A stretch of DNA of 64,000 bases from contig JANRKO010000020.1 of assembly GCA_033763455.1 (NCBI GenBank), forward strand, positions 41,311 through 105,310. The letters are read 5' to 3'. Made by a program: the position numbers and the translations under genes. Positions 1 through 64,000 of this stretch are shown here, piece after piece. The DNA is from Polyangiaceae bacterium (lineage in GTDB: Bacteria; Myxococcota_A; Polyangia; Polyangiales; Polyangiaceae). The stretch's first letter is position 1. Each line of letters opens with the position of its first letter. The notes beneath the pieces are model-generated. The model did not search any database. It saw only the letters and a program-made list of their open reading frames with translations, and had not been told where the DNA came from.

Positions 1-359
1 ACAAGAGTGTGCTCAACATCTGGCACACTAAAACTTGAGCCCGGCTTGGCCACTACATCCACGGCGCCGCACTCAAAAGCGCGAAACGCCACTTCACTAT
101 TTTCGGGGGCGAGCGAGCTCACCACAACTACCGGAAGCGGGTGGTGCACCATCAGCTTCTTCAAGAAGGTAAGGCCATCCATGCGGGGCATTTCGAGGTC
201 CAGAGTGAGCACATCGGGAGAAAGCTCCTGGATCCGCTCACGCGCGATATACGGATCCCCGGCCACCCCCACCACTTGGATGTCCGGGAACTTACTCAAT
301 TCCCGAGTGAGGACTTTTTGCACCACCACCGAATCATCAACGATTAATACGCGAATCAT
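1..359 (-). CDS. cheB: Chemotaxis methylesterase CheB, N-terminal REC part (runs off window start; missing from ORF track)
   Basis: Manual translation from ATG at 359: MIRVLIVDDSVVVQKVLTRELSKFPDIQVVGVAGDPYIARERIQELSPDVLTLDLEMPRMDGLTFLKKLM, a CheB-type receiver; directly follows cheD. Confidence 0.9.
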   Translation of the reverse strand, partial: MIRVLIVDDSVVVQKVLTRELSKFPDIQVVGVAGDPYIARERIQELSPDVLTLDLEMPRMDGLTFLKKLMVHHPLPVVVVSSLAPENSEVAFRAFECGAVDVVAKPGSSFSVPDVEHTL

Positions 360-443
360 TGTGCCTGCCTCTCGCCGCACGTTGCAACGTCCACCCATTC
401 ACGGAATGACACGCGGTGAACTCTCCTTGCTTTGTTACTGCTT

Positions 444-965
444 TCAAAGTTCACGCAACTCTCCCCCGCTGCGCACTGTCACCCGACCCGTGCCAAGCTC
501 CAACTCCAGGGTGCGGGATTCATGACCGCCCGTGTCTTCCGCCTTTATCATTACGCCGTTTTTCCAGAGCATTTTGCGGAGAGCGACCATATTGCGCTTG
601 CCGATCTGAAAGACATCCTGCGCCTCGTCCCCAAAGCTTGCTCCACCCGCAACTTTGAGAACCATTCGCGATTTACTTGCACCAAGGGCGTAGCTACTTT
701 TAAACAACAACGGCAGGCCAGTATCGACAAAAGTCGCTGGGAAGGCTTCCGCGCGGTCGAGAGCAACCTTCGAGTCCGGCATCATGACGTGCAGCATCCC
801 GCCAACACCCGCCACCTCATCGAACACCGTAATGCCTAAGCAGCTACCCAAAGCGTGAGTGATGATACTTTGAGTACGGTCTTTCGAGACCCGAAACTCC
901 GCGATGCCCACCACCAACCGGGATACCGGTTGCAGCAACTGGCTCGAACCGCGCTGTGAATTCAT
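444..965 (-). CDS. cheD: Chemoreceptor glutamine deamidase CheD
   Basis: LGSCLGI, GGMLHVMMP, KVAGGA, IGKRN, EDTGG motifs; ATGA overlap with cheR stop. Confidence 0.95.
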   Translation of the reverse strand: MNSQRGSSQLLQPVSRLVVGIAEFRVSKDRTQSIITHALGSCLGITVFDEVAGVGGMLHVMMPDSKVALDRAEAFPATFVDTGLPLLFKSSYALGASKSRMVLKVAGGASFGDEAQDVFQIGKRNMVALRKMLWKNGVMIKAEDTGGHESRTLELELGTGRVTVRSGGELREL

Positions 966-1780
966 CGCCGATAAACCGCCGGTTCAACGTAGTGAAAGGG
1001 ATGCCCCGTTTGGCCCAAGGACTCGCTCATCCCTATGAACAGGAGCCCGCCTGGAGCCAGTAAATCATAAAAGCGACCCACCACCCGAAGCCGTGTGGGC
1101 AGATCGAAGTAGATCATCACATTGCGGCAAAAAATTGCATGAAATGGGCCCCGCATCGGCCAACTTTCCATCAGATTCAGGCGCGCAACGTGAACACGCT
1201 CGCGAAGGGGTGCACGCACCCTATGTCCGGCGGGCACACGCTCGAAGTGTTTGGCTCGGCGCGCCTCATCGACGCCGACAAGCTGATCTTCATCGTAAAT
1301 TGCTGCCCGGGCAACGCCGAGTACCCGTGATGAAATGTCTGTGGCCAGGATCCGCGCCTGCCGAAACGCTGAGGGCTCAAGCTGCTCGGCTAGCAACATG
1401 GCGAGCGTGTAGGGCTCCTCGCCGGTAGAGCACCCCGCACTCCAAATGCGCAACGGCTCCTCCGCGGCCGAAACTCCAAACCCCTCTTCCACCAAAAGGT
1501 CAAAATGGCGAGATTCCCGGAAGAAGTTGGTCTTGTTGGTGGTGAGCACATCCACCATTTCGGCCAGCTCTTTAGGGTCCGCCTCTACGAGGTCCAAGTA
1601 GCTTGAGTAGCTTGCTACCCCTAGAAGCCGCATTCGACGTTGTAGGCGGGTGCCCACTAGGGCCTGCTTTCCATCACGGTACTCAAGCCCGGCGGCTTCA
1701 TAGGCAAGATGCGCAACCCGCTCGAATTCAGCTGCGCTGAGAAGATCGCCATTTGCCGACTGAGCGGAAGATGAATTCAA
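962..1780 (-). CDS. cheR: Chemotaxis methyltransferase CheR
   Basis: [37 protein letters not shown]. Confidence 0.95.
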
Positions 1781-4260
1781 TGCGGTAACCCTGTTCTAGC
1801 GATCAGGTCGCGCCGGCGCGCAATAGAGGCAGTCCCCGTAGGCCTTCTTAGGGGGATCACATCCTCTTTGCTCAGCTTGAATGCACCCACGAGCTCCTTC
1901 ATGCTGCGTGCCTGCTCCGAGAGATGCAGGGCAGCGCTGGCGGCCTCTTCGGTGGTTGCCGCCGTGTGTTGAGTGGTTCGAGAAATGTCTTCTACGCCCA
2001 AGTGGATCTGCGAAACCCCTTGGCTTTGAGCCTGGGCGCGCTGGGCGATATCCGACATGATGTCCACCATTCCTGAAACTCCACGGGAGATCCCTTCGAA
2101 CCCTCTCGTCAGTTCCCCGGTGAGGTGCGCCCCCTTCTCCGAGTGCGCCACCGACGCATCAATCAACTCGGCGGTACTTTTCGCAGCGTCCGCGCTGCGT
2201 GTGGCCAGGTTGCGAACTTCTTCCGCAACCACCGCAAACCCTCGGCCCGCCTGCCCGGCTCGCGCTGCTTCCACTGCTGCGTTGAGGGCTAAAAGGTTGG
2301 TCTGGAAGGCTATCTCGTCGATTGTGCGCACGATTTTTGCGGTTTCGGCCGAAGATGCCCGGATCTTCTGCATGGCGTCAGCTACACGCTCCACAAGCTC
2401 TTGACCGCTCGTGGCGCTCCGCCGCGCATCTTCGGCAAATGTACGTCCTTGGTTGGCGCTCACAGCCGTGCTCTGCGAAGCAGAATTGATCTCCTGGAGG
2501 CTCGCCGAAATTTCCTCTAACGCGCTCGCTTGCTGACTTGAAGCTTGCGCGAGTGACTGGCCACCGTCGGTAATTTCAGCAGCCGCCGCGGCCACCTGAT
2601 CCCCAGATTTGCTCACCTCACCGAGTGCCGTGGAAAGAGAGGCCAGGGCCGTGTTGAGAGACTGCTTGATGGCGTCGTAATCCCCTGTGTAAACGCCTGT
2701 CATGCGCACGCTGAGGTCACCCTTTGCCACAGCCTCGAGCACGTCACGGGAGGCGTTGATGGGAGCACTCACTGCCTGCAGCATGGCGTTCATCCCAGCT
2801 AGTAGCTCCCGGTAGACGCCACCCAGATCTTCAGTCTCCGCACGGTTCGACAATGCACCAACTTTGGCCGACTCGATAAGCTGCGCAGTTCGCTGCACCA
2901 GGCGTTCGAGTGCGGCATGGGCCACCAGGAAGCTTCGATTGAGTTCATCTTTTTCCCCCGCCAGCTGGGGCCTCACTGAAAGGTCACCACGCCCAAGCGC
3001 TTCTGCCACCCGAGCGACCTCGCGTGTGTAATTCGTCGTATCGCGCAGCGCCTCGGCCAACTCCCCCACTTCGTCCGTTCCCTCGTGGGTCACGCTCTGG
3101 CTAAAGTTACCGTGTGAGATAGCGCGAGCCGCAACTGCCATCTGAGCGAGGGGGGCCGCAAAACGCTTACCAATCCACCAGCCCAGAAGCAGGCAAAGCA
3201 CAGCCGTGGCTCCGGCTAATATCGCGAGAGCTCGCCGGACGTCTGCGCTTTGACTTAGAGCCTGGTCAGTCGATATCCGAACCATCACAGTCCACGGCAT
3301 GCCCGCGAACCCCATGGCCCCTCTGAAATGACTGTACCCGACGACTTGAGGAACCTTCTTCCTCAGGTGTTCCGCGACGAGTGTGCCCTGCTCCCCCTTC
3401 AACGCCTTTCTTATCGCTGCATGGTCCGCCAGTGAGAACTTCAACAACACGCCGCGGTCACGCGCTAGCTCCTTTCCTGCGCCACGAGTTGGATCATAGT
3501 CCACAAGGATTTTGCCCTCACTGTTGGTGAGTACGATATCGGCTCCCGGGAACCCCGCTTCACTGATTTCGGCGTGAGCGGACCGTACAATCTCCTCCAC
3601 CAAGGCCAAATCCGCGGTGTTGTGGACGTAGCCGACCACTTTACCAGAGTCATCGAACATTGGAGCACTGAAAGTCAGGACGTACGCTTCCCTGCCCAAA
3701 ACCTGCGCCAACGAATCATCGAAGCGTGCGTCTTCGATGTACGTGCCCGTTGCCTTGTCGTTGCCCGATCCCGCAAAGGGTTGTTGAGTCGTGAACCTGC
3801 CGGCTTGAGTCTCTTGAAACCACTTGGCCCCGCTCAGATCTCGCCCCAATAGCGTCGCGGTCGGCAGAGATTTGCCAGCCGCATCCTTCGAACTTACTGC
3901 CACAACTTTGCCACGAACATCCGTCACTTCTATGAGCAGGTAGACGCCGTAGAGACGAATGTACGTATTGAGCGCGTTTGTCGTCGGGGAGTCAACCTTG
4001 CCCCAATGCTCGGCATTCCTGAGCGTTGCGCTACTTGCGAACGCCTGCACGTCTCCGTAACGCTCAAATATGTTGCGGTCCACTCGGTCTCCGAGGAGCT
4101 TTGAGAAGATCGCAAACCGCGGATCCTCCAGATCATGCTTCTTGGAATCTTCACCTGTGGTAATCGCGATGATGGCCACGGGCACCAAGGCGAAGAGGCT
4201 GAGCACCGCAATGACTTTACGGGCTAACGTCCAACGGAATGCACTTTTTCTTAATGCCAT
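1777..4260 (-). CDS. Transmembrane methyl-accepting chemotaxis protein (Cache-like periplasmic sensor, HAMPs, MA domain)
   Basis: Two hydrophobic segments flanking a large periplasmic region; [23 protein letters not shown] hairpin; start moved to ATG 4260 preceded by AGGAG. Confidence 0.92.
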
Positions 4261-4270
4261 CTCGGTGCTC

Positions 4271-5944
4271 CTAGAAATCCAGCAGGCCATCTTGGCCTTC
4301 ATCGTCGTCAAACGGGATTAGCTTTGCGGCTGCGTTGCCTGTCGCCTTGCTGAGGGTTTGATTGCGCTCGGGTGCTCTTGGCTTGGGCGGCACACTCTTC
4401 GGAGGTGGCGAGCTTCTGCGAGTCCCCGTGCTGGCACGAAGTGGCACTCGTAGCGCAGACGGCTCACGCGCGGGGGCGTACCCCTCGCCACTCAAAGAAA
4501 AGCCGGCAAGTAGCCGCGCGATATCCCCACTCTGACTAGTGAGCTCTTGGGCAGCTGCGGCCGACTCTTCCATCGCCGCTGCCGTCTGCTGGCTCGACCT
4601 AGACATCGATTCGACAGTCGCTCCTATCAGGGCCACACTCTGGCTTTGCTGCTCGGTGGCCAGCGCTATTTCCGCCATGACTTCCACCACCGCACCCACG
4701 CGTGAAGTAATCTCTTGAAATCCGGCAACGGCCGCTGCATTCAACTTAACGCCGTCTTCGGCGCTCCGAACTGACTCATCGATCATTCGCGACGTATCCC
4801 GCGCTGCCTCGGCACTCCGCATAGCCAGAGCTCGCACCTCTTCGGCGACTACGGCAAATCCGCGCCCCGCGTCACCCGCCCGAGCCGCTTCCACTGCGGC
4901 ATTGAGCGCAAGAAGATTCGTTTGGAACGCGATCTCATCGATGACACGAATAACCTTCGCCGTCTGGGTGGCGGTCGCTCGAATGCGCTCCGTAGCCAGC
5001 GACATTTTGGCGAGATCCGCGGCCCCTAGCACAGCGCTGTCGCGAGCACCCTCGGCCAGCCCTCGAGCTTGTTGAGCATTGGCCGCGTTTCGTTTGCCGC
5101 TTCCCATTACCTCCTGGAGGTTAGAGGTGATCTCTTCAAGCGCAGCGGCACCCTCGCTCGTCGCTTTGGCAACCACCTGCGCGCCCAAATTGATTTCAGC
5201 AGCTGCCCCCGCAAGGCTCTGCCCGGTGAGGGCTACCTGACTGAGAACCTGATCGATGGTCTCTGCCGCTTGATTTAAGGCATCCATGACCTCTCGATCC
5301 TCAGCGAAAGCTTCTCCCCGAACGGTGAAGTCACCCGTGGCCAGGGCTCGGGCAACTATGCCAAACTCGGCAAGAATTCGCGTCCGCTCAGCACGCGCGG
5401 ACTCAACATTCGCAAGCTGTGCTGCCTCTCGCGACATACGTTGCGCAAAAGCAGCAACTATTGCAGCATCTGCTTGAAACACGCAAAAAAGAGCTTCCCG
5501 AAACCGAACCAGAGAGGCTCCTTTAACACCCGCGGCCGACGCGGTGGCAAGAAGCCCGTCCTTTAGATCAGTCTGTGCATCCAACAGCCAGAACCTGTGG
5601 TCGCAATCAGAGAGGCGCACCAGTTTCTCACGCGTAGCGAGGGCCCCATCACCAAACGTTCCAGCGAAAATCGAGTCAAGATACGCAGGCAATTGCCCCC
5701 GAGCTTCATCTTGTGCTTTCACGTCCGCCCCGAGCCTGCGGTCACGCTCTAAACGAGCCACCACGCTCCAGCTCAACTCCGCGAAACACCCCTGAACCGT
5801 CGCCCTATGAGTAGCAAGCTCATGCAGAGCCATCGGCAGGCCCGGATGAAACGCCAGAAGCGCAGCAACAGTCGAATCTGACACCCGCACCTCCGGCAGC
5901 GCGGTGATAGCCTGGTGAGCTCGGAAGAAAAACCAATTAAACAC
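4271..5944 (-). CDS. Soluble MCP with degenerate protoglobin-like N-terminus and C-terminal tether-like tail
   Basis: [23 protein letters not shown]; no clear TM; tail [16 protein letters not shown]. Confidence 0.88.
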
Positions 5945-5947
5945 AGC

Positions 5948-6442
5948 TCAATGCCCTTTCCCGCCGGCTACTCGTGCGGGCTCTTCGGTCGCAAGGATGC
6001 GATCTATATCGAGTATCAACCGCACCCGACCCTCTTGCTTGGCGACCCCCAACAGATATGAAGTATCTACGGACACTCCAAATTCAGGCGAAGGCGCGAT
6101 CTCGCCAGGCGCCAGTGTCACCACCTCGGACACGCGGTCCACTAGAAGACCAACTTCCCGGCCACGAGACACGACGACCACAATGCACGTCTCTCGAGTT
6201 GCAGCAGCACGTGCCATCCCGAAGCGGCAGCGCAAGTCTATCACGCTAATAATCTTGCCACGCAAGTTAACCACACCGGCAACATATTTAGCCACCCGTG
6301 GCACCACCGTGATTGGCATACTCCCCACAATTTCCTGCACCGCTAGAATCCCAAGCGCGTACTCTTCCGCACCCAAGAAGAAGGATAGGTATTGCTCTCC
6401 GTGAGGGGAGGAATTGTCGCTCGGTGCAAGTTCGGTGCTCAT
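5948..6442 (-). CDS. cheW: CheW adaptor
   Basis: YLSFFLGAEEY, GVVNLRGKIISVIDLR, GLLVDRVSEV. Confidence 0.95.
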   Translation of the reverse strand: MSTELAPSDNSSPHGEQYLSFFLGAEEYALGILAVQEIVGSMPITVVPRVAKYVAGVVNLRGKIISVIDLRCRFGMARAAATRETCIVVVVSRGREVGLLVDRVSEVVTLAPGEIAPSPEFGVSVDTSYLLGVAKQEGRVRLILDIDRILATEEPARVAGGKGH

Positions 6443-6454
6443 GTTCGTCTCCCA

Positions 6455-8329
6455 CTAGCTAGCCAACGACAAGGGAACGTTGGCCTCATTTCGAGCGAGC
6501 AGCTTCAGCTCTGGTGGGTCTAAAATGAGCCCCACCCGGCCATCACCAAGAATCGCTCCGCCTGAGACGCCATCCACATGCCCCATCGTTTCCCCTAGGG
6601 CCTTTGCCACCACCTGTTGTTGACCTAAGATCTCATCCACCATCAGCGCGCAACGCCCATCAGAATCCGACAGAACCAGTAGGATTGCTTGGCTTGGATC
6701 CGTCTCCGCATCGGGCACATCGTACAAGCGATGCAAGCGGAACACTGGAATCAACTCCCCGCGCAACATCAGCATTTCTCCCCGCCCGGCAACGCTCGAC
6801 AACATCGATGGTGTGGGCCGGAGGCTAAGCTGAATATTAACCATCGGCACCAGGTAGCGCTCACTCCCCACTCGCACCAACATACCCTCTGTAATCGCGA
6901 GAGTTAAGGGTACGAAAATGCTAAACGTGGTGCCACGTCCCAGGGTGGAGCTGATATCGATTCTCCCTTTCAGAGATTCGACACTGCGCCGCACCACATC
7001 CATCCCCACCCCACGCCCAGAGAGATCTGTAACCTGCTGTGCTGTGGAAAAACCAGGCGCAAAAATCAGGTCATAAACCGACGCATCGCTCATGCCGGCT
7101 CCGCTCTCAATCAGCCCCTTAGAAATCGCCTTGGCGATCAGTCGCTCACGGTCGAGCCCACCGCCATCATCCGAGAGCTCCACGACAACGTTGCCGCCGG
7201 CGTGAAACGCTCGCAGCAAAATCTCTCCGTCGCGGGGTTTGCCCGCCCGAGCGCGCTCTTCCGGCGTTTCAATCCCATGATCCACCGCGTTTCGAAGCAT
7301 GTGCACCAGAGGATCCGCCAGAACGTCCACCATGTTGCGGTCGATATCTGTATCTTCCCCTTCAGTGCGCAGGCGAACCGCTTTGCCGCTTTTTACGGAA
7401 GCATCCCGCACCACACGGCCAAGCCGCTGGAAGGCCGCACGCAGAGGCACCATCCGGAGCGCCAGGCTGAGCTCTTGCAATTCGCGCACGATTTTGCCGG
7501 CATGGTTCACCTTCTTCTGCAGCTCAACCTGCCCGGGGCGCCCGAGGGTTTCGTCCTGCGAGACCATGGATTGCGCAATCACCAGTTCGCCTACCATGTC
7601 GATCAAGCGATCAAGTCGATCCGTCCTCACCCGCACTGAAGCCTCCTGAGCCGCCGCTGCCTCTCGGCGCACGGGTGCTTCGGCGACGGGTGCTTCCGCA
7701 GTGCTAGATGCTGGCCTCTGAACTGCGGTCGGGGCTGGTTTGAGTACTCCTGGTTCCGCTACAGAGGACGCTGGCGCCACTACCCCGTGTGCCCTTTCTT
7801 GTAGCTCTGCCGTCAGCCCTGCGAGGCCCTGCGGAAGGTAAGCTGGCCCGCCGCTAGTCGCCGATTGCACGGCCTCCACCAGCGCCTTGAGGGCGTCCAG
7901 GGAACGGAGGGCGAGCTGTGGCACAACTCCCGTGAAGTTGAGCTCCCGATCGCGCACCTTGCTCATGAGCGACTCGGCCACGTGTGCAAAGTGCGCTATC
8001 ACGTCGATGCCAAGCATTGCAGCGACGCCTTTCACGGTATGAAATGCTCGAAATACCGTCCCGACAGCTTCCATATCGTCGGGGTCCTGTTCCAAAGACA
8101 AGAGTGCCGTCTCGGCCTGGGCTAAGTACTCGCGTGATTCGGTAAGGAACTCGGAAACCAACTCCTGATCACGGTCAGCGGGCAGCACTAAGCGCTCTCG
8201 GAGCTCTTCCTTTGCCACCATGGCTTCCGAACTCTCGGACTCATCGAGCCAGTTTGGCTCCGAACCTGTGGTTACCCGAGGGGGGGGTTCGGGCGCCGTG
8301 GGTTTGGAAGGGGGTGTTTTTCTTGCCAC
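6455..8329 (-). CDS. cheA: Chemotaxis histidine kinase CheA (Hpt, dimerisation, HATPase, CheW; no obvious P2)
   Basis: FRAFHTVKG, HMLRNAVDHGIE, DDGGG, GFSTA, SGRGVGMDVV, PLTLAI; start uncertain. Confidence 0.95.
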   Translation of the reverse strand: MARKTPPSKPTAPEPPPRVTTGSEPNWLDESESSEAMVAKEELRERLVLPADRDQELVSEFLTESREYLAQAETALLSLEQDPDDMEAVGTVFRAFHTVKGVAAMLGIDVIAHFAHVAESLMSKVRDRELNFTGVVPQLALRSLDALKALVEAVQSATSGGPAYLPQGLAGLTAELQERAHGVVAPASSVAEPGVLKPAPTAVQRPASSTAEAPVAEAPVRREAAAAQEASVRVRTDRLDRLIDMVGELVIAQSMVSQDETLGRPGQVELQKKVNHAGKIVRELQELSLALRMVPLRAAFQRLGRVVRDASVKSGKAVRLRTEGEDTDIDRNMVDVLADPLVHMLRNAVDHGIETPEERARAGKPRDGEILLRAFHAGGNVVVELSDDGGGLDRERLIAKAISKGLIESGAGMSDASVYDLIFAPGFSTAQQVTDLSGRGVGMDVVRRSVESLKGRIDISSTLGRGTTFSIFVPLTLAITEGMLVRVGSERYLVPMVNIQLSLRPTPSMLSSVAGRGEMLMLRGELIPVFRLHRLYDVPDAETDPSQAILLVLSDSDGRCALMVDEILGQQQVVAKALGETMGHVDGVSGGAILGDGRVGLILDPPELKLLARNEANVPLSLAS

Positions 8330-8474
8330 GCAAACCTCGAAAAAGGGGGTGTAGGGTTACGAACGGCTGATCCGGACGTGTGTTAAGGTGCTGTTCTTTG
8401 TCTAAGTTCTGGCTTTCTCCGTGGCCAAGCCTTAACTCGAACCAAACACCAGCCGCTTACCTGGCAAGGCAAAC

Positions 8475-8879
8475 ATGGGGACAGCTAGATTTGGCACTTT
8501 TCTGGTAGAACGCGGCGCGGTGACCGCGACGGATATCATGCAGGCTCTCGACGAGCAGTCGCGAAGGCGGCCCGTGCTGGGGCGCTTAGCGATCAAGCAC
8601 GGATACCTAACGGTGGCGCAAGTGTTCCAGGTTTTGAACCAACAGGCGGATACCGGGCTCAAATTCGGCGAACAAGCCATGCGCCTCGGGTACCTCAAGG
8701 ATGCAGACGTCTACAGCCTCCTCCAGCTACAGCGCAGTGAAACTCCGCGCATGAGCGATCTTCTAGTACAGCTTGGCAAGATCTCTGAGCCCGCTCTCAG
8801 AGCAGCGCGACTCGCGTACGAACGTGAAGTTCCCGAGGCAGACCAAGGATCCACCAGAGGCGACGAACTCCGATTCTAG
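8475..8879 (+). CDS. Stand-alone tandem MshEN-like (putative c-di-GMP-binding) protein
   Basis: Four ~29-aa repeats resembling RLGxxLxxxGxxxxxxLxxxLxxQ (RFGTFLVERG..ALDEQ; VLGRLAIKHG..VLNQQ; KFGEQAMRLG..LLQLQ; RMSDLLVQLG..). Confidence 0.8.
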   Translation: MGTARFGTFLVERGAVTATDIMQALDEQSRRRPVLGRLAIKHGYLTVAQVFQVLNQQADTGLKFGEQAMRLGYLKDADVYSLLQLQRSETPRMSDLLVQLGKISEPALRAARLAYEREVPEADQGSTRGDELRF

Positions 8880-8883
8880 AGGA

Positions 8884-9366
8884 TCATGCCGCGCCCTTCT
8901 TTGACAACACTCGAAATCGCAGGCTCGCGTCGACCTCGCCCTCCTCTAGTGCAACCCTGACGTTTGCGTCGCCACTGGGAAGCTCCTCCCCGAGGGCAAG
9001 GATGCGCGGCGACATCAAATCAAACACGGCTTGGCCGCCAGCGATGAGCGGCAAAACGTTACCGCACACGATGTTGGCAAGCTCACGCAAAGCATCTTGT
9101 TGAACCGTTTCGGACTCGACGTCATCATCCCCCAGCATTGCCGAAGCGATGGGAGCGAGCATACTTGGCGCCACCGAAATCCAGAGCGTTCCCTCAGCTG
9201 GGCCAATGAACTCCACTGCCACCGCAACGCTTCCCCTCGGCAAGTCGGCCAGAGCGACACCGTTCGTGCCCGGAGGCGGGACGCTCGGTTGAGGCAGCAT
9301 GAAGCAAAGGCCTTCAAAAACCTGATAAACGGATTGCGTAAGAGCGGACGCCCAAGCCTGATTCAT
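8884..9366 (-). CDS. cheX: CheX-family CheY-P phosphatase
   Basis: DALRELANIVCGN (ExxN); GGAGG RBS before ATG 9366; follows cheY. Confidence 0.85.
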   Translation of the reverse strand: MNQAWASALTQSVYQVFEGLCFMLPQPSVPPPGTNGVALADLPRGSVAVAVEFIGPAEGTLWISVAPSMLAPIASAMLGDDDVESETVQQDALRELANIVCGNVLPLIAGGQAVFDLMSPRILALGEELPSGDANVRVALEEGEVDASLRFRVLSKKGAA

Positions 9367-9370
9367 GTTG

Positions 9371-9751
9371 TTAGCCTCCCGTCGTGGCCGAAATAATAGC
9401 GTCCACGAGCACCTCGGGGCCAAAGGGCTTCCGTATGAACGTGGCCCCTAACTGGCGGAATAGTTCGATGCGGGCCTCACTACCCTCCGTGGACACCATA
9501 ATGACGGGAAGCTCTGCCAACTTAGCATTAGCCCGAATGCGCCTTACCAATTCCTCCCCATTCATCCCGGGCATATTAACGTCAAAGAGCCCTAGATTAA
9601 TGTCCGCTTCGCGCGTCAAGACGTCCAGCGCTTCTTGCCCTTCGCAGGCCTCGTGTACTCGCCCAATCGGCAAGTTACTCATCCCCAAGACCCGGATGAG
9701 CATTTTGCGCATCACCGGGCTATCATCTACCACCAGCACCTGATAACTCAT
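9371..9751 (-). CDS. cheY: CheY-like single-domain response regulator
   Basis: VLVVDDS, FDVNMPGMNG, MVSTE, KPF; start set at MSYQVL. Confidence 0.88.
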   Translation of the reverse strand: MSYQVLVVDDSPVMRKMLIRVLGMSNLPIGRVHEACEGQEALDVLTREADINLGLFDVNMPGMNGEELVRRIRANAKLAELPVIMVSTEGSEARIELFRQLGATFIRKPFGPEVLVDAIISATTGG

Positions 9752-9806
9752 CGTTCGTTTCCTTCCCAAAGAACTCGCGCCAAAGCTCCCACTCTCCCCC
9801 GTACTG

Positions 9807-10292
9807 TCATCGGCGCCCAAGTTCGATGATGTCTTCCGTTGAGAGGATGGCGTCTATGTCGAGCAACAAACGAACCTTGCCGTTTGCCTTGCATATGCCC
9901 AAGAAATATTCAGCAGCCATGCCACTTCCGAGATCTACCATCGCTTCGGTATCTGCGGAGGTGACGTCCCTCACCTCGGAAACGGTGTCGACAACGATGC
10001 CGAGCTCCATATCTGGCCGACGCACAACGATAATACACGTTTCGCGGCTCGCTTCGCGGGGTGGCATGGAGAACTTCGCACGCAAGTCGATTACAGGAAT
10101 AATCTTGCCGCGGAGATTAATCACACCTTGCATGAACGAAGGGGTTCCGGGCACGGGCGTAACCGGCATCATTCCGATAATCTCTCGCACCTTGAGGATG
10201 GCGATGCCGTACTCCTCGGCTCCAAGAAAAAAGGAGAGATATTTGCCTTCCAGGCCGGGCTTCCGTGGGCTGGTGGACGCGTTTTCGGTCAT
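9807..10292 (-). CDS. cheW: CheW adaptor (paralog of 5948-6442)
   Basis: YLSFFLGAEEYGIAILKVREIIG, GVINLRGKIIPVIDLR. Confidence 0.95.
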   Translation of the reverse strand: MTENASTSPRKPGLEGKYLSFFLGAEEYGIAILKVREIIGMMPVTPVPGTPSFMQGVINLRGKIIPVIDLRAKFSMPPREASRETCIIVVRRPDMELGIVVDTVSEVRDVTSADTEAMVDLGSGMAAEYFLGICKANGKVRLLLDIDAILSTEDIIELGRR

Positions 10293-10372
10293 GCTGTCGC
10301 CATTTCGTTGAAGGCCCTTGTCAACCTTACCTTAGAAGCAATAAGCGCTCGCAGAACAAGCGGCCGCCTGAA

Positions 10373-10416
10373 ACTTAAGTTTAGGATTCATGGACTTAAG
10401 TTTAGGATTCATGGAC
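10373..10416. repeat. Perfect 21-bp tandem duplication ACTTAAGTTTAGGATTCATGG upstream of cheW
   Basis: Copies at 10373-10393 and 10394-10414, plus AC. Confidence 0.9.
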
Positions 10417-10560
10417 GGAGCCCGGTGCAGGCAAAGCTGCTACTTCCAACCACACCAAAGCGCAGTTGCCGATGCGTTGACGGTCCCTATCTCAAAGTGA
10501 CACGTCGCTGACGCACACACGCCGTTCCCCACCCACCATCCAGCCTACAGGCCGACATCT

Positions 10561-10926
10561 TCAGCCTCCCAAAATCGGCTGGAGCGCCTCTTGAAAAGCC
10601 TCCGGTGTGAAAGGTTTGGCAATCAGAAACTTCGCTCCGGCCGAAGCCGCCTGTTGGCGCATTTCGACAGTTCCTTCCGAAGTGACGAACCCAAACGTAA
10701 CTTTCACGTCCCGTTCACGCAGCGTTTCGAGCAGCTGAATGCCCGTCATGTTTGGCATATTCCAATCACAAAGAACCAGGTGCGGCAGCTTCTCCTCGAT
10801 AGCCTTGAGGCCTTCCAACCCATCACCAGCCTCTCGAATATCGTGTTCTCCAAGGCCCGCCTGGCGCAACGTTTTCCGCACAATCATGCGCATGGCCTTG
10901 CTGTCATCAATAATCAATATATCCAT
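10561..10926 (-). CDS. cheY: CheY-like single-domain response regulator
   Basis: ILIIDDSKAMR, CDWNMPNMTG, FVTSE, KPFT; GGAGG RBS. Confidence 0.9.
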   Translation of the reverse strand: MDILIIDDSKAMRMIVRKTLRQAGLGEHDIREAGDGLEGLKAIEEKLPHLVLCDWNMPNMTGIQLLETLRERDVKVTFGFVTSEGTVEMRQQAASAGAKFLIAKPFTPEAFQEALQPILGG

Positions 10927-10941
10927 CTTGCCCTCCAGAAA

Positions 10942-10967
10942 TCTCTAACCGTCTCTAACCGTCTCTA
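10942..10967. repeat. 10-bp tandem repeat TCTCTAACCG x2.6 just upstream of the cheY RBS
   Basis: TCTCTAACCG TCTCTAACCG TCTCTA. Confidence 0.8.
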
Positions 10968-11186
10968 CGAACGGACGGAGCACACCACATCTTCACCGTC
11001 TGCCGCAAATTGCAGGAAATTGTCAACAACTCATGACACCATTCCAGAGCATTCGGCGCCTGCGTCACGAAATCACCAAGGTGTGATTCATCACTTCTCG
11101 TACTCCCACCGAAGCCACCGCTCGCACACTCGCAGCCCGACCACGAGCTCACCGCAGGATGCCTTACGCGCAAGCTAAAAGCGACC

Positions 11187-12431
11187 GTGATATCTGGCAT
11201 GCTCACTCCCTCGCCCACTCTGGAACAACCGGCACGCCGTGATTCTATGTTGTTGTTAGGCGCACTCGTTTTCTTCCAAATGTTGCCAGCAACGCTGCTC
11301 GTACCAACGGCTCGGCCACTTTTCGCCCAAATTTACCATACAGGCGACAGCTACATTCACGCATTCATGTCGATCAATATGCTGGGTGGATTCATTGCTG
11401 CGCCCTTCATTGGCTGGGCCACCGATCGCCTTGGATTTCGGCTACCAACCTTCGTGGCTCTCGGATTTCTGGACGCACTCATTCAGTTCCTGTTACCAAC
11501 GGGCTTGCCGCTGCCGCTCTTGCTCGCGCTACGCACGCTCCAAGGTGCCACTCACGTGGGCGCAGCAACCTTGTTGTTAACCTGTGCAGCTTCTACGGCG
11601 CGCCGAACCGGCAACGCCAAAGTGATGGGGATCGCGGGCTCTGCGCTCATGTTGGCTGTGGCATTCGGCAGTTCCATCGGAGGGCTCTTGCTGAAAGCCG
11701 GGCTCTCTGTTCCCTTTTGGACCGGGTCAGGCCTCGCGGTGCTGGCGGCCGGGCTCGGGTTTCTGCTGCCTCAACAATGGTGGACCGAGAGCCGTCGAAG
11801 TGGGGTAACGTTTGCACTCCTCAGGAACGAACCGTCCTTGTGGGTCCCGGTGAGTTCGGCGTTTGTCGGGCGGTTCACGGTTGGTTGCATTGTTGTAAGC
11901 TTCGCGCTTTATGCGCACCGAGCGTTCAACATCACCGATACTCAGGTAGGCCTGCTCTATTCTTTGCTCACGCTACCGTTTGCACTCTTGATGTACCCTG
12001 CCGCTCGCTTGGGAGATCGCTTTCCGCGGGTGCACGTGCTCGTGGGAGGTGGGGCCGTGTACGCGTTTTCATTGGGGCTCCTAGGGCAAGTGGGCCCGCT
12101 GGCGTTGCCGGGAATCATGGTGTTGATCGGCACCTCGGGCGCCCTAGTGTTTGCATCTACGTTGTGCCTAGCTGCGGGCAATGTGAGCCCGGAAAGACGC
12201 GGCACATCTATGGCCCTCGTGAACTCCGCGGGTTGTTTGGGAATGCTCCTGGGTCCCGCCGTGGCGGGTGGGCTGTCAGTAGCGCTGAAAGCCCAGGGGT
12301 GGGATTCGGTAGAGGCTTACCGCGCCATTTTTGCTGTGGCTGCGCTGTCCTCTCTGCTGTGGCTGGTATCCGTCGCGGTTTGGGCGAAACGTCAGCCAAC
12401 GCGTCGCGAAATTTTCGCTTTTGACCGATGA
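11187..12431 (+). CDS. MFS transporter
   Basis: About 12 hydrophobic segments; motif A GWATDRLGFR and ARLGDRFPR. Confidence 0.88.
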   Translation: MISGMLTPSPTLEQPARRDSMLLLGALVFFQMLPATLLVPTARPLFAQIYHTGDSYIHAFMSINMLGGFIAAPFIGWATDRLGFRLPTFVALGFLDALIQFLLPTGLPLPLLLALRTLQGATHVGAATLLLTCAASTARRTGNAKVMGIAGSALMLAVAFGSSIGGLLLKAGLSVPFWTGSGLAVLAAGLGFLLPQQWWTESRRSGVTFALLRNEPSLWVPVSSAFVGRFTVGCIVVSFALYAHRAFNITDTQVGLLYSLLTLPFALLMYPAARLGDRFPRVHVLVGGGAVYAFSLGLLGQVGPLALPGIMVLIGTSGALVFASTLCLAAGNVSPERRGTSMALVNSAGCLGMLLGPAVAGGLSVALKAQGWDSVEAYRAIFAVAALSSLLWLVSVAVWAKRQPTRREIFAFDR

Positions 12432-12501
12432 AACCGCGAGGGAGCTATTTGAGCTCCGGAGTGCACCGATGCCAAAAATCTACCCATGAGCTAACGCAGC
12501 G

Positions 12502-12517
12502 GCAGCTTGCGTGCCAA
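12502..12517 (-). promoter_or_regulatory. Possible sigma54 -24/-12 element on the minus strand
   Basis: TTGGCACGCAAGCTGC (GG-N10-GC); points antisense through the MFS gene towards cheY. Confidence 0.35.
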
Positions 12518-12609
12518 TCCTATCGTGTGGCACAAATGTGGGCGCCCAGTGTGGCAGAAATGCTGAATTCAGGAGTTCTAACCACCCTTCGCTAGATGGG
12601 GGTCAACAA

Positions 12610-12654
12610 TATCAACTAGTTAAGGCGTGGCGGTTTGGCGGCACGAATTCTGCT
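12610..12654 (+). promoter_or_regulatory. IHF site plus sigma54 -24/-12 promoter
   Basis: TATCAACTAGTTA at 12610-12622 matches WATCAA-N4-TTR; CGGCACGAATTCTGCT has GG at 12640-41 and GC at 12652-53. Confidence 0.6.
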
Positions 12655-12666
12655 CTATGCATATTC

Positions 12667-13194
12667 ATGATGTCAACCAACTCAGCCGATGTTCCCCTCA
12701 TTGCCCCGTCGTTCCTCAACGCCCACCGTTCCGCACCAGGCCTAAAGCCTCGCGGGCCGGCATCGCACAGGGCCTCACGGGGTAAGTCGATAGCTGTGGT
12801 AGCTTCTATCCACGCCGAGTCCTTCGAGCTTGAATTTGGGGACAGGTACGTTCGAATCGCCCTACTCGGCTTGCAGACGTTGCGTTCTATCGATGCGGTG
12901 TACTCGGCCCTGCTGGAATCTCACCACTATCGGGAGGGTCTCAACCTGATTTGGGACCTGCGCGAGGCCGAGCTATTCGGACTCTCCGATTGGGACTGGG
13001 CCCTGCTCACTTCACGCTTAGCCCGCGCCCCAGTAGCGAAGCGCCGCGCTCGTATGGTGTGGGTGTTGCCTAGGCTTTGCGACGATGCATTGGAGGGCAA
13101 AGTTCGCCGTCTGATGAGTAAGCTCAAAATGGTCGACTGGCGATTTGCCTCTGAGCTTGAGGGTGCTGTGAGCTGGGCGTCAACCGACGAATAA
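12667..13194 (+). CDS. Hypothetical protein, possibly STAS/SpoIIAA-like fold
   Basis: LNLIWDLREA, RMVWVL and FASELEGAVSWA resemble SpoIIAA-like proteins; real start may be GTG 12796. Confidence 0.5.
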   Translation: MMSTNSADVPLIAPSFLNAHRSAPGLKPRGPASHRASRGKSIAVVASIHAESFELEFGDRYVRIALLGLQTLRSIDAVYSALLESHHYREGLNLIWDLREAELFGLSDWDWALLTSRLARAPVAKRRARMVWVLPRLCDDALEGKVRRLMSKLKMVDWRFASELEGAVSWASTDE

Positions 13195-13208
13195 CTCCTG
13201 GCGTTACA

Positions 13209-14564
13209 CTACGCTTTGACTTCTTCGTAGTGTTGCAGCTTGCGATACAGAGTGCGTCGATCGAATCCCAAGATCCGAGCCGCTTCCACTTTATTACCGC
13301 CAACGGCCTCCATCACGCGAAGGACATACCGCCGTTCGACCTCCTCCATGGGCACAAGCTCGGTCGGATCGAGCGCTGCCACCAATACGTCAGATGCTCT
13401 ATATTCGGCGATTCGCTCAGGCAAATCGTCCGCTTGTATTTGCTCGGAGAGGGTTAGAACTACAGCGTGCTGGATGGCGTTCCGCAGCTCGCGCACGTTA
13501 CCAGGCCACGGATAGGCTAGTAGGCGCCGTTCGGCATCGAGAGCGAAGCCAACGACGCGCTTGCTGCCCTGTTTGGAGAACTCCGCCGCAAATAGCTTTG
13601 CCAAAAGGAGGATATCCGTTCCACGCGCACGAAGCGGCGGCAACGTAACCTTCACTACATCCAGCCGGTAATAGAGGTCTTCGCGAAAGCGGCCTTCGGC
13701 CACTGCGCCAGCTAGATCTCGATTTGTCGCCGCCACCAATCGAAAGTCCACCGCCGTTTCCCCCGAGCCGCCGACGGCGCGGATCTTCCGCTCTTCCAGA
13801 GCTCGTAAAAGCTTGGGCTGGAGCCCAAGCGGCAGCTCACCGATTTCGTCTAGGAAGAGGGTTCCTCCGCTGGCTTGAACGAACAATCCTTCGCGGTCCG
13901 AGCGTGCATCTGTGAAGGCTCCCTTCTTGTGGCCGAACAGCTCACTTTCAAGCAACGCTTCGGGCAACGCCGAGCAATTCACGGCGATGAAGGGTCCCCG
14001 GCTCCGCGCTCCGGCGTCGTGCACGAAACGCGCGGCCAACTCCTTGCCGGTTCCACTCTCCCCTGTGACAAGGACGCTCGCTTCTGTTGGTGCCACGCGA
14101 ACAAGCTTGTCTTTCATCGCCCGCATTGGAGTCGATTCACCCACAATGCCGTCGAACTCCCCACCACGGGTGATGACACGCTGCAGCCGAAGTACCTCTT
14201 TTTTGCTCTCACTTTCAGAAATCACACGCTGCAGCCGTAGAAGAGCTCCAGCCGGGGTAAAAGGTTTGCTCAAAAAGTCATCCGCACCTGCCTGAATCGC
14301 TTGAAACGCGGTTTCGAGGCTGTTCGCGGAGGTCATCACCACTATTGGCAGATGCGGCTGCTTCTGCCGTAGCCGTCGACAGAACTCCAAGCCGTTCATC
14401 TGCGGCATGAGCACGTCCGTCAACACTGCTGCCACCTGGCTGTCCTCAAGACGGCCAAGTGCAGCCTCGGCGTCGGTGAACACCTCCACCTCAAAGTGAG
14501 CTTTGAAGGTAAGCCTGAGGAGCTCTCCCAAGTCGCTGTCGTCGTCGACAATGAACACGCGCAT
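13209..14564 (-). CDS. NtrC-family sigma54-dependent response regulator (REC-AAA+-Fis HTH)
   Basis: [40 protein letters not shown]-terminal HTH; AAGGAG RBS before ATG 14564. Confidence 0.95.
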
Positions 14565-14763
14565 ATCAGTCTTCTCCTTCATTACGGCAACCAGTGCGTG
14601 AACAGAAGGCGTGAAACCCGAGCGGCGGGCCGGCAGTCCGGTGACCCTCCCGCCAAAGACCTGACACCTCTCCCGGAAGCGCGCACCGGAAACCTGTAGT
14701 GCCACGAACGCGCGAGCAGCTTAAATTAGGCATATTCCCGCTAAAGCTAGCTCTCGGCGCGTG

Positions 14764-14780
14764 CTGGCACCCGGCTTGCA
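14764..14780 (+). promoter_or_regulatory. sigma54 -24/-12 promoter upstream of flagellin
   Basis: CTGGCACCCGGCTTGCA, an exact TGGCAC-N5-TTGCA consensus. Confidence 0.75.
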
Positions 14781-15092
14781 CAGCAGCCTACCGAGTGACT
14801 TCTCTTGTACGCCCGCCAACGCCAAAAAAGAGCCGCGTAGTGCCGTGCCTTTGCTTCAGACACGACCCGAACGTGCACCCAATATTTCTTACTCTCCCGC
14901 GAAACTCTCGATTAACTGACTCACCTGCACTCCTAACGTTAGCCTGTGATTCCAGCAAGGCTCGGCTCCCAAGGATGTCAACTCGCTGACGAAACGCCGC
15001 CAGCAGAGTGACCGACTGGCCCCTTTTTGACCGACGAAGCCTCAATCAACCCCACCCAAACTCTCGAATAACCTGAGCACAAGGAAAACATC

Positions 15093-15920
15093 ATGCCCCT
15101 ATTCGTCCAGACGAACTTTGCCGCTCTTGCAGCGCAAAAGAACCTCAACATCAACCAAGGTCAGCTAAACGGTAGCTTCCAGAAACTATCGAGCGGCTAC
15201 CGTATCAACTCCGCCGCCGATGACGCCGCGGGCCTTGCCATCAGCGAAGCCATGAAGTCGGACATTCGTTCCTACTCCGTGGCTGAACGAAACGCGATGG
15301 ACGGTATCTCCATGGCACAAACGGCTGAAGGCGCCCTGGGTGAGATCCACCAAATTGTCGCTCGCATGCGCGAACTCGCGGTGCAATCTTCGAACGGCTC
15401 GATGAGCTCGCAAGATCGCGGGTTTCTTCAGACGGAGTTCGGTGAGCTTCAGGCTGAAATCGTGCGTATTCAGGGCGCAGCACAGTTCAACGGTCAGGCG
15501 CTTCTCAACACCGCAGCTACAACCATCGACTTTCAGGTGGGCATCGGCACTACCGCGAGCGACCAGGTTTCCGTGACCTTCGGTGCCGTAGATCTGACCG
15601 CCATCACTGCTGGTATTTCTGTCACGGGCGTGGATGAAACCAACTCTTGGGCAGCCATCAATGCGCTCGACACCTCGATGGACGACATCTCCACCGCGCG
15701 CGCCCGTTTTGGTGCCGTAATGAACAGGCTTGAGGTTTCAGCGGCCACTGTGGCTACCATGCGCGTCAACACCTCCGCTGCCAACTCCCGCATTCGTGAC
15801 GTCGACGTCGCAGCAGAAACGGCTTTCCTGAGCCGTAACCAGGTGCTCACTCAAACTGGCATTGCCGTCTTGGCCCAGGCCAACCAGCTTCCCCAATCCG
15901 TACTCCAGTTGCTTCGCTAA
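15093..15920 (+). CDS. fliC: Flagellin (short, D0/D1 only)
   Basis: KLSSGYRINSAADDAAGLAISE, RMRELAVQ, SRIRDVDVAAE, LAQANQLPQSVLQLLR; AAGGA RBS. Confidence 0.97.
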   Translation: MPLFVQTNFAALAAQKNLNINQGQLNGSFQKLSSGYRINSAADDAAGLAISEAMKSDIRSYSVAERNAMDGISMAQTAEGALGEIHQIVARMRELAVQSSNGSMSSQDRGFLQTEFGELQAEIVRIQGAAQFNGQALLNTAATTIDFQVGIGTTASDQVSVTFGAVDLTAITAGISVTGVDETNSWAAINALDTSMDDISTARARFGAVMNRLEVSAATVATMRVNTSAANSRIRDVDVAAETAFLSRNQVLTQTGIAVLAQANQLPQSVLQLLR

Positions 15921-15949
15921 GCCCGCCTTTTGGCAACGTAAAGCGGGCT
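15920..15949 (+). terminator. Stem-loop right after the flagellin stop (no U-tract)
   Basis: AGCCCGC...GCGGGCT inverted repeat. Confidence 0.5.
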
Positions 15950-16147
15950 GGCGCTTGGTCGCAGCTTAGATAACCGCGCCAACCCTGCGCGCATGCGCAC
16001 AGGCTCACGGGTCGGACATTCTCTGACGTGATAGAAGCGGCTAGCGGCGTCCTTGAAATCGTGATTTCCTGGCGGTTCGGCGATGGGCCGCTCCCAGCAG
16101 GATCGCGCCCGCAACCCACCCACTAAGTAACAGGATGAGGCACGAGC

Positions 16148-16612
16148 ATGACCGCTGACGCTAAGCAGTGGCTTGAAGCAACCATAGCCACCATGCGCGA
16201 TTGCGCTGGGATGTTTGAGGCTGAGGGAGTCGAGGTGCTCGAGGTCTCGGGAGCACTCCCGGCCCACACCGGTGGCGCCTATATCTCCGTAGTTGGTAGC
16301 CAGCAGTCCGCGGAGCTCGGAGTTGTTTGCTCGCCAGATGCGCAACAGGCCCTTGGCCAAAAGTTCCTGGGTGCCGATGCCCCTCTTGCTCCCGACGAAG
16401 TCGCGGATTCGATGCGCGAGATGGCCAACATCGTTGCTGGGGGTCTGAAAACCATGATGGTCCAATACGATCCTACCCTCGCCTTGGGGCTGCCGATGTT
16501 TGTGGACGGAGTTCACCTCGGGTCGAACACGCACACGCACGTCGCGAAGGTGTCGCTCGCAGGCCAAGAAGTTTACTTGATCGTGATCCTGCGGTCCTCT
16601 CACGCCCGCTGA
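16148..16612 (+). CDS. cheX: CheX-like phosphatase
   Basis: DSMREMANIVAGGLK (ExxN), LGLP; GAGG RBS; paralog of 26625-27092. Confidence 0.8.
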   Translation: MTADAKQWLEATIATMRDCAGMFEAEGVEVLEVSGALPAHTGGAYISVVGSQQSAELGVVCSPDAQQALGQKFLGADAPLAPDEVADSMREMANIVAGGLKTMMVQYDPTLALGLPMFVDGVHLGSNTHTHVAKVSLAGQEVYLIVILRSSHAR

Positions 16613-17395
16613 CGCGAGGGCTGGGCCCATTTCAGCTGGCTTTGCCCACTTGACCGGACGGACTGGCGTCGAGTTCGGCAACCGTTCAACAGCGCTGCGC
16701 TTCGAAGGGGGTCAGCGTCTGGGTAATACCGGCGTTTGCCTGGTCTGCCTGCTCCCCACTGATTTTTGCTAGCCAGCTTGCATCCTCGACGCGCACGCTG
16801 GGTATAGAGAGGGTGGCCAACGCACGTTCGGGGCATTCGCGTCTTTCTGACTTGCCCGACCGCTCCCACCTCCGTCCTGACCCTCGTTCGCCGGCCGCCG
16901 GGAACGTCTTAGGCCAGTTCCAGCAGAAGCCCACTAGCGTTGACGCCTGAGCAACACCCTCCTCATTGAGAATGATGCTTGACCGAGTCCCTCACTGGGC
17001 AAGAGCGCGCGCCCGCGCCCGACGCCGCACGCCAGGACACTGAGAACCTGCAACTGCGTCGCTTTGTCCGAAACCTGCAGTTGCGCCTAGGCGAACTGAA
17101 CCCGTCGCGCACAACGCAACGAGATGGCAAAAAAGCTACCAAAACCTAGGCCACAAAGGCTCAACAACAATCAATCAACAACCTTCGCTCCCTCCACAGG
17201 CGCAAGCTCCCGCAGCGTCATCACCAGATACCATGACACGCATCATCTGGTTCCGTGCATAGATTTCTCAAAAAAAAAAGGCCCACGCGCCTTAAATCGC
17301 TATCTTCGCCAACCGTTCCACTCAGCTCGAACAGAGGGAAATAAGGCATATCGCGATTCCCGTGACCCACGTTCACTACTTTCAGGTAAGCGCCC

Positions 17396-19735
17396 ATGAC
17401 GGAACTTGATGACGTCGTTAAAGAATTCTTGGTTGAAAGCCATGAGAACCTGAGTGCGCTGGAGCAGGATCTGGTTCGGCTGGAGCAAACCCCAGACGAC
17501 TCAAAGGAAGCCCTCGCTCGGATATTCCGCACGGTGCACACAGTCAAAGGCACCTGCGGGTTTCTAGGATTCTCCAAACTTGAGAGCGTCACCCACGTCG
17601 GCGAGAACCTGTTGAGCAAGCTGCGTGACGGCGTTCTCCACGTTACAGGGGACATAACCTCCGCACTTTTGGCCTTAGTGGACGCCATCCGGGAGATGCT
17701 AACCTCGGTCGAAACGACCGGAGAGGAGGGCCCGGGGGACTACAGTGCTCTCATCGCCGAGCTCACCCGCCTGCTTGAACCCAAGCAGGCTCCCCCAAAA
17801 CCACAACTTCGAGCCGCTGATGCATCCGTTGAGGTGGAGCGAGCGGAAGCCCCAGTGGCTCCCATCGGGGAGCTCTTGGTCCAAGCGGGCCGCGTGACCC
17901 GCGAAGAGGTCAAAGAGGTGCTTGAGCTCCAGCAGGCGGGCGACCCCCGGCACGTAGGCGAAATCTTAGTGGAGCAAGGCAGAATTGTTCCCGAAGACGT
18001 GGTGGACGCGCTCAACGTCCAGAAGAAGGCCAAGCCGCAAACGGGAGGCCTTGCCGACACAACTATTCGCGTCGAAGTGAGCCAACTGGATAAGCTCATG
18101 AACCTCGTGGGCGAGCTTGTTTTGGCTCGAAATCAGATCCTACAGTTCATCGGCCCGGACACCGACGCAGTACTGCAAACCACCACTCAGCGACTGAACC
18201 TCGTTACCACTGAGCTGCAGGAAGGCGTGATGAAGACGCGCATGCAGCCCATCGATACCGTGTGGTCCAAGTTCCCAAGAGTGATTCGGGACTTAGCGCG
18301 TTCCTGCAGGAAGCGTGTACGCGTTGAGATGGAAGGGCGAGATACCGAGCTCGATAAGACGATTATCGAGGCGATCAAAGATCCACTCACACACATCGTT
18401 CGCAATGCGGTCGACCACGGCGTGGAATCTCCCGAAGAGCGAGAAGCAGCAGGAAAGCCACCGGAAGGCTTCTTAAGGCTCCAAGCATTTCATGAAGGCG
18501 GACACGTAAACATAGAGATATCGGACGATGGTGGCGGCATCGATCCGGAGAAACTAAAGCGCAAAGCGCAGGAAAAAGGCCTGGTATCAGCCGCTGCTTT
18601 GGCACGCATGTCCGAGCGTGAGCTTCTTTCATTAATTTTCATGCCCGGCTTTTCGACGGCCAAGGAAGTCACCAACGTCTCCGGCCGCGGAGTGGGCATG
18701 GATGTGGTGAAGACCAACATCGAACGCATTGGCGGTACCGTGGATATTAGTAGCCGCATCGGTGCCGGAACAACCATCCATATCAAGATCCCCCTCACCT
18801 TAGCGATCATTCCCGCACTTGTGGTGGCTTCCGGTCACGAGCGTTTTGCGATTCCGCAGGTGAGCCTTTTGGAGCTCGTGCGCATGGATCTGGAAAAGCC
18901 CAACGGGGGCATTGAAGACGTGAGCGGTGTGCCCGTGTATCGATTGCGCGGGAACCTGCTTCCAATAGTTGACCTTGGCTTCGAGCTTTTCGGAAAGAAG
19001 TCCAACATCGGCGAAAATGGCGTAGCCACCATTGTTGTTCTGCAAGCCGATGAGCGGCAGTTTGGGCTTTTGGTCGAAGAGATCCACGACACCGAGGAAA
19101 TCGTCGTAAAACCTCTAGGCAAGCAGCTCAAGAATCTCTCCGCATTCTCAGGTGCGACCATCATGGGAGACGGCCGCGTAGCCCTAATCTTAGACGTTTT
19201 GGGGCTGGCTCAAATGGCGCGTGTCGTGGGTACAACGCGAGATCGTTCGCTCGGCGATCGTGGCAAACATGCGCAAGAGTCAGCCGAGAAGCCGGAATCG
19301 TTGCTGCTGGTACGTGTGGGTACACGCCAGACTCTGGCTATCCCGCTCAGGCTCGTGGCACGCCTCGAAGAAGTTGCGTTAGATTCGGTCGAAAGGGCTG
19401 GTGCCAGCAACGTCGTTCAGTATCGCGGGCAGATCATGCCCCTCATCCACCTGAGCGAGGTTGTTTCTGAGATTGTAGAAGCGGATCTGGTTGCGCCCGA
19501 AGTATTGTCCGTAGTGGTATTCGATCACCTGGGGCAAAGCGTGGGCCTCGTGGTTTCGGCCATCGTAGATATCGTGGATGAGGCCGTAAAGCGCCACTCA
19601 ACCGCCAAACGCCCAGGAATTTTGGGCTCCGGCGTGGTGCAAGGGCAGGTTGTTGAGTTGGTTGATCTTCCTGGGTTGATGCAGCGCGTATTGCCCCGCG
19701 CCGTTTCGGACGCCCCCGCCGCACTCGTAGCTTGA
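17396..19735 (+). CDS. cheA: CheA with an MshEN-like insert after Hpt and an extra C-terminal CheW domain
   Basis: FRTVHTVKGTCGFL, HIVRNAVDHG, SGRGVGMDVV; insert PIGELLVQAG..LELQQ..HVGEILVEQG..ALNVQ; second CheW-like domain AIPLRLVARLEE. Confidence 0.95.
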   Translation: MTELDDVVKEFLVESHENLSALEQDLVRLEQTPDDSKEALARIFRTVHTVKGTCGFLGFSKLESVTHVGENLLSKLRDGVLHVTGDITSALLALVDAIREMLTSVETTGEEGPGDYSALIAELTRLLEPKQAPPKPQLRAADASVEVERAEAPVAPIGELLVQAGRVTREEVKEVLELQQAGDPRHVGEILVEQGRIVPEDVVDALNVQKKAKPQTGGLADTTIRVEVSQLDKLMNLVGELVLARNQILQFIGPDTDAVLQTTTQRLNLVTTELQEGVMKTRMQPIDTVWSKFPRVIRDLARSCRKRVRVEMEGRDTELDKTIIEAIKDPLTHIVRNAVDHGVESPEEREAAGKPPEGFLRLQAFHEGGHVNIEISDDGGGIDPEKLKRKAQEKGLVSAAALARMSERELLSLIFMPGFSTAKEVTNVSGRGVGMDVVKTNIERIGGTVDISSRIGAGTTIHIKIPLTLAIIPALVVASGHERFAIPQVSLLELVRMDLEKPNGGIEDVSGVPVYRLRGNLLPIVDLGFELFGKKSNIGENGVATIVVLQADERQFGLLVEEIHDTEEIVVKPLGKQLKNLSAFSGATIMGDGRVALILDVLGLAQMARVVGTTRDRSLGDRGKHAQESAEKPESLLLVRVGTRQTLAIPLRLVARLEEVALDSVERAGASNVVQYRGQIMPLIHLSEVVSEIVEADLVAPEVLSVVVFDHLGQSVGLVVSAIVDIVDEAVKRHSTAKRPGILGSGVVQGQVVELVDLPGLMQRVLPRAVSDAPAALVA

Positions 19736-19747
19736 AAAGGGAACTCT

Positions 19748-20197
19748 ATGCTGACTGAGAACCAATACTGCACGTTCACATTGGGCCCATTCATGTTCGG
19801 AGTCGGTGTGCGTGAGGTGCAAGAGGTCATTCGCTACCAAGAGATGACACGTGTGCCCTTGGCCCCACGCACGGTGGGAGGCCTTATCAATCTACGCGGG
19901 CAGATAGTGGTAGCCGTAGATTTGCGCGAGCGATTGGGCTTACCCGCGCGCGATTCAACGGTGCTTCCTATGAATGTGGTCGTGTGCTCTGACGACGGTG
20001 CCGTGAGCCTTTTGGTCGACGAAATCGGCGACGTTATCGAGGTCAGCCCGTCCGAATTTGAAGCCGCACCCGACACACTTACGGGAACAGCTCGAGATCT
20101 AATAACCGGCGTCTACAAACTTGAGGGAAAGCTCCTGCTCGTTCTCGACGTCAACAAGACCGCCACCACTGAACTTGAAATCGCAAAAGTTGCCTAG
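19748..20197 (+). CDS. cheW: CheW adaptor
   Basis: [36 protein letters not shown]. Confidence 0.95.
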
Positions 20198-20216
20198 ATT
20201 TTTGAGGGAAATATTC

Positions 20217-23200
20217 ATGACTACTACATCTGCCGCCACCTCTGAAGACGTGAACCTTTATGAGCTCCTAGGAGGTGAAGATATTATCCGAGCCGCCGTG
20301 GACGCATTTTACGAACGCGTGCTCGCTGACGAAGAACTTGCACCCTACTTCGAAGACGCAAATATGAAGGGGCTAAAGAAGAAGCAAACGATCTTCTTGT
20401 CGCAGGCTTTGGGCGGCCCCCAAAAGTATCGCTGGCGCGACATGCGAACGGCTCACGCAGGAATGAACATCACAGCCGAGCATTTCGATCGAGTTGCTGA
20501 ACACCTGGTGGCAACACTCACCGGCTTGGGCGTGAACATGCCCACCGTAAACAAGATCCTAGCGGTGGTAGCGCCGCTTAAAAACGACATCGTGGACGAC
20601 CGCAGCAGCGGCAAACAACCAATCTCAGAGGAATCTCGCATGGCAAGCTTATCGCAAATCCCCCCCCATCAGAACGGCTCCGCTCGCAGCTCCGCCCCGA
20701 AGGCCCCGCTTGGGGCCCTCGCGCAGGATAGCGCAATTTTGGCAGAGCTGCTCGAAGCCCTGCACACTACAACTGCCTTTCAAGACGTGGTCACCACCGC
20801 GCTGGAGCTTGTGTGTGAACGCATGGGCTGGAGCTACGCCGCGTACCTATCCGTCGATACCGAACAAGACGTGATGCGTTTTGTAGCCGACTACGGGCAA
20901 ACGGACGCCGCCCTTTCCCGTCTAGTGCGAGGTGCACAGTGGCGGCGTGGCGAAGGGATCGCCGGCCAGGCCTGGGACGATGGTAAACAACTCGTGGCGG
21001 ATGCGGATGAGGACTTTGGAAATCCGCGCTTGGCAGCAGCCGCGGAACGCGCACGAATGGCCACCAGTCTCGCGTTGCCCCTCTCGCTAGGGAACCGTAC
21101 GGCAGGCGTATTCCTTTTCTACTCAACCACTGAGCAGAACGTGAACTCCCAGGCGCAGAAGGTGTTCCGAAGCGTGGCCACATTAGTGGGTGCTGCCGTC
21201 GAACGCGCTGACACTGGACGCATTCGATCCATGTTGGATAAGGCCCCCACCAACGTCATTTACGCGGATAAAGACTTCATCATCCGCTACGCTAATGCGG
21301 CTTCACTGAAGACCCTCCGGTCCCTGGAAACGTATCTCCCCTTCAAGGCCGACGAACTTGTTGGAAAATCAATCGACGTTTTTCACAAGCATCCAGAACA
21401 CCAACGCAAGTTACTTTCGGATCCGAAGAACCTCCCCCACCAAGCCCTCATCCAGCTTGGTCCGGAGACACTAGATCTTTTGGTGAGCGCAATTACGGAC
21501 GACTCTGGCCGCTACCTTGGGCCCATGTTGACCTGGCAGGTTGTTACCCAGAAGGTGAAAACCGAACGCGAAATGGCGCGCATCTTCAACATGATGGAAA
21601 ACGCACCCATCAATGTGATCTATGCCGACAAGAATTTCAACATTCAATACATGAACCCGGCATCGCTCCGCACGCTAAAGAGCATTGAGCAATATCTGCC
21701 TGTGCGTGCTGATGAAGTTGTCGGAAAGTCAATTGACGTTTTCCACAAGCACCCAGAGCACCAGCGCACCTTGCTCTCTGACCCAAAGAAGCTACCTCAT
21801 CAGGCCATCATCAACGTAGGTCCAGAGAAGCTCGACCTGCTAGTAAGTGCCATTTACGACTCCAAGGGGGAATACCTGGGCCCGATGGTCACCTGGCAGG
21901 TGGTAACGCAAAAGCTCAAGACCGAGCGTGAAATGGCGCGAATCCACAACATGATGGAAAACGCACCCATCAACGTCATTTACGCCGATCGCGAAGGCAC
22001 CATTCAGTACATGAATCCTGCCTCTTTGAAGACGCTCCGCTCCCTCGAGGCACACCTACCGGTGCGCGCGGACGAAATCATCGGAAAATCGATCGACATC
22101 TTCCACAAGAAGCCGGAGCACCAGCGCGGTATCGTTGCCAACCCAAAGAACCTCCCCCACGAGGCCACCATTTCCGTCGGCCCAGAGAAGCTGCGACTGC
22201 TCGTGAGTGCGATTCTCGACCAAAAGGGTGAATTCCTCGGGCCAATGCTCACTTGGGAAGTAGTTACCGAAAAACTCAAGCTTGAGGCCAAGCAGAAGGA
22301 AACCGCAGTGCTATCTGCCGGCATGTCAAAGCTGATGGAAGCCCTGGGCAATGCACTCACTCCGAGCGAGTGCCTGCGTGTCGCCCTCGACACCATGCGC
22401 GAAGGCTTCAACTGGACCTACGGAGCGCTGTGGCCTCTGGACACCGAGAGCAAAACGCTCAAGTTCATGCAGGATTCTGGCGAAATTGCGCCGGAGTTCC
22501 GGCGTTCATCTGAAACAGCGACGTTTCGTTTGGGGCAAGGCCTCGGTGGTCGCGCCTGGCAAAGCATGGACATGATAGCTGTGGATGATCTCTCCCAGCT
22601 CACCGATTGCCCCCGCGTAGGCGTGGCGGGTCGCATTGGTATCAAAACAGGAGCCGCCTTTCCCATCATTGTGGACGGTAAGCTCTGGGGCGTGATCGAT
22701 TTCATCTCGACCGAACCCATCCCGATCTCTCCCGAGCGCCAGGAAACATTGCGGAACGCAGGACGCGCTCTGTCTGCGGCGTTCGAGCGTTTGCTCGGTG
22801 TCGCCAAGCAGAAGGAAGCCGCAGTGCTGTCCGCGGGCATGTCCAAGCTCATGGAAGCCCTGGGCAACGCGCCTAGTTCCAATGATTGCCTACGCGTTGC
22901 ACTCGACACCATGCGCGAAGGTTTCAACTGGACCTACGGAGCCCTCTGGCCGCTCGACGCTGAAACCAAAACCCTCAAATTCATGCAGGACTCTGGCAAC
23001 ATTGCACCCGAATTCCGGCGTTCATCTGAAACCGCTACATTCCGCTCAGGGCAAGGCCTCGGTGGTCGCGCCTGGCAGAGCATGGACATGATAGCTGTGG
23101 ATGATCTCTCCCAGCTCACCGATTGCCCCCGCGTAGGCGTGGCGGGTCGCATTGGTATCAAAACAGGAGCCGCCTTTCCTATCATTGTGGAAGGCAAGCT

Positions 23201-24290
23201 CTGGGGCGTGATCGACTTTGTCTCCCTTGAACCCATCGCCATCTCCCCGGAGCGCCAGGAGACGCTGCGAAACGGCGGGCGCGCCCTTTCGGCAGCGTTC
23301 GAACGACTGCTTGGAGTGGAGCGCGAGCAGCGGCATGCCGCCGAGCTAAAAGACAAGGTCGATCAAATGTTGGCAGTGGTGAACGCCGCAGCTGCAGGGG
23401 ACCTCACACGCGAGGTTACGGTGAACGGTAAGGATGCGATCGGTCAGATGGGTGAAGGATTGAGCCGCTTCCTCACCGATCTTCGTCAAAGTATTGGTGA
23501 CATCGCATTGAACGGAAAATCGCTCAACGGCTCCTCCGAGGAACTGCTCGGCATGAGCCAGACCATGGCTTCAAACTCTGAGGAAACCTCGGCACAAGCC
23601 AACGTCGTTTCAGCAGCGGCCGAAGAGGTGAGCAAGAACGTGCAAACGGTGGCAGCGGGCGTGGAGGAAATGAGCGCCAGCATTAAGGAGATTGCCAAAA
23701 ATGCAAGCGACGCCGCCAGAGTGGCCATCGAGGGTGTCAAGGCCGCCGAGACCACCAACGCAACGGTTGCCAAGCTCGGCGAAAGCAGCGCGGAGGTCGG
23801 TAAAGTTATCAAAGTCATTACCTCCATCGCCCAGCAGACCAACCTACTCGCGCTCAACGCGACGATCGAAGCAGCGCGCGCCGGTGAAGCGGGCAAGGGC
23901 TTCGCGGTGGTGGCCAATGAAGTGAAGGAGCTCGCCAAAGAAACGGCTAAGGCGACGGAAGACATCAGTCAGAAGATTGAAGCCATTCAGGGTGATACGC
24001 ACATGGCCGTCGAAGCTATCGCAAGAATCAGCGAGATTATCCGCCAAATTAACGATATTCAGGCCACAATAGCAGCCGCTGTAGAAGAGCAAACCGCCAC
24101 CACCAACGAAATCTCCCGCAACGTGAGTGAAGCTGCGCGCGGCAGCTCCGAGATCGCGGACAACATCACCAGTGTGGCGCAGGCCGCACAGGAAACCACG
24201 ACCGTGGCTACCAAGACGCAAGAGGCTGCCAATGCCTTGGGCAGAATGGCGGCCGACCTCACCAAGTTAGTGGCTCGCTTCAAAAACTAA
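20217..24290 (+). CDS. Giant soluble chemoreceptor: group I truncated hemoglobin-GAF-3x Aer2-type PAS-2x GAF-HAMP-MA
   Basis: LYELLGG..FY..LGGP..MRTAH globin; three ID(V/I)FHK(H/K)PEHQR..TW PAS repeats at 360-nt spacing; two GAFs at 516-nt spacing; [28 protein letters not shown] before ATG 20217. Confidence 0.93.
21231..22270 (+). repeat. Three intragenic PAS-coding repeats (360-nt period)
   Basis: Units begin at about 21231, 21591 and 21951. Confidence 0.85.
22287..23318 (+). repeat. Two intragenic GAF-coding repeats (516-nt period)
   Basis: Copies start GCCAAGCAGAAGGAA at 22287 and 22803; 101-nt perfect tract 22563-22663 = 23079-23179. Confidence 0.9.
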
Positions 24291-24319
24291 CCCCCGGCTC
24301 CCTCAGGTTCGGAGGCCCC

Positions 24320-24709
24320 ATGAAAGCCATTGTAGTAGATGATTCCGGAACGATGCGACGCATCTTGAAACGGATGCTAATTGAACTCGGCTTCGAGGTG
24401 AGCGAAGCCGAGGACGGGGTGGCGGCACTCGAATGGTTCAAGCTCAACGGCGCCATTGATTTGGCACTTTTGGATTGGAACATGCCGGAAATGAGCGGTT
24501 ACGATCTATTGCGCATGGTGCGCTCGAAGCATGAATTCGACAGCATGCGCATCATGATGGTGACCACCGAAAGTGAGATGGAAAAGATGTCCCAAGCACT
24601 CGACGCGGGGGCCGACGAATATGTAATGAAGCCGTTTACGAAGGACGTCATTACCGATAAGCTAAGCCTCTTGGGATTTGAGGGCAGCGTTCATGGAGCT
24701 GCCCCTTGA
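24320..24709 (+). CDS. cheY: CheY response regulator
   Basis: AIVVDDSGTMRR, LLDWNMPEMSG, MVTTE, MKPFT; GGAGG RBS. Confidence 0.93.
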   Translation: MKAIVVDDSGTMRRILKRMLIELGFEVSEAEDGVAALEWFKLNGAIDLALLDWNMPEMSGYDLLRMVRSKHEFDSMRIMMVTTESEMEKMSQALDAGADEYVMKPFTKDVITDKLSLLGFEGSVHGAAP

Positions 24710-25812
24710 AGAAAATCCGCGTCCTTATCGTTGACGACGCCGTTGTCATCCGAAAGATCCTTTCGGATGTGCTATCGGCGGAGCCCGATATGGACGTGGT
24801 GGGCACGGCGGCCAATGGCGCCCTCGGGCTCAAGAAGATTGAACAGCTCTCGCCCGACGTAGTGCTGTTGGACGTGGAGATGCCAGAGATGAACGGCATC
24901 GAAACCATCAGGGCGATTCGACCGCTCTACCCGAGGTTGCCCGTCATCATGTTCAGCACGCTCACGAACGCGGGAGCGGCCACCACCATTGAGGCCCTGC
25001 TACTTGGTGCTACGGATTACGCCACCAAGCCTGCCAACGTTGGCAGCACCACCAACGTGGTGAAGGAGGTTCAAACCACCCTCCTGCCAAAGATCCGCAA
25101 TGCCTGTGGGCAATTGCTCCCAGCGCAAGCTACCGCCGTTCGCCAGAGTGCGCCGCCTCGCCTCGCCAAACCCATCCCCGCTTCCAACAAGCGTCCAGAA
25201 ATACTGGTCATCGGCACTTCCACCGGTGGGCCCAATGCGCTCGCTGAAGTCCTGAAAGATATTCCCGCGTCATTTCCGGTGCCGGTGTTGATCGTTCAAC
25301 ACATGCCCCCGCTCTTCACACACTTTCTGGCCGAGCGACTGAACAAGAACTGCCCGTTGCGCATCCGCGAGGCAGTGGATGATACCCCGCTCCTACCGGG
25401 GGAGTGCTGGATAGCCCGGGGTGATTACCACATGGACTTGAAGCGAACGGCGAGCGACGTGCGGCTCGCCTTAAACCAAGCCCCCCCCGAGAATTCCTGC
25501 CGTCCCGCGGTAGACGTAACTTTTCGCGCAGTGGCCCGCCTTTACGGCGGAGCAAGCTTAGCCGTTGTTCTCACCGGAATGGGGCAAGATGGCCTGCGCG
25601 GAGGGAGAGCGATCCGAAGCGCAGGCGGGCGAGTTCTGGCTCAAGATCAAGCTTCTTCTGTGGTGTGGGGAATGCCGGGAGCAGTGATCGAAGCGGGGAT
25701 CGCAGAGGCCGGGCTGCCGCTTTCCCAAGTTGCCGCGGCCATCTTGGAACGGTTTGGTTTGAGCAAGCGCACGGCTATTCAAGCTAAGGAGCGGGCCGTT
25801 GGAAACAGTTGA
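24706..25812 (+). CDS. cheB: CheB methylesterase (REC + esterase)
   Basis: IGTSTGGPNAL, VQHMPPLFT, RPAVD, LTGMGQDG, VWGMPG. Confidence 0.96.
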   Translation: MKKIRVLIVDDAVVIRKILSDVLSAEPDMDVVGTAANGALGLKKIEQLSPDVVLLDVEMPEMNGIETIRAIRPLYPRLPVIMFSTLTNAGAATTIEALLLGATDYATKPANVGSTTNVVKEVQTTLLPKIRNACGQLLPAQATAVRQSAPPRLAKPIPASNKRPEILVIGTSTGGPNALAEVLKDIPASFPVPVLIVQHMPPLFTHFLAERLNKNCPLRIREAVDDTPLLPGECWIARGDYHMDLKRTASDVRLALNQAPPENSCRPAVDVTFRAVARLYGGASLAVVLTGMGQDGLRGGRAIRSAGGRVLAQDQASSVVWGMPGAVIEAGIAEAGLPLSQVAAAILERFGLSKRTAIQAKERAVGNS

Positions 25813-26608
25813 TTTCCAGTTCCTTCAGAGGTTCATGCACAGCCACGCGGCGATCGTGATCGACGAGGGCAAGCAGTACCTGGTGGAGAACCGACTTCAG
25901 CCAGTGGCGAAAGCGGCAGGCCTAGCCGATCTGCATGGCCTCGTTGCGCGCCTCAAAGGTGAACCATTCGGGCACCTCCACCGCGACGTGCTCGACGCGA
26001 TGACCACCAACGAAACCTCGTTTTTTCGCGACACCAAGCTCTACGAAGCGCTGGAAAGGGAGATCCTACCTGAGCTTCTTACGTACACTGCGGGCCGCAA
26101 GCTAACCATCTGGTGCGCTGCGTGCTCCACGGGCCAAGAACCCTATACATTGAGCATTATCTTCAAGGAAAAGCTCAGAGTTGGCCCCGAGCGCGTCGAA
26201 ATCATCGCTACCGATATCTGTGAACGAGCGCTCGCGGCCGCCACGCTTGGGGAATACAGCCAGATGGACGTGAATCGCGGCTTGCCAGCACCTCTTTTGC
26301 TCCGCAATTTTCAGCAGGCAGGGCGCACCTTCCGCATTAACGATGAGGTCAAGAAATACGTAAAATTCCGCAAATTGAACCTTGCTCAAGCCTGGGAAGG
26401 CCTCGGTTCACTCGATCTCGTCCTCATCCGCAACGTGCTAATTTACTTCAACATCGACACCAAGCGGCAAATCTTGAACAGGGTAAAGAGCCTCATGAAG
26501 CCCCACGCCTATCTTATTCTAGGTGCCGCGGAGACCACGCTCAATATCGATGATTCCTACGAACGAATCGTCAAAAAAGACGCAACTATCTACCGTCCTG
26601 TACGTTAA
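25799..26608 (+). CDS. cheR: CheR methyltransferase
   Basis: TTNETSFFRD, WCAACSTGQEPY, RNVLIYF. Confidence 0.95.
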   Translation: METVDFQFLQRFMHSHAAIVIDEGKQYLVENRLQPVAKAAGLADLHGLVARLKGEPFGHLHRDVLDAMTTNETSFFRDTKLYEALEREILPELLTYTAGRKLTIWCAACSTGQEPYTLSIIFKEKLRVGPERVEIIATDICERALAAATLGEYSQMDVNRGLPAPLLLRNFQQAGRTFRINDEVKKYVKFRKLNLAQAWEGLGSLDLVLIRNVLIYFNIDTKRQILNRVKSLMKPHAYLILGAAETTLNIDDSYERIVKKDATIYRPVR

Positions 26609-26624
26609 CGCGAAGAGCAACTCA

Positions 26625-27092
26625 ATGACTATTGCTGAACAACTATGGATCGACGCCAGTTTAGGCGCCTTGCGCGACAGCATCTCGATGTTTGAAGCGG
26701 ACACCCTCGACGTGATTTCTGTGACAACCACGCTCCCTGTTCGCACGCGCGGCGCCTTTATCTCCATAGCCGGCAAATCGCAGTCGGTGGAGCTCGGCGT
26801 AGTGTGCGAAAGCGATGTGCAGCAGGTGCTGTCCCAACGTTTCCTAGGCGAATCCACCACCCTCTCTGAAGAAGAAGTCGCCGACGCCATGAGGGAGTTC
26901 GCCAATATCCTGGCTGGTGGGCTCAAGGGTGCCATGGTCCAGCATGACCCAACTCTCGCCCTCGGCCTGCCTCTATTTGTTGACGGCATCCATCCGAGCC
27001 CCGCTACGCGGACGCACAGTGCACAGGTAATGCTGGCGGACCAAGAGCTGTGTTTGGTCGTAATTGTGGGCTCTTTGGGGCTCGCAGCGTGA
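26625..27092 (+). CDS. cheX: CheX-like phosphatase
   Basis: DAMREFANILAGGLK; near-collinear paralog of 16148-16612. Confidence 0.8.
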   Translation: MTIAEQLWIDASLGALRDSISMFEADTLDVISVTTTLPVRTRGAFISIAGKSQSVELGVVCESDVQQVLSQRFLGESTTLSEEEVADAMREFANILAGGLKGAMVQHDPTLALGLPLFVDGIHPSPATRTHSAQVMLADQELCLVVIVGSLGLAA

Positions 27093-27102
27093 AGCCGTAA
27101 GA

Positions 27103-27735
27103 ATGGCAACGCCAAGCTCCCCGCCACGTGAAAGACGCCGCCTCCCGTTGGCGATGCGCAAAGGGCAGCTTGAGCTAACGGATCTATCCGGTTCCGAGTT
27201 TATGTCACTGGTTTCGCAACAGGCTCGCTCGGAAGAAAGTGGGTCTATCAGCTCTCAGTATGAGCGTGAGCTCTGCCGCGGTGACACACACGTAGGCGCG
27301 CTTGGAGTCCGTGCGTGCGACGCCGTCGTTGGCGCTATTAGCTACGGCAAGCTTGCTCTACCGCGCCACCCAGGCAAAGTGTCCCTGCGCATTGACGTGG
27401 TGGTCACTCGGCGCCATTGCCGCAAGATGGGCATTGGGGCCCTCCTCATTGCTGCCCTGATCAACAAATTTGCCAAGGAGCTCGGCCCGAACCTCCACCA
27501 TGTTTCCGTGATGGCCGTGCACCCGGCCATGATCCAGGTCTTCTCGAAGTTGAACTTCGAGCGAGCGGCTCCGAACGTACCGCTTTATTCGAGGCTACTG
27601 AATGAGCGCGAACTATTGGACATGCAGCGCCAAACAGACGGTATCGTTAACCTGAAGCTCCGTGATCTGAAAGCTCTGTGTGTGCCCTGCCGGCGCTTTG
27701 AGCGGCATGCTCCTTGGTGTGCGGCCGAGGGCTAA
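27103..27735 (+). CDS. GNAT-family acetyltransferase with C-terminal Cys cluster
   Basis: IDVVVTRRHCRKMGIGALLI (motif A RxxGxG), FSKLNF; tail CVPC..WC; 10 nt after the cheX stop. Confidence 0.7.
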   Translation: MATPSSPPRERRRLPLAMRKGQLELTDLSGSEFMSLVSQQARSEESGSISSQYERELCRGDTHVGALGVRACDAVVGAISYGKLALPRHPGKVSLRIDVVVTRRHCRKMGIGALLIAALINKFAKELGPNLHHVSVMAVHPAMIQVFSKLNFERAAPNVPLYSRLLNERELLDMQRQTDGIVNLKLRDLKALCVPCRRFERHAPWCAAEG

Positions 27736-27738
27736 CGC

Positions 27739-28680
27739 ATGGCAACGGGCTACCTATGGGACAGTGCTTCGCTCGGCTACGTGACTGGAGATCAGCTACC
27801 TGAACATCCGCGCCGCGCTCGGGCGCTGACTCCCGCACAGTTTGCCGGCATGAGCGGCGTCGAACAAATTCACACGCAGCCAGATTTGGGACTACCCTGG
27901 GTCGGGCGCGTGCACTCTGCGCAGTTTATGCGCGAGGTCCGCCTTGCTTCGCAGAATTCGCGGCTCTGGTTTGACGGCGGGGACACGGTGGTCCGCCCGG
28001 ACGCATTCGAAGTGGCGTTGATGGCGGCCTCAGGGGCTCTAACGCTCACGGATGCCGTGCTCCGCGGCAAAGTCCACAATGGTTTCGCGGCCATTCGGCC
28101 TCCAGGCCATCACGCTTCTTCTGAGCAAGCTCGTGGGTTTTGCATTTTCAACAATGTGGCCATCTGCGCCCGCTACGCCCAGCAGGTTTTCGGGATTGAG
28201 CGCGTTCTGATTGTGGATTGGGACGTGCACCCTGGGGACGGCACAGCCGCCATATTCTTCGAAGATCCAAGTGTTTTCGTGTTCAGCATGCATCAGCGAG
28301 GCATCCTCGGTCCGGAGGTGGGCGGCGAGCAACTAGAGGGGCGAGGCCCTGGCCGCGGGTGCACCCGCAATGTACCAGTGGAGGCTGGAACCTCAGCGGC
28401 GAGCTATCTGCACACGTTTACCCACGCACTCCGCCAGGTTGCCCGCAGCTTCAAACCGGGTCTGGTTCTTGTAAGTGCGGGCTTTGACGCGCATCGGGCC
28501 GATCCGCTCGGTGGGCTTTTGTTGGAGGAAAGTTCCTTTGCCGAGCTCACCGGGCTCGTGAAGGACATGGCTGCCATCTATGCCTCCGGAAGGCTTGTAT
28601 CTTTGCTTGAAGGTGGTTATCAACCTGGTGTATTGCGAGATTGTGTGGGGGCCCACTTGGCAGCCCTAGCAGGAAGCTGA
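27739..28680 (+). CDS. Zn-dependent histone-deacetylase-family (AcuC/HDAC-like) amidohydrolase
   Basis: HPR, RPPGHHA, GFCIFNNVA, DWDVHPGDGT, SAGFDAH, LEGGY. Confidence 0.93.
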   Translation: MATGYLWDSASLGYVTGDQLPEHPRRARALTPAQFAGMSGVEQIHTQPDLGLPWVGRVHSAQFMREVRLASQNSRLWFDGGDTVVRPDAFEVALMAASGALTLTDAVLRGKVHNGFAAIRPPGHHASSEQARGFCIFNNVAICARYAQQVFGIERVLIVDWDVHPGDGTAAIFFEDPSVFVFSMHQRGILGPEVGGEQLEGRGPGRGCTRNVPVEAGTSAASYLHTFTHALRQVARSFKPGLVLVSAGFDAHRADPLGGLLLEESSFAELTGLVKDMAAIYASGRLVSLLEGGYQPGVLRDCVGAHLAALAGS

Positions 28681-28682
28681 AG

Positions 28683-28699
28683 TTGGCATCATGCATGCA
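28683..28699 (+). promoter_or_regulatory. Possible sigma54 -24/-12 element upstream of the sensor kinase
   Basis: TTGGCATCATGCATGCA (GG-N10-GC). Confidence 0.4.
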
Positions 28700-28747
28700 G
28701 GGGAGAGATTCTGGGATGATAGCTATGGCTTCAAAAGTGGGAAGTAG

Positions 28748-29902
28748 ATGATCATGGGAATTGCGTTGAACCCAGGTGAAAGTTCGGCAGCGAAGCCAGC
28801 GGGTTCGCGGGCGTCTCAACAGGCACCCCGCGCCAGCTCAGGCTCACTTCTTAGCTGTATGTCGGACAGCACCTTGCGCCAGAAAGTGGCCGGATATTTT
28901 GACGAGGTGTTTTTTCTTTTGACGCCCGATTTGAGTCGAGAGCTGCACATTAGCCCCACGTACGAGCGGGTTTTCGGCTACCCAGTGAGCGCCGGAGTGC
29001 GGGACACCTGGTTCGAAAGAGTGCACCCTGAAGATCGGCCCGTTCTGGCAGCCTTCATGAACGCTTTCCCCGCGCTTGAGCCCGGAGGTGAAGTTGAACT
29101 CCCGCGCTACCGTGTACGGCGAGCTGATGGCCAATTCCGTCACGCCAAGTGTCGGATGTTCCCGATTATGGATGACACCGGCGAAATGGTGGCGGTGGGT
29201 GGCATTTTGGTGGACGAAACCGAGGCGCGCTTGGCCGAGGCCGCACTTCAGGAATCCAAGCGTGAGCTACAGCGCATGGCCGCCAACATCGAACGCGTCC
29301 AAGAAGAAGAACGCCGGGTTACGGCTCAATTCGTGCACGATCAATTGGGCCAATCCTTAGCCCTCGCCAAGCTCCGCCTGGATGCTTTTCTAGCCGCTCA
29401 TAACGTGCCGCGCACGGATCCCGAGGCCGCAAAGGTCCTCCAAGCCATCCAAGCCGCAATCGATGATTCTCGGCGGGTGGCCTACGATACGAGCCCACCC
29501 GTGCTGTATGATCTCGGCCTCATCCCGGCCCTGGAAGCCCAAGGGGAGCTTCTGTGTTCGGAACACCGCCTGGAATTTTCGATTGAGACAGTTGGCTCAT
29601 TCGAAAGCAAATCTCAGAATAATGTATTGGTGTTTCGAATTCTTCGGGAGCTGATGCTCAACGTAATCAAACACGCAGCGGCGAAGCATCTGCGCCTCAG
29701 CGTGCAAGTTCAACCGCCCACGCTCTTCATTCAACTTATCGACGATGGGCGGGGTTTCGATATGGCTACGCACTCCCCCAATTACGGCCTGGCGAGTGTT
29801 CGCCAGCGCCTATCTTATCTCGGCGGTGAGCTAACGCTCACTAGCACTCCGGGCCAGGGCACTACCGCCGCCATTTCCATACCGCTTGGAGCATTCCTAT
29901 GA
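28748..29902 (+). CDS. PAS sensor histidine kinase, HisKA_3 (NarX/UhpB) type
   Basis: RVHPEDR PAS; EEERR..VHDQLGQSL; NVIKHA; DDGRGFD; start uncertain. Confidence 0.9.
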   Translation: MIMGIALNPGESSAAKPAGSRASQQAPRASSGSLLSCMSDSTLRQKVAGYFDEVFFLLTPDLSRELHISPTYERVFGYPVSAGVRDTWFERVHPEDRPVLAAFMNAFPALEPGGEVELPRYRVRRADGQFRHAKCRMFPIMDDTGEMVAVGGILVDETEARLAEAALQESKRELQRMAANIERVQEEERRVTAQFVHDQLGQSLALAKLRLDAFLAAHNVPRTDPEAAKVLQAIQAAIDDSRRVAYDTSPPVLYDLGLIPALEAQGELLCSEHRLEFSIETVGSFESKSQNNVLVFRILRELMLNVIKHAAAKHLRLSVQVQPPTLFIQLIDDGRGFDMATHSPNYGLASVRQRLSYLGGELTLTSTPGQGTTAAISIPLGAFL

Positions 29903-30537
29903 GAGTTCTGCTTGTTGACGATCATAAAATCCTACGTGATGGGCTAAAGAGCCTGCTCTTGGCCCAAGGGCTTAACGTTGTGGGCGAGGCGGGCGACGGA
30001 GAAACAGCACTCGCGTTGGTGGAGCAACTCCAACCGCAAGTTGTCGTGATGGATATCGGCCTAAAAGGCATGACCGGTATCGACGCGACGAAGCAAATCC
30101 GCAAGCGCTTCCCCAATGTTGCCGTTTTGGCTCTATCCACCCACTCAGAAAAGCACTTCGTGACGGGCATGCTGGCTGCCGGTGCACTGGGTTACGTCAC
30201 GAAAGATTCGGCTTTTGAAGACCTCGCCAATGCCGTTCGTTCGGTGGCAGAGGGGCGCGTCTACACCAGCCAAACCATCACTGACGTGGTGATGAGAGAA
30301 TACACCGGCAAGCAACAAAGACCCCAAGAAACTCCTACCCTTTCCGCACGTGAGGAGCAGGTATTAGCGGCCATCGCTGACGGCAAGAGTTCGCGAGAAA
30401 TCGGGGATGCCCTGGGGCTCAGTGTGAACACCATCGACACCCATCGCCGGCGCATCTCAGAAAAGCTAGGTGTAAAAACCGTGGCTGCGCTTACCAAGTT
30501 TGCCGTGCGGCAAGGGCTCTCAAACATCAACCACTAA
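29899..30537 (+). CDS. NarL/LuxR-family response regulator
   Basis: VLLVDDH REC; LSAREEQVL..GKSSREIG..TIDTHR HTH; ATGA coupling to the kinase. Confidence 0.95.
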   Translation: MRVLLVDDHKILRDGLKSLLLAQGLNVVGEAGDGETALALVEQLQPQVVVMDIGLKGMTGIDATKQIRKRFPNVAVLALSTHSEKHFVTGMLAAGALGYVTKDSAFEDLANAVRSVAEGRVYTSQTITDVVMREYTGKQQRPQETPTLSAREEQVLAAIADGKSSREIGDALGLSVNTIDTHRRRISEKLGVKTVAALTKFAVRQGLSNINH

Positions 30538-30953
30538 GCTTCGTTTGCAAGCAGCTCGCACAGTGTTTTAAGCCGCTCGACAGCTGCGGCGAGTTTCTGG
30601 GAACCCTGAGGGGTAACAGACAAACCTAGAACGGACTCAATGTCTTGCGCCAACGCGGAAACCTGGTGATGTCCGAAAGTACCGGCTGTTCCCGCAATGC
30701 GGTGAGCCAAGCGCTCAGCCGCTCTCAAAAGCGAATCATCCTTACACTCCGATAACTGAGCCAATAGCTCCCTGAGCTCACCGAGCTGGCGAGTGAGCGT
30801 AGCCACATAGGCGCAGCTTAGAGCTCGGAGCTCGGCCCCTATCGCCCCAGCATCAGGCTCACCGTTGCCCGCGGGTAAGCCACCTGCCGTGCCCATGTCT
30901 AGAGGTGGTCTCGGCGGAGGCGACGACGCGTGCCCGTTCGCCCGGCCGCTCAT
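30534..30953 (-). CDS. Stand-alone Hpt phosphotransfer protein
   Basis: LAHRIAGTAGTFG Hpt motif. Confidence 0.85.
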   Translation of the reverse strand: MSGRANGHASSPPPRPPLDMGTAGGLPAGNGEPDAGAIGAELRALSCAYVATLTRQLGELRELLAQLSECKDDSLLRAAERLAHRIAGTAGTFGHHQVSALAQDIESVLGLSVTPQGSQKLAAAVERLKTLCELLANEA

Positions 30954-33430
30954 CCTTTGGCCTCATTATTCACGCTTCCTATTGGAAGCTCGAACTCGAA
31001 GGTAGTGCCGCCTTCGGTGCAACGGAAGTCAAGCCTTCCGCCCAACTGATCCACGATGGCCTTGGCAATGCTGAGGCCAAGCCCCGTTCCACTCACGTGC
31101 CGTTCGTCAGAAGCATCCGCCTGAGCAAATCGTTCAAATACTCGGCCTTGGAATTCAGAAGGGATCCCTGGGCCGTGATCCGTGACAGCCGTGACTACAA
31201 AGCCGGACTTCTTTGTGACTCGGACCTCGATGGTAGAGGCGGCCGGGGAAAATTTCTGAGCATTTGAGAGCAGATTCGTCAGCACCTGCAGCACACGCTC
31301 GGGGTCAGTGATGCACCAACAAGGTTCAGGAGCATCGAGTACGAAAGCGACGCTTGTGGTGGAATGTATTGCCCGCATATCCGCTATTGCGCGCGCTGCG
31401 ACATCGCACACGTCAACTTGGCTGAGCTCAAAATTCAGAGTGCCTCGCTCCACCTTTCCAATATCCAAGATGTCGTCCACAAGGCGCGTCAGGCGCCTGG
31501 CACTCATCAACGCCATTCGTACCATTTCACGCGGCCCCTCCGCGAGCTCCCCAGCCACCCCTCCGTCAAGCAACCCCAGGGCCCCGCGGATAGCGGTAAG
31601 GGGGGTGCGCAGCTCGTGGCTCACGCTCGAGACAAACTCAGACTTCAGCCGTTCCACTCTCTTGCGCTCAGAGATGTCTCGCACGACCGCTACCAGGCTA
31701 TGCTGGCTGCCAACTTCGACGTTGTTGAACGACACCTCGGCAGGGAATCTGGAGCCATCAGAGCGTACTCCCACAAGCTCCACCGGCGCCCCGATCAATC
31801 CATCATCCGGGCGCGCATGTTTGAGGAACTCCATTCCTAAGTCGCTCCTCGGGTCGATCAATAGTGACCCCACCTGGCTCTTAAGCAGCTCCGCAAGCTC
31901 TCTGCCGAAGAGCCGCGTTGTTGCCGGATTCGCCCGCTGAATGTTGCCCTCTTTATCGAACGCAATAATGGCGTCCCCTGCGGCATCCACCACGGCGCGC
32001 AGACGTTCTTCGCTTTGTTGCAGTGCTTTTTCAGCCGAAGCGCGCAGCTCTTGGGTTCGAAAGGCCTGAATGATCGTGCCGCAAGTGGCCAAAAATGGCT
32101 CCAAGAACGCCACTAACTCCTCGGAGTAGCCCCCCTCGCGGTTCGCAACACCCAGCAAGCCGACGAGAGCATCCCCCATAAAGAGAGGCAGCCCAAGGAA
32201 GGCTTTGAGCGGTGGATGCCCAGGAGGCAGCCCCCCACGTCGATGATCCGAGCTCGGCTCATTGGCTATTACCGCGCTTCGGGTGGTAATCACCCGCCCA
32301 AAAAGGTTGTCAAGATTTCGGAACGCGATCCCGGTTGTTGCGGCACCCCGGTACACCTCGCGCGAAGCCTCGTCCCATGCCACGTCAGAGAGCGCGTGAC
32401 ATTTCAAATAGGGCTTGCCCGCCTCACCTTCCACCACTTCTCCAATAAAGCCATAACTGCTCCCGGTCGCTCTTAGTAGACCTTCCAAGAGCAACTGGAA
32501 CCAGGTCCCTGGGTCTCGCTGCTCAATTAAGCAGCTCTGCGCTTCGCTGATGCACGCGAGCAATGCGTGTGACTGTTGAGCGCCCTCAGCCGCCCTCACG
32601 CGTTCGGTAATGTCGTGCCCCACCAAGTACGTCACATTCTCGGCGGGATCGTGGCTTGCACTCCACGAAACCCAAAGGAAGCCTTCCCCCTTCTTCAACA
32701 TGCGAACGTCGAACCCGGTCGACTCGCCACTCTTCACGCGTTCCAGTGCCGTTTTCACACCCGCAACGTCGTCCGCGTGAACTAGCCCACCCCAGCCGAG
32801 CAGACTGATCTCTCCGACAGAAAATCGGAGGTGCTGCCCCCAGACTGGGTTGCTCTCCAAAATCTCCCCAGTTGGTGCGACGATCGCCGCGAAAGTTTGG
32901 GCAGCGGCGAAGAGCCTCCGGTACGTTTCAGCGGCGATCCGTTGGCGACGCAACTCCAACGTCCGCATCACTTGTCGAGCAAAGAGCTGCAGTGTTTCGA
33001 GTTGCTCCGCGCGCAGTGTGCGCGGGCGCTGATCGATCACGCAGAAGGTGCCAAGCACGTATCCCTCGGGGGTGAGAAGCGGCGCACCCGCGTAGAACCT
33101 GATCTTGGGCCCACCCGTAACGAGTGGGTTGTCTAAGAAGCGAACATCCTCCCGCGTATCTTCCACGATGAGCGGCACCCCATCGGCCACCACGTGCCCG
33201 CAAAACGAAACCTCGCGCGGAGTTTCGCTAGCACTAATTCCGTAGCGTGACTTGAACCACTGGCGCCCCTCATCCACAAAAGAGATGAGCGCAACCGGCA
33301 CCTCGAAGGTGCGAGCTACCAATTCGACGAATTCATCGAACACGAGCTCAGCTTCTGAATCCAACACCCCGTAACGCCGCAGCGCATTCAAGCGCTTAAC
33401 TTCGTTCTCTGGCAGAGCTGGCGGCTTCAC
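30950..33430 (-). CDS. Soluble GAF-PAS-GAF-PAS sensor histidine kinase
   Basis: SFCGH..RFYAGAPL GAF; GLPPGHPPLKAFLGLP GAF; SHELRTPL; NLLSNA; GTGLGLSI. Confidence 0.93.
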   Translation of the reverse strand: MKPPALPENEVKRLNALRRYGVLDSEAELVFDEFVELVARTFEVPVALISFVDEGRQWFKSRYGISASETPREVSFCGHVVADGVPLIVEDTREDVRFLDNPLVTGGPKIRFYAGAPLLTPEGYVLGTFCVIDQRPRTLRAEQLETLQLFARQVMRTLELRRQRIAAETYRRLFAAAQTFAAIVAPTGEILESNPVWGQHLRFSVGEISLLGWGGLVHADDVAGVKTALERVKSGESTGFDVRMLKKGEGFLWVSWSASHDPAENVTYLVGHDITERVRAAEGAQQSHALLACISEAQSCLIEQRDPGTWFQLLLEGLLRATGSSYGFIGEVVEGEAGKPYLKCHALSDVAWDEASREVYRGAATTGIAFRNLDNLFGRVITTRSAVIANEPSSDHRRGGLPPGHPPLKAFLGLPLFMGDALVGLLGVANREGGYSEELVAFLEPFLATCGTIIQAFRTQELRASAEKALQQSEERLRAVVDAAGDAIIAFDKEGNIQRANPATTRLFGRELAELLKSQVGSLLIDPRSDLGMEFLKHARPDDGLIGAPVELVGVRSDGSRFPAEVSFNNVEVGSQHSLVAVVRDISERKRVERLKSEFVSSVSHELRTPLTAIRGALGLLDGGVAGELAEGPREMVRMALMSARRLTRLVDDILDIGKVERGTLNFELSQVDVCDVAARAIADMRAIHSTTSVAFVLDAPEPCWCITDPERVLQVLTNLLSNAQKFSPAASTIEVRVTKKSGFVVTAVTDHGPGIPSEFQGRVFERFAQADASDERHVSGTGLGLSIAKAIVDQLGGRLDFRCTEGGTTFEFELPIGSVNNEAKG

Positions 33431-33432
33431 GG

Positions 33433-33813
33433 CTAACCTTCCTCGCCAAGTAATCTACGCAGCTCACTCGGAAGCTTCATGGGATCGAACGGCTTTGGAA
33501 TAACGCCTGAAGCCCCCATTTCCACGTAGGCCTGCACCTCGTGCTTCTGGACTTTGGCAGTTAAAAAAACCACGCGAATGTTAGCCAACGCTGCTCGTTT
33601 TCGGATCTCAAGCAGCGTGGTTGGGCCGTCCATTCCCGGCATCATCACGTCCAGGAGGATCACGTCAGGAAGCTCACGTTCGGCGACTTCGAGTGCCTCT
33701 TTTCCCGAGCCGGCAAGGAAGGTCTTCCAACCGCCCACTCTTTCCAAACTCAATCGACTGATCGTGCGAAGATCCGGTTCATCGTCCACCACAAGCACTT
33801 TAGAAATCGACAT
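33433..33813 (-). CDS. Single-domain response regulator
   Basis: VLVVDDE, LLDVMMPGMDG, FLTAK, KPFDP. Confidence 0.92.
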   Translation of the reverse strand: MSISKVLVVDDEPDLRTISRLSLERVGGWKTFLAGSGKEALEVAERELPDVILLDVMMPGMDGPTTLLEIRKRAALANIRVVFLTAKVQKHEVQAYVEMGASGVIPKPFDPMKLPSELRRLLGEEG

Positions 33814-34325
33814 AGGAACCCACGGGGACCGAATGAACACGACAGGATAAAAGCAATACGCCTACCTTCGCAAACAGGTTAGCCCACTTGCGCTAAGCAT
33901 ATCCAATTACAACATTCACCGGATCTAACGAATCAACACGCGGGCTGCAGGCACTTCTCATACAGAAAGAGCCTTTTTACACAGCAACGACGCTGACCAA
34001 CTTGCAACAGCCGCGCGCATGCGTCCGACCTCAAAAGCAGCGTGTTACTCATGCTAGCAAGCGCGTCCACGTTGTGCGTTCGCGGCATCGTGTCGCCGTG
34101 TTCCTCATGGCAATACTCAAGCCCCCAAACCATCAGGCTCGAGATGCGCAAACGCGAATCGACGAGTTGTCCCCGATGGCGAGGCTGCATCCGAACGGCA
34201 GCAGACGTACGCGGGGCCTTCGGTGACCCCTCCCTATCCAACGTACGTTTGGAAGAGGCGAATCGCACACCTCAAACCCCAAACGCACACCCCTCTGTGA
34301 ACTATCTGAAACTCTTGAGCTTTTT

Positions 34326-34400
<75 letters not shown>

Positions 34401-34587
34401 GAGCGCGGTGAGGGCGGCTTCATACCATAGGGACCCCAGCGCACAAGAGGGAAAAGACTGTCGACCGCACGGCCGTTTTGAATGTTGTCGCATATATAGC
34501 GATGCGCCGGGCTTGGCGCCCTGAAGGCGCGACACCCTGGCTTTCTGGAGGGCATCTGGGCCACTCTCAGCCCACCGTTGACCCTTA

Positions 34588-35309
34588 TGAAGGAAAAGTC
34601 GAACAACCCGCCTGAGGGCACGGGAGCCCCCACGGGGCGCCCTCGATTGTTCCTCCTCCTCCTTCCCATGGTCGCTCTGTTCGCCCTGTGGTGGGTATTG
34701 CCGGTCGCCGAGTGGGTGCTGCGCACGGCTCGCTTTATTCAAGATCTCGGCCCTTGGGGAATCGCTGCGTACGCGTTCTTGTACATAGTGGCTATTCTCG
34801 CGCTTGCGCCTGGCACCATGCTGACCCTTGCGGGAGGTTTCATCTGGGGGCCTCTTGTCGGCACCCTGATCGCGTGGCCCACGGCTACGGTGGCTTCTAC
34901 CACAGCATTCCTAGTCGGACGTTATCTTGCACACGAACAAGCCGAACGAATATTTGGCAGGCGACCCTTGTTCCTCGCTGTGGTGCGAGCTGTAGAGCGA
35001 GATGGCATCAAAATCATCGCCCTCTTGCGCCTGTCCCCAGTGATGCCGTTCAATTTCTTCAACTACGCGTTTGGCCTCACCCGGCTACGCGTGAGAACCT
35101 TTGCGCTCGGAAACGTGATCGGGATTTTACCCAATACCGTGCTCTACGCGTACCTGGGGTCCCTCGCGAAGAGCGTGACCGAACTTGGCAGTGGGGGAGC
35201 CAAAGTGCCTGGAGCCCTGTATTGGATTGGCCTGCTCATCACTGTTGGTGTCGCACTATTTGTGGCCCGCTCGGCGAAGCGCGCGCTCGACGAACAAGCA
35301 TTCGGTTGA
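34588..35309 (+). CDS. TVP38/TMEM64 (DedA/VTT) family membrane protein
   Basis: PGTMLTLAGGFIWG, LLRLSPVMPFNFFNYAFG. Confidence 0.9.
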
Positions 35310-35353
35310 GCCCCAATTGCATACCACCCTCCCTGCAACTACCTTGAGCGGGC

Positions 35354-36214
35354 ATGGATAAATTTTTCGTGCCCCTCGGGCACTTGCCACGCAGCTTTCC
35401 CGGGCCTCCTCCGGTGGCAACCATTGGGTTTATCCCAGAGAAGAGCGAATGTTTGGATCGCATCTTCGACAGCTTCAACTTCTCATTTATCCTCAAGGGC
35501 GGTGGATTTTATCACCTAGAGGGCTTTGAAACGGACGTTGTTGCACCCTATGTGATCACGCAATGGCCCAGCAGAAGGGCCTCTTATGGCCCGAGCGGGC
35601 GTTGGCAAACTTGGCAAGAGCTCTACGTCGTCTATAGCTCCGAATACCTGCCCGAGTTGCAGCGGAGAAACCTCGCACGGTTAGACAAACCGGCTTGGTC
35701 CATCCAGCGCACCGGTGCATGGCGAGAGCCACTGGATACTTTGTTTCAAATTCTCAGGCGCCCCAATCACCACAAGGAGCCGGACCGCATCGATCGCCTC
35801 TGCGAGCAGCTATTTTTCGAGAGCGCTTCGGGGGAGCAAAAAGCGCCACCCAGCCGAGAGGAGGACCTCGTCCGAACCGTGCAGGCACGCCTCAAAGCGC
35901 AACTGCCAGCGGTCCACGATTTTGACGCCATCGCGCGTTCCCTGGGAGTCGCGCCGATTACGTTCCGGCGCTATTGGAGCAAGTACGTTGACGAGCCCCC
36001 GGCCCGCTACGTCACGAGCCTGCGCGTACAGGAAGCCCAACGGCTTTTACTACAAACAGTTCGTTCTGTAGCCGACATCGCACGCGGTTTAGGCTTCGAC
36101 GATCCACTGTATTTTTCGCGCGTATTTCGCAAACAAACCGGCCTTACGGCAAGTGAATACCGCCGCCACTTTCACCCAGCTGGCCTTGAGCGGAACCCGC
36201 CGGACCTCAGATAA
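35354..36214 (+). CDS. AraC-family transcriptional regulator
   Basis: C-terminal IARGLGFDDPLYFSRVFRKQTGLTASEYR. Confidence 0.92.
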   Translation: MDKFFVPLGHLPRSFPGPPPVATIGFIPEKSECLDRIFDSFNFSFILKGGGFYHLEGFETDVVAPYVITQWPSRRASYGPSGRWQTWQELYVVYSSEYLPELQRRNLARLDKPAWSIQRTGAWREPLDTLFQILRRPNHHKEPDRIDRLCEQLFFESASGEQKAPPSREEDLVRTVQARLKAQLPAVHDFDAIARSLGVAPITFRRYWSKYVDEPPARYVTSLRVQEAQRLLLQTVRSVADIARGLGFDDPLYFSRVFRKQTGLTASEYRRHFHPAGLERNPPDLR

Positions 36215-37307
36215 CGCCCAGTGGCAGCCCAAAGGTTTCCGCTACGGCCTGATTCACCACCCTGCCCTGGTACATATTCACCGCGCTTCGAATGGTTGGG
36301 TTCTTCTCGATCGCGCCCAAGAGGCCGCGCCCCGCCAAGCTGAGTACGTAAGGCACCGTAGCGTTACACAGCGCGTACGTGCTCGTACGCCCAACCGCTC
36401 CTGGCATGTTGGCAACCGAATAGTGCACCACATCGTGAATAATATAGGTGGGGTTGGCGTGCGTGGTGGGGCGCGTGGTTTCAAAACACCCCCCTTGATC
36501 AACGGCAACGTCCACAACCACAGCGCCGGATTTCATGCGTTTTAGATCTTCTTTTTCCACCAGGCGTGGTGCGCGAGCGCCACGAATCAGTACGGCACCG
36601 ATCACCAAATCAGCGCGCGTCAGTTGGTCCCGAATCGTGTGTCGGTCGCTGAACAACGTGGTCACATTCGGTGGCATCACGTCGTCCAGATAGCGCAAAC
36701 GATCGAGGTTATTGTCCAAAATCACCACATTGGCGCCAAAGCCCGCGGCAACCTTGGCCGCATTGGTGCCCACCACACCGCCGCCGAATATAGTGATGTG
36801 CGCTGGCTCCACGCCGGGCACCCCGCCGAGCAAAATGCCCCGCCCCTCTTGGGGGCGTTCTAGATATTTGGCCCCTTCCTGAATACTCATGCGCCCTGCC
36901 ACCTCGCTCATAGGCGTTAATAAAGGAAGGCGTCCGCTCGCATCTTCGAGCGTTTCGTAGGCAATCGCGCTGCAGCCGGTAGCAAGAATGCTACGGGTGA
37001 GCGTTTCATCGGCAGCAAAGTGAAAATAGGTAAAAACGTTTTGGCCGCTTCGAATTTTGGGCCACTCCTCGGGCTGAGGCTCTTTCACCTTCACGATGAG
37101 CTCAGCTTCGCCCCACACCCGGTCTGGGCCATCCACCAGCACAGCACCTTGCTCTTCGTATTCGGAGTCCAAAAGGCCGCTTCCTATGCCAGCCCCTTTT
37201 TGTACCAAAACAACGTGCCCTCGCCGCACTAACTCATCCACACCGGAGGGCAAAAGAGCAACGCGGTACTCGTGCGATTTTACTTCTTTGGGGACACCGA
37301 CAATCAT
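36207..37307 (-). CDS. ald: Alanine dehydrogenase
   Basis: MIVGVPKEVKSHEYRV, KVKEP, PMSEVAGR, DVAVDQGGC, VANMPGAV. Confidence 0.97.
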   Translation of the reverse strand: MIVGVPKEVKSHEYRVALLPSGVDELVRRGHVVLVQKGAGIGSGLLDSEYEEQGAVLVDGPDRVWGEAELIVKVKEPQPEEWPKIRSGQNVFTYFHFAADETLTRSILATGCSAIAYETLEDASGRLPLLTPMSEVAGRMSIQEGAKYLERPQEGRGILLGGVPGVEPAHITIFGGGVVGTNAAKVAAGFGANVVILDNNLDRLRYLDDVMPPNVTTLFSDRHTIRDQLTRADLVIGAVLIRGARAPRLVEKEDLKRMKSGAVVVDVAVDQGGCFETTRPTTHANPTYIIHDVVHYSVANMPGAVGRTSTYALCNATVPYVLSLAGRGLLGAIEKNPTIRSAVNMYQGRVVNQAVAETFGLPLGVI

Positions 37308-37407
37308 GATCGTTCTATTCCTTGTGGCTGGGTCACGCGGGGTTGACCATGCACAAGCCTACGGCCATATTTCATGCTCGGCTAAGCCACGAACCTGGGC
37401 GCCCCCG

Positions 37408-37752
37408 TTGTTAGGCGCGGCCCCGCTCGGGCCCGGGCCTAAGCCCTGCCTTGCGTGCGGGGCATGCTGTTTTTCGGAGCTCTCAAGCTACGTACGAGTC
37501 ACGGGGACGGACCATGCCCGCCTGGGGGAGCGAGCGCTCGCCCTTGCCGATTTCGATGGGAACCAAGCCTTCATGCGTATGCAAGATGGGCACTGCGCCG
37601 CCTTGATTCTGGACCGAGCAACCAGCCAATGGTGGTGCACCGTCTACGACACGCGGCCCGAAGTATGTCGGGCTCTCGAACGCGGCTCGGCTGAGTGCTC
37701 CGCGGAACGTTCAGCGGCCGCTACTACTGTTGACCAGGCACCGCTGAGATGA
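37408..37752 (+). CDS. YkgJ-family Cys-cluster (Fe-S/Zn) protein
   Basis: CLACGACC, CAAL, CTVYDTRPEVCR; start uncertain. Confidence 0.75.
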   Translation: MLGAAPLGPGPKPCLACGACCFSELSSYVRVTGTDHARLGERALALADFDGNQAFMRMQDGHCAALILDRATSQWWCTVYDTRPEVCRALERGSAECSAERSAAATTVDQAPLR

Positions 37753-37853
37753 GTTGCGGGCCGCCTGTTACCCCGCACAACGAGGTACTTGGCATGACAA
37801 GTACCTCAGCGACGGCCCCAATGACACCCAGACCAGCGCCGGACTGGTCTAAC

Positions 37854-38624
37854 CTATAGCAAGCAAAGCTGCAGCAGATCTCGCTCAACCGCGCAGATCC
37901 CAGTGGCCCCAGTGGCAGCAATGCCGATCTGGTGAACCATACCCACGAGATCAATCCCAATGTACCCCAGCGGATTGACAGGATCCGCGCCGTACACCGT
38001 GCCGAAGGTAGGATCCACAGGGTCCCATGCCACCACGAAGTAGCTTTGCGTAACTCGACCGACGCACGTGGACGTACTGAATCCGTCAAAACTGCAGTCG
38101 AAATCTTCGGCGAATTCAAAAACGGTATAGTACAAGCTGAAACAGAACGCCGCCGTTGCCGCGGGCGCCGCGGTTGAACTTTGCAGCTGAATCACCGGGC
38201 TGCAAACCGGCGTGCCACCACTGGTTCCACCTGTATTGGGTGTCCCACCAGTGCTTCCAGGAACGCCACCACTACCAGGCACCCCGCCGGTGCTTCCCGG
38301 AACGCCACCACTGCTTCCAGGCATCCCTCCACTCGCCATCTGACTTCCACCGGAATTGCTCGCCCCGCCGATGCCCATCGCCATGCCACCGGTGCTTGCA
38401 CTCGGTTGTCCGCCTGAAGCCGCTCCACCGATACCAGAACCTGGTGCGACAACACACTTCTTCGACATGCAGGTGAGGCCTGCGCTGCATGTATCATTGG
38501 GGAAACACGCCTGCCCATTGCTCCCGACTACGGCCTCATCGCCGAAATTCCGGTCCGGTGCGCCACACGCAACAGCTACCGCCAGTGTTGTCCCAAGAGC
38601 CCAAAACGCGTGAGTTACCCGCAT
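37854..38624 (-). CDS. Hypothetical lipoprotein with Cys-rich module and Gly/Ser linker
   Basis: Lipobox AVAC; CFPNDTCSAGLTC; GGVPGS(T) repeats. Confidence 0.7.
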   Translation of the reverse strand: MRVTHAFWALGTTLAVAVACGAPDRNFGDEAVVGSNGQACFPNDTCSAGLTCMSKKCVVAPGSGIGGAASGGQPSASTGGMAMGIGGASNSGGSQMASGGMPGSSGGVPGSTGGVPGSGGVPGSTGGTPNTGGTSGGTPVCSPVIQLQSSTAAPAATAAFCFSLYYTVFEFAEDFDCSFDGFSTSTCVGRVTQSYFVVAWDPVDPTFGTVYGADPVNPLGYIGIDLVGMVHQIGIAATGATGICAVERDLLQLCLL

Positions 38625-38669
38625 AAGACCCGATGCAAACACATCGGCGAAGGCCTAGCAATGCTGGAA

Positions 38670-40775
38670 TTATTGGCCTCGGCCCGGATGCGGGCGGGCC
38701 TGTTTTACAGCCAAAACCGGCACTTGCCCCGGGGGCGCGTCGAACTTGAATTCCACATCCATTCCGTAATACCCAAGCATATCAGCAGGTGGGGCGTAAG
38801 CCGGCGCGAAGTATTGGTGGATTTGGTCGAGCGCCACTCCGAGCTCGTACGTCTGCTCAGCGCTCAGCACCGTGCTACCCGCCTTCACGAGGTTCGAGTG
38901 CGCGAGAAACACGATGGGCTGCCCGGGGGAGTAGAAGTGATAAACAAACTGATCCGTCGTTGTCCCGGGATCCGGCTGCACTACCGACGCTTCACCCGCT
39001 TGCACATTCACATAGAAGCTTGGTTCAAGGCCCGAAACATCAAATGGATTCGAGGTGAGCGCCACGCCATTCGCCTCCTCGTCCGGAAAGGAGTGAGGCA
39101 CCAAAAGCGCCATACCGACAGCCTTGTGATCAATGCTCCGGTACTCGCGCTCCTCAAAAGCACGAAAGCTCCACACGCTGGCCCAAACGGTGCGAACCGC
39201 GTTCAAGACGGGGCGCTTCGGGTCCCCGGGCTGCCCACTGACTGACGTGTACAAGCCAGCTCCGGTGAATCCCTCCAGATCTTCCGCATTGGTACTCGAA
39301 CGAAAACGCATCCGCACCCCGGGGTAGTCAGCCTGGAGCTTGGCTAGCAGCAGCCCTTCAAACTCTGCATCCACCGGTGCCACTAGCATCGCGGCGCGCA
39401 GCTCGGCGAGCTTCTGATCGCGAAGCTTAGGATCTGCACGAAAAGCGCTGTCCGCCAAGAGCTCATCGACCCTGGCGAAGAACCCATTCTGTTCCATGAA
39501 CTGATAATAAAACCAAACCGGAATGCCGAAGGCTTTGGCCACGGGCAACCCCGGGATCTGCGTTAAGACGGAGTAGTGCGAAGCCTTACCGCCAAATGCG
39601 GGAATTGCTGCAGAAATGGCCGCTTTGAGTGGGCCGCTCACGTCCACAATCGACTCTATGTTGGCAAGCTCACGCACGCTCAGATCCAAGCGTGGCACCT
39701 GCACTTGAGTTGGCTTATGCGACTGCCAATAGGCTTCCGCTTCATCAAAGCTAACTTCCTCCACCTTGTATTCAAAGGCGCCCACCGTGAGCCGAACCCA
39801 CTTTCCTTCCAAGTTACGCAACTCTGCGTTCGTGGTAGCGTGGCGCAACGCCATATTCGGCGTCCCCCGGTTTTGCGACAACACGTTCACATGCGAAAGC
39901 GGGGTCTGAAACTCTTCAGTAATAATGCCGCTCACCACCGAAATGTCATTCGGCACGCGATCAAGGACTACAATATCCCGAAAGCCAACGTAATCCGTGC
40001 CAAGGTTCGCTTCTTGAACAAAGCGCAGGTAGCCTATCGTGACACCCAAGTTGAGTGGTTGATAGTCAATCCCTGAAAATAGGGTATCGTTCGTGAGGTA
40101 GGGGGCGCTTGCGGAAAGCTTGCGCGCCACAAGTTCCAGGCTGCTGGAGGTGGGGTGAAAGAGCAGATCCTTGCCGAAGTAAGCGTGTGCCTTCACCGCT
40201 TCCATGAGCTTCTCGATCAAAGAAACATCGGCCGTGTCGTACGGTGCGATTTCCAGGGCCCATGTTTGGGCCCCCTCGTAGAAGGTGACCGCCCCTAAAA
40301 TGAAGCGCCGATCTGGAGAGTAATACTCGGTGCGGTTGAAGTCCGCGAGGGAGCCCACAATCGGCAGCGCTCCACCCGAGAGGTTCTTGGAAGCGAACTC
40401 CCAGTGGATCGGGAATTGGTTACTATTCTGAAAGTACAACTTATCGCCGTCGGCCCGATCGAGCACGACCTTAGCAGAGCGTGCGCCCGGAATGGTGGCA
40501 TTCGCCGGGATGGAGGCGAGCACATCGAAATCCCTACGGCAACCCAGATGGCTCAGAAAGCTCGGAGCCGCTTCATCTGAAGCGACACACGCGCCTTCCA
40601 CTGACTGAAGTGGAGGGATGGCCGTTACACGCGGACCATAGTCAACCGCTTCTGGCTCCTTGCTACTACAAGCAACGCTCCAGATGGCCAAAAGCAACAG
40701 CCACCATTGCGCCGATCTCACGGCTGCGCGACTTTGGCCAACCAACGCACGGCTCGCACTTTGCACATTTCCCAT
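38670..40775 (-). CDS. Lipoprotein with a PEP/pyruvate-binding (PPDK_N, ATP-grasp) domain
   Basis: Lipobox WSVAC; FGGKA, RFRSSTNAEDLEGFTGAGLY, VWASVW, DVEFK, VKQARP. Confidence 0.85.
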   Translation of the reverse strand: MGNVQSASRALVGQSRAAVRSAQWWLLLLAIWSVACSSKEPEAVDYGPRVTAIPPLQSVEGACVASDEAAPSFLSHLGCRRDFDVLASIPANATIPGARSAKVVLDRADGDKLYFQNSNQFPIHWEFASKNLSGGALPIVGSLADFNRTEYYSPDRRFILGAVTFYEGAQTWALEIAPYDTADVSLIEKLMEAVKAHAYFGKDLLFHPTSSSLELVARKLSASAPYLTNDTLFSGIDYQPLNLGVTIGYLRFVQEANLGTDYVGFRDIVVLDRVPNDISVVSGIITEEFQTPLSHVNVLSQNRGTPNMALRHATTNAELRNLEGKWVRLTVGAFEYKVEEVSFDEAEAYWQSHKPTQVQVPRLDLSVRELANIESIVDVSGPLKAAISAAIPAFGGKASHYSVLTQIPGLPVAKAFGIPVWFYYQFMEQNGFFARVDELLADSAFRADPKLRDQKLAELRAAMLVAPVDAEFEGLLLAKLQADYPGVRMRFRSSTNAEDLEGFTGAGLYTSVSGQPGDPKRPVLNAVRTVWASVWSFRAFEEREYRSIDHKAVGMALLVPHSFPDEEANGVALTSNPFDVSGLEPSFYVNVQAGEASVVQPDPGTTTDQFVYHFYSPGQPIVFLAHSNLVKAGSTVLSAEQTYELGVALDQIHQYFAPAYAPPADMLGYYGMDVEFKFDAPPGQVPVLAVKQARPHPGRGQ

Positions 40776-40784
40776 AACACTCAC

Positions 40785-41456
40785 TCAAAACTTGTAGCGA
40801 TAGCTGGCACCCAGGATAACTACGCTTGGGTCATTCACATCCACCTGCTCCTGGTCCAAATAACCAAAGAGGCCGAAGCGGTGCGGCTTCAGGCTAAAGT
40901 CAGCACCCACGGCCCAGCGCATCTGCTTCCATTGGGTGCCATTGCTTCCCCCAACGCGCGTGCTCGTTTCGACGCCAACGTACGGCTCTAGGCTTTTGGT
41001 AACTTTGTAGCCCGCCTGCAGGCGATTTCGCACGGCTTTCCGCGTCTTGCGGCTCGCATCGGTGGGGATCTGGGTCTGAAGTCGCAGGCGATAATCTAGG
41101 ATGAACTTCCCCAGCTCTGGCGCTACCGAAACATCTGCGTAAAGGCGATTCCAGCTTTCGAAGGCGTCGTTCTTGTCTCGTCGTTCGATGTGGCGGTAGC
41201 CCACGCCAGGAGTAAGCCACTTGGTAACGTCGTATGAGAAGGAAAAATCTGGGCTCACCTCCACCACCTGAAAGGGAGCGGTGCCGAAGGCCAGCTTCTG
41301 CTCAAACTCAAGGGTTGCAGCTTTGATCGGGCTCCACGCCACGGAAGGCTCTGCCCATAGCTCAACCAGGGTTTCGGCACGTGCCGGGCTCGCAAGCGTG
41401 CTGAGCCCCACGACACCAACGAGCATGCCGACCAAGTGCTTTAGCGTCCTATTCAT
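40785..41456 (-). CDS. Putative outer-membrane beta-barrel (DUF2490-like)
   Basis: Signal peptide ending ARA; amphipathic strands; RNRL motif; C-terminal YRYKF. Confidence 0.7.
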   Translation of the reverse strand: MNRTLKHLVGMLVGVVGLSTLASPARAETLVELWAEPSVAWSPIKAATLEFEQKLAFGTAPFQVVEVSPDFSFSYDVTKWLTPGVGYRHIERRDKNDAFESWNRLYADVSVAPELGKFILDYRLRLQTQIPTDASRKTRKAVRNRLQAGYKVTKSLEPYVGVETSTRVGGSNGTQWKQMRWAVGADFSLKPHRFGLFGYLDQEQVDVNDPSVVILGASYRYKF

Positions 41457-41493
41457 AGGCTTCTTTTCAGACAACGCGGGGGTTGGATGCGCG

Positions 41494-42441
41494 TCACGGG
41501 GCACACGTTAGATTCCCTTGGCAAACACGCCCGCCGGGGCAATCCGCTGTTTCGTGGCAAGAGACCACGCCCGGAAGCGCGACATCCCGGACAACTCCCG
41601 ATTCAACGCGGAGCCGCACTGTGCCCGGAGCAATTTCAGTGCTTCCCGAGCTCACCCGTTTGAGAGAAATACTGGGAAAACCGGCAACTCCGAGCGCCAC
41701 CAACTGGCTTATCAAATCAGCGTCGATCTCTAAGTTGCCCGTGTCCGCTGCATCACACTCTACAGCCCCCTTGCTGCCGCCATGATGCGAGATGTCGAGC
41801 TTCACCTCTATCCGGTGAGCCGGAGTGGCACTCATGGGTGGCTCCCAGCTCAACATCAAAGGCTGGCCGGGCTCAAGAGCCACAGGCCCAGCAGATACCA
41901 GGGGTGCCACCATTGAGCTCTTGATCGAAAACATGCCGTACAGGCTTTGGGCAACTACGAGCTCAACGGGAGCTCCCTCGCGCGCGGGGGGAAAATCGAG
42001 CGTGAGGCCCGGCGGAGCCGAATACCTTCCCGCTACCGCCACGAGGCTGAGAGGCCCCGTGCCCAAGCCGGCTAACACCACTTCGCCGACATCTTGAGCT
42101 ATGGGGAATGATTGGCATTGATTGGTCTCAACGCATAAGTGGCCGGAGCCACAGCCGGGGTTGCAGAAAGGTGCACGCGGCTTACGAAGCGCACACGCTC
42201 CCTTCTCTGCCACCAAATCCCAAACTACCGCTGAGGGGGACGGGCCATCCAAAACAGCGCCAGAAATCCCAGTGTAAGCGACGTTGGTGCCCGTGGCCGC
42301 GTGGAGGTCAATCAAGAAGGTGCCAACCAGGGCCCCAGTCCTCGCAGCCGAAGGCTCCAGATCGCGCGGCTCGGAGGAGCAGCTCCCGAGCACGCCAAGC
42401 GCTGCGAGCACTAGCGACCATGATCCAATCCAATCTGACAT
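41494..42441 (-). CDS. Hypothetical lipoprotein with C-terminal Cys module
   Basis: Lipobox LGSC; C-terminal CHETADCPGGRVC..C. Confidence 0.7.
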   Translation of the reverse strand: MSDWIGSWSLVLAALGVLGSCSSEPRDLEPSAARTGALVGTFLIDLHAATGTNVAYTGISGAVLDGPSPSAVVWDLVAEKGACALRKPRAPFCNPGCGSGHLCVETNQCQSFPIAQDVGEVVLAGLGTGPLSLVAVAGRYSAPPGLTLDFPPAREGAPVELVVAQSLYGMFSIKSSMVAPLVSAGPVALEPGQPLMLSWEPPMSATPAHRIEVKLDISHHGGSKGAVECDAADTGNLEIDADLISQLVALGVAGFPSISLKRVSSGSTEIAPGTVRLRVESGVVRDVALPGVVSCHETADCPGGRVCQGNLTCAP

Positions 42442-42478
42442 TGCGTGTGGAGGAGTGTCCTGACCAAGGCTCCTAGGC

Positions 42479-43639
42479 TCACGGCGTGAGGGCAAAACAG
42501 TAGATCCCGCCGTAGCCGCCACCGGAACCAACGATGGGGTTTTGTGGATCAGAACCACCGTTCCCTTCGATCGCCACTCCCGCACCGCAGCCGCCTTCGC
42601 TCTGCCCGGAAATCCAGTGGATGCGGTCCGAAATAGACCAAGAGAAACCTATGCGCGGGCGACCAGCGAGAACGCTATTGTCTGGATCGACAACTCCATT
42701 GTTCTTGGAGGTAGACGTCCAGTCCAAGCAGGTGGCCTTGCTTCCTGAGCATTCTGGACAATCTGCGTCCTCATAAAGCATGCCTTGGGCATCCGAGCCA
42801 GTAAGCACGTGGTGGTTATCCGCCTCGGGGAGATTGAGATCGGGCTGGTGATTCGGAGTTCCAGTTTCATTCGGGAGATCCTCCTTAATTGCCGGATGGG
42901 CCCCATCCGGGCGCTCCATAAGCAGAGCTGTCTTGTTTTCAGCCACCACCCTACCGAGTCGATCGTACCATGGCCCCTCGCCGATGCGATCGCGAGCGTG
43001 CACTGGCGTTCCATTTCCTGCAATACTCAGAAAAGCCCGCCACTGCTTAACACCTGAGCCTGGCATCGAGCTCTCGGCGATCTCCGTGCAAATCTTGTCT
43101 GCACCGGCCAGCCCCGAGGCTTGCCCATACCGAAGATCGCCACCAAAGCCGTCTGGGCTGCCGGAGAGCCGGCGCATCGCATCCAGGCTCGTCATGAAGA
43201 AGCTAAAATGCGGTAAATCGGCCCCCGCGCCACCCGTTGCCGAGCCTCCACCCTGGGCACTGCTACTGCCCCCGACGCCCGGGTTGCCCCCCACTGGCGC
43301 ATTGTTTCCACCGCCACTCGCGAGATTCGACCCACCTCCCGCTGGGCCTCCAACACCTGAACCACCAGTTGCCGCGCTTGCGCCACCCGCTCCATTCGAT
43401 TTACCGCCGCTCGCGTTTTGCGCGCCACCAATCGCCAAAGGCCCCTGCCCGCCTGTGCTCGCGCTTTTGAAGCTCGATCCGGAATCGGACGAACATGCGA
43501 CAAAACTCAGACTCATCAGAGCCAGTGAGGCAAGCGCGCCCAGCGAGCGCAATCGCGTGGCAGTAAATGATTCTGAGGTGAACGGAGAAATCCCGCAAAA
43601 AACAGCCATAAAATCGCGGAAGCGTAGCTGGATTGTCAT
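42479..43639 (-). CDS. Lipoprotein with Gly-rich linker and DUF1554/endostatin-like domain
   Basis: Lipobox FVAC; GLAGADKIC, WRAFLS, RIGEGPW, IYCFA. Confidence 0.7.
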   Translation of the reverse strand: MTIQLRFRDFMAVFCGISPFTSESFTATRLRSLGALASLALMSLSFVACSSDSGSSFKSASTGGQGPLAIGGAQNASGGKSNGAGGASAATGGSGVGGPAGGGSNLASGGGNNAPVGGNPGVGGSSSAQGGGSATGGAGADLPHFSFFMTSLDAMRRLSGSPDGFGGDLRYGQASGLAGADKICTEIAESSMPGSGVKQWRAFLSIAGNGTPVHARDRIGEGPWYDRLGRVVAENKTALLMERPDGAHPAIKEDLPNETGTPNHQPDLNLPEADNHHVLTGSDAQGMLYEDADCPECSGSKATCLDWTSTSKNNGVVDPDNSVLAGRPRIGFSWSISDRIHWISGQSEGGCGAGVAIEGNGGSDPQNPIVGSGGGYGGIYCFALTP

Positions 43640-43769
43640 CGTGCCGTCAACAACCACCCGGAGCCCATTGGCGAGTTTAAAAACTACTTGGCATGCTAAG
43701 AATCAACGTTGCGGGCGAAAGGGCCCTCCGGCTCGCTTGGGCGTATTTCCGTGTCGCGACATCCCGGCA

Positions 43770-44900
43770 TCACTCAAAAAGGCCGCGCCATACCTCGGGC
43801 GTCCAAGTTCCGGTCGCCGTATCCAAGCCCTTAAAACTCCCGCCGTCGTCCCAATACGCCCAACCGAAACCACAACGTTCGGCTTCGGTGCGCACGAGCC
43901 GCAAGAAGCGCACACGCGAAGCCGCATCTGCCTTGTTGATAGCCCCAAATTCCCCCATATACACGCTTCGGCCGGTTGATTTTGTGTAAGCCGCGGCTAC
44001 CTCAAATTGGTGCAGGACGGCACGATACCCGCTCGGATTTTCGTCAGAGGGCAAGGTGTTGTAGCCCTCAAACCACTTACGCACCCACTCGAGCGACTCT
44101 GCCGCAGGTTCAGGTTTCACCGGCACAGCGGGAGGGCCCGGAAAGACGATCCCTGTGGTTGCATATTCGGGCCCCGCCCAATTCGCCCCCTGATGTGTGA
44201 ATAGAGCGGGCTGATACATGTGAAACGAAGCCATAATTCGGGGATCTTCTGCCAGCACTAGCTGATGAAGCGCCGCCGCGGAGGCCCAGTCGAAGCTATC
44301 CGCGATCAGAAGGCGCGTCGGGTTGCTTGCGCGCACCACCGGGATCACTCGCGCGTAGAGTTCATTCACCTGAGTTGGAGTGAGTGGACTCCGTGGCTCA
44401 TTCAACAACTCAAAAGCCACAGATTCTGGGTACTCTCGGTAGCGCTCGGCAACCTGCCGCCAAATTTCGACGAAGCGTTCCGTGTGCGCCGCTAGGTTCT
44501 CGATCAACTCGTTGTAGTGATGAAAGTCTAGAATAACGCCCAGGGCGTGCCTGGCAGCTTGCTCCAGCGCCCAATCAACGCGTGCCATGAACCTCGGGTC
44601 CAGGGTGTAGGGGGGCTCGCTCAAAGCGTGCGCATTGAAGCGAACTGGCAGCCGCACATGATCTAGCTTTGCCGCGGCGACGCCACGAAAATGCCTCTCG
44701 TTCAGGGTCACATTCCACTCCCCTTCCTTCGGAGCGTCGAGCGCATTTCCGAGGTTAAGCCCACGCTTGAAGGCAACTTCTCCGCCCGCAACCGCAACCG
44801 CGCCACGGGCAGGCTCCGCCTTAGGGATACACGCATGACCGGCCATGCAACAGCCTGCCCCTAGGCCAAGAAAAGAACGACGCAACATACCTGCAGCCAT
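43770..44900 (-). CDS. GH5 glycoside hydrolase (endoglucanase-like), probably Tat-exported
   Basis: RRSFL; RGLNLGNALDAP, HVRLPV, ELLNEP (acid/base), YMGEFG (nucleophile), WAYWD. Confidence 0.92.
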   Translation of the reverse strand: MAAGMLRRSFLGLGAGCCMAGHACIPKAEPARGAVAVAGGEVAFKRGLNLGNALDAPKEGEWNVTLNERHFRGVAAAKLDHVRLPVRFNAHALSEPPYTLDPRFMARVDWALEQAARHALGVILDFHHYNELIENLAAHTERFVEIWRQVAERYREYPESVAFELLNEPRSPLTPTQVNELYARVIPVVRASNPTRLLIADSFDWASAAALHQLVLAEDPRIMASFHMYQPALFTHQGANWAGPEYATTGIVFPGPPAVPVKPEPAAESLEWVRKWFEGYNTLPSDENPSGYRAVLHQFEVAAAYTKSTGRSVYMGEFGAINKADAASRVRFLRLVRTEAERCGFGWAYWDDGGSFKGLDTATGTWTPEVWRGLFE

Positions 44901-44950
44901 AGTGCCGAGGCGCAGGCTGGGAAAGGCACGAAAGCGCCCGCGCTCTCGGG

Positions 44951-45649
44951 TCACCCGGTCCTAGTTGTCAAGCTCCGTGCTCGTTGCCACACCAAAGAGC
45001 CAACCACCCACCCCACGCCTACGCCGGCATGCCCCGAAAATAAATGCAAAATATCGAGGCTCGGGCAATGGAAACTCAAAAGCAGATTGGCAACCACACC
45101 CACAAGCGCACCTCGCAGTATTAACGAACGCGTCGACGGAGCATCACTCCGATCTAGGAGTGCTAGCAAGAACGCGAGCGGGGCCGAATACAACACACCG
45201 TGCGGAAAACATTCGAGCCCTTGAAACAGAGACTCACGGGCGGGCGCTGAGCCCACCGAGCCAACCGCAAAGGCGACCCAAAACGGCGCCAACACGAGAA
45301 ATGCGCCAACGGTCAGAACCCTATCGCTGCGCGACCAAGTACCCGAGCGCAACCACAGGCTGGCCCCATGGGCTATTAGTAGGAGCTGCCCCACAACAAT
45401 CGGCCAACTCCCGAGCAGCACCTGAAGGCGACCACTCTGTTCAGCTTCGAGCAGCATTAACCCCCCGAGCATGAGCGCCACCATTGCAAATCGCAGCCGC
45501 GAGCTTCGGCTCCGGAGCCATGCTCGCGGCCCTTTTTCGCGGGCAAGTTGAGCCTCGAGGTTTGCAAAGAGGGCGTCAACCTCTGCCCCCGTCGGCGGCG
45601 CGCCCTTGAAGGCTGCTGCATCTTTCTGGGAGTTGTCGACGGAGATCAT
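44951..45649 (-). CDS. Membrane anti-sigma factor (NrsF/DUF1109-like)
   Basis: Multi-TM; FHCP..H..GH; coupled to the ECF sigma. Confidence 0.7.
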   Translation of the reverse strand: MISVDNSQKDAAAFKGAPPTGAEVDALFANLEAQLAREKGPRAWLRSRSSRLRFAMVALMLGGLMLLEAEQSGRLQVLLGSWPIVVGQLLLIAHGASLWLRSGTWSRSDRVLTVGAFLVLAPFWVAFAVGSVGSAPARESLFQGLECFPHGVLYSAPLAFLLALLDRSDAPSTRSLILRGALVGVVANLLLSFHCPSLDILHLFSGHAGVGVGWVVGSLVWQRARSLTTRTG

Positions 45650-46302
45650 GGCTTCCCCACTCCTATGTCCGAAGCTGCGGCAGGGTTACCGTTAGCGTCT
45701 GCCGTTGGCTCGTCCAGCGGCAGTGCTCCTGCAGGTAGTTCAATGTCAGACAAAAGCTCTCGCAGACGCGCGTAGCCCCGGTGAGCTCGTACTTTGACCG
45801 CGCTCACCGTTGCCCCCAACACCTGGGCTATTTCGTGAAATGAAAGCTCATCGAACCAGTGTAGCTCGATGACTTCACGCTGCTGCACGGGCACCTCCGC
45901 AAAGGCGCGAGCAAGGGCTTGCGCGGCTTCCAAGCGCTCCGCGCCACGATGGGTTGTGTGCGGTTCATTCGCCACCTCCAGAGCTGCTTCCGGGCGCCGC
46001 TTCACGCGGCGGAAATATTCACGCTTGAGATTCAACGCAATTGTGAACAACCAAGGACGCAGGCGCTGAGCAGGGTCAAAATCATTGCGAGCCCGGTGCA
46101 GTTGCAGAAAGCATTGCTGCACCAGATCAGCCGCTTCTTCGGGCGAGCGCAGATCGCGCCGCATACTTCGTAGCAACGAAGGGGCGTGCCGATCGAAAAG
46201 CTCGCGGAAAGCCGCCGCCTCCCCGCCAACATAGGCGGCCATTAACGCTTCATCAGAACGCACGCTAACGCGCAGACTCCAAAAGCTCGGCGCCAAACGC
46301 AA
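45646..46302 (-). CDS. ECF RNA polymerase sigma factor
   Basis: SDEALM, DLVQQCF, WLFTIALN, EIAQVLG..VKVRAHRG; start may be GTG 46263. Confidence 0.93.
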   Translation of the reverse strand: MRLAPSFWSLRVSVRSDEALMAAYVGGEAAAFRELFDRHAPSLLRSMRRDLRSPEEAADLVQQCFLQLHRARNDFDPAQRLRPWLFTIALNLKREYFRRVKRRPEAALEVANEPHTTHRGAERLEAAQALARAFAEVPVQQREVIELHWFDELSFHEIAQVLGATVSAVKVRAHRGYARLRELLSDIELPAGALPLDEPTADANGNPAAASDIGVGKP

Positions 46303-46323
46303 GGGCAGAGGGCGCGGAATTCT

Positions 46324-46719
46324 TCAGCTCAATGCGGCCTCGTAGCGAGCTACGGCTTGGTACTTCAGCAAGCGGCGGCAATCCGCCGTCCCGAGCTGAC
46401 CGCGGCATGAACTCTCCCCTGAGAATTCCACCTTGCCCCGTGTAAGGGCCCCAAGGATTTCGCGGGTTAAGTCGTGTCCGCCGTCTTTGCAACCCGTGTC
46501 ACCGCAGGTGAGCTCAAACAGAGCCGCGGCGCTTGGCACCACGACCACCCGGGTATAACGCGTGCCGGCGACGGCACTTTCTGGGTGGCGCTCCTCAATA
46601 TCCAAGCGCAACTCCCGGAGGAGCGGCACTTCCTTAGCTAAACGCGCACACTGATCTTCGCGTTCGCGGCGCTCCCTGGCCTTTACGGCCGCTTCGCTCA
46701 TGTAGCGGTAGTTTCTCAC
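46324..46719 (-). CDS. Hypothetical putative metal-binding protein
   Basis: CGDTGCKDGGH..CRG..C; GTGA overlap with the upstream ORF. Confidence 0.65.
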   Translation of the reverse strand: MRNYRYMSEAAVKARERREREDQCARLAKEVPLLRELRLDIEERHPESAVAGTRYTRVVVVPSAAALFELTCGDTGCKDGGHDLTREILGALTRGKVEFSGESSCRGQLGTADCRRLLKYQAVARYEAALS

Positions 46720-46934
46720 GATTCCACCCTCATCGCGGCGTCGCCGTCGCCGAACCCATCGGGTAACGGCTGCGGCCCGGGCACGATGCCGGCGATATCC
46801 GGATCTTCTTCGTCGGCCCCGCGCTCAGGTTTGTCGACCTCCTTGCGCTGCTGGCGACGCTCGGCCTTGTCCTTCTTGCGATCCTGCCGCTCTTTTTCCT
46901 TGCGGCGTTTGTCTGCACTGGCTCGACCTGTCAT
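46716..46934 (-). CDS. Small charged hypothetical protein
   Basis: Basic helix followed by EDPDIAGIVPGPQP. Confidence 0.65.
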   Translation of the reverse strand: MTGRASADKRRKEKERQDRKKDKAERRQQRKEVDKPERGADEEDPDIAGIVPGPQPLPDGFGDGDAAMRVES

Positions 46935-47589
46935 TCCGCTACTCACCTTGTGGCGCCGGCCCGTGCAAAACACCCATCAAACGCCCACCTTTTGGGAGTC
47001 TGCACGAGTATCTGCGCAGCGAGCCTCCCATCCACCCAGTCCGAGAAACCTTGGAAACCAGGCGCAGGGCCCGCGGAGGCCAAGACGACCTAAGGTTCCA
47101 GAAGCGCAGCAAGACCCTAACACGAGGCGTGCCACCGCGCGAGTGGAACTTCAAACCCTTGGCAAAGGCGGCGTCCCGCGTGAGCCAGGGAATATCCACT
47201 GACGCCGACGAGACCCGAACGACCCAACGACTGGCCAGCGAGCCTACTTTCACCTCTGTGACACTCATTTGTCACGCACTTGTCACTTTAACCAACCGGC
47301 CCCATACTTGGGTTCATGTTGACCAGGCTCCCCAGGAGGTTTCGACGCCAACTCTCCACGCGCGTTCTCGCTCCCCTTCGCGAAATGGAGCGTGAAGATC
47401 AGTGGGAGGCACGTTTAGTCGCTCTTACGGCGGTAAGTGCGAGCGTGATGGTGCTTCTACTTCGCGTGTGGTCCTAGCGCCCGCTGATCCAAAGGCCACT
47501 TGTTGGAGGCTGGGCTGCCAGGTTTCGGACCTTGGGACCTAGGAGCGGTCCAACCCTTTTTCCGACCCGCCGCTTCAGCGTGTTTTTCG

Positions 47590-47662
47590 TAGGCGGGACA
47601 GGACTCGAACCTGCGACATCCGGCTTGTAAGGCCAGCGCTCTACCAACTGAGCTACCCGCCT
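47590..47662 (-). tRNA. tRNA-Val(TAC), CCA not encoded
   Basis: AGGCGGGTAGCTCAGTTGGTAGAGCGCTGGCCTTACAAGCCGGATGTCGCAGGTTCGAGTCCTGTCCCGCCTA. Confidence 0.96.
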
Positions 47663-47731
47663 GTCCTCTTGGTGAGGTGGCACGCGCTCCTTACCTAGGA
47701 TGGGCGCCTTGAGCAAGAGCGATAGCAGGTT

Positions 47732-50200
47732 TTACGAAATCCCCGGCTGCTCCACCGGGGGGTGTTCGACCAAGCCGGGAATTCGAGGGTCCACGGGCTC
47801 AAGCGCTTTGAGCGAACCGTCGATGAGCTCCCCCTCACGATACTCAAGCACCAGCCGGCGGGGGCCAAACATCTGGTCGGGGTTATCCACGGCGAGGGCT
47901 TCGCGCAGCACGTCGTCCATGTGATCCACAAGGACGATCCGTAGCCCCCCGAGCACACGTCGCGGAACCTCCTTCAAATCTTTGCGGTTCTCTTTGGGCA
48001 CGAGCACCGTCTTGATGCCGTTGCGATGTGCGGCCAAAAGCTTTTCCTTGAGGCCACCGATTGGCATCACCCGACCCCTGAGCGTGATCTCGCCCGTCAT
48101 GGCGAGCTCGTGCCGAACTGGAATGCGGGCCAAAGCACTGGCAATGCCCGTGGCCATGGTAACACCCGCGCTCGGACCATCCTTGCGAACGAAATCTGGA
48201 AAGTGAACGTGAACGTCCACCTTCTGGTAAAAATCTTTGTCGAGACCAAGGGTAGTGGCGCGGGAGCGAATGTAGCTCATGGCCGCCTGGCCACTCTCTT
48301 CCATCCCTTTTTCAAGAAGCCCCGTGATGACAAGCTTGCCCTTACCGGCAACCACGCTCACCTCACAGTCCAAGATATCTCCCCCGTAATCAGACACGCT
48401 CAAGCCGTGAACGAGCCCAATCTGATTTTCTTCGTCTTTTTGGCCAAGCCGATACTTCGGGACCCCCAAGTACTTGGGAACATCCTCTGGCTTGATCACA
48501 ACTTTGACTTGCTTGCCGTCTTTCACGACACGCAATGCGATCTTCCGACACAGGCTTGAGATTTCGCGCTCAAGGTTACGAACGCCGGCTTCTTTCGTGT
48601 AGTGGTGGATGACGGTGCGCAGCGTCGCCTGCCCCATGTCGATATCCACATCTTCGAGGCCGCACTCCTTTTTCTGCCGCGGCACCAGGTATTGCTGCGC
48701 GATATTGAGCTTATCGTATTCGGTGTAGCTCGTGAGTTGAATGATCTCCATGCGATCTTGCAGAGGAAGCGGGATGCCACTCAGCGTGTTGGCTGTAGTG
48801 ATGAACATCACGTCCGAAAGATCGTAATCTAGATCTAGGTAGTGATCGTTAAAGGTACTGTTCTGTTCCGGATCCAACACCTCAAGGAGTGCTGAAGCCG
48901 GGTCGCCCCGAAAATCAGCGCTCATCTTATCCACTTCATCCAGCAAGAAGACGGGGTTATTCGAGCCCACCTTCTTCAAGTTCTGGATCAGCTTGCCAGG
49001 CAAAGCACCGATATACGTTCGGCGGTGACCGCGGATCTCCGCTTCATCTCGCACGCCCCCTAAAGACAATCGAACGAATTTGCGACCCATGGCGCGCGCG
49101 ATGCTGCGCGCAATGCTCGTCTTGCCGACACCCGGAGGGCCCACAAAACACAAAATGGGGCCCTTGAGCTGCTTGGTGAGCGCCTGCACTGCCAAGTACT
49201 CGATGATGCGCTCCTTGCACTTTTTGAGTCCGTAGTGGTCCTCATCCAAGATGCGCTCGGCCTCTTCAATATCAAAACGCTCCGGCGTTTTGTCGAACCA
49301 AGGCAACCCGACGACCCAATCAATATAATTCCGAACCACTGTAGCTTCGGCACTCGTAGGGTGCATCATTTTGAGCTTCTTGAGCTCGCGCTTCATCTTA
49401 CCGAGCGCTTCTTCGCTCATCTTCTTGGTCTTCAGCTTCTCTTCAAGCTCAGCCAAATCGCTCTTGAATTCATCACGCTCGCCGCCACCAAGCTCCTTCT
49501 GAATGGCCTGCATTTGCTCATTCAGGTAATATTCCTTCTGCGTCTTCTCCATCTGCTTTTTGACGCGAGAACGGATCTTCTTCTCAACCTGCAGGATCTC
49601 AATCTCAGCCTGCATGAGCTCGTACAAGCGCTCCAAGCGCTTCTTGGCGTCGAGCATTTCGAGCAAGCCTTGCCTATCAGCAAGCTTAATGGTCGGTAGA
49701 TTGGCCGCGATGGTATCTGCGAGCTTTGAAGGATCTTCAATGCTCTGCACAGCCATGAGGATCTCAGGCTGTACTTTCTTGTTCAGCTTTACGTACACCT
49801 CGAAGGTGCTCTGAACACTGCGGATCAACGCCTCAACTTCAACGTCGCCGTCGGTTGCGTCACTTAACTCATCCAACTCAACCTGGAAGAATTCACGCGT
49901 ATCTATGTAGTTCCGCACCCGCGCACGCCTGCGACCTTCGATGAGCACCTTAACGGTGCCGTCCGCAAGACGGAGCAGTTGCACAATCGTGCCCACGGTG
50001 CCGATGGCGTAGATGTCCTCCGAAACAGGATCATTGGTCTTGGCGCTCTTCTGAGCCGCCAGAAATACTTCCTTGTCCCCCGCCATTGCCGCATCGAGTG
50101 CCGCGATGCTTTTCTCTCGCCCCACGAACAGTTGGGACACCATGTGTGGAAAAACAATAATGTCGCGAAGCGGAAGTGCAGGAATGGGTCGACGTGACAC
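47732..50200 (-). CDS. lon: Lon protease
   Basis: [42 protein letters not shown]. Confidence 0.98.
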
Positions 50201-50270
50201 GTTAGCCCTTAGGGTTTAGAAATGTTGAAGGATTGTAGGGGAATGAGGCGCGAGTGGCCCAGCCGACGCC

Positions 50271-51524
50271 TCAGCCGACGCCTGCTTCCTTGTGATAGAC
50301 AATCAACGGGGCTTCACCTTTGACGATGACGTCCTCATTGATGACCACTTCCTTGATCCCTTGCTGAGAGGGGATCTCGTACATGATGTCGAGCATCGCC
50401 TCTTCCATGATCGCCCTGAGCCCACGTGCGCCGCTCTCGCGGGCTAAGGCTTTTCTGGCGATGGCGGCAAGTGCTGCTTTGGCAAACTTCAGCTTCACGC
50501 CGTCCATCTCGAAGAGCTTCTGGAATTGCTTTACCAAGCTATTCTTAGGCTTCGTCAAAATATCGATCAACGCTTCTTCGGTGAGCTCATGCAGAGTTGC
50601 CACTACTGGTAAACGCCCGATGAACTCGGGAATTAGGCCAAACTTCAGCAAATCTTCAGGCTGGACGCTGGCCAAAAGATCCCCAAGGCGCAGCTCGTTC
50701 TTACTCTTGATATCCGCACCAAAACCCAAGCGAGACTGGCCAAGGCGCCGCTGAATGATCTGATCGAGCCCTACAAACGCACCACCACAGATGAACAGAA
50801 TATTGCTGGTATCCACCTGCAAAAAATCCTGTTGTGGATGCTTGCGACCACCTTTGGGCGGCACGTTAGCGACGGTGCCTTCGATAATCTTCAGAAGTGC
50901 TTGCTGCACACCTTCGCCAGACACGTCGCGCGTGATGGACGGATTGTCGCTCTTTCTGCTGATCTTGTCGATTTCATCGATATAAACAATGCCACGCTGA
51001 GCGCGCTCGACATCGTGGTCAGCATTCTGCAGGAGTTGCACGATGATGTTTTCAACGTCCTCGCCCACGTAGCCGGCTTCGGTCAGAGTAGTTGCGTCCG
51101 CAATGGCGAACGGAACCTTAAGGATCTTCGCGAGCGTCTGCGCAAGAAGCGTCTTTCCGCTACCGGTAGGCCCAAGCAGCAGAATGTTGCTCTTGCCAAG
51201 CTCAACGTCGTCCGACGCTATCTTGGTGTCGATGCGCTTATAGTGGTTGTGAACCGCTACCGAGAGCACCTTCTTCGCGCGATCTTGGCCAACGACGTAG
51301 TCGTCCAGGATGGCCTTGATCTCCGAAGGCTTGGGCATCGGATCTGAACCATTGCTGGGCTCGTCCTTTTCAACCTCCTCGGCGATGATGTCATTGCAGA
51401 GGGCAATGCACTCGTCGCAGATGTAGACCGTTGGCCCAGCAATAAGCTTTTTTACTTCCTTCTGGGATTTTCCACAGAAGGAGCAGCACAAGTTGCCATT
51501 TGAATCGTCTCGCCGTCGCTCCAC
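50271..51524 (-). CDS. clpX: ATP-dependent Clp protease ATPase ClpX
   Basis: CSFCGK..CDEC Zn finger; [21 protein letters not shown]. Confidence 0.98.
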
Positions 51525-51841
51525 CGGTTGTTCCTGTCTGACGTGCGCTAAAGGTTTCTTTTCAAGCTTAAAACCATAGAAATTCTAGGGCCTCGAGCCC
51601 AACACCGCAAGCTCATGGAAGCCAAAAAGGCAGAAGCACAAGTTCTTGCTTCGAGGGGGGTTCCCCCTGGGATTCTGAGGATTGTTGCCACGTCGCCTGG
51701 ACCGGCCGCCAATTAATTGACGATGGTTTCGAACGGGGCCTTCGGCTGCTGACCGCTCACCGAGGGCAAAGCCAGGGGGCCCAAGAGTGCAGCAGTTCGG
51801 ATGTCCCATGAAGGTGACCTACGGCCACCCTCAGCGGCTCA

Positions 51842-52519
51842 TCAGCCTTCCTTCTTCTTCTTTCGCTCGAAGACTTCGTCGATCAGGCCGTACTCCTTGG
51901 CCTGAACGGGGCCCATGTAGAAATCTCGCTCAATATCCTTAGCGATCTCATCGCGCTTACGCCCAGTAGCGTTTACGAGGATGTCCGTGATGACGTCCTT
52001 GGCGTGGCGAATCTCGCGAGCCTGGATTTCTATATCCGTAGCTTGACCGCGAGCGCCACCGAGAGGCTGATGGATCATGATGCGGGAGTGTGGGAGTGCG
52101 AACCGCCGACCCTTCTCGCCAGCACACAAGAGCAAGGCGCCCATGCTCGCCGCCTGGCCGATGCAGATAGTGCTGACCGGGCAGCGGACATATTGCATGG
52201 TATCAAAAATCGCCAACCCTGCAGTCACGACGCCCCCGGGGGAGTTCACGTAAAGCTGGATGTCTTTGTCCGGATCCTCACTCTCGAGGAACAAGAACTG
52301 CGCGATGATGATGTTTGCGACGTCGTCGTCCACACCGCTGCCGAGAAACACGATGCGGTCCTTCAGCAATCGGCTAAAAATGTCCCAGGTCCGCTCTCCG
52401 CGATGGGTCGTTTCAACGACGTGCGGGTAGATGACACCGGATGTGGCGGCCCTGATCTCGTCAGCGCGGCTTTCAAGTAGCAGAAGAGCGTCTTTGGGCG
52501 TTTCTGGTCGCTTCGACAT
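51842..52519 (-). CDS. clpP: Clp protease proteolytic subunit ClpP
   Basis: [30 protein letters not shown]. Confidence 0.98.
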
Positions 52520-52573
52520 GTTCCCTCGGTGGATATTCTGATCGGCTATAGATCCGGGCGCTCAGCCCAAGTT

Positions 52574-53848
52574 CTATGCATCGACTATGTTGGCCTTACT
52601 CTCGATGATGTCGAGTACCTTATTCTCAAGAATCATCCCAAGCAGCATTTCTCGCTTTCGAGGGTCCCGATACTCGACACGAAGCTTGGCTAGATTCTTC
52701 CCCGTCTGGGTTGCCAGCTCCGTGAGCCCTTCCTCAAATTCTGCGTCGCCAATCTTAATATTCTCTTTTTTGGCGATTTCAGCCATCAAGAGGCCTGCGC
52801 GAACCTTCATCTCGCTGTCCGCCAAAATTTGGGCACGAAGGTCGGGGCCTACACGACCGGCCTGTTGACCTTCGCTTCTAGCGCGGTTCAGAATCTCTTG
52901 CTCGGTGAGCTGCGATTGGCGCTCCACCAACGAGGGCGGCACCGGAACAGCGTTGGCCTGGGCCAAGGCCTGCACCAGTTGCTCAGCAACAGAGGTGTCA
53001 GATTGCTCTTTAAGTTGCGCTTCAAGCCTTTCCCTGAGGCTCTTTTTTAGATCCGAAAGTGTCGAGAACTCGCCGACATCTTTGGCGAATTCGTCGTCGG
53101 CTTCGGGCAGAACTCGTTCCTTGAGGTCCTTTACCGTCACCTTGAAGGTAGCCGTCTTGCCTCGCAGCTTCGGGTGGGGGTGCTGGGCCGGCAGAGCGAC
53201 GTCGATATCAGCCGTGCCCCCAACCGCTTTGCCCAACAGGCCCTCCTCGATGGCTGCGATGAGCTGGCCGGCACCTAGCTCCACCTGGAAATCCTGAGCG
53301 CCCGCGTCACTGACTTCTCGGCCGCCTACCGTGACCACGAAATCAATCGTCACAATATCGCCGAGCTTGGCCGGTCGAGCCTCTTTAACGGACTCTAGCG
53401 TCGAATGCTCCCGGCGCAGTCTGTCGAGCGCGGTATCGACGGCGCTGTCGTCAACCTTTGCGGCAGGACGCTTGGCCTCCAGGCCTTCGTACTTCACGTC
53501 CGCTATCTGAGGGATTACCTCGAACCGTGCCTTGTAGAGAAACGGCTTGTCTTTAAGAAGCTTCTGCGGCTCAAAAGCCGGCGTCGTGATGGGCTGAATA
53601 TTTTTCTCGGATACTGCGCGAGAAAACGTTTCGTCGACGAGACGCTGCGCTACATCAGCAGCCACCCTCGCACCAAAGACCTGGTTGATAATCGCCCGAG
53701 GCGCCTTACCAGGCCTAAAGCCTTTCACTTTTGCGGACTTAGAGAGCAAACCGTAAGCTTTTTCAAGCTCCGTGGCGACACGATCGGCAGCTATTTCTAT
53801 GTCGAATTCAACGAGAACGGGACTGAGTTGGTTGACCTGAACCTGCAT
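52574..53848 (-). CDS. tig: Trigger factor
   Basis: GFRPGKAP ribosome-binding loop; FKBP domain; upstream of clpP. Confidence 0.96.
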   Translation of the reverse strand: MQVQVNQLSPVLVEFDIEIAADRVATELEKAYGLLSKSAKVKGFRPGKAPRAIINQVFGARVAADVAQRLVDETFSRAVSEKNIQPITTPAFEPQKLLKDKPFLYKARFEVIPQIADVKYEGLEAKRPAAKVDDSAVDTALDRLRREHSTLESVKEARPAKLGDIVTIDFVVTVGGREVSDAGAQDFQVELGAGQLIAAIEEGLLGKAVGGTADIDVALPAQHPHPKLRGKTATFKVTVKDLKERVLPEADDEFAKDVGEFSTLSDLKKSLRERLEAQLKEQSDTSVAEQLVQALAQANAVPVPPSLVERQSQLTEQEILNRARSEGQQAGRVGPDLRAQILADSEMKVRAGLLMAEIAKKENIKIGDAEFEEGLTELATQTGKNLAKLRVEYRDPRKREMLLGMILENKVLDIIESKANIVDA

Positions 53849-53908
53849 TGGAGCGAGGGGCTCCAGTGCCACGCTCATTCAAGTTGGTCAAGTACAGTGG
53901 TGTGCCAC

Positions 53909-53950
53909 AAAAAAATTGACCCCCGCGAAGGAGGCAGCCTCCGGGGGGTC
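53909..53950 (-). terminator. Intrinsic terminator after the small acidic ORF
   Basis: GACCCCC...GGGGGTC stem followed by AATTTTTT on the minus strand. Confidence 0.7.
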
Positions 53951-54002
53951 GGCGGGGTCGGGTCCGGGAGTGGACCGAAATCATTACGCAGAGACTCGAC
54001 GC

Positions 54003-54194
54003 CTACTCATCGTCCGAGTAATCGTCTTTGCCGTCTTGCTCGGCTTCCCAAAGTGACGCCTCAAAGGGATCCATATCGAAATCGTGGTCGCGATCCATCG
54101 GGTCGAGGTCCTCGACTGACCACCCCGCTCGAGTGCTGGGCCGCAACTGTTCACGTTCGAAATCTGCAAAGTTACCGTAGCTCAGGGATGCCAT
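54003..54194 (-). CDS. Small acidic hypothetical protein (63 aa)
   Basis: Strong GAGGAG RBS, own terminator, D/E-rich. Confidence 0.7.
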   Translation of the reverse strand: MASLSYGNFADFEREQLRPSTRAGWSVEDLDPMDRDHDFDMDPFEASLWEAEQDGKDDYSDDE

Positions 54195-54356
54195 TTTCTT
54201 TTACTCCTCGGTGCATGAGTCGGAACGTTCCATCGGGCCGAAAGTTCGCGATTGACTACTTACACCTACATCTGCTCACACACTACGCCACCACGCTGAA
54301 CGAGCCAAGAAAACCGCCCGTTCCTCTCGCATTTCGATAAGACTCCTGGATTTCGA

Positions 54357-55124
54357 ATGGGCACCAAACGACAGATCATCGCAATCGCGAACCAGAAAGG
54401 CGGCGTTGGAAAGACAACGACGGCCGTCAATCTCGCGGCGAGCCTGGCCGCGGCCGAGCGACGCACGTTGCTGGTCGATCTAGATCCGCAGTCGAATGCA
54501 ACCAGCGGCGTGGGGATCCGGCCGGGCACGCTGGAGCGCAGCATCTACGATGCCTTGATCGGTGCGGCGACACTACGCGACGTGATCGTTCACACGCAAA
54601 TCCCCACCCTCGACATCGCGCCTGCCACCCAAGATCTTACCGCTGTCGAATACGAACTGTTCGAAGAAGATCGCGGTACTCACCTGAGAGCGCTGTTACG
54701 AAGTTCCCAAACAGACGCATACGACTTCATTATCCTGGATTCCCCGCCCTCCCTCGGGGTGCTCACCATGAACGTGTTAGTTGCAGCCGACAGGGTGATC
54801 GTGCCGCTTCAGCCGGAGTACTATGCGCTTGAGGGCATCACCTACTTGATGGCAACGATTGACCGCATTAAGCGCTCGCTGAACCCTGAGCTAATTGTGG
54901 AAGGCATTGTGCTCACCATGTGGGATCCGCGCAATCGATTAGCCCACCAAGTGGCCGAGGAGGTGCGGCGGCACTTCAAGGTTTTCGACGCCATCATTCC
55001 GCGCAACGTGCGTTTGAGTGAAGCGCCCTCACACGGCATGCCAGCGCTCCTCTACGACGTTCAGAGCCGAGGGGCACAAGGCTACCTGAGCCTCGCACGG
55101 GAGCTCATCGAGGCTCGCCCGTGA
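54357..55124 (+). CDS. parA: ParA/Soj partitioning ATPase
   Basis: NQKGGVGKTTT, DLDPQSNAT, DSPPSLG, IPRNVRLSEAPSHG. Confidence 0.96.
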   Translation: MGTKRQIIAIANQKGGVGKTTTAVNLAASLAAAERRTLLVDLDPQSNATSGVGIRPGTLERSIYDALIGAATLRDVIVHTQIPTLDIAPATQDLTAVEYELFEEDRGTHLRALLRSSQTDAYDFIILDSPPSLGVLTMNVLVAADRVIVPLQPEYYALEGITYLMATIDRIKRSLNPELIVEGIVLTMWDPRNRLAHQVAEEVRRHFKVFDAIIPRNVRLSEAPSHGMPALLYDVQSRGAQGYLSLARELIEARP

Positions 55125-56014
55125 ACCTCAGCAAGAAGCCCATGAGGGGCCTCGGTCGAGGCCTGGATGCGCTGTTGCCCGTGCGCGAGCCGCCGCCGCC
55201 CAGCGATACGGGCAAGAGTTACGGGGACAACAATGTTTTCTTGTGTGCGCTAGATAAGATCCGCCCCCAACCGGGTCAACCGCGGCAGTACTTCGATCAA
55301 GAACGGCTCCAAGAGTTAGCCTCATCCATCGCCGAGCACGGCTTGCTGGAGCCTCTGGTAGTGCGCCGTAACGCGGCTGATGCCTTCGAGCTCATCGCGG
55401 GCGAGCGGCGCTGGCGAGCCGCGCAAAAGGCTGGCTTACGCGAAGTGTTGGTGGTGGTGCACGATGTCTCCACCAAAGATGCATACGAACTTGCGCTGAT
55501 TGAGAACGTCCAACGCGAAGATCTCAATCCCATTGAGTTCGCCGAAGCACTCGATCGTTTATTGAAAGAACACCAATATACCCAAGATACGCTCGCTCAG
55601 CGTGTCGGCAAAGATCGCTCCACCATTGCCAATGCCTTGCGTTTACTGCGGCTCCCGAGCGACTTGCGCATGAAGGTGATGACGGGAGAGTTGAGCGAAG
55701 GCCACGGGCGCGCACTTCTTGGTGCCCCCGATGATCGCCAGCTGCAGCAGCTCGCAGAAAAAGTGCTACGCGGTCACCTTAGCGTACGGCAAACGGAGGC
55801 GCTGGTGCGCCAGACGAAACGCGGCGCCAAAGATCCTAAAGGCGGCGCCACCGGCAAAGAAGGAAAAAGCGTGTCCGTGCGGGACCTTGAGGTGCGGCTG
55901 CAGCGCAAGCTGGGCACCAAAGTGGAATTGAAAGATCGCGGCGAAAAAGGCGAAATTGTCGTGAAATACAGCTCGTGGGACGAGCTCGATCGGATCTTAG
56001 AGCTCTTGCTCTAA
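55121..56014 (+). CDS. parB: ParB/Spo0J partitioning protein
   Basis: GLGRGLDALL, QPR, IAGERRWRA, ENVQREDL, HTH. Confidence 0.96.
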   Translation: MNLSKKPMRGLGRGLDALLPVREPPPPSDTGKSYGDNNVFLCALDKIRPQPGQPRQYFDQERLQELASSIAEHGLLEPLVVRRNAADAFELIAGERRWRAAQKAGLREVLVVVHDVSTKDAYELALIENVQREDLNPIEFAEALDRLLKEHQYTQDTLAQRVGKDRSTIANALRLLRLPSDLRMKVMTGELSEGHGRALLGAPDDRQLQQLAEKVLRGHLSVRQTEALVRQTKRGAKDPKGGATGKEGKSVSVRDLEVRLQRKLGTKVELKDRGEKGEIVVKYSSWDELDRILELLL

Positions 56015-56035
56015 GACCCAACCGGCACACGCGGC

Positions 56036-57073
56036 TTACTTCTTCTTAGCGCCCTTCTTGGATGCCGGAGTTGCCGCGATGACTTCGAGCGTCTTCTTCG
56101 CGCGCTCTAAGAACTTCTCGTCGCCACTTGCGACGACCTTCTCCAGCTCAGACTTGGCTTGGTCGAGATCTTTGTTCTTGAAGTGGGCCATGCCCAAGTA
56201 ATAGTGCGCGGGCGTGTAATCAGCCTTGAGCGCAATCGCTCCCTCATAGTCCGCAAACTCCGCCTTAACATTGGCAGGGACTACCTTTTGGCGACAAAGG
56301 CCCCGACGCACGAAAAATTCGGGTTCTTTTCTAATATCAATCGCCTTATCGAGGGCGCCGACGCACTTATCATAAGCATCCAGCTTGGCGAGGGGCTTGG
56401 ACATGGCTGCTAAGATGTCCGCGTCCTTGGAGTTTAACAGCTTACCCCATTCCCCAAGCGCCTTGTCTTTCTGATCGAGTAACGTAAGGGCCTCTGCATA
56501 TTGGAATCGCAGCCTCTCATCGTCATCTTTCACCTTGAAAAGCGCCTCGAACGATTTGACTGCCTCATCCAACTTTCCCATCCCCTTCTGCGCTACCGGT
56601 AGGTTAGTAAGCAGCGTGAGGCTCTTCGGATCGGACTTGAGACCCACATCAGCGACCATTGCTGCCCTCTCGTAGTCCTCGCGCTCCAAGAGCAAGCCTG
56701 AGAGGTTTTCTGCGGCCTCGGTAAGCTTGGGATCGAGTTCGAGCGCCTTGCCGTAGTTAGTCGAGGCTAGATCCTTTTCTCCGAGCAGATCCTCTGCCAA
56801 CCCAAGGTAAAAATACGCCTTAGAGTTCGTGCTGTCATCCGCCACGGCCCTTTCGAGCAGCTTCTTCGCTTCGCTGTAGCTCTTGGCTTGGATGAGCTTG
56901 ATGGCCGTCTCCACGCGTTTGGCGGGCGGCACGTCATCGTCTGCGGACTGCTTCTTCGCGTTGATGGGTGGTAACTGCTTAGGTGCTTCGGCCGGCTTGG
57001 AGGGCCCACAGGCAGTAGCGAGACCGAGGAGCAGACTTGGATAGGCGAGCTTGAGAAGATGCGTGGTTTTCAT
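56036..57073 (-). CDS. TPR-repeat lipoprotein
   Basis: Lipobox ATAC; TPR helices (AYFYLG..A..Y..ALELDP). Confidence 0.85.
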   Translation of the reverse strand: MKTTHLLKLAYPSLLLGLATACGPSKPAEAPKQLPPINAKKQSADDDVPPAKRVETAIKLIQAKSYSEAKKLLERAVADDSTNSKAYFYLGLAEDLLGEKDLASTNYGKALELDPKLTEAAENLSGLLLEREDYERAAMVADVGLKSDPKSLTLLTNLPVAQKGMGKLDEAVKSFEALFKVKDDDERLRFQYAEALTLLDQKDKALGEWGKLLNSKDADILAAMSKPLAKLDAYDKCVGALDKAIDIRKEPEFFVRRGLCRQKVVPANVKAEFADYEGAIALKADYTPAHYYLGMAHFKNKDLDQAKSELEKVVASGDEKFLERAKKTLEVIAATPASKKGAKKK

Positions 57074-59772
57074 GGCGCTTTGGCCCCTTCAAGATTGGCG
57101 ATGGTCGAGATTAACTGGTCCTTTAACATTTGCAGGCGCGTCGGGTCAGTGACTTTCTCCCCTGCCCCATCCTGCACGTAAAACACGTCAGCAACTTGGT
57201 TACCCTCAGTGTTGATCTTGGCGAGAGAGATGGTCAGGCCCTGGCGCTGGAGGCAATTGGACAGCCAGAAGAGCAAGCCTGACTGATCTTGGGTGATAAT
57301 TTCAATAACTGTGTGATGGGAGGCTGCTCGATTGTCGAAATTGATTTCGGTAGCCACTTTGGGTGCGGGACGCTCCGAAGTGCGGAGCCGCCCTTCGGGC
57401 CCCATAACCAGCTCGGCCGGGGAGATCTCCCCGGATAACAGTCGATCAAAGTCCCGTTCAAGGCGTGGCAACGCCGCACGTGCAGACGACGTGCTAACGC
57501 CACTTCTCACCCAGAACAAATCCAGAGCCCGAGTCCGACCGTACCCATCTTGGTACGAGTAGATTTGGGCGCTCACTACCTTGAGACGGCTGGCTGCAAG
57601 GGTCGCCGTCATCATCGCGAGCAGGCCAGGACGGTCATCAGCAATGATGCCGAGCTCCAGGTACGGCTCATCTGCGCGAATCGCTTCCACCGAGAAGTGC
57701 CGTTGCTCAGCTTGGCGAGCAAAGCGAGATTGGCGCACAATTTCGTCGGGGTCATTGCCGTACAGGTACCGATCCGGCATCGAGCTTAGGTAGTGCTGAA
57801 GAAACGCTTGCTCCCCTTGCGCAGGGCAAAGCTCCAACACCTGACGTCGTATGCTCCCGGCCCGATCGGTGCCACGTAGGCCCTCCGGCCCCTGCTCTAT
57901 GTAGAGCTTGGTGGCAACGTAGAGGTCCTCCAGCATGCGCGATTTCCAGGCTGTCATCGCCTGTGGGCTAGTAGTGGAGACGTCAGCAACTGTGAGCAGG
58001 TAGAGATTGCGAAGCGCTTCTTGGCCTCTCACTTCACCGGCAAACATCTCCAACGTGTGAGGATCGTCAATATCGCGGCGCGTTGCGTCTTGGTACATGC
58101 GCAGGTGTTTGCGAATAAGAAGCTGCACTTCCTCGATTTCGGTCTGCGTAAATTGGAAACGTGCGAGGATTGTTTGCGCCAAAAGGGCGCCACGCTCAGC
58201 GTGATTCTTGCCGCCGATATCTTTGCCCACATCATGCAGAAGGGTCGCGAAAAACAGAACTTTTCGGTCAGGAAGCTCAGCGGCCAGCCTGGAAGCAAGC
58301 GGATGATCGGTCGCACATTCCCCGCGACACAAAGCACGCAACTTATCTACGGCCTCGACAGAATGAACGTCGACCGTGAACACATGGTAGATATCGTGGT
58401 GCACGCGCCCAACTACCGGGGCAAACTCTGGGATCATGGCAACCAAGAGCCCCACGTCGTGGAGCTCCTTCAAGACGGAACCGCCCCTGAGCTCCGTTCC
58501 ATGAACTATAGTGACCAACCGCCGGAAGATTCTGGCGGCTTCTTCATTATCGCGCAGGCGTTCGGCGAACTCGGGGCTGCTCAAGGCTCGCACTATTTGA
58601 TCGCGCGCAAAGGCGTAAACCTTGGCACCACGCTTGAGCGCTTCTTGGTACACGCGTAACGCAAGCGTTGGGTCTCGCTCCAGCTCTGCGGGGTCCTCAA
58701 TGGACACTTGATCATTGGTGAGCTTCAAGCCCTGGCCAAGCGAGATTTCCCTTGGCCTTGAACGGGGCGGTGGCTCAGCACGTGCCAATATGAGCTCACG
58801 AGAACGTTCAAGCGTGCGCGCGTGGACGTAGTAGTCGCTCATGAAGCGCTCCACAGCGGGGCCACCTTCGCCGTAGCCCAAATCCATCGCGAGCTGTTCC
58901 TGCCGATCGAAACTCAGACGATCTGACCGGCGACCGGCGTGCAAATGCAATAGATTCCGAATGCGCCACAATTGGCGCGCAGCATCGTCGATTGCCTGGA
59001 ATTGGCGCGGGACCAAAACTCCGTGCTTTACCAGATCCGAAAGTTCACGCACCCGCCAACGAGCGCGGGCAACCCAATGAATAATATCGAGATCTCGTAG
59101 GCCGCCAGCGCCATGTTTCACGTCTGGCTCCAACAAATACACCGAATCCCCGTAACGCTCGTGACGCTCCGCGGTGCGAGCCGTTAATCTGTCAAGAAAC
59201 GCTTGAATGGAGCTCGGCCCGAAAATTCCGTCAAAAGCCCGCGCTAACATCTTTTCGGTGAGCGAGGGGTCGCCAGCGATGTGCCTCCAATCCAAAAGGG
59301 TAGTGGCTGTAGCCAGATCTGTTTTGGCCAAATCGAGCATGTCAGGCCATGCCACAATCTGGTGACCGATGTTGAGCCCCGCGTCCCAGAGGGGATACAA
59401 AAGCGCTTCACCAATCGCTTGCGCTTTTTTGGGACGCTTGGCGCACAAGAGCCGCACGTCCAAATCGCTGTGCAGGGCAATCGTTTCTCTTCCGTAACTT
59501 CCGACGGCCGCAAGGGATATCTCCATCCAACCGTTCTGGCTGCGCATGAGGCCTTCGACCGCGGCAAACAGCGAACAGAGCACGCCGTCCAAAACCTTCG
59601 AATTCCGGCGAGCGGCCGAAAGGCCTGCGTCTTGGCCCCCCGCGCGAATCAGCGCTTCTATGTCCGTACGGTGACGTACAATGTAGCTCTTAAGCTCCGG
59701 AGCAAGGCTCGGCGCGACGCGATCAAGCAGCTGCGGCGGGCTCGTGGAGGGCACACTGGCTCGGGATGTCAT
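57070..59772 (-). CDS. glnD: [Protein-PII] uridylyltransferase GlnD
   Basis: AVGSYGR..SDLD, EPDVKHGAGGLRD, YHVFTVDVH, LLHDVGK, two ACT domains. Confidence 0.96.
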   Translation of the reverse strand: MTSRASVPSTSPPQLLDRVAPSLAPELKSYIVRHRTDIEALIRAGGQDAGLSAARRNSKVLDGVLCSLFAAVEGLMRSQNGWMEISLAAVGSYGRETIALHSDLDVRLLCAKRPKKAQAIGEALLYPLWDAGLNIGHQIVAWPDMLDLAKTDLATATTLLDWRHIAGDPSLTEKMLARAFDGIFGPSSIQAFLDRLTARTAERHERYGDSVYLLEPDVKHGAGGLRDLDIIHWVARARWRVRELSDLVKHGVLVPRQFQAIDDAARQLWRIRNLLHLHAGRRSDRLSFDRQEQLAMDLGYGEGGPAVERFMSDYYVHARTLERSRELILARAEPPPRSRPREISLGQGLKLTNDQVSIEDPAELERDPTLALRVYQEALKRGAKVYAFARDQIVRALSSPEFAERLRDNEEAARIFRRLVTIVHGTELRGGSVLKELHDVGLLVAMIPEFAPVVGRVHHDIYHVFTVDVHSVEAVDKLRALCRGECATDHPLASRLAAELPDRKVLFFATLLHDVGKDIGGKNHAERGALLAQTILARFQFTQTEIEEVQLLIRKHLRMYQDATRRDIDDPHTLEMFAGEVRGQEALRNLYLLTVADVSTTSPQAMTAWKSRMLEDLYVATKLYIEQGPEGLRGTDRAGSIRRQVLELCPAQGEQAFLQHYLSSMPDRYLYGNDPDEIVRQSRFARQAEQRHFSVEAIRADEPYLELGIIADDRPGLLAMMTATLAASRLKVVSAQIYSYQDGYGRTRALDLFWVRSGVSTSSARAALPRLERDFDRLLSGEISPAELVMGPEGRLRTSERPAPKVATEINFDNRAASHHTVIEIITQDQSGLLFWLSNCLQRQGLTISLAKINTEGNQVADVFYVQDGAGEKVTDPTRLQMLKDQLISTIANLEGAKAP

Positions 59773-59954
59773 GTGGGATAGAACCTGGCCTTCAAAACGC
59801 TGGTGGTTATAGCGCACGAGCAATGCGCGGATAGCCCGAGCCCAAAAACACTGAGGGTTCCCCCTTGTTTTTGCGAAAAAAACGTCCGGCTAGGGTCGTT
59901 CAAGGACAAAAAGGCGTTCGAGCCAGTGCAAGTGGCTGTGCTAGCCTGTTCAGC

Positions 59955-60569
59955 ATGTTCAAACGTTGGCGCATCTTAGCGATGGTAAGCTTCGGAGTTT
60001 TAGCGGCGAGCCCCGCCACTGCGGGCTTAGCTGAAGCCGTAACCTTAGATCAGTTGGTAGGCGAAAGCCGCGTGGTAATCGTCGGCAAAGTGCTGGATTC
60101 GCACAGCGTGCGGGAGGCTATCGGCGGCCGTTCTCGAATTGTGACCTACACTCGTGTGCACGTCGAGGAACAGCTTGCTGGAACCAACGGTGATAAGGAG
60201 GTGATGGTGCGCACTCTCGGTGGTCGCGTGGGGGACGTGGCTGAAATAGTCCACGGAGCGGCTCGGCTCGATCGGAGGCAGCCCGCCGTGATGTTTTTAC
60301 GGGAGCGGGACCCAAACATGTACGGCATTACGGCGGAAACACAGGGGGTTTACCCGTTACACCGAGGCACGCGCGGGGAATTGATGCTGATGCCCAGTCG
60401 CGATCTCGCCAAGCTCCTTGGAAAGCTTGATCGGTCCGCGGCCTTGCAGCTCCGCGGCCAATCGCTGCGTAACGCTACGAACATGATCCGCAGTGTTTAC
60501 AGCCGATTGCTCGCCGCTCCCAAACTCCCAATTCCTTCCCGCACGCTCCCTGCCCCTTCTAAGCCATGA
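59955..60569 (+). CDS. Secreted hypothetical protein coupled to the matrixin genes
   Basis: Signal peptide; IVTYTRV, VRTLGGRVG; ATGA overlap with the next gene. Confidence 0.7.
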   Translation: MFKRWRILAMVSFGVLAASPATAGLAEAVTLDQLVGESRVVIVGKVLDSHSVREAIGGRSRIVTYTRVHVEEQLAGTNGDKEVMVRTLGGRVGDVAEIVHGAARLDRRQPAVMFLRERDPNMYGITAETQGVYPLHRGTRGELMLMPSRDLAKLLGKLDRSAALQLRGQSLRNATNMIRSVYSRLLAAPKLPIPSRTLPAPSKP

Positions 60570-61486
60570 CGCCTTCCAAACACGTAGTATCCTCCGCGTT
60601 TGCTCTTGCTGTGGGGCTAGCAGTCCTCTCGTTTTCCCAGGAAGGCTGGGCTTTTTGCCGCACGCGCACCTGCGATCCGACGGACGAGATGTGCGAGCGC
60701 GACGCCACCGGTTGCATCACCACCGGAGCCTTCTTGCACTGGACAAACGCCTGCACTTCCTTTGATGTGCACGAAGCGGGGTCCCCCAAGCGCGGAGTCA
60801 CGTTCGACACGGCCAATTCCCTCATCGCAGATGCCTTGAGCAAATGGGTCTCGGTCGACTGCCCTGGAGGCAAGCAGCCCAGCCTCACGATCCGGAACAA
60901 AGGCCCCGTCGCCTGTGGCGTTCCCATCTACAATTCAGATGGCCCCAACGCCAACGTCTGGATGTTCGCGGACAAAGAGTGGGTGCACGTGAGCGACGCG
61001 CATACCCTCGCTCTCACCACGGTGCGCTATGACCCTGCGAACGGGGAGATCTACGATGCCGACGTGGAAATCAATTCGGCCCAAAGCATCATCACCACAG
61101 GGGATGTTAACATCGGGGCAGATCTTGAGTCGATCGTAACGCACGAATCCGGTCATTTCTTCGGCCTCTCCCACTCTGAAAACTCAGACGCCACCATGTG
61201 GGCGGGCTATTCACCCGGCAAGACCAACATGCGGGCGCTCGCTCAAGACGACGTGAACGCGATTTGCGAAGCCTATCCGCAAGGTCGCGAGGTAGCCTCA
61301 CCCACGTGTGAACCACGGCGCGGGTTCACTAAGCAGTGTTCTGAAGATCTGAGCTCGGGAGGTTGCTCCGTTGCTCCCCGTGGGCTTCCGGCTCAGTCGT
61401 CTAGCCTTCCGAGCAGCTTGGCCTGGCCGTCGGTGTCTTTGATGGGTGCGGCGTTAGCGTTCTGGGCTCGGCGGCGGCGCGCATAG
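60566..61486 (+). CDS. Matrixin (M10-like) metalloprotease with MYXO-CTERM-like tail
   Basis: HESGHFFGLSH, Met-turn ATM; tail GGCS-hydrophobic-RRRR. Confidence 0.88.
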   Translation: MTPSKHVVSSAFALAVGLAVLSFSQEGWAFCRTRTCDPTDEMCERDATGCITTGAFLHWTNACTSFDVHEAGSPKRGVTFDTANSLIADALSKWVSVDCPGGKQPSLTIRNKGPVACGVPIYNSDGPNANVWMFADKEWVHVSDAHTLALTTVRYDPANGEIYDADVEINSAQSIITTGDVNIGADLESIVTHESGHFFGLSHSENSDATMWAGYSPGKTNMRALAQDDVNAICEAYPQGREVASPTCEPRRGFTKQCSEDLSSGGCSVAPRGLPAQSSSLPSSLAWPSVSLMGAALAFWARRRRA

Positions 61487-61498
61487 GCTCTCACCGCT

Positions 61499-62482
61499 AT
61501 GGATCTCCGCAAGCGTTGCGCCTTCACATTAAAAGCGCTCCGGAAGAAGAACACTGGGTGGGCCCTTGGTTGCGCTGTTTGGTGCTTGCTGAATTCCGGG
61601 CACGCACAGGCATTTTGCCGCACGCGCGCCTGTGATCCGCGAAAAGAGGTGTGCACTCGCGATGCGACCGGCTGCATCACCACCGGGCCCTTCTTGCACT
61701 GGCCAAACGCTTGCACCTCCTTCAGTGTGAATCAAGCCGGCTCCCCTAAGCTGGGAATTTCTTTCTTTACTGCAGATAACATCATCAGCGAAGCCGTAAG
61801 CAAATGGCTCGCGGTTGATTGCGGCTCGGGCATACACCCCAGCCTAGAGCTGAAACACTACGGGCCCGTTAGCTGCGGCGTGCACGTGTACGATCAAGAG
61901 GGTCCTAATGCGAACGTCTGGATGTTTGCGGACGATGAGTGGAGGTCCTTTGGGGACTCACACACGCTGGCGCTTACTTTCGTCTCTTACGGAGCTGAAA
62001 CGGGGCAGATATTCGACGCCGACGTGGAGATCAATTCCGCGAACAATGTGATCACGGCCACGGACGTTGGGGTGCGCCTGGACCTCGAGTCGATCGTAAC
62101 CCATGAGGCCGGTCATTTTTTGGGGCTAGAGCACTCTACTGATCCTGAAGCCACAATGTGGGCAGGGTACTCCCCGGGTAATACAAGAATGCGCGATCTT
62201 TCTCCAGACGATATCGCGGCCATCTGCGAAGCGTACCCGGCTGGTCGAAAGGTCGTCGATTCAAGCTGCGAGCCACGCGGAGGCTTCACCAAGCAGTGCT
62301 ACGAAGAAGTAGTGGCGCCGAACGCGGGCTGCTCAGCAACTGCCCATGCTTTCCGCCCCTCGCTACCTCAAGACAGAAACCGGGGCCTTATTGCCGGCGC
62401 GTTGCTAGGCGTAGTGTTGGCCACACGGTACCGAAGGCACCGGCCGCCGCCTAAACTGAACTTGGAGCTCGGCGACGCGTGA
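61499..62482 (+). CDS. Matrixin metalloprotease paralog
   Basis: HEAGHFLGLEH, ATM; AFCRTR.CDP shared with the upstream paralog. Confidence 0.88.
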   Translation: MDLRKRCAFTLKALRKKNTGWALGCAVWCLLNSGHAQAFCRTRACDPRKEVCTRDATGCITTGPFLHWPNACTSFSVNQAGSPKLGISFFTADNIISEAVSKWLAVDCGSGIHPSLELKHYGPVSCGVHVYDQEGPNANVWMFADDEWRSFGDSHTLALTFVSYGAETGQIFDADVEINSANNVITATDVGVRLDLESIVTHEAGHFLGLEHSTDPEATMWAGYSPGNTRMRDLSPDDIAAICEAYPAGRKVVDSSCEPRGGFTKQCYEEVVAPNAGCSATAHAFRPSLPQDRNRGLIAGALLGVVLATRYRRHRPPPKLNLELGDA

Positions 62483-62486
62483 ACCA

Positions 62487-63509
62487 CTACTTCGCAGCAG
62501 CCATCTCAGGCGCTGAATTTGCCCCGCCGGTCACTGCGTGACTGGTGACGCCCACGTTCGGCGCTTGCGCCCGCAACCCGGCGCTTTCAATCAGCGAGCG
62601 GTCTTCATCTTCGGCCGGGTTACCTGTGGTTAACAGCTTATCTCCGTAAAAAATGCTATTCGCGCCCGCAAATAAGCACAAAAGCTGAGCTTCGCGGCTC
62701 AGATCGGAACGGCCCGCACTCAGCCGAACTTTGCTCCTCGGCATCAGGAGCCTTGCCGTAGCGATCATGCGCACTAGCTCTATCGGATCCAACGGCGGCA
62801 CAGCGGCCAAGGGCGTACCTTCAACACGCACTAGGGCATTTACCGGAACGCTTTCCGGCTGAGGGTCGAGAGCAGCCAGCTCAACCAGCAACGCGCACCG
62901 ATCGTCGATGGTTTCCCCCATGCCGATAATTCCCCCCGAGCACACGGTGATCCCTGCGGTGCGCACATTGCGAAGTGTTACCAAGCGGTCGTCAAACGTC
63001 CGCGTGCTAATGATCGACTTGTAGTGACGTCGCGACGTATCGAGGTTGTGGTTGTAGGCATCCAGCCCGGCAGCCTTGAGCCGCGCCGCTTGATCCGCGT
63101 TGAGCATGCCGAGAGTAACGCAAGCCTCCAGGCCCATTCCCTTAACCCCGCGCACCATCTCGAGCACGCGATCGAAGGCTGCTCCTTCTTTGACTTCTCG
63201 CCAGGCAGCGCCCATACAGAAGCGCGTTGCTCCCTGCTCTTTGGCGCGCGCTGCGGCACCAAGCACGGCGCCGACGTCGAGCATCTTCTCGGGAACAACG
63301 TCCGTATCGTACTTGGAGGACTGAGGGCAATACGAGCAATCCTCGGGGCACCCACCAGTTTTCACGCTAAGGAGGGTGCACAGCTGCACCTCATCCTTCG
63401 GGTGGAACTCCAAGTGCACAGCCCGCGCTCGATCGAGCAGCTCGAACAGCGGCAAATCGTAAAGGGCTCGCGCTTCGGCAACAGTCCAATCGTGGCGAAC
63501 ATCCGTCAT
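62487..63509 (-). CDS. bioB: Biotin synthase
   Basis: CPEDCSYC radical SAM motif, [24 protein letters not shown] before ATG 63509. Confidence 0.97.
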
Positions 63510-63710
63510 CGCGGCTCCTTTACCTCGGCTTCGCCGTGAACGTCCACCAAAGCGCGCAAATCCGGCCCTATGAGGGCACCACACGAGACCCCCGACAAAA
63601 GAAAAAATCCGTGCACCCCCTCCCCGCTCCCTATTGCGCGCATGCCGGCCCCTGCGCTAAGAGGCCCCTCCCCAGGTGAAAGCCTGTGGAACGGCCCCAA
63701 AAAGGCCGTT

Positions 63711-63786
63711 GTCCGGGTAGCTCAGTCGGTAGAGCAGAGGATTGAAAATCCTCGTGTCGGCGGTTCAATTCCGTCCCTGGACACCA
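63711..63786 (+). tRNA. tRNA-Phe(GAA)
   Basis: GTCCGGGTAGCTCAGTCGGTAGAGCAGAGGATTGAAAATCCTCGTGTCGGCGGTTCAATTCCGTCCCTGGACACCA. Confidence 0.97.
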
Positions 63787-63803
63787 AAATTCCCGAGTGG
63801 ATC

Positions 63804-63918
63804 GGGTCTTCTCGCTCGATGGTGGGTGGGACCGGAAAGCTGATTAAGCACAAGCGTTTAGGGTCTTCTCGCTCGATGGTGGGTGGGACCGGAAAGCTGA
63901 TTAAGCACAAGCGTTTAG
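63804..63918. repeat. Perfect 57-bp tandem duplication downstream of tRNA-Phe
   Basis: GGGTCTTCTCGCTCGATGG...CACAAGCGTTTA at 63804 and 63861. Confidence 0.92.
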
Positions 63919-64000
63919 AAGTCTGAGGCGGTAGTTGGTGAAGCTCCTATAGCCGTAGGCACGGCGTTTGACGAGCTTGGCCTTGCAGTTGAAGCCTTCG

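Follow-up and report, generated by a model that had tools for sequence, protein, structure and literature searches.

The window analysed was a 64,000 nt stretch of DNA from Polyangiaceae bacterium (assembly GCA_033763455.1, contig JANRKO010000020.1, positions 41,311-105,310, forward strand). It carries a chemotaxis cluster on the + strand, the genes of which were assigned with Pfam. The cluster begins with cheA (17396..19735, +), whose product has Hpt, dimerisation, HATPase_c and CheW-like domains, followed by cheW (19748..20197, +; PF01584, E 3.9e-31) and a gene for a cytoplasmic MCP with truncated-globin (PF01152), GAF, PAS and HAMP domains (20217..24290, +; Pfam and sequence). The longest open reading frame of the MCP starts with a TTG at 20121, within cheW; translation more likely begins at the in-frame ATG at 20217, which a GAGGGA motif precedes. 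Downstream lie cheY, a single receiver domain (24320..24709, +; PF00072, E 2.2e-28), cheB, with a receiver domain and methylesterase (24706..25812, +), the cheR methyltransferase gene (25799..26608, +) and cheX, of the CheY-P phosphatase family (26625..27092, +; PF13690, 38.1 bits, E 1.6e-9). A paralogue of cheX with 55% identity was located at 16148-16612. A 91-residue open reading frame at 17124-17399 is probably not a gene, having no Pfam hit and being conserved in no related locus.

The cluster continues into a 210-residue putative GNAT acetyltransferase (27103..27735, +), recognised from a PF00583 score just above the cut-off, the predicted fold and motif A, and a 313-residue predicted Zn-dependent deacetylase of class II/HdaH-like type (27739..28680, +), recognised from PF00850 and the presence of all catalytic motifs. 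The gene order cheA-cheW-MCP-cheY-cheB-cheR-cheX-GNAT-deacetylase on one strand, as given in a preliminary description of this DNA, was confirmed by the coordinates and by Pfam, as were the short intergenic distances that it had noted. The gap between the cheX stop codon (TGA, 27090-27092) and the GNAT start codon (ATG, 27103) is 10 nt, and that between the GNAT stop codon (TAA, 27733-27735) and the deacetylase start codon (ATG, 27739) is 3 nt. Promoter- and terminator-like sites were absent from both junctions, and a promoter/terminator scan of 16600-31000 was at background level (4 vs 5.0 ± 2.5; 14 vs 15.0 ± 4.1). We infer that the GNAT/deacetylase pair is co-transcribed with the che genes. 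As a chance control the PF00583 matches of the genome were inspected; 1 of the 17 lay on a stretch with che genes, and this was the window GNAT.

The pair is followed by a PAS-HisKA_3 sensor kinase (28748..29902, +; Pfam) and its partner, a NarL/LuxR-type response regulator (29899..30537, +; Pfam). The kinase is also found downstream of the pair in the metagenome loci L016-L019; no copy was found adjoining the pair in loci L102, L106 or L122, so the kinase is probably outside the core module. A homologue of the NarL-type regulator with 60% identity is present in the congener G002, where it is divergently oriented upstream of cheA.

The GNAT scored 21.2 bits against PF00583 (E 3.6e-4), a marginal pass over the cut-off of 20.7. 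The profile was matched at E<=0.01 by 21 of 38 members of its family, with a best value of 4.3e-7, and the window protein matched no NCBIfam model. Assignment to the GNAT fold, as first proposed, was upheld by an AF2 model (pLDDT 94.4, pTM 0.88) from which Foldseek retrieved solved GNATs with probability 1.00. The best PDB match was 8gxf_A (E 4.5e-7, TMq 0.54); among the matches listed nearly all were GNATs, at probability 1.00 and TMq up to 0.55. An Atlas structure match fell in a RimI-like cluster (TM 0.64). Fold neighbours included SpeG, a diamine acetyltransferase, AtaT and KacT. A reading as a GNAT toxin, which the last two matches could invite, was rejected: there is no antitoxin-like gene and the deacetylase partner is conserved.

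Motif A of GNATs, R/Q-x-x-G-x-G/A, binds the pyrophosphate of acetyl-CoA. The translation contains it as RKMGIG at R107-G112 (R107-x-x-G110-x-G112); among 38 family sequences R107 never varies and G110 is conserved to 90% or more. The C-terminal cysteines that had been singled out as unusual are also present (C193xxC196...C206); C72, C193, C196 and C206 are each at least 90% conserved in the same 38 sequences and W205 is invariant. The window protein has a SQYE motif at residues 51-54 and a W205-C206 tail, and the family motifs (SQY(E), C72, CxxC and W-C tail) recur in genomes G1218, G093 and G440; the distant relative in G435 is without them. C72, the CxxC pair and C206 would probably form a structural or redox-sensitive metal site that fastens the long helix at the C terminus onto the catalytic core. 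The protein is predicted to be an acetyl-CoA-dependent acetyltransferase.

With an E-value limit of 1e-3, a full HMMER pass against 1.84 billion representatives placed 60 clusters in the family; tightening the limit to 1e-10 left 39. Other searches gave little: in 40 relatives a single-sequence search matched the core no more than twice, both times marginally (E 5.7e-4 and 7.8e-4) and once with two stops, a word-index search returned one homologue only, and a pattern scan of genome contigs returned none. A candidate in G621 was discarded as a family member: it matched part of the core (58-157), and the 10 kb to either side contained neither a deacetylase nor a che gene. Twenty family representatives were looked up and bore one name only, 'hypothetical protein'. 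This family of ~200-residue proteins with a four-cysteine site is rare and unnamed, and is newly defined here.

The deacetylase matched Hist_deacetyl (PF00850) with 263.3 bits (E 3.6e-78) over profile positions 2-298 of 298. Hallmarks of classical deacetylases are the double His, Asp-His-Asp metal ligands, a GFC motif and the tyrosine of (E/S/G)GGY (PMC11532494). All four motifs quoted in the preliminary description were located in the translation (RPPGHH 120-125, DWDVH 160-164, GFDAH 248-252, EGGY 291-294), supplying the His pair H124-H125, the metal ligands D162/H164/D250 and the tyrosine motif E291-G-G-Y294; the GFC motif is G133-F134-C135. The best solved matches were HDAC6 (6.8e-105, over two domains) and HdaH (6.5e-55); that to an acetylpolyamine amidohydrolase was far weaker (9gkz, 1.9e-25). 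By sequence, class II/HdaH enzymes are its nearer kin, with class I/AcuC and APAH more distant. It shares the double His, Asp-His-Asp, GFC and EGGY elements with HdaH and HDAC6 (class IIb, cluster 1 of Graf et al. 2024), and its hydrophobic gatekeeper, D-P-L-G-G (PLG), is that of HDAC6 CD2. It differs from them in being short, with no extra domains, and in two loops, the usual DWDVHHGNGTQ and HQYPFYPGTG being replaced by DWDVHP(G/A)DGT and HQxGI(L/F)xxxVG. These loops are signatures of a clade: in a tree of 87 rows the four deacetylases linked to the GNAT family grouped together (SH-aLRT 97), and the deacetylase of G435, which partners the distant GNAT relative there, was their sister (support 95). 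Within the clade the gatekeeper position is L, I or V, L016 reading D-L-L-G-G.

Catalytic hallmarks were retained in 4 of the 5 GNAT-family-linked deacetylases. The fifth, from G440, reads RPPGAQ at the position of the catalytic His pair; this enzyme may be inactive, or the sequence may be a MAG error.

The gatekeeper bears on the nature of the substrate. An unlikely alternative, and the main rival, is that the substrate is a small amine (a polyamine, an amino-acid derivative or a signalling metabolite), from which the GNAT would make an N-acetyl compound that the deacetylase takes apart again; the pair would thereby control the amount of a ligand or cofactor sensed by the GAF/PAS receptor of the cluster. 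The receptor does have ligand-binding GAF and PAS domains, and the fold hits of the GNAT include SpeG and a diamine acetyltransferase. Polyamine deacetylases are found within the PF00850 family, where bacterial enzymes can use both lysine and polyamines; HdaH-type enzymes are described as having no established physiological substrates, with some relatives deacetylating both kinds (PMC11532494). Polyamine deacetylases (APAH cluster 4 and HDAC10) are there said to follow the GFDA metal ligand with either PEG, in which Glu is the gatekeeper, or PIS (PMC11532494). Neither motif is present in the window deacetylase, which has Leu at this position, and the weak match to acetylpolyamine amidohydrolase likewise argues against this alternative. 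No gene for amine biosynthesis or transport is conserved beside the pair across five loci, and a co-encoded writer and eraser of one metabolite would constitute a futile cycle unless regulatory. RPPGHH and EGGY fit an acetyl-specific enzyme, and the protein looks like a protein lysine deacetylase rather than a polyamine deacetylase. Of the targets named in the preliminary description, the small-molecule ligand is weakened as a candidate.

Genomic context was recoverable for five members of the GNAT family: this genome (G000), the metagenome relative L016-L019, and genomes G093, G440 and G1218. In 5/5 the deacetylase lies directly downstream of the GNAT with a cheA-cheW cluster alongside; as context covers five members and some 55 further clusters lie outside it, 5/5 is a small and possibly biased sample. 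Orthologues of cheA adjoin the pair in loci L016, L102, L106 and L122. The receptor is of the globin-coupled kind in all four loci whose contig includes the receptor gene, a globin N-terminus being matched, besides the window receptor, in those of L102, L122 and L118. Three arrangements were observed. G000 and L016-L019 have cheX>GNAT>deacetylase. G440 and G1218 have cheW and cheA diverging from GNAT>deacetylase, and G1218 has no separate cheY between the MCP gene and cheB. In G093 the pair runs leftwards (deacetylase<GNAT<), opposed to >PilZ>cheY, an MCP gene on the reverse strand, and cheA>cheW>globin-MCP>cheY>cheB>cheR. Retention of the linkage through three arrangements argues for selection rather than inheritance of a single block.

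The deacetylase family in general is not linked to che genes. At 80 other deacetylase homologue loci che-type hits (CheA, CheW, MCP, CheR, CheX) numbered 0/80, and a relative of the GNAT was found at one (L020), leaving 79/80 with neither. The GNAT was scored at these loci with the family HMM, tblastn being too insensitive (it missed the diverged GNAT of L020).

All linked cases belong to one phylum, comprising four species-level genomes from four families and one metagenome organism, and are kin rather than independent observations. The pair is sporadic, occurring in 2/401 genomes of the phylum sample, 2/351 of the order and 1/32 of the family of G1218. Two further phyla gave no case, one represented by a 'delta proteobacterium' MAG (0/301 genomes) and the other by a Spirochaetota MAG (0/181), though such blanks are uninformative. 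The congeners G002 and G003 have a similar cheA-cheW-globin-MCP-cheY-cheB-cheR cluster without cheX, GNAT and deacetylase, which indicates that the module is dispensable for the pathway. Some lysines never vary in the linked clusters and are replaced in the unlinked (e.g. CheY K108 to R), but these changes were too few and too conservative to be meaningful in this underpowered comparison.

A very improbable reading, in our judgement, is that the pair has no functional tie to chemotaxis and is a general protein-acetylation or detoxification module hitch-hiking on a horizontally mobile che island. Its patchy distribution over four families and its absence from congeners are compatible with this. 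CheA of G000 is 52% identical to that of the congener G002, against 53-56% to those of G093, G440 and G1218; transfer would fit, since the che proteins of G000 are no nearer to those of the congener than to those of other orders. Hitch-hiking leaves unexplained why adjacency survived three rearrangements, why the deacetylase clade exists only in the company of this GNAT and why 79/80 other deacetylase loci have neither che genes nor GNAT.

The target could instead be a motility protein outside the Che core (FliM/FliN switch, PilZ-type brake or flagellin), with adjacency to che genes arising merely from the clustering of motility genes; this we consider distinctly unlikely. Motility genes of the output side do occur by the pair elsewhere, which also fits action on the Che pathway itself: in G093 PilZ and cheY genes diverge from it, and in G435 the distant pair faces a convergent FliN-like gene. 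The window has a flagellin gene 11 kb upstream of the pair, and in G440 the pair is followed by NeuB and cytidylyltransferase genes, of a kind often serving flagellin glycosylation. However, flagellin, FliM and FliN are not conserved by the pair in the five loci, where cheA-cheW is conserved in 5/5, and tblastn with the window flagellin found no flagellin gene at the other four carrier loci within the reach of their contigs. The pair of G435 belongs to the sister group whose GNAT is without the Cys motif of the family, and no che cluster is present on its 12 kb contig.

A close precedent for the gene pair is the acu operon of Bacillus, in which AcuA (GNAT) and AcuC (Zn-dependent deacetylase) control acetyl-CoA synthetase (PMC11255334, PMC13121692, PMC11532494). 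Both systems co-encode a GNAT writer and a classical Zn-dependent eraser by the gene or genes of the presumed target. An Acu system was nevertheless rejected for the window. Pfam scans of its open reading frames found no acs-like gene or AMP-forming synthetase domain, in agreement with the preliminary description, and no acsA- or acuB-type gene; what adjoins the pair is a che cluster. AcuC belongs to sub-cluster 2c with class I enzymes, unlike the class-II/HdaH-like deacetylase here, and the GNAT, with its Cys4 motif, falls outside the NCBIfam models.

Acetylation of a chemotaxis protein is known from E. coli, where CheY becomes active on lysine acetylation, which the acetyltransferase Acs carries out and the deacetylase CobB reverses (PMC7957414, PMC2883070). 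The likeness lies in reversible lysine acetylation of a chemotaxis protein altering motor output (PMC7957414, PMC2883070), CheY being only a candidate target here. The E. coli enzymes are general metabolic ones that are not che-encoded, the writer being Acs or acetyl-CoA and the eraser the NAD-dependent sirtuin CobB, whereas those of the window appear dedicated, lie beside che genes and include a predicted Zn-dependent eraser. E. coli CheY acetylation has been known for decades and its role is still called obscure (PMC7957414), in part, we suggest, because Acs and CobB are general metabolic enzymes.

A che-encoded writer/eraser pair making a covalent, reversible change to a pathway component already exists in CheR and CheB. 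Here too writer and eraser are encoded by the che cluster, and cheR and cheB are in that same cluster; the modification differs (methyl ester on glutamate vs acetyl on amine), as do the folds. CheR/CheB are, to our knowledge, near-universal, whereas the GNAT/deacetylase pair is accessory and rare. The preliminary description did not know the pair as a standard che-operon component. No description of a che-encoded acetylation module was found in literature outside subscription journals, and Graf et al. (2024) contains no mention of chemotaxis or CheY.

A dedicated GNAT/deacetylase module tied to the che operon is strongly supported by the 5/5 linkage, the three arrangements, the separate deacetylase clade and the lysine-type character of the deacetylase; the earlier interpretation as a whole is partly supported, its substrate claims being conjectural. 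Gene order, folds, catalytic motifs and a linkage that outlasted rearrangement are shown; we infer the enzymatic activities, a protein rather than small-molecule substrate, which protein is the target, and the presence of a metal site. The reading we prefer, held at slightly better than even confidence, is that the pair works as an accessory module for reversible acetylation of a protein in the neighbouring Che pathway. It would serve as writer and eraser for one chemosensory pathway, consisting of cheA, cheW, the globin/GAF/PAS receptor, cheY, cheB and cheR. The GNAT would use acetyl-CoA to acetylate one or more lysines of a pathway protein, CheY being the likeliest candidate and the CheA/CheW/receptor core nearly as likely, and the class-II-type Zn deacetylase would take the mark off. 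Added to phosphorylation and CheR/CheB methylation, such a layer would report the acetyl-CoA or metabolic state.

A fuller version is offered tentatively, with somewhat less than even confidence. In it, some chemosensory pathways would have a third, genetically dedicated covalent layer alongside phosphorylation and methylation, made up of a purpose-built class-II deacetylase and a Cys4 GNAT that may be sensitive to zinc or redox. The two would reversibly acetylate a protein of the Che core, either CheY or one in the CheA/CheW/receptor array, and couple acetyl-CoA and redox state to a globin-sensor pathway of aerotaxis type. In one lineage the deacetylase would have lost its catalytic His pair and may be an acetyl-lysine reader.

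Two groups are newly defined by the analysis: the rare GNAT family, marked by a conserved site of four cysteines, and the deacetylase clade dedicated to it, in which loops of the substrate channel are altered. No solved or named relative exists for either. If the preferred reading is true, a che-bound writer/eraser pair would be the first genetic sign of acetylation as a designed layer of chemotaxis control, and would provide two small, expressible proteins for direct target finding. The sequences suggest that carriers tune their swimming behaviour through reversible acetylation.

The che cluster on the plus strand of the window was delimited by Pfam matches and comprises cheA (17396-19735), cheW (19748-20197), the gene of a large cytoplasmic MCP (from a probable ATG start at 20217 to 24290), cheY (24320-24709), cheB (24706-25812), cheR (25799-26608) and cheX (26625-27092). 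On the same strand the GNAT acetyltransferase gene (27103-27735, 210 amino acids) begins 10 nt past the cheX stop and the Zn-deacetylase gene (27739-28680, 313 amino acids) 3 nt past the GNAT stop, which bears out the gene order and gaps given in the preliminary description. Further downstream come genes for a PAS-HisKA_3 kinase (28748-29902, +) and for a NarL-type regulator (29899-30537, +). Between 16600 and 31000 a consensus scan returned 4 promoter-like sites against a background of 5.0 ± 2.5 and 14 terminator-like sites against 15.0 ± 4.1. Because the scan was at background and placed no promoter- or terminator-like site in the cheX/GNAT or GNAT/deacetylase junctions, the pair is likely to be co-transcribed with the che genes. 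A low-complexity 91-amino acid ORF (17124-17399, +) overlaps cheA by 4 nt at its 5′ side, has no family match and was not found conserved in related loci; a 254-amino acid ORF (15917-16681, −), antisense to a cheX paralogue, also has no family match. Since both are probably non-genes, the che promoter region probably corresponds to 16613-17395. Convergent to the kinase and regulator genes, 30534-33840 (−) encodes an Hpt protein, a GAF-PAS-GAF histidine kinase (826 amino acids) and a single-domain receiver, another signalling layer near the pair.

The MCP (20217-24290, +) is soluble, of roughly 1350 amino acids, with three GAF stretches, a PAS and a HAMP domain. Its N-terminus matched the truncated-haemoglobin domain PF01152 (E 1.4e-23), against E 0.003 for protoglobin, and the domain make-up suggests an unusual chemoreceptor of the globin-coupled (oxygen/NO/redox) kind. 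A second che cluster occupies window 444-10244 (−), with cheD, cheR, two MCP genes, cheW, cheA, a cheX-like gene, a receiver gene and another cheW (9837-10244, equivalent to 51147-51554 of contig C20). CheW-domain genes were located on three contigs of the genome (C20, C21 and C68), which therefore carries at least four che clusters. The 64-kb window holds three CheX-family genes (8884-9423, −; 16148-16612, +; 26625-27092, +), the two plus-strand paralogues being 55% identical.

The 210-amino acid protein scored barely above the Pfam GNAT cut-off (21.2 against 20.7 bits) and matched no NCBIfam model. Its AF2 model, built on 38 relatives (pLDDT 94.4), was matched by Foldseek to solved GNATs with probability 1.00 and in an Atlas structure search to RimI-like clusters (TM 0.64), so that a GNAT fold is clearly predicted. 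The closest solved structure by profile was 1z4e (E 2.1e-5); none is close. A word-index search recovered a single homologue, 63% identical. When 1.84 billion representatives were screened in full with HMMER, 60 clusters emerged at E≤1e-3, of which 39 remained at E≤1e-10 and 5 at E≤1e-30; almost all are ∼200 amino acids long and align end to end. Across the 38-sequence alignment D98, R107, A138 and W205 are invariant, and conservation is 90% or higher at Q52, C72, S80, V100, G110, S135, H140, P141, P160, C193, C196 and C206. The C-terminal CxxC..C first noticed in this one protein is accordingly a family hallmark (C193, C196, C206). In the model the CxxC caps a long C-terminal helix (residues 168-198) and the fourth conserved cysteine, C72, sits in the core sheet; together the four may form a putative Cys4 metal or redox site. 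Among 20 family representatives checked, the sole name was “hypothetical protein”, and this Cys4 GNAT family is previously undescribed.

The 313-amino acid protein was assigned unambiguously by sequence as a classical Zn-deacetylase (PF00850, E 3.6e-78). Its double His is H124/H125 and its metal ligands are D162, H164 and D250; the GFC motif and the EGGY tyrosine Y294 are present too, as these motifs are defined in the Fig. 1 legend of a survey of bacterial classical deacylases (PMC11532494). Its best solved relatives were HDAC6 and bacterial HdaH enzymes, with a far weaker match to acetylpolyamine amidohydrolase. An APAH/HDAC10-type polyamine enzyme was ruled out by the gatekeeper: the same survey gives Glu (PEG) for HDAC10 and PIS for bacterial polyamine deacetylases, whereas the window enzyme has DPLGG after the GFDA ligand, a hydrophobic gatekeeper as in HDAC6 CD2. 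The Acu system, in which an AcuC-type deacetylase accompanies acs/acuB, was also rejected; the window deacetylase is instead of class II, and neither acs nor acuB was seen among the window's ORFs, in line with the earlier remark that acs is missing.

Genomic context was examined for five members of the GNAT family, all of one phylum, with ∼55 further clusters outside this count. The window has cheX>GNAT>deacetylase, and a metagenome relative, on four contigs (L016-L019), has the same order from cheA to the regulator (GNAT 63%, CheA 81%, deacetylase 77% identical); a further CheX/CheC-like gene lies 3′ of its regulator (L016, 13455-13970). In G093, a genome of another order (family f43; GNAT 37%, deacetylase 49% identical), the pair is on the opposite strand, divergent from a PilZ gene and cheY, beyond which lie an MCP gene, an unknown ORF and cheA-cheW-globin-MCP-cheY-cheB-cheR. 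In G440 (same order as G093, family f66; 8-kb contig) cheW<cheA< is directly divergent from >GNAT>deacetylase. G1218 (the window's order, family f18; 72% GC) has cheB<globin-MCP<cheW<cheA< divergent from >GNAT>deacetylase, and its GNAT retains the Cys motif. A deacetylase gene immediately 3′ of the GNAT gene and a cheA-cheW cluster alongside were thus present in 5/5 contexts, in three arrangements; homologues unlinked to che genes, named beforehand as evidence against a che-dedicated pair, were not among them. Globin-type receptors occur in four of the five, including G093 and G1218, the G440 contig stopping short of the receptor. The kinase and regulator genes are not beside the pair in G093, G440 or G1218. 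In G440 (contig C133, L106, 4659-7509, −) the pair faces convergent genes for a cytidylyltransferase (PF02348) and a NeuB-family protein (PF03102), which were not seen next to it at the other loci; they are nonulosonic-acid synthesis genes, a class that often serves flagellin glycosylation.

As a control, the best 80 deacetylase-homologue loci from species genomes (37-50% identical) were searched. No CheA, CheW, MCP, CheR or CheX match was found in these 80; receiver-domain matches alone occurred in 3, and a GNAT-family HMM match in 1 (L020). PF00583 matched 17 stretches of the window's genome, of which just one, the window GNAT, shares its contig region with genes for CheW domains. The four family-linked enzymes grouped as one clade (SH-aLRT 97) in an 87-member deacetylase tree, with the L020 enzyme as sister (support 95) and Planctomycetota MAGs as nearest neighbours; homologues from the genome's own family were placed elsewhere. 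The linked enzymes read DWDVHP(G/A)DGT and HQxGI(L/F)xxxVG against DWDVHHGNGTQ and HQYPFYPGTG in relatives. Since the HQxGI(L/F)xxxVG stretch corresponds to a loop lining the substrate channel in HDAC structures, altered substrate specificity is plausible.

L020 belongs to a Phycisphaerae MAG (G435, contig C129, 2275-4255), in which a more distant GNAT relative, with neither SQYE nor any of the four cysteines, is also followed by a deacetylase. A 118-amino acid FliN-like gene is convergent and housekeeping genes surround the pair; no che cluster is present on the 12-kb contig. This deacetylase has DWDND at the metal-ligand motif, Asp replacing the His ligand. The G440 deacetylase (3740-4669) reads RPPGAQ and RGCC against RPPGHH and (G/F)FC in relatives (RFFC in G1218), and its sequence is without the catalytic His pair; that MAG is 81% complete with 6% contamination. 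Both proteins may be inactive or reader-like, or the changes may be MAG errors.

The module is sporadic. It was found in 2/401 genomes of the phylum sample, 2/193 of G093's order, 2/351 of the window's order, 1/32 of G1218's family, and 0/301 and 0/181 of two other phyla. Two congeners, G002 and G003, carry cheA-cheW-globin-MCP-cheY-cheB-cheR (45-73% identity; globin N-terminus confirmed in the G002 receptor), and no cheX, GNAT or deacetylase match was found on their che contigs, which run 932 bases and 15 kb past cheR, respectively. CheA is 52% identical to that of G002 and 53-56% to those of other orders. As congener che proteins are no closer and the GNAT is patchily distributed, the comparison suggests either horizontal movement of cluster and module or paralogy of the cluster in the congeners (L118, G002 C242; L119, G003 C96).

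The retention of writer and eraser together, with a private eraser clade, points to regulation, not catabolism, and the survival of cheA-cheW adjacency through rearrangement suggests that the client is this pathway. The GNAT would act as writer and the deacetylase as eraser in reversible lysine acetylation of some Che protein, a reading we favour slightly. A protein substrate is preferred because of the lysine-deacetylase-like gatekeeper and the E. coli precedent, in which acetyl-CheY stabilises clockwise rotation and the enzymes are Acs and CobB (PMC7957414, PMC2883070). Within the Che-protein reading CheY is a tentative candidate, taken singly a rather unlikely one, and the CheA/CheW/receptor core is rated about the same. 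The output-side neighbours (cheX in the window, PilZ and cheY in G093, FliN-like in G435) lean towards CheY and the motor; cheA-cheW, the sole partner common to all five contexts, leans towards the array. Lysines invariant in linked clusters are Arg in unlinked congeners at CheY K2 and K108, CheA K321, K386, K394 and K439, and CheR K101, and Gln at CheW K124; with 3-5 linked against 1-2 unlinked sequences, these sites carry no weight as proof. Full-text literature searches, subscription literature aside, found no description of a che-encoded acetyltransferase/deacetylase pair, and the main text of the deacylase survey (PMC11532494) has 0 occurrences of chemotaxis or CheY. What would be new is the recruitment of an acetylation writer and its eraser to a chemosensory pathway as an accessory module, built from the Cys4 GNAT family and a deacetylase clade specific to it.
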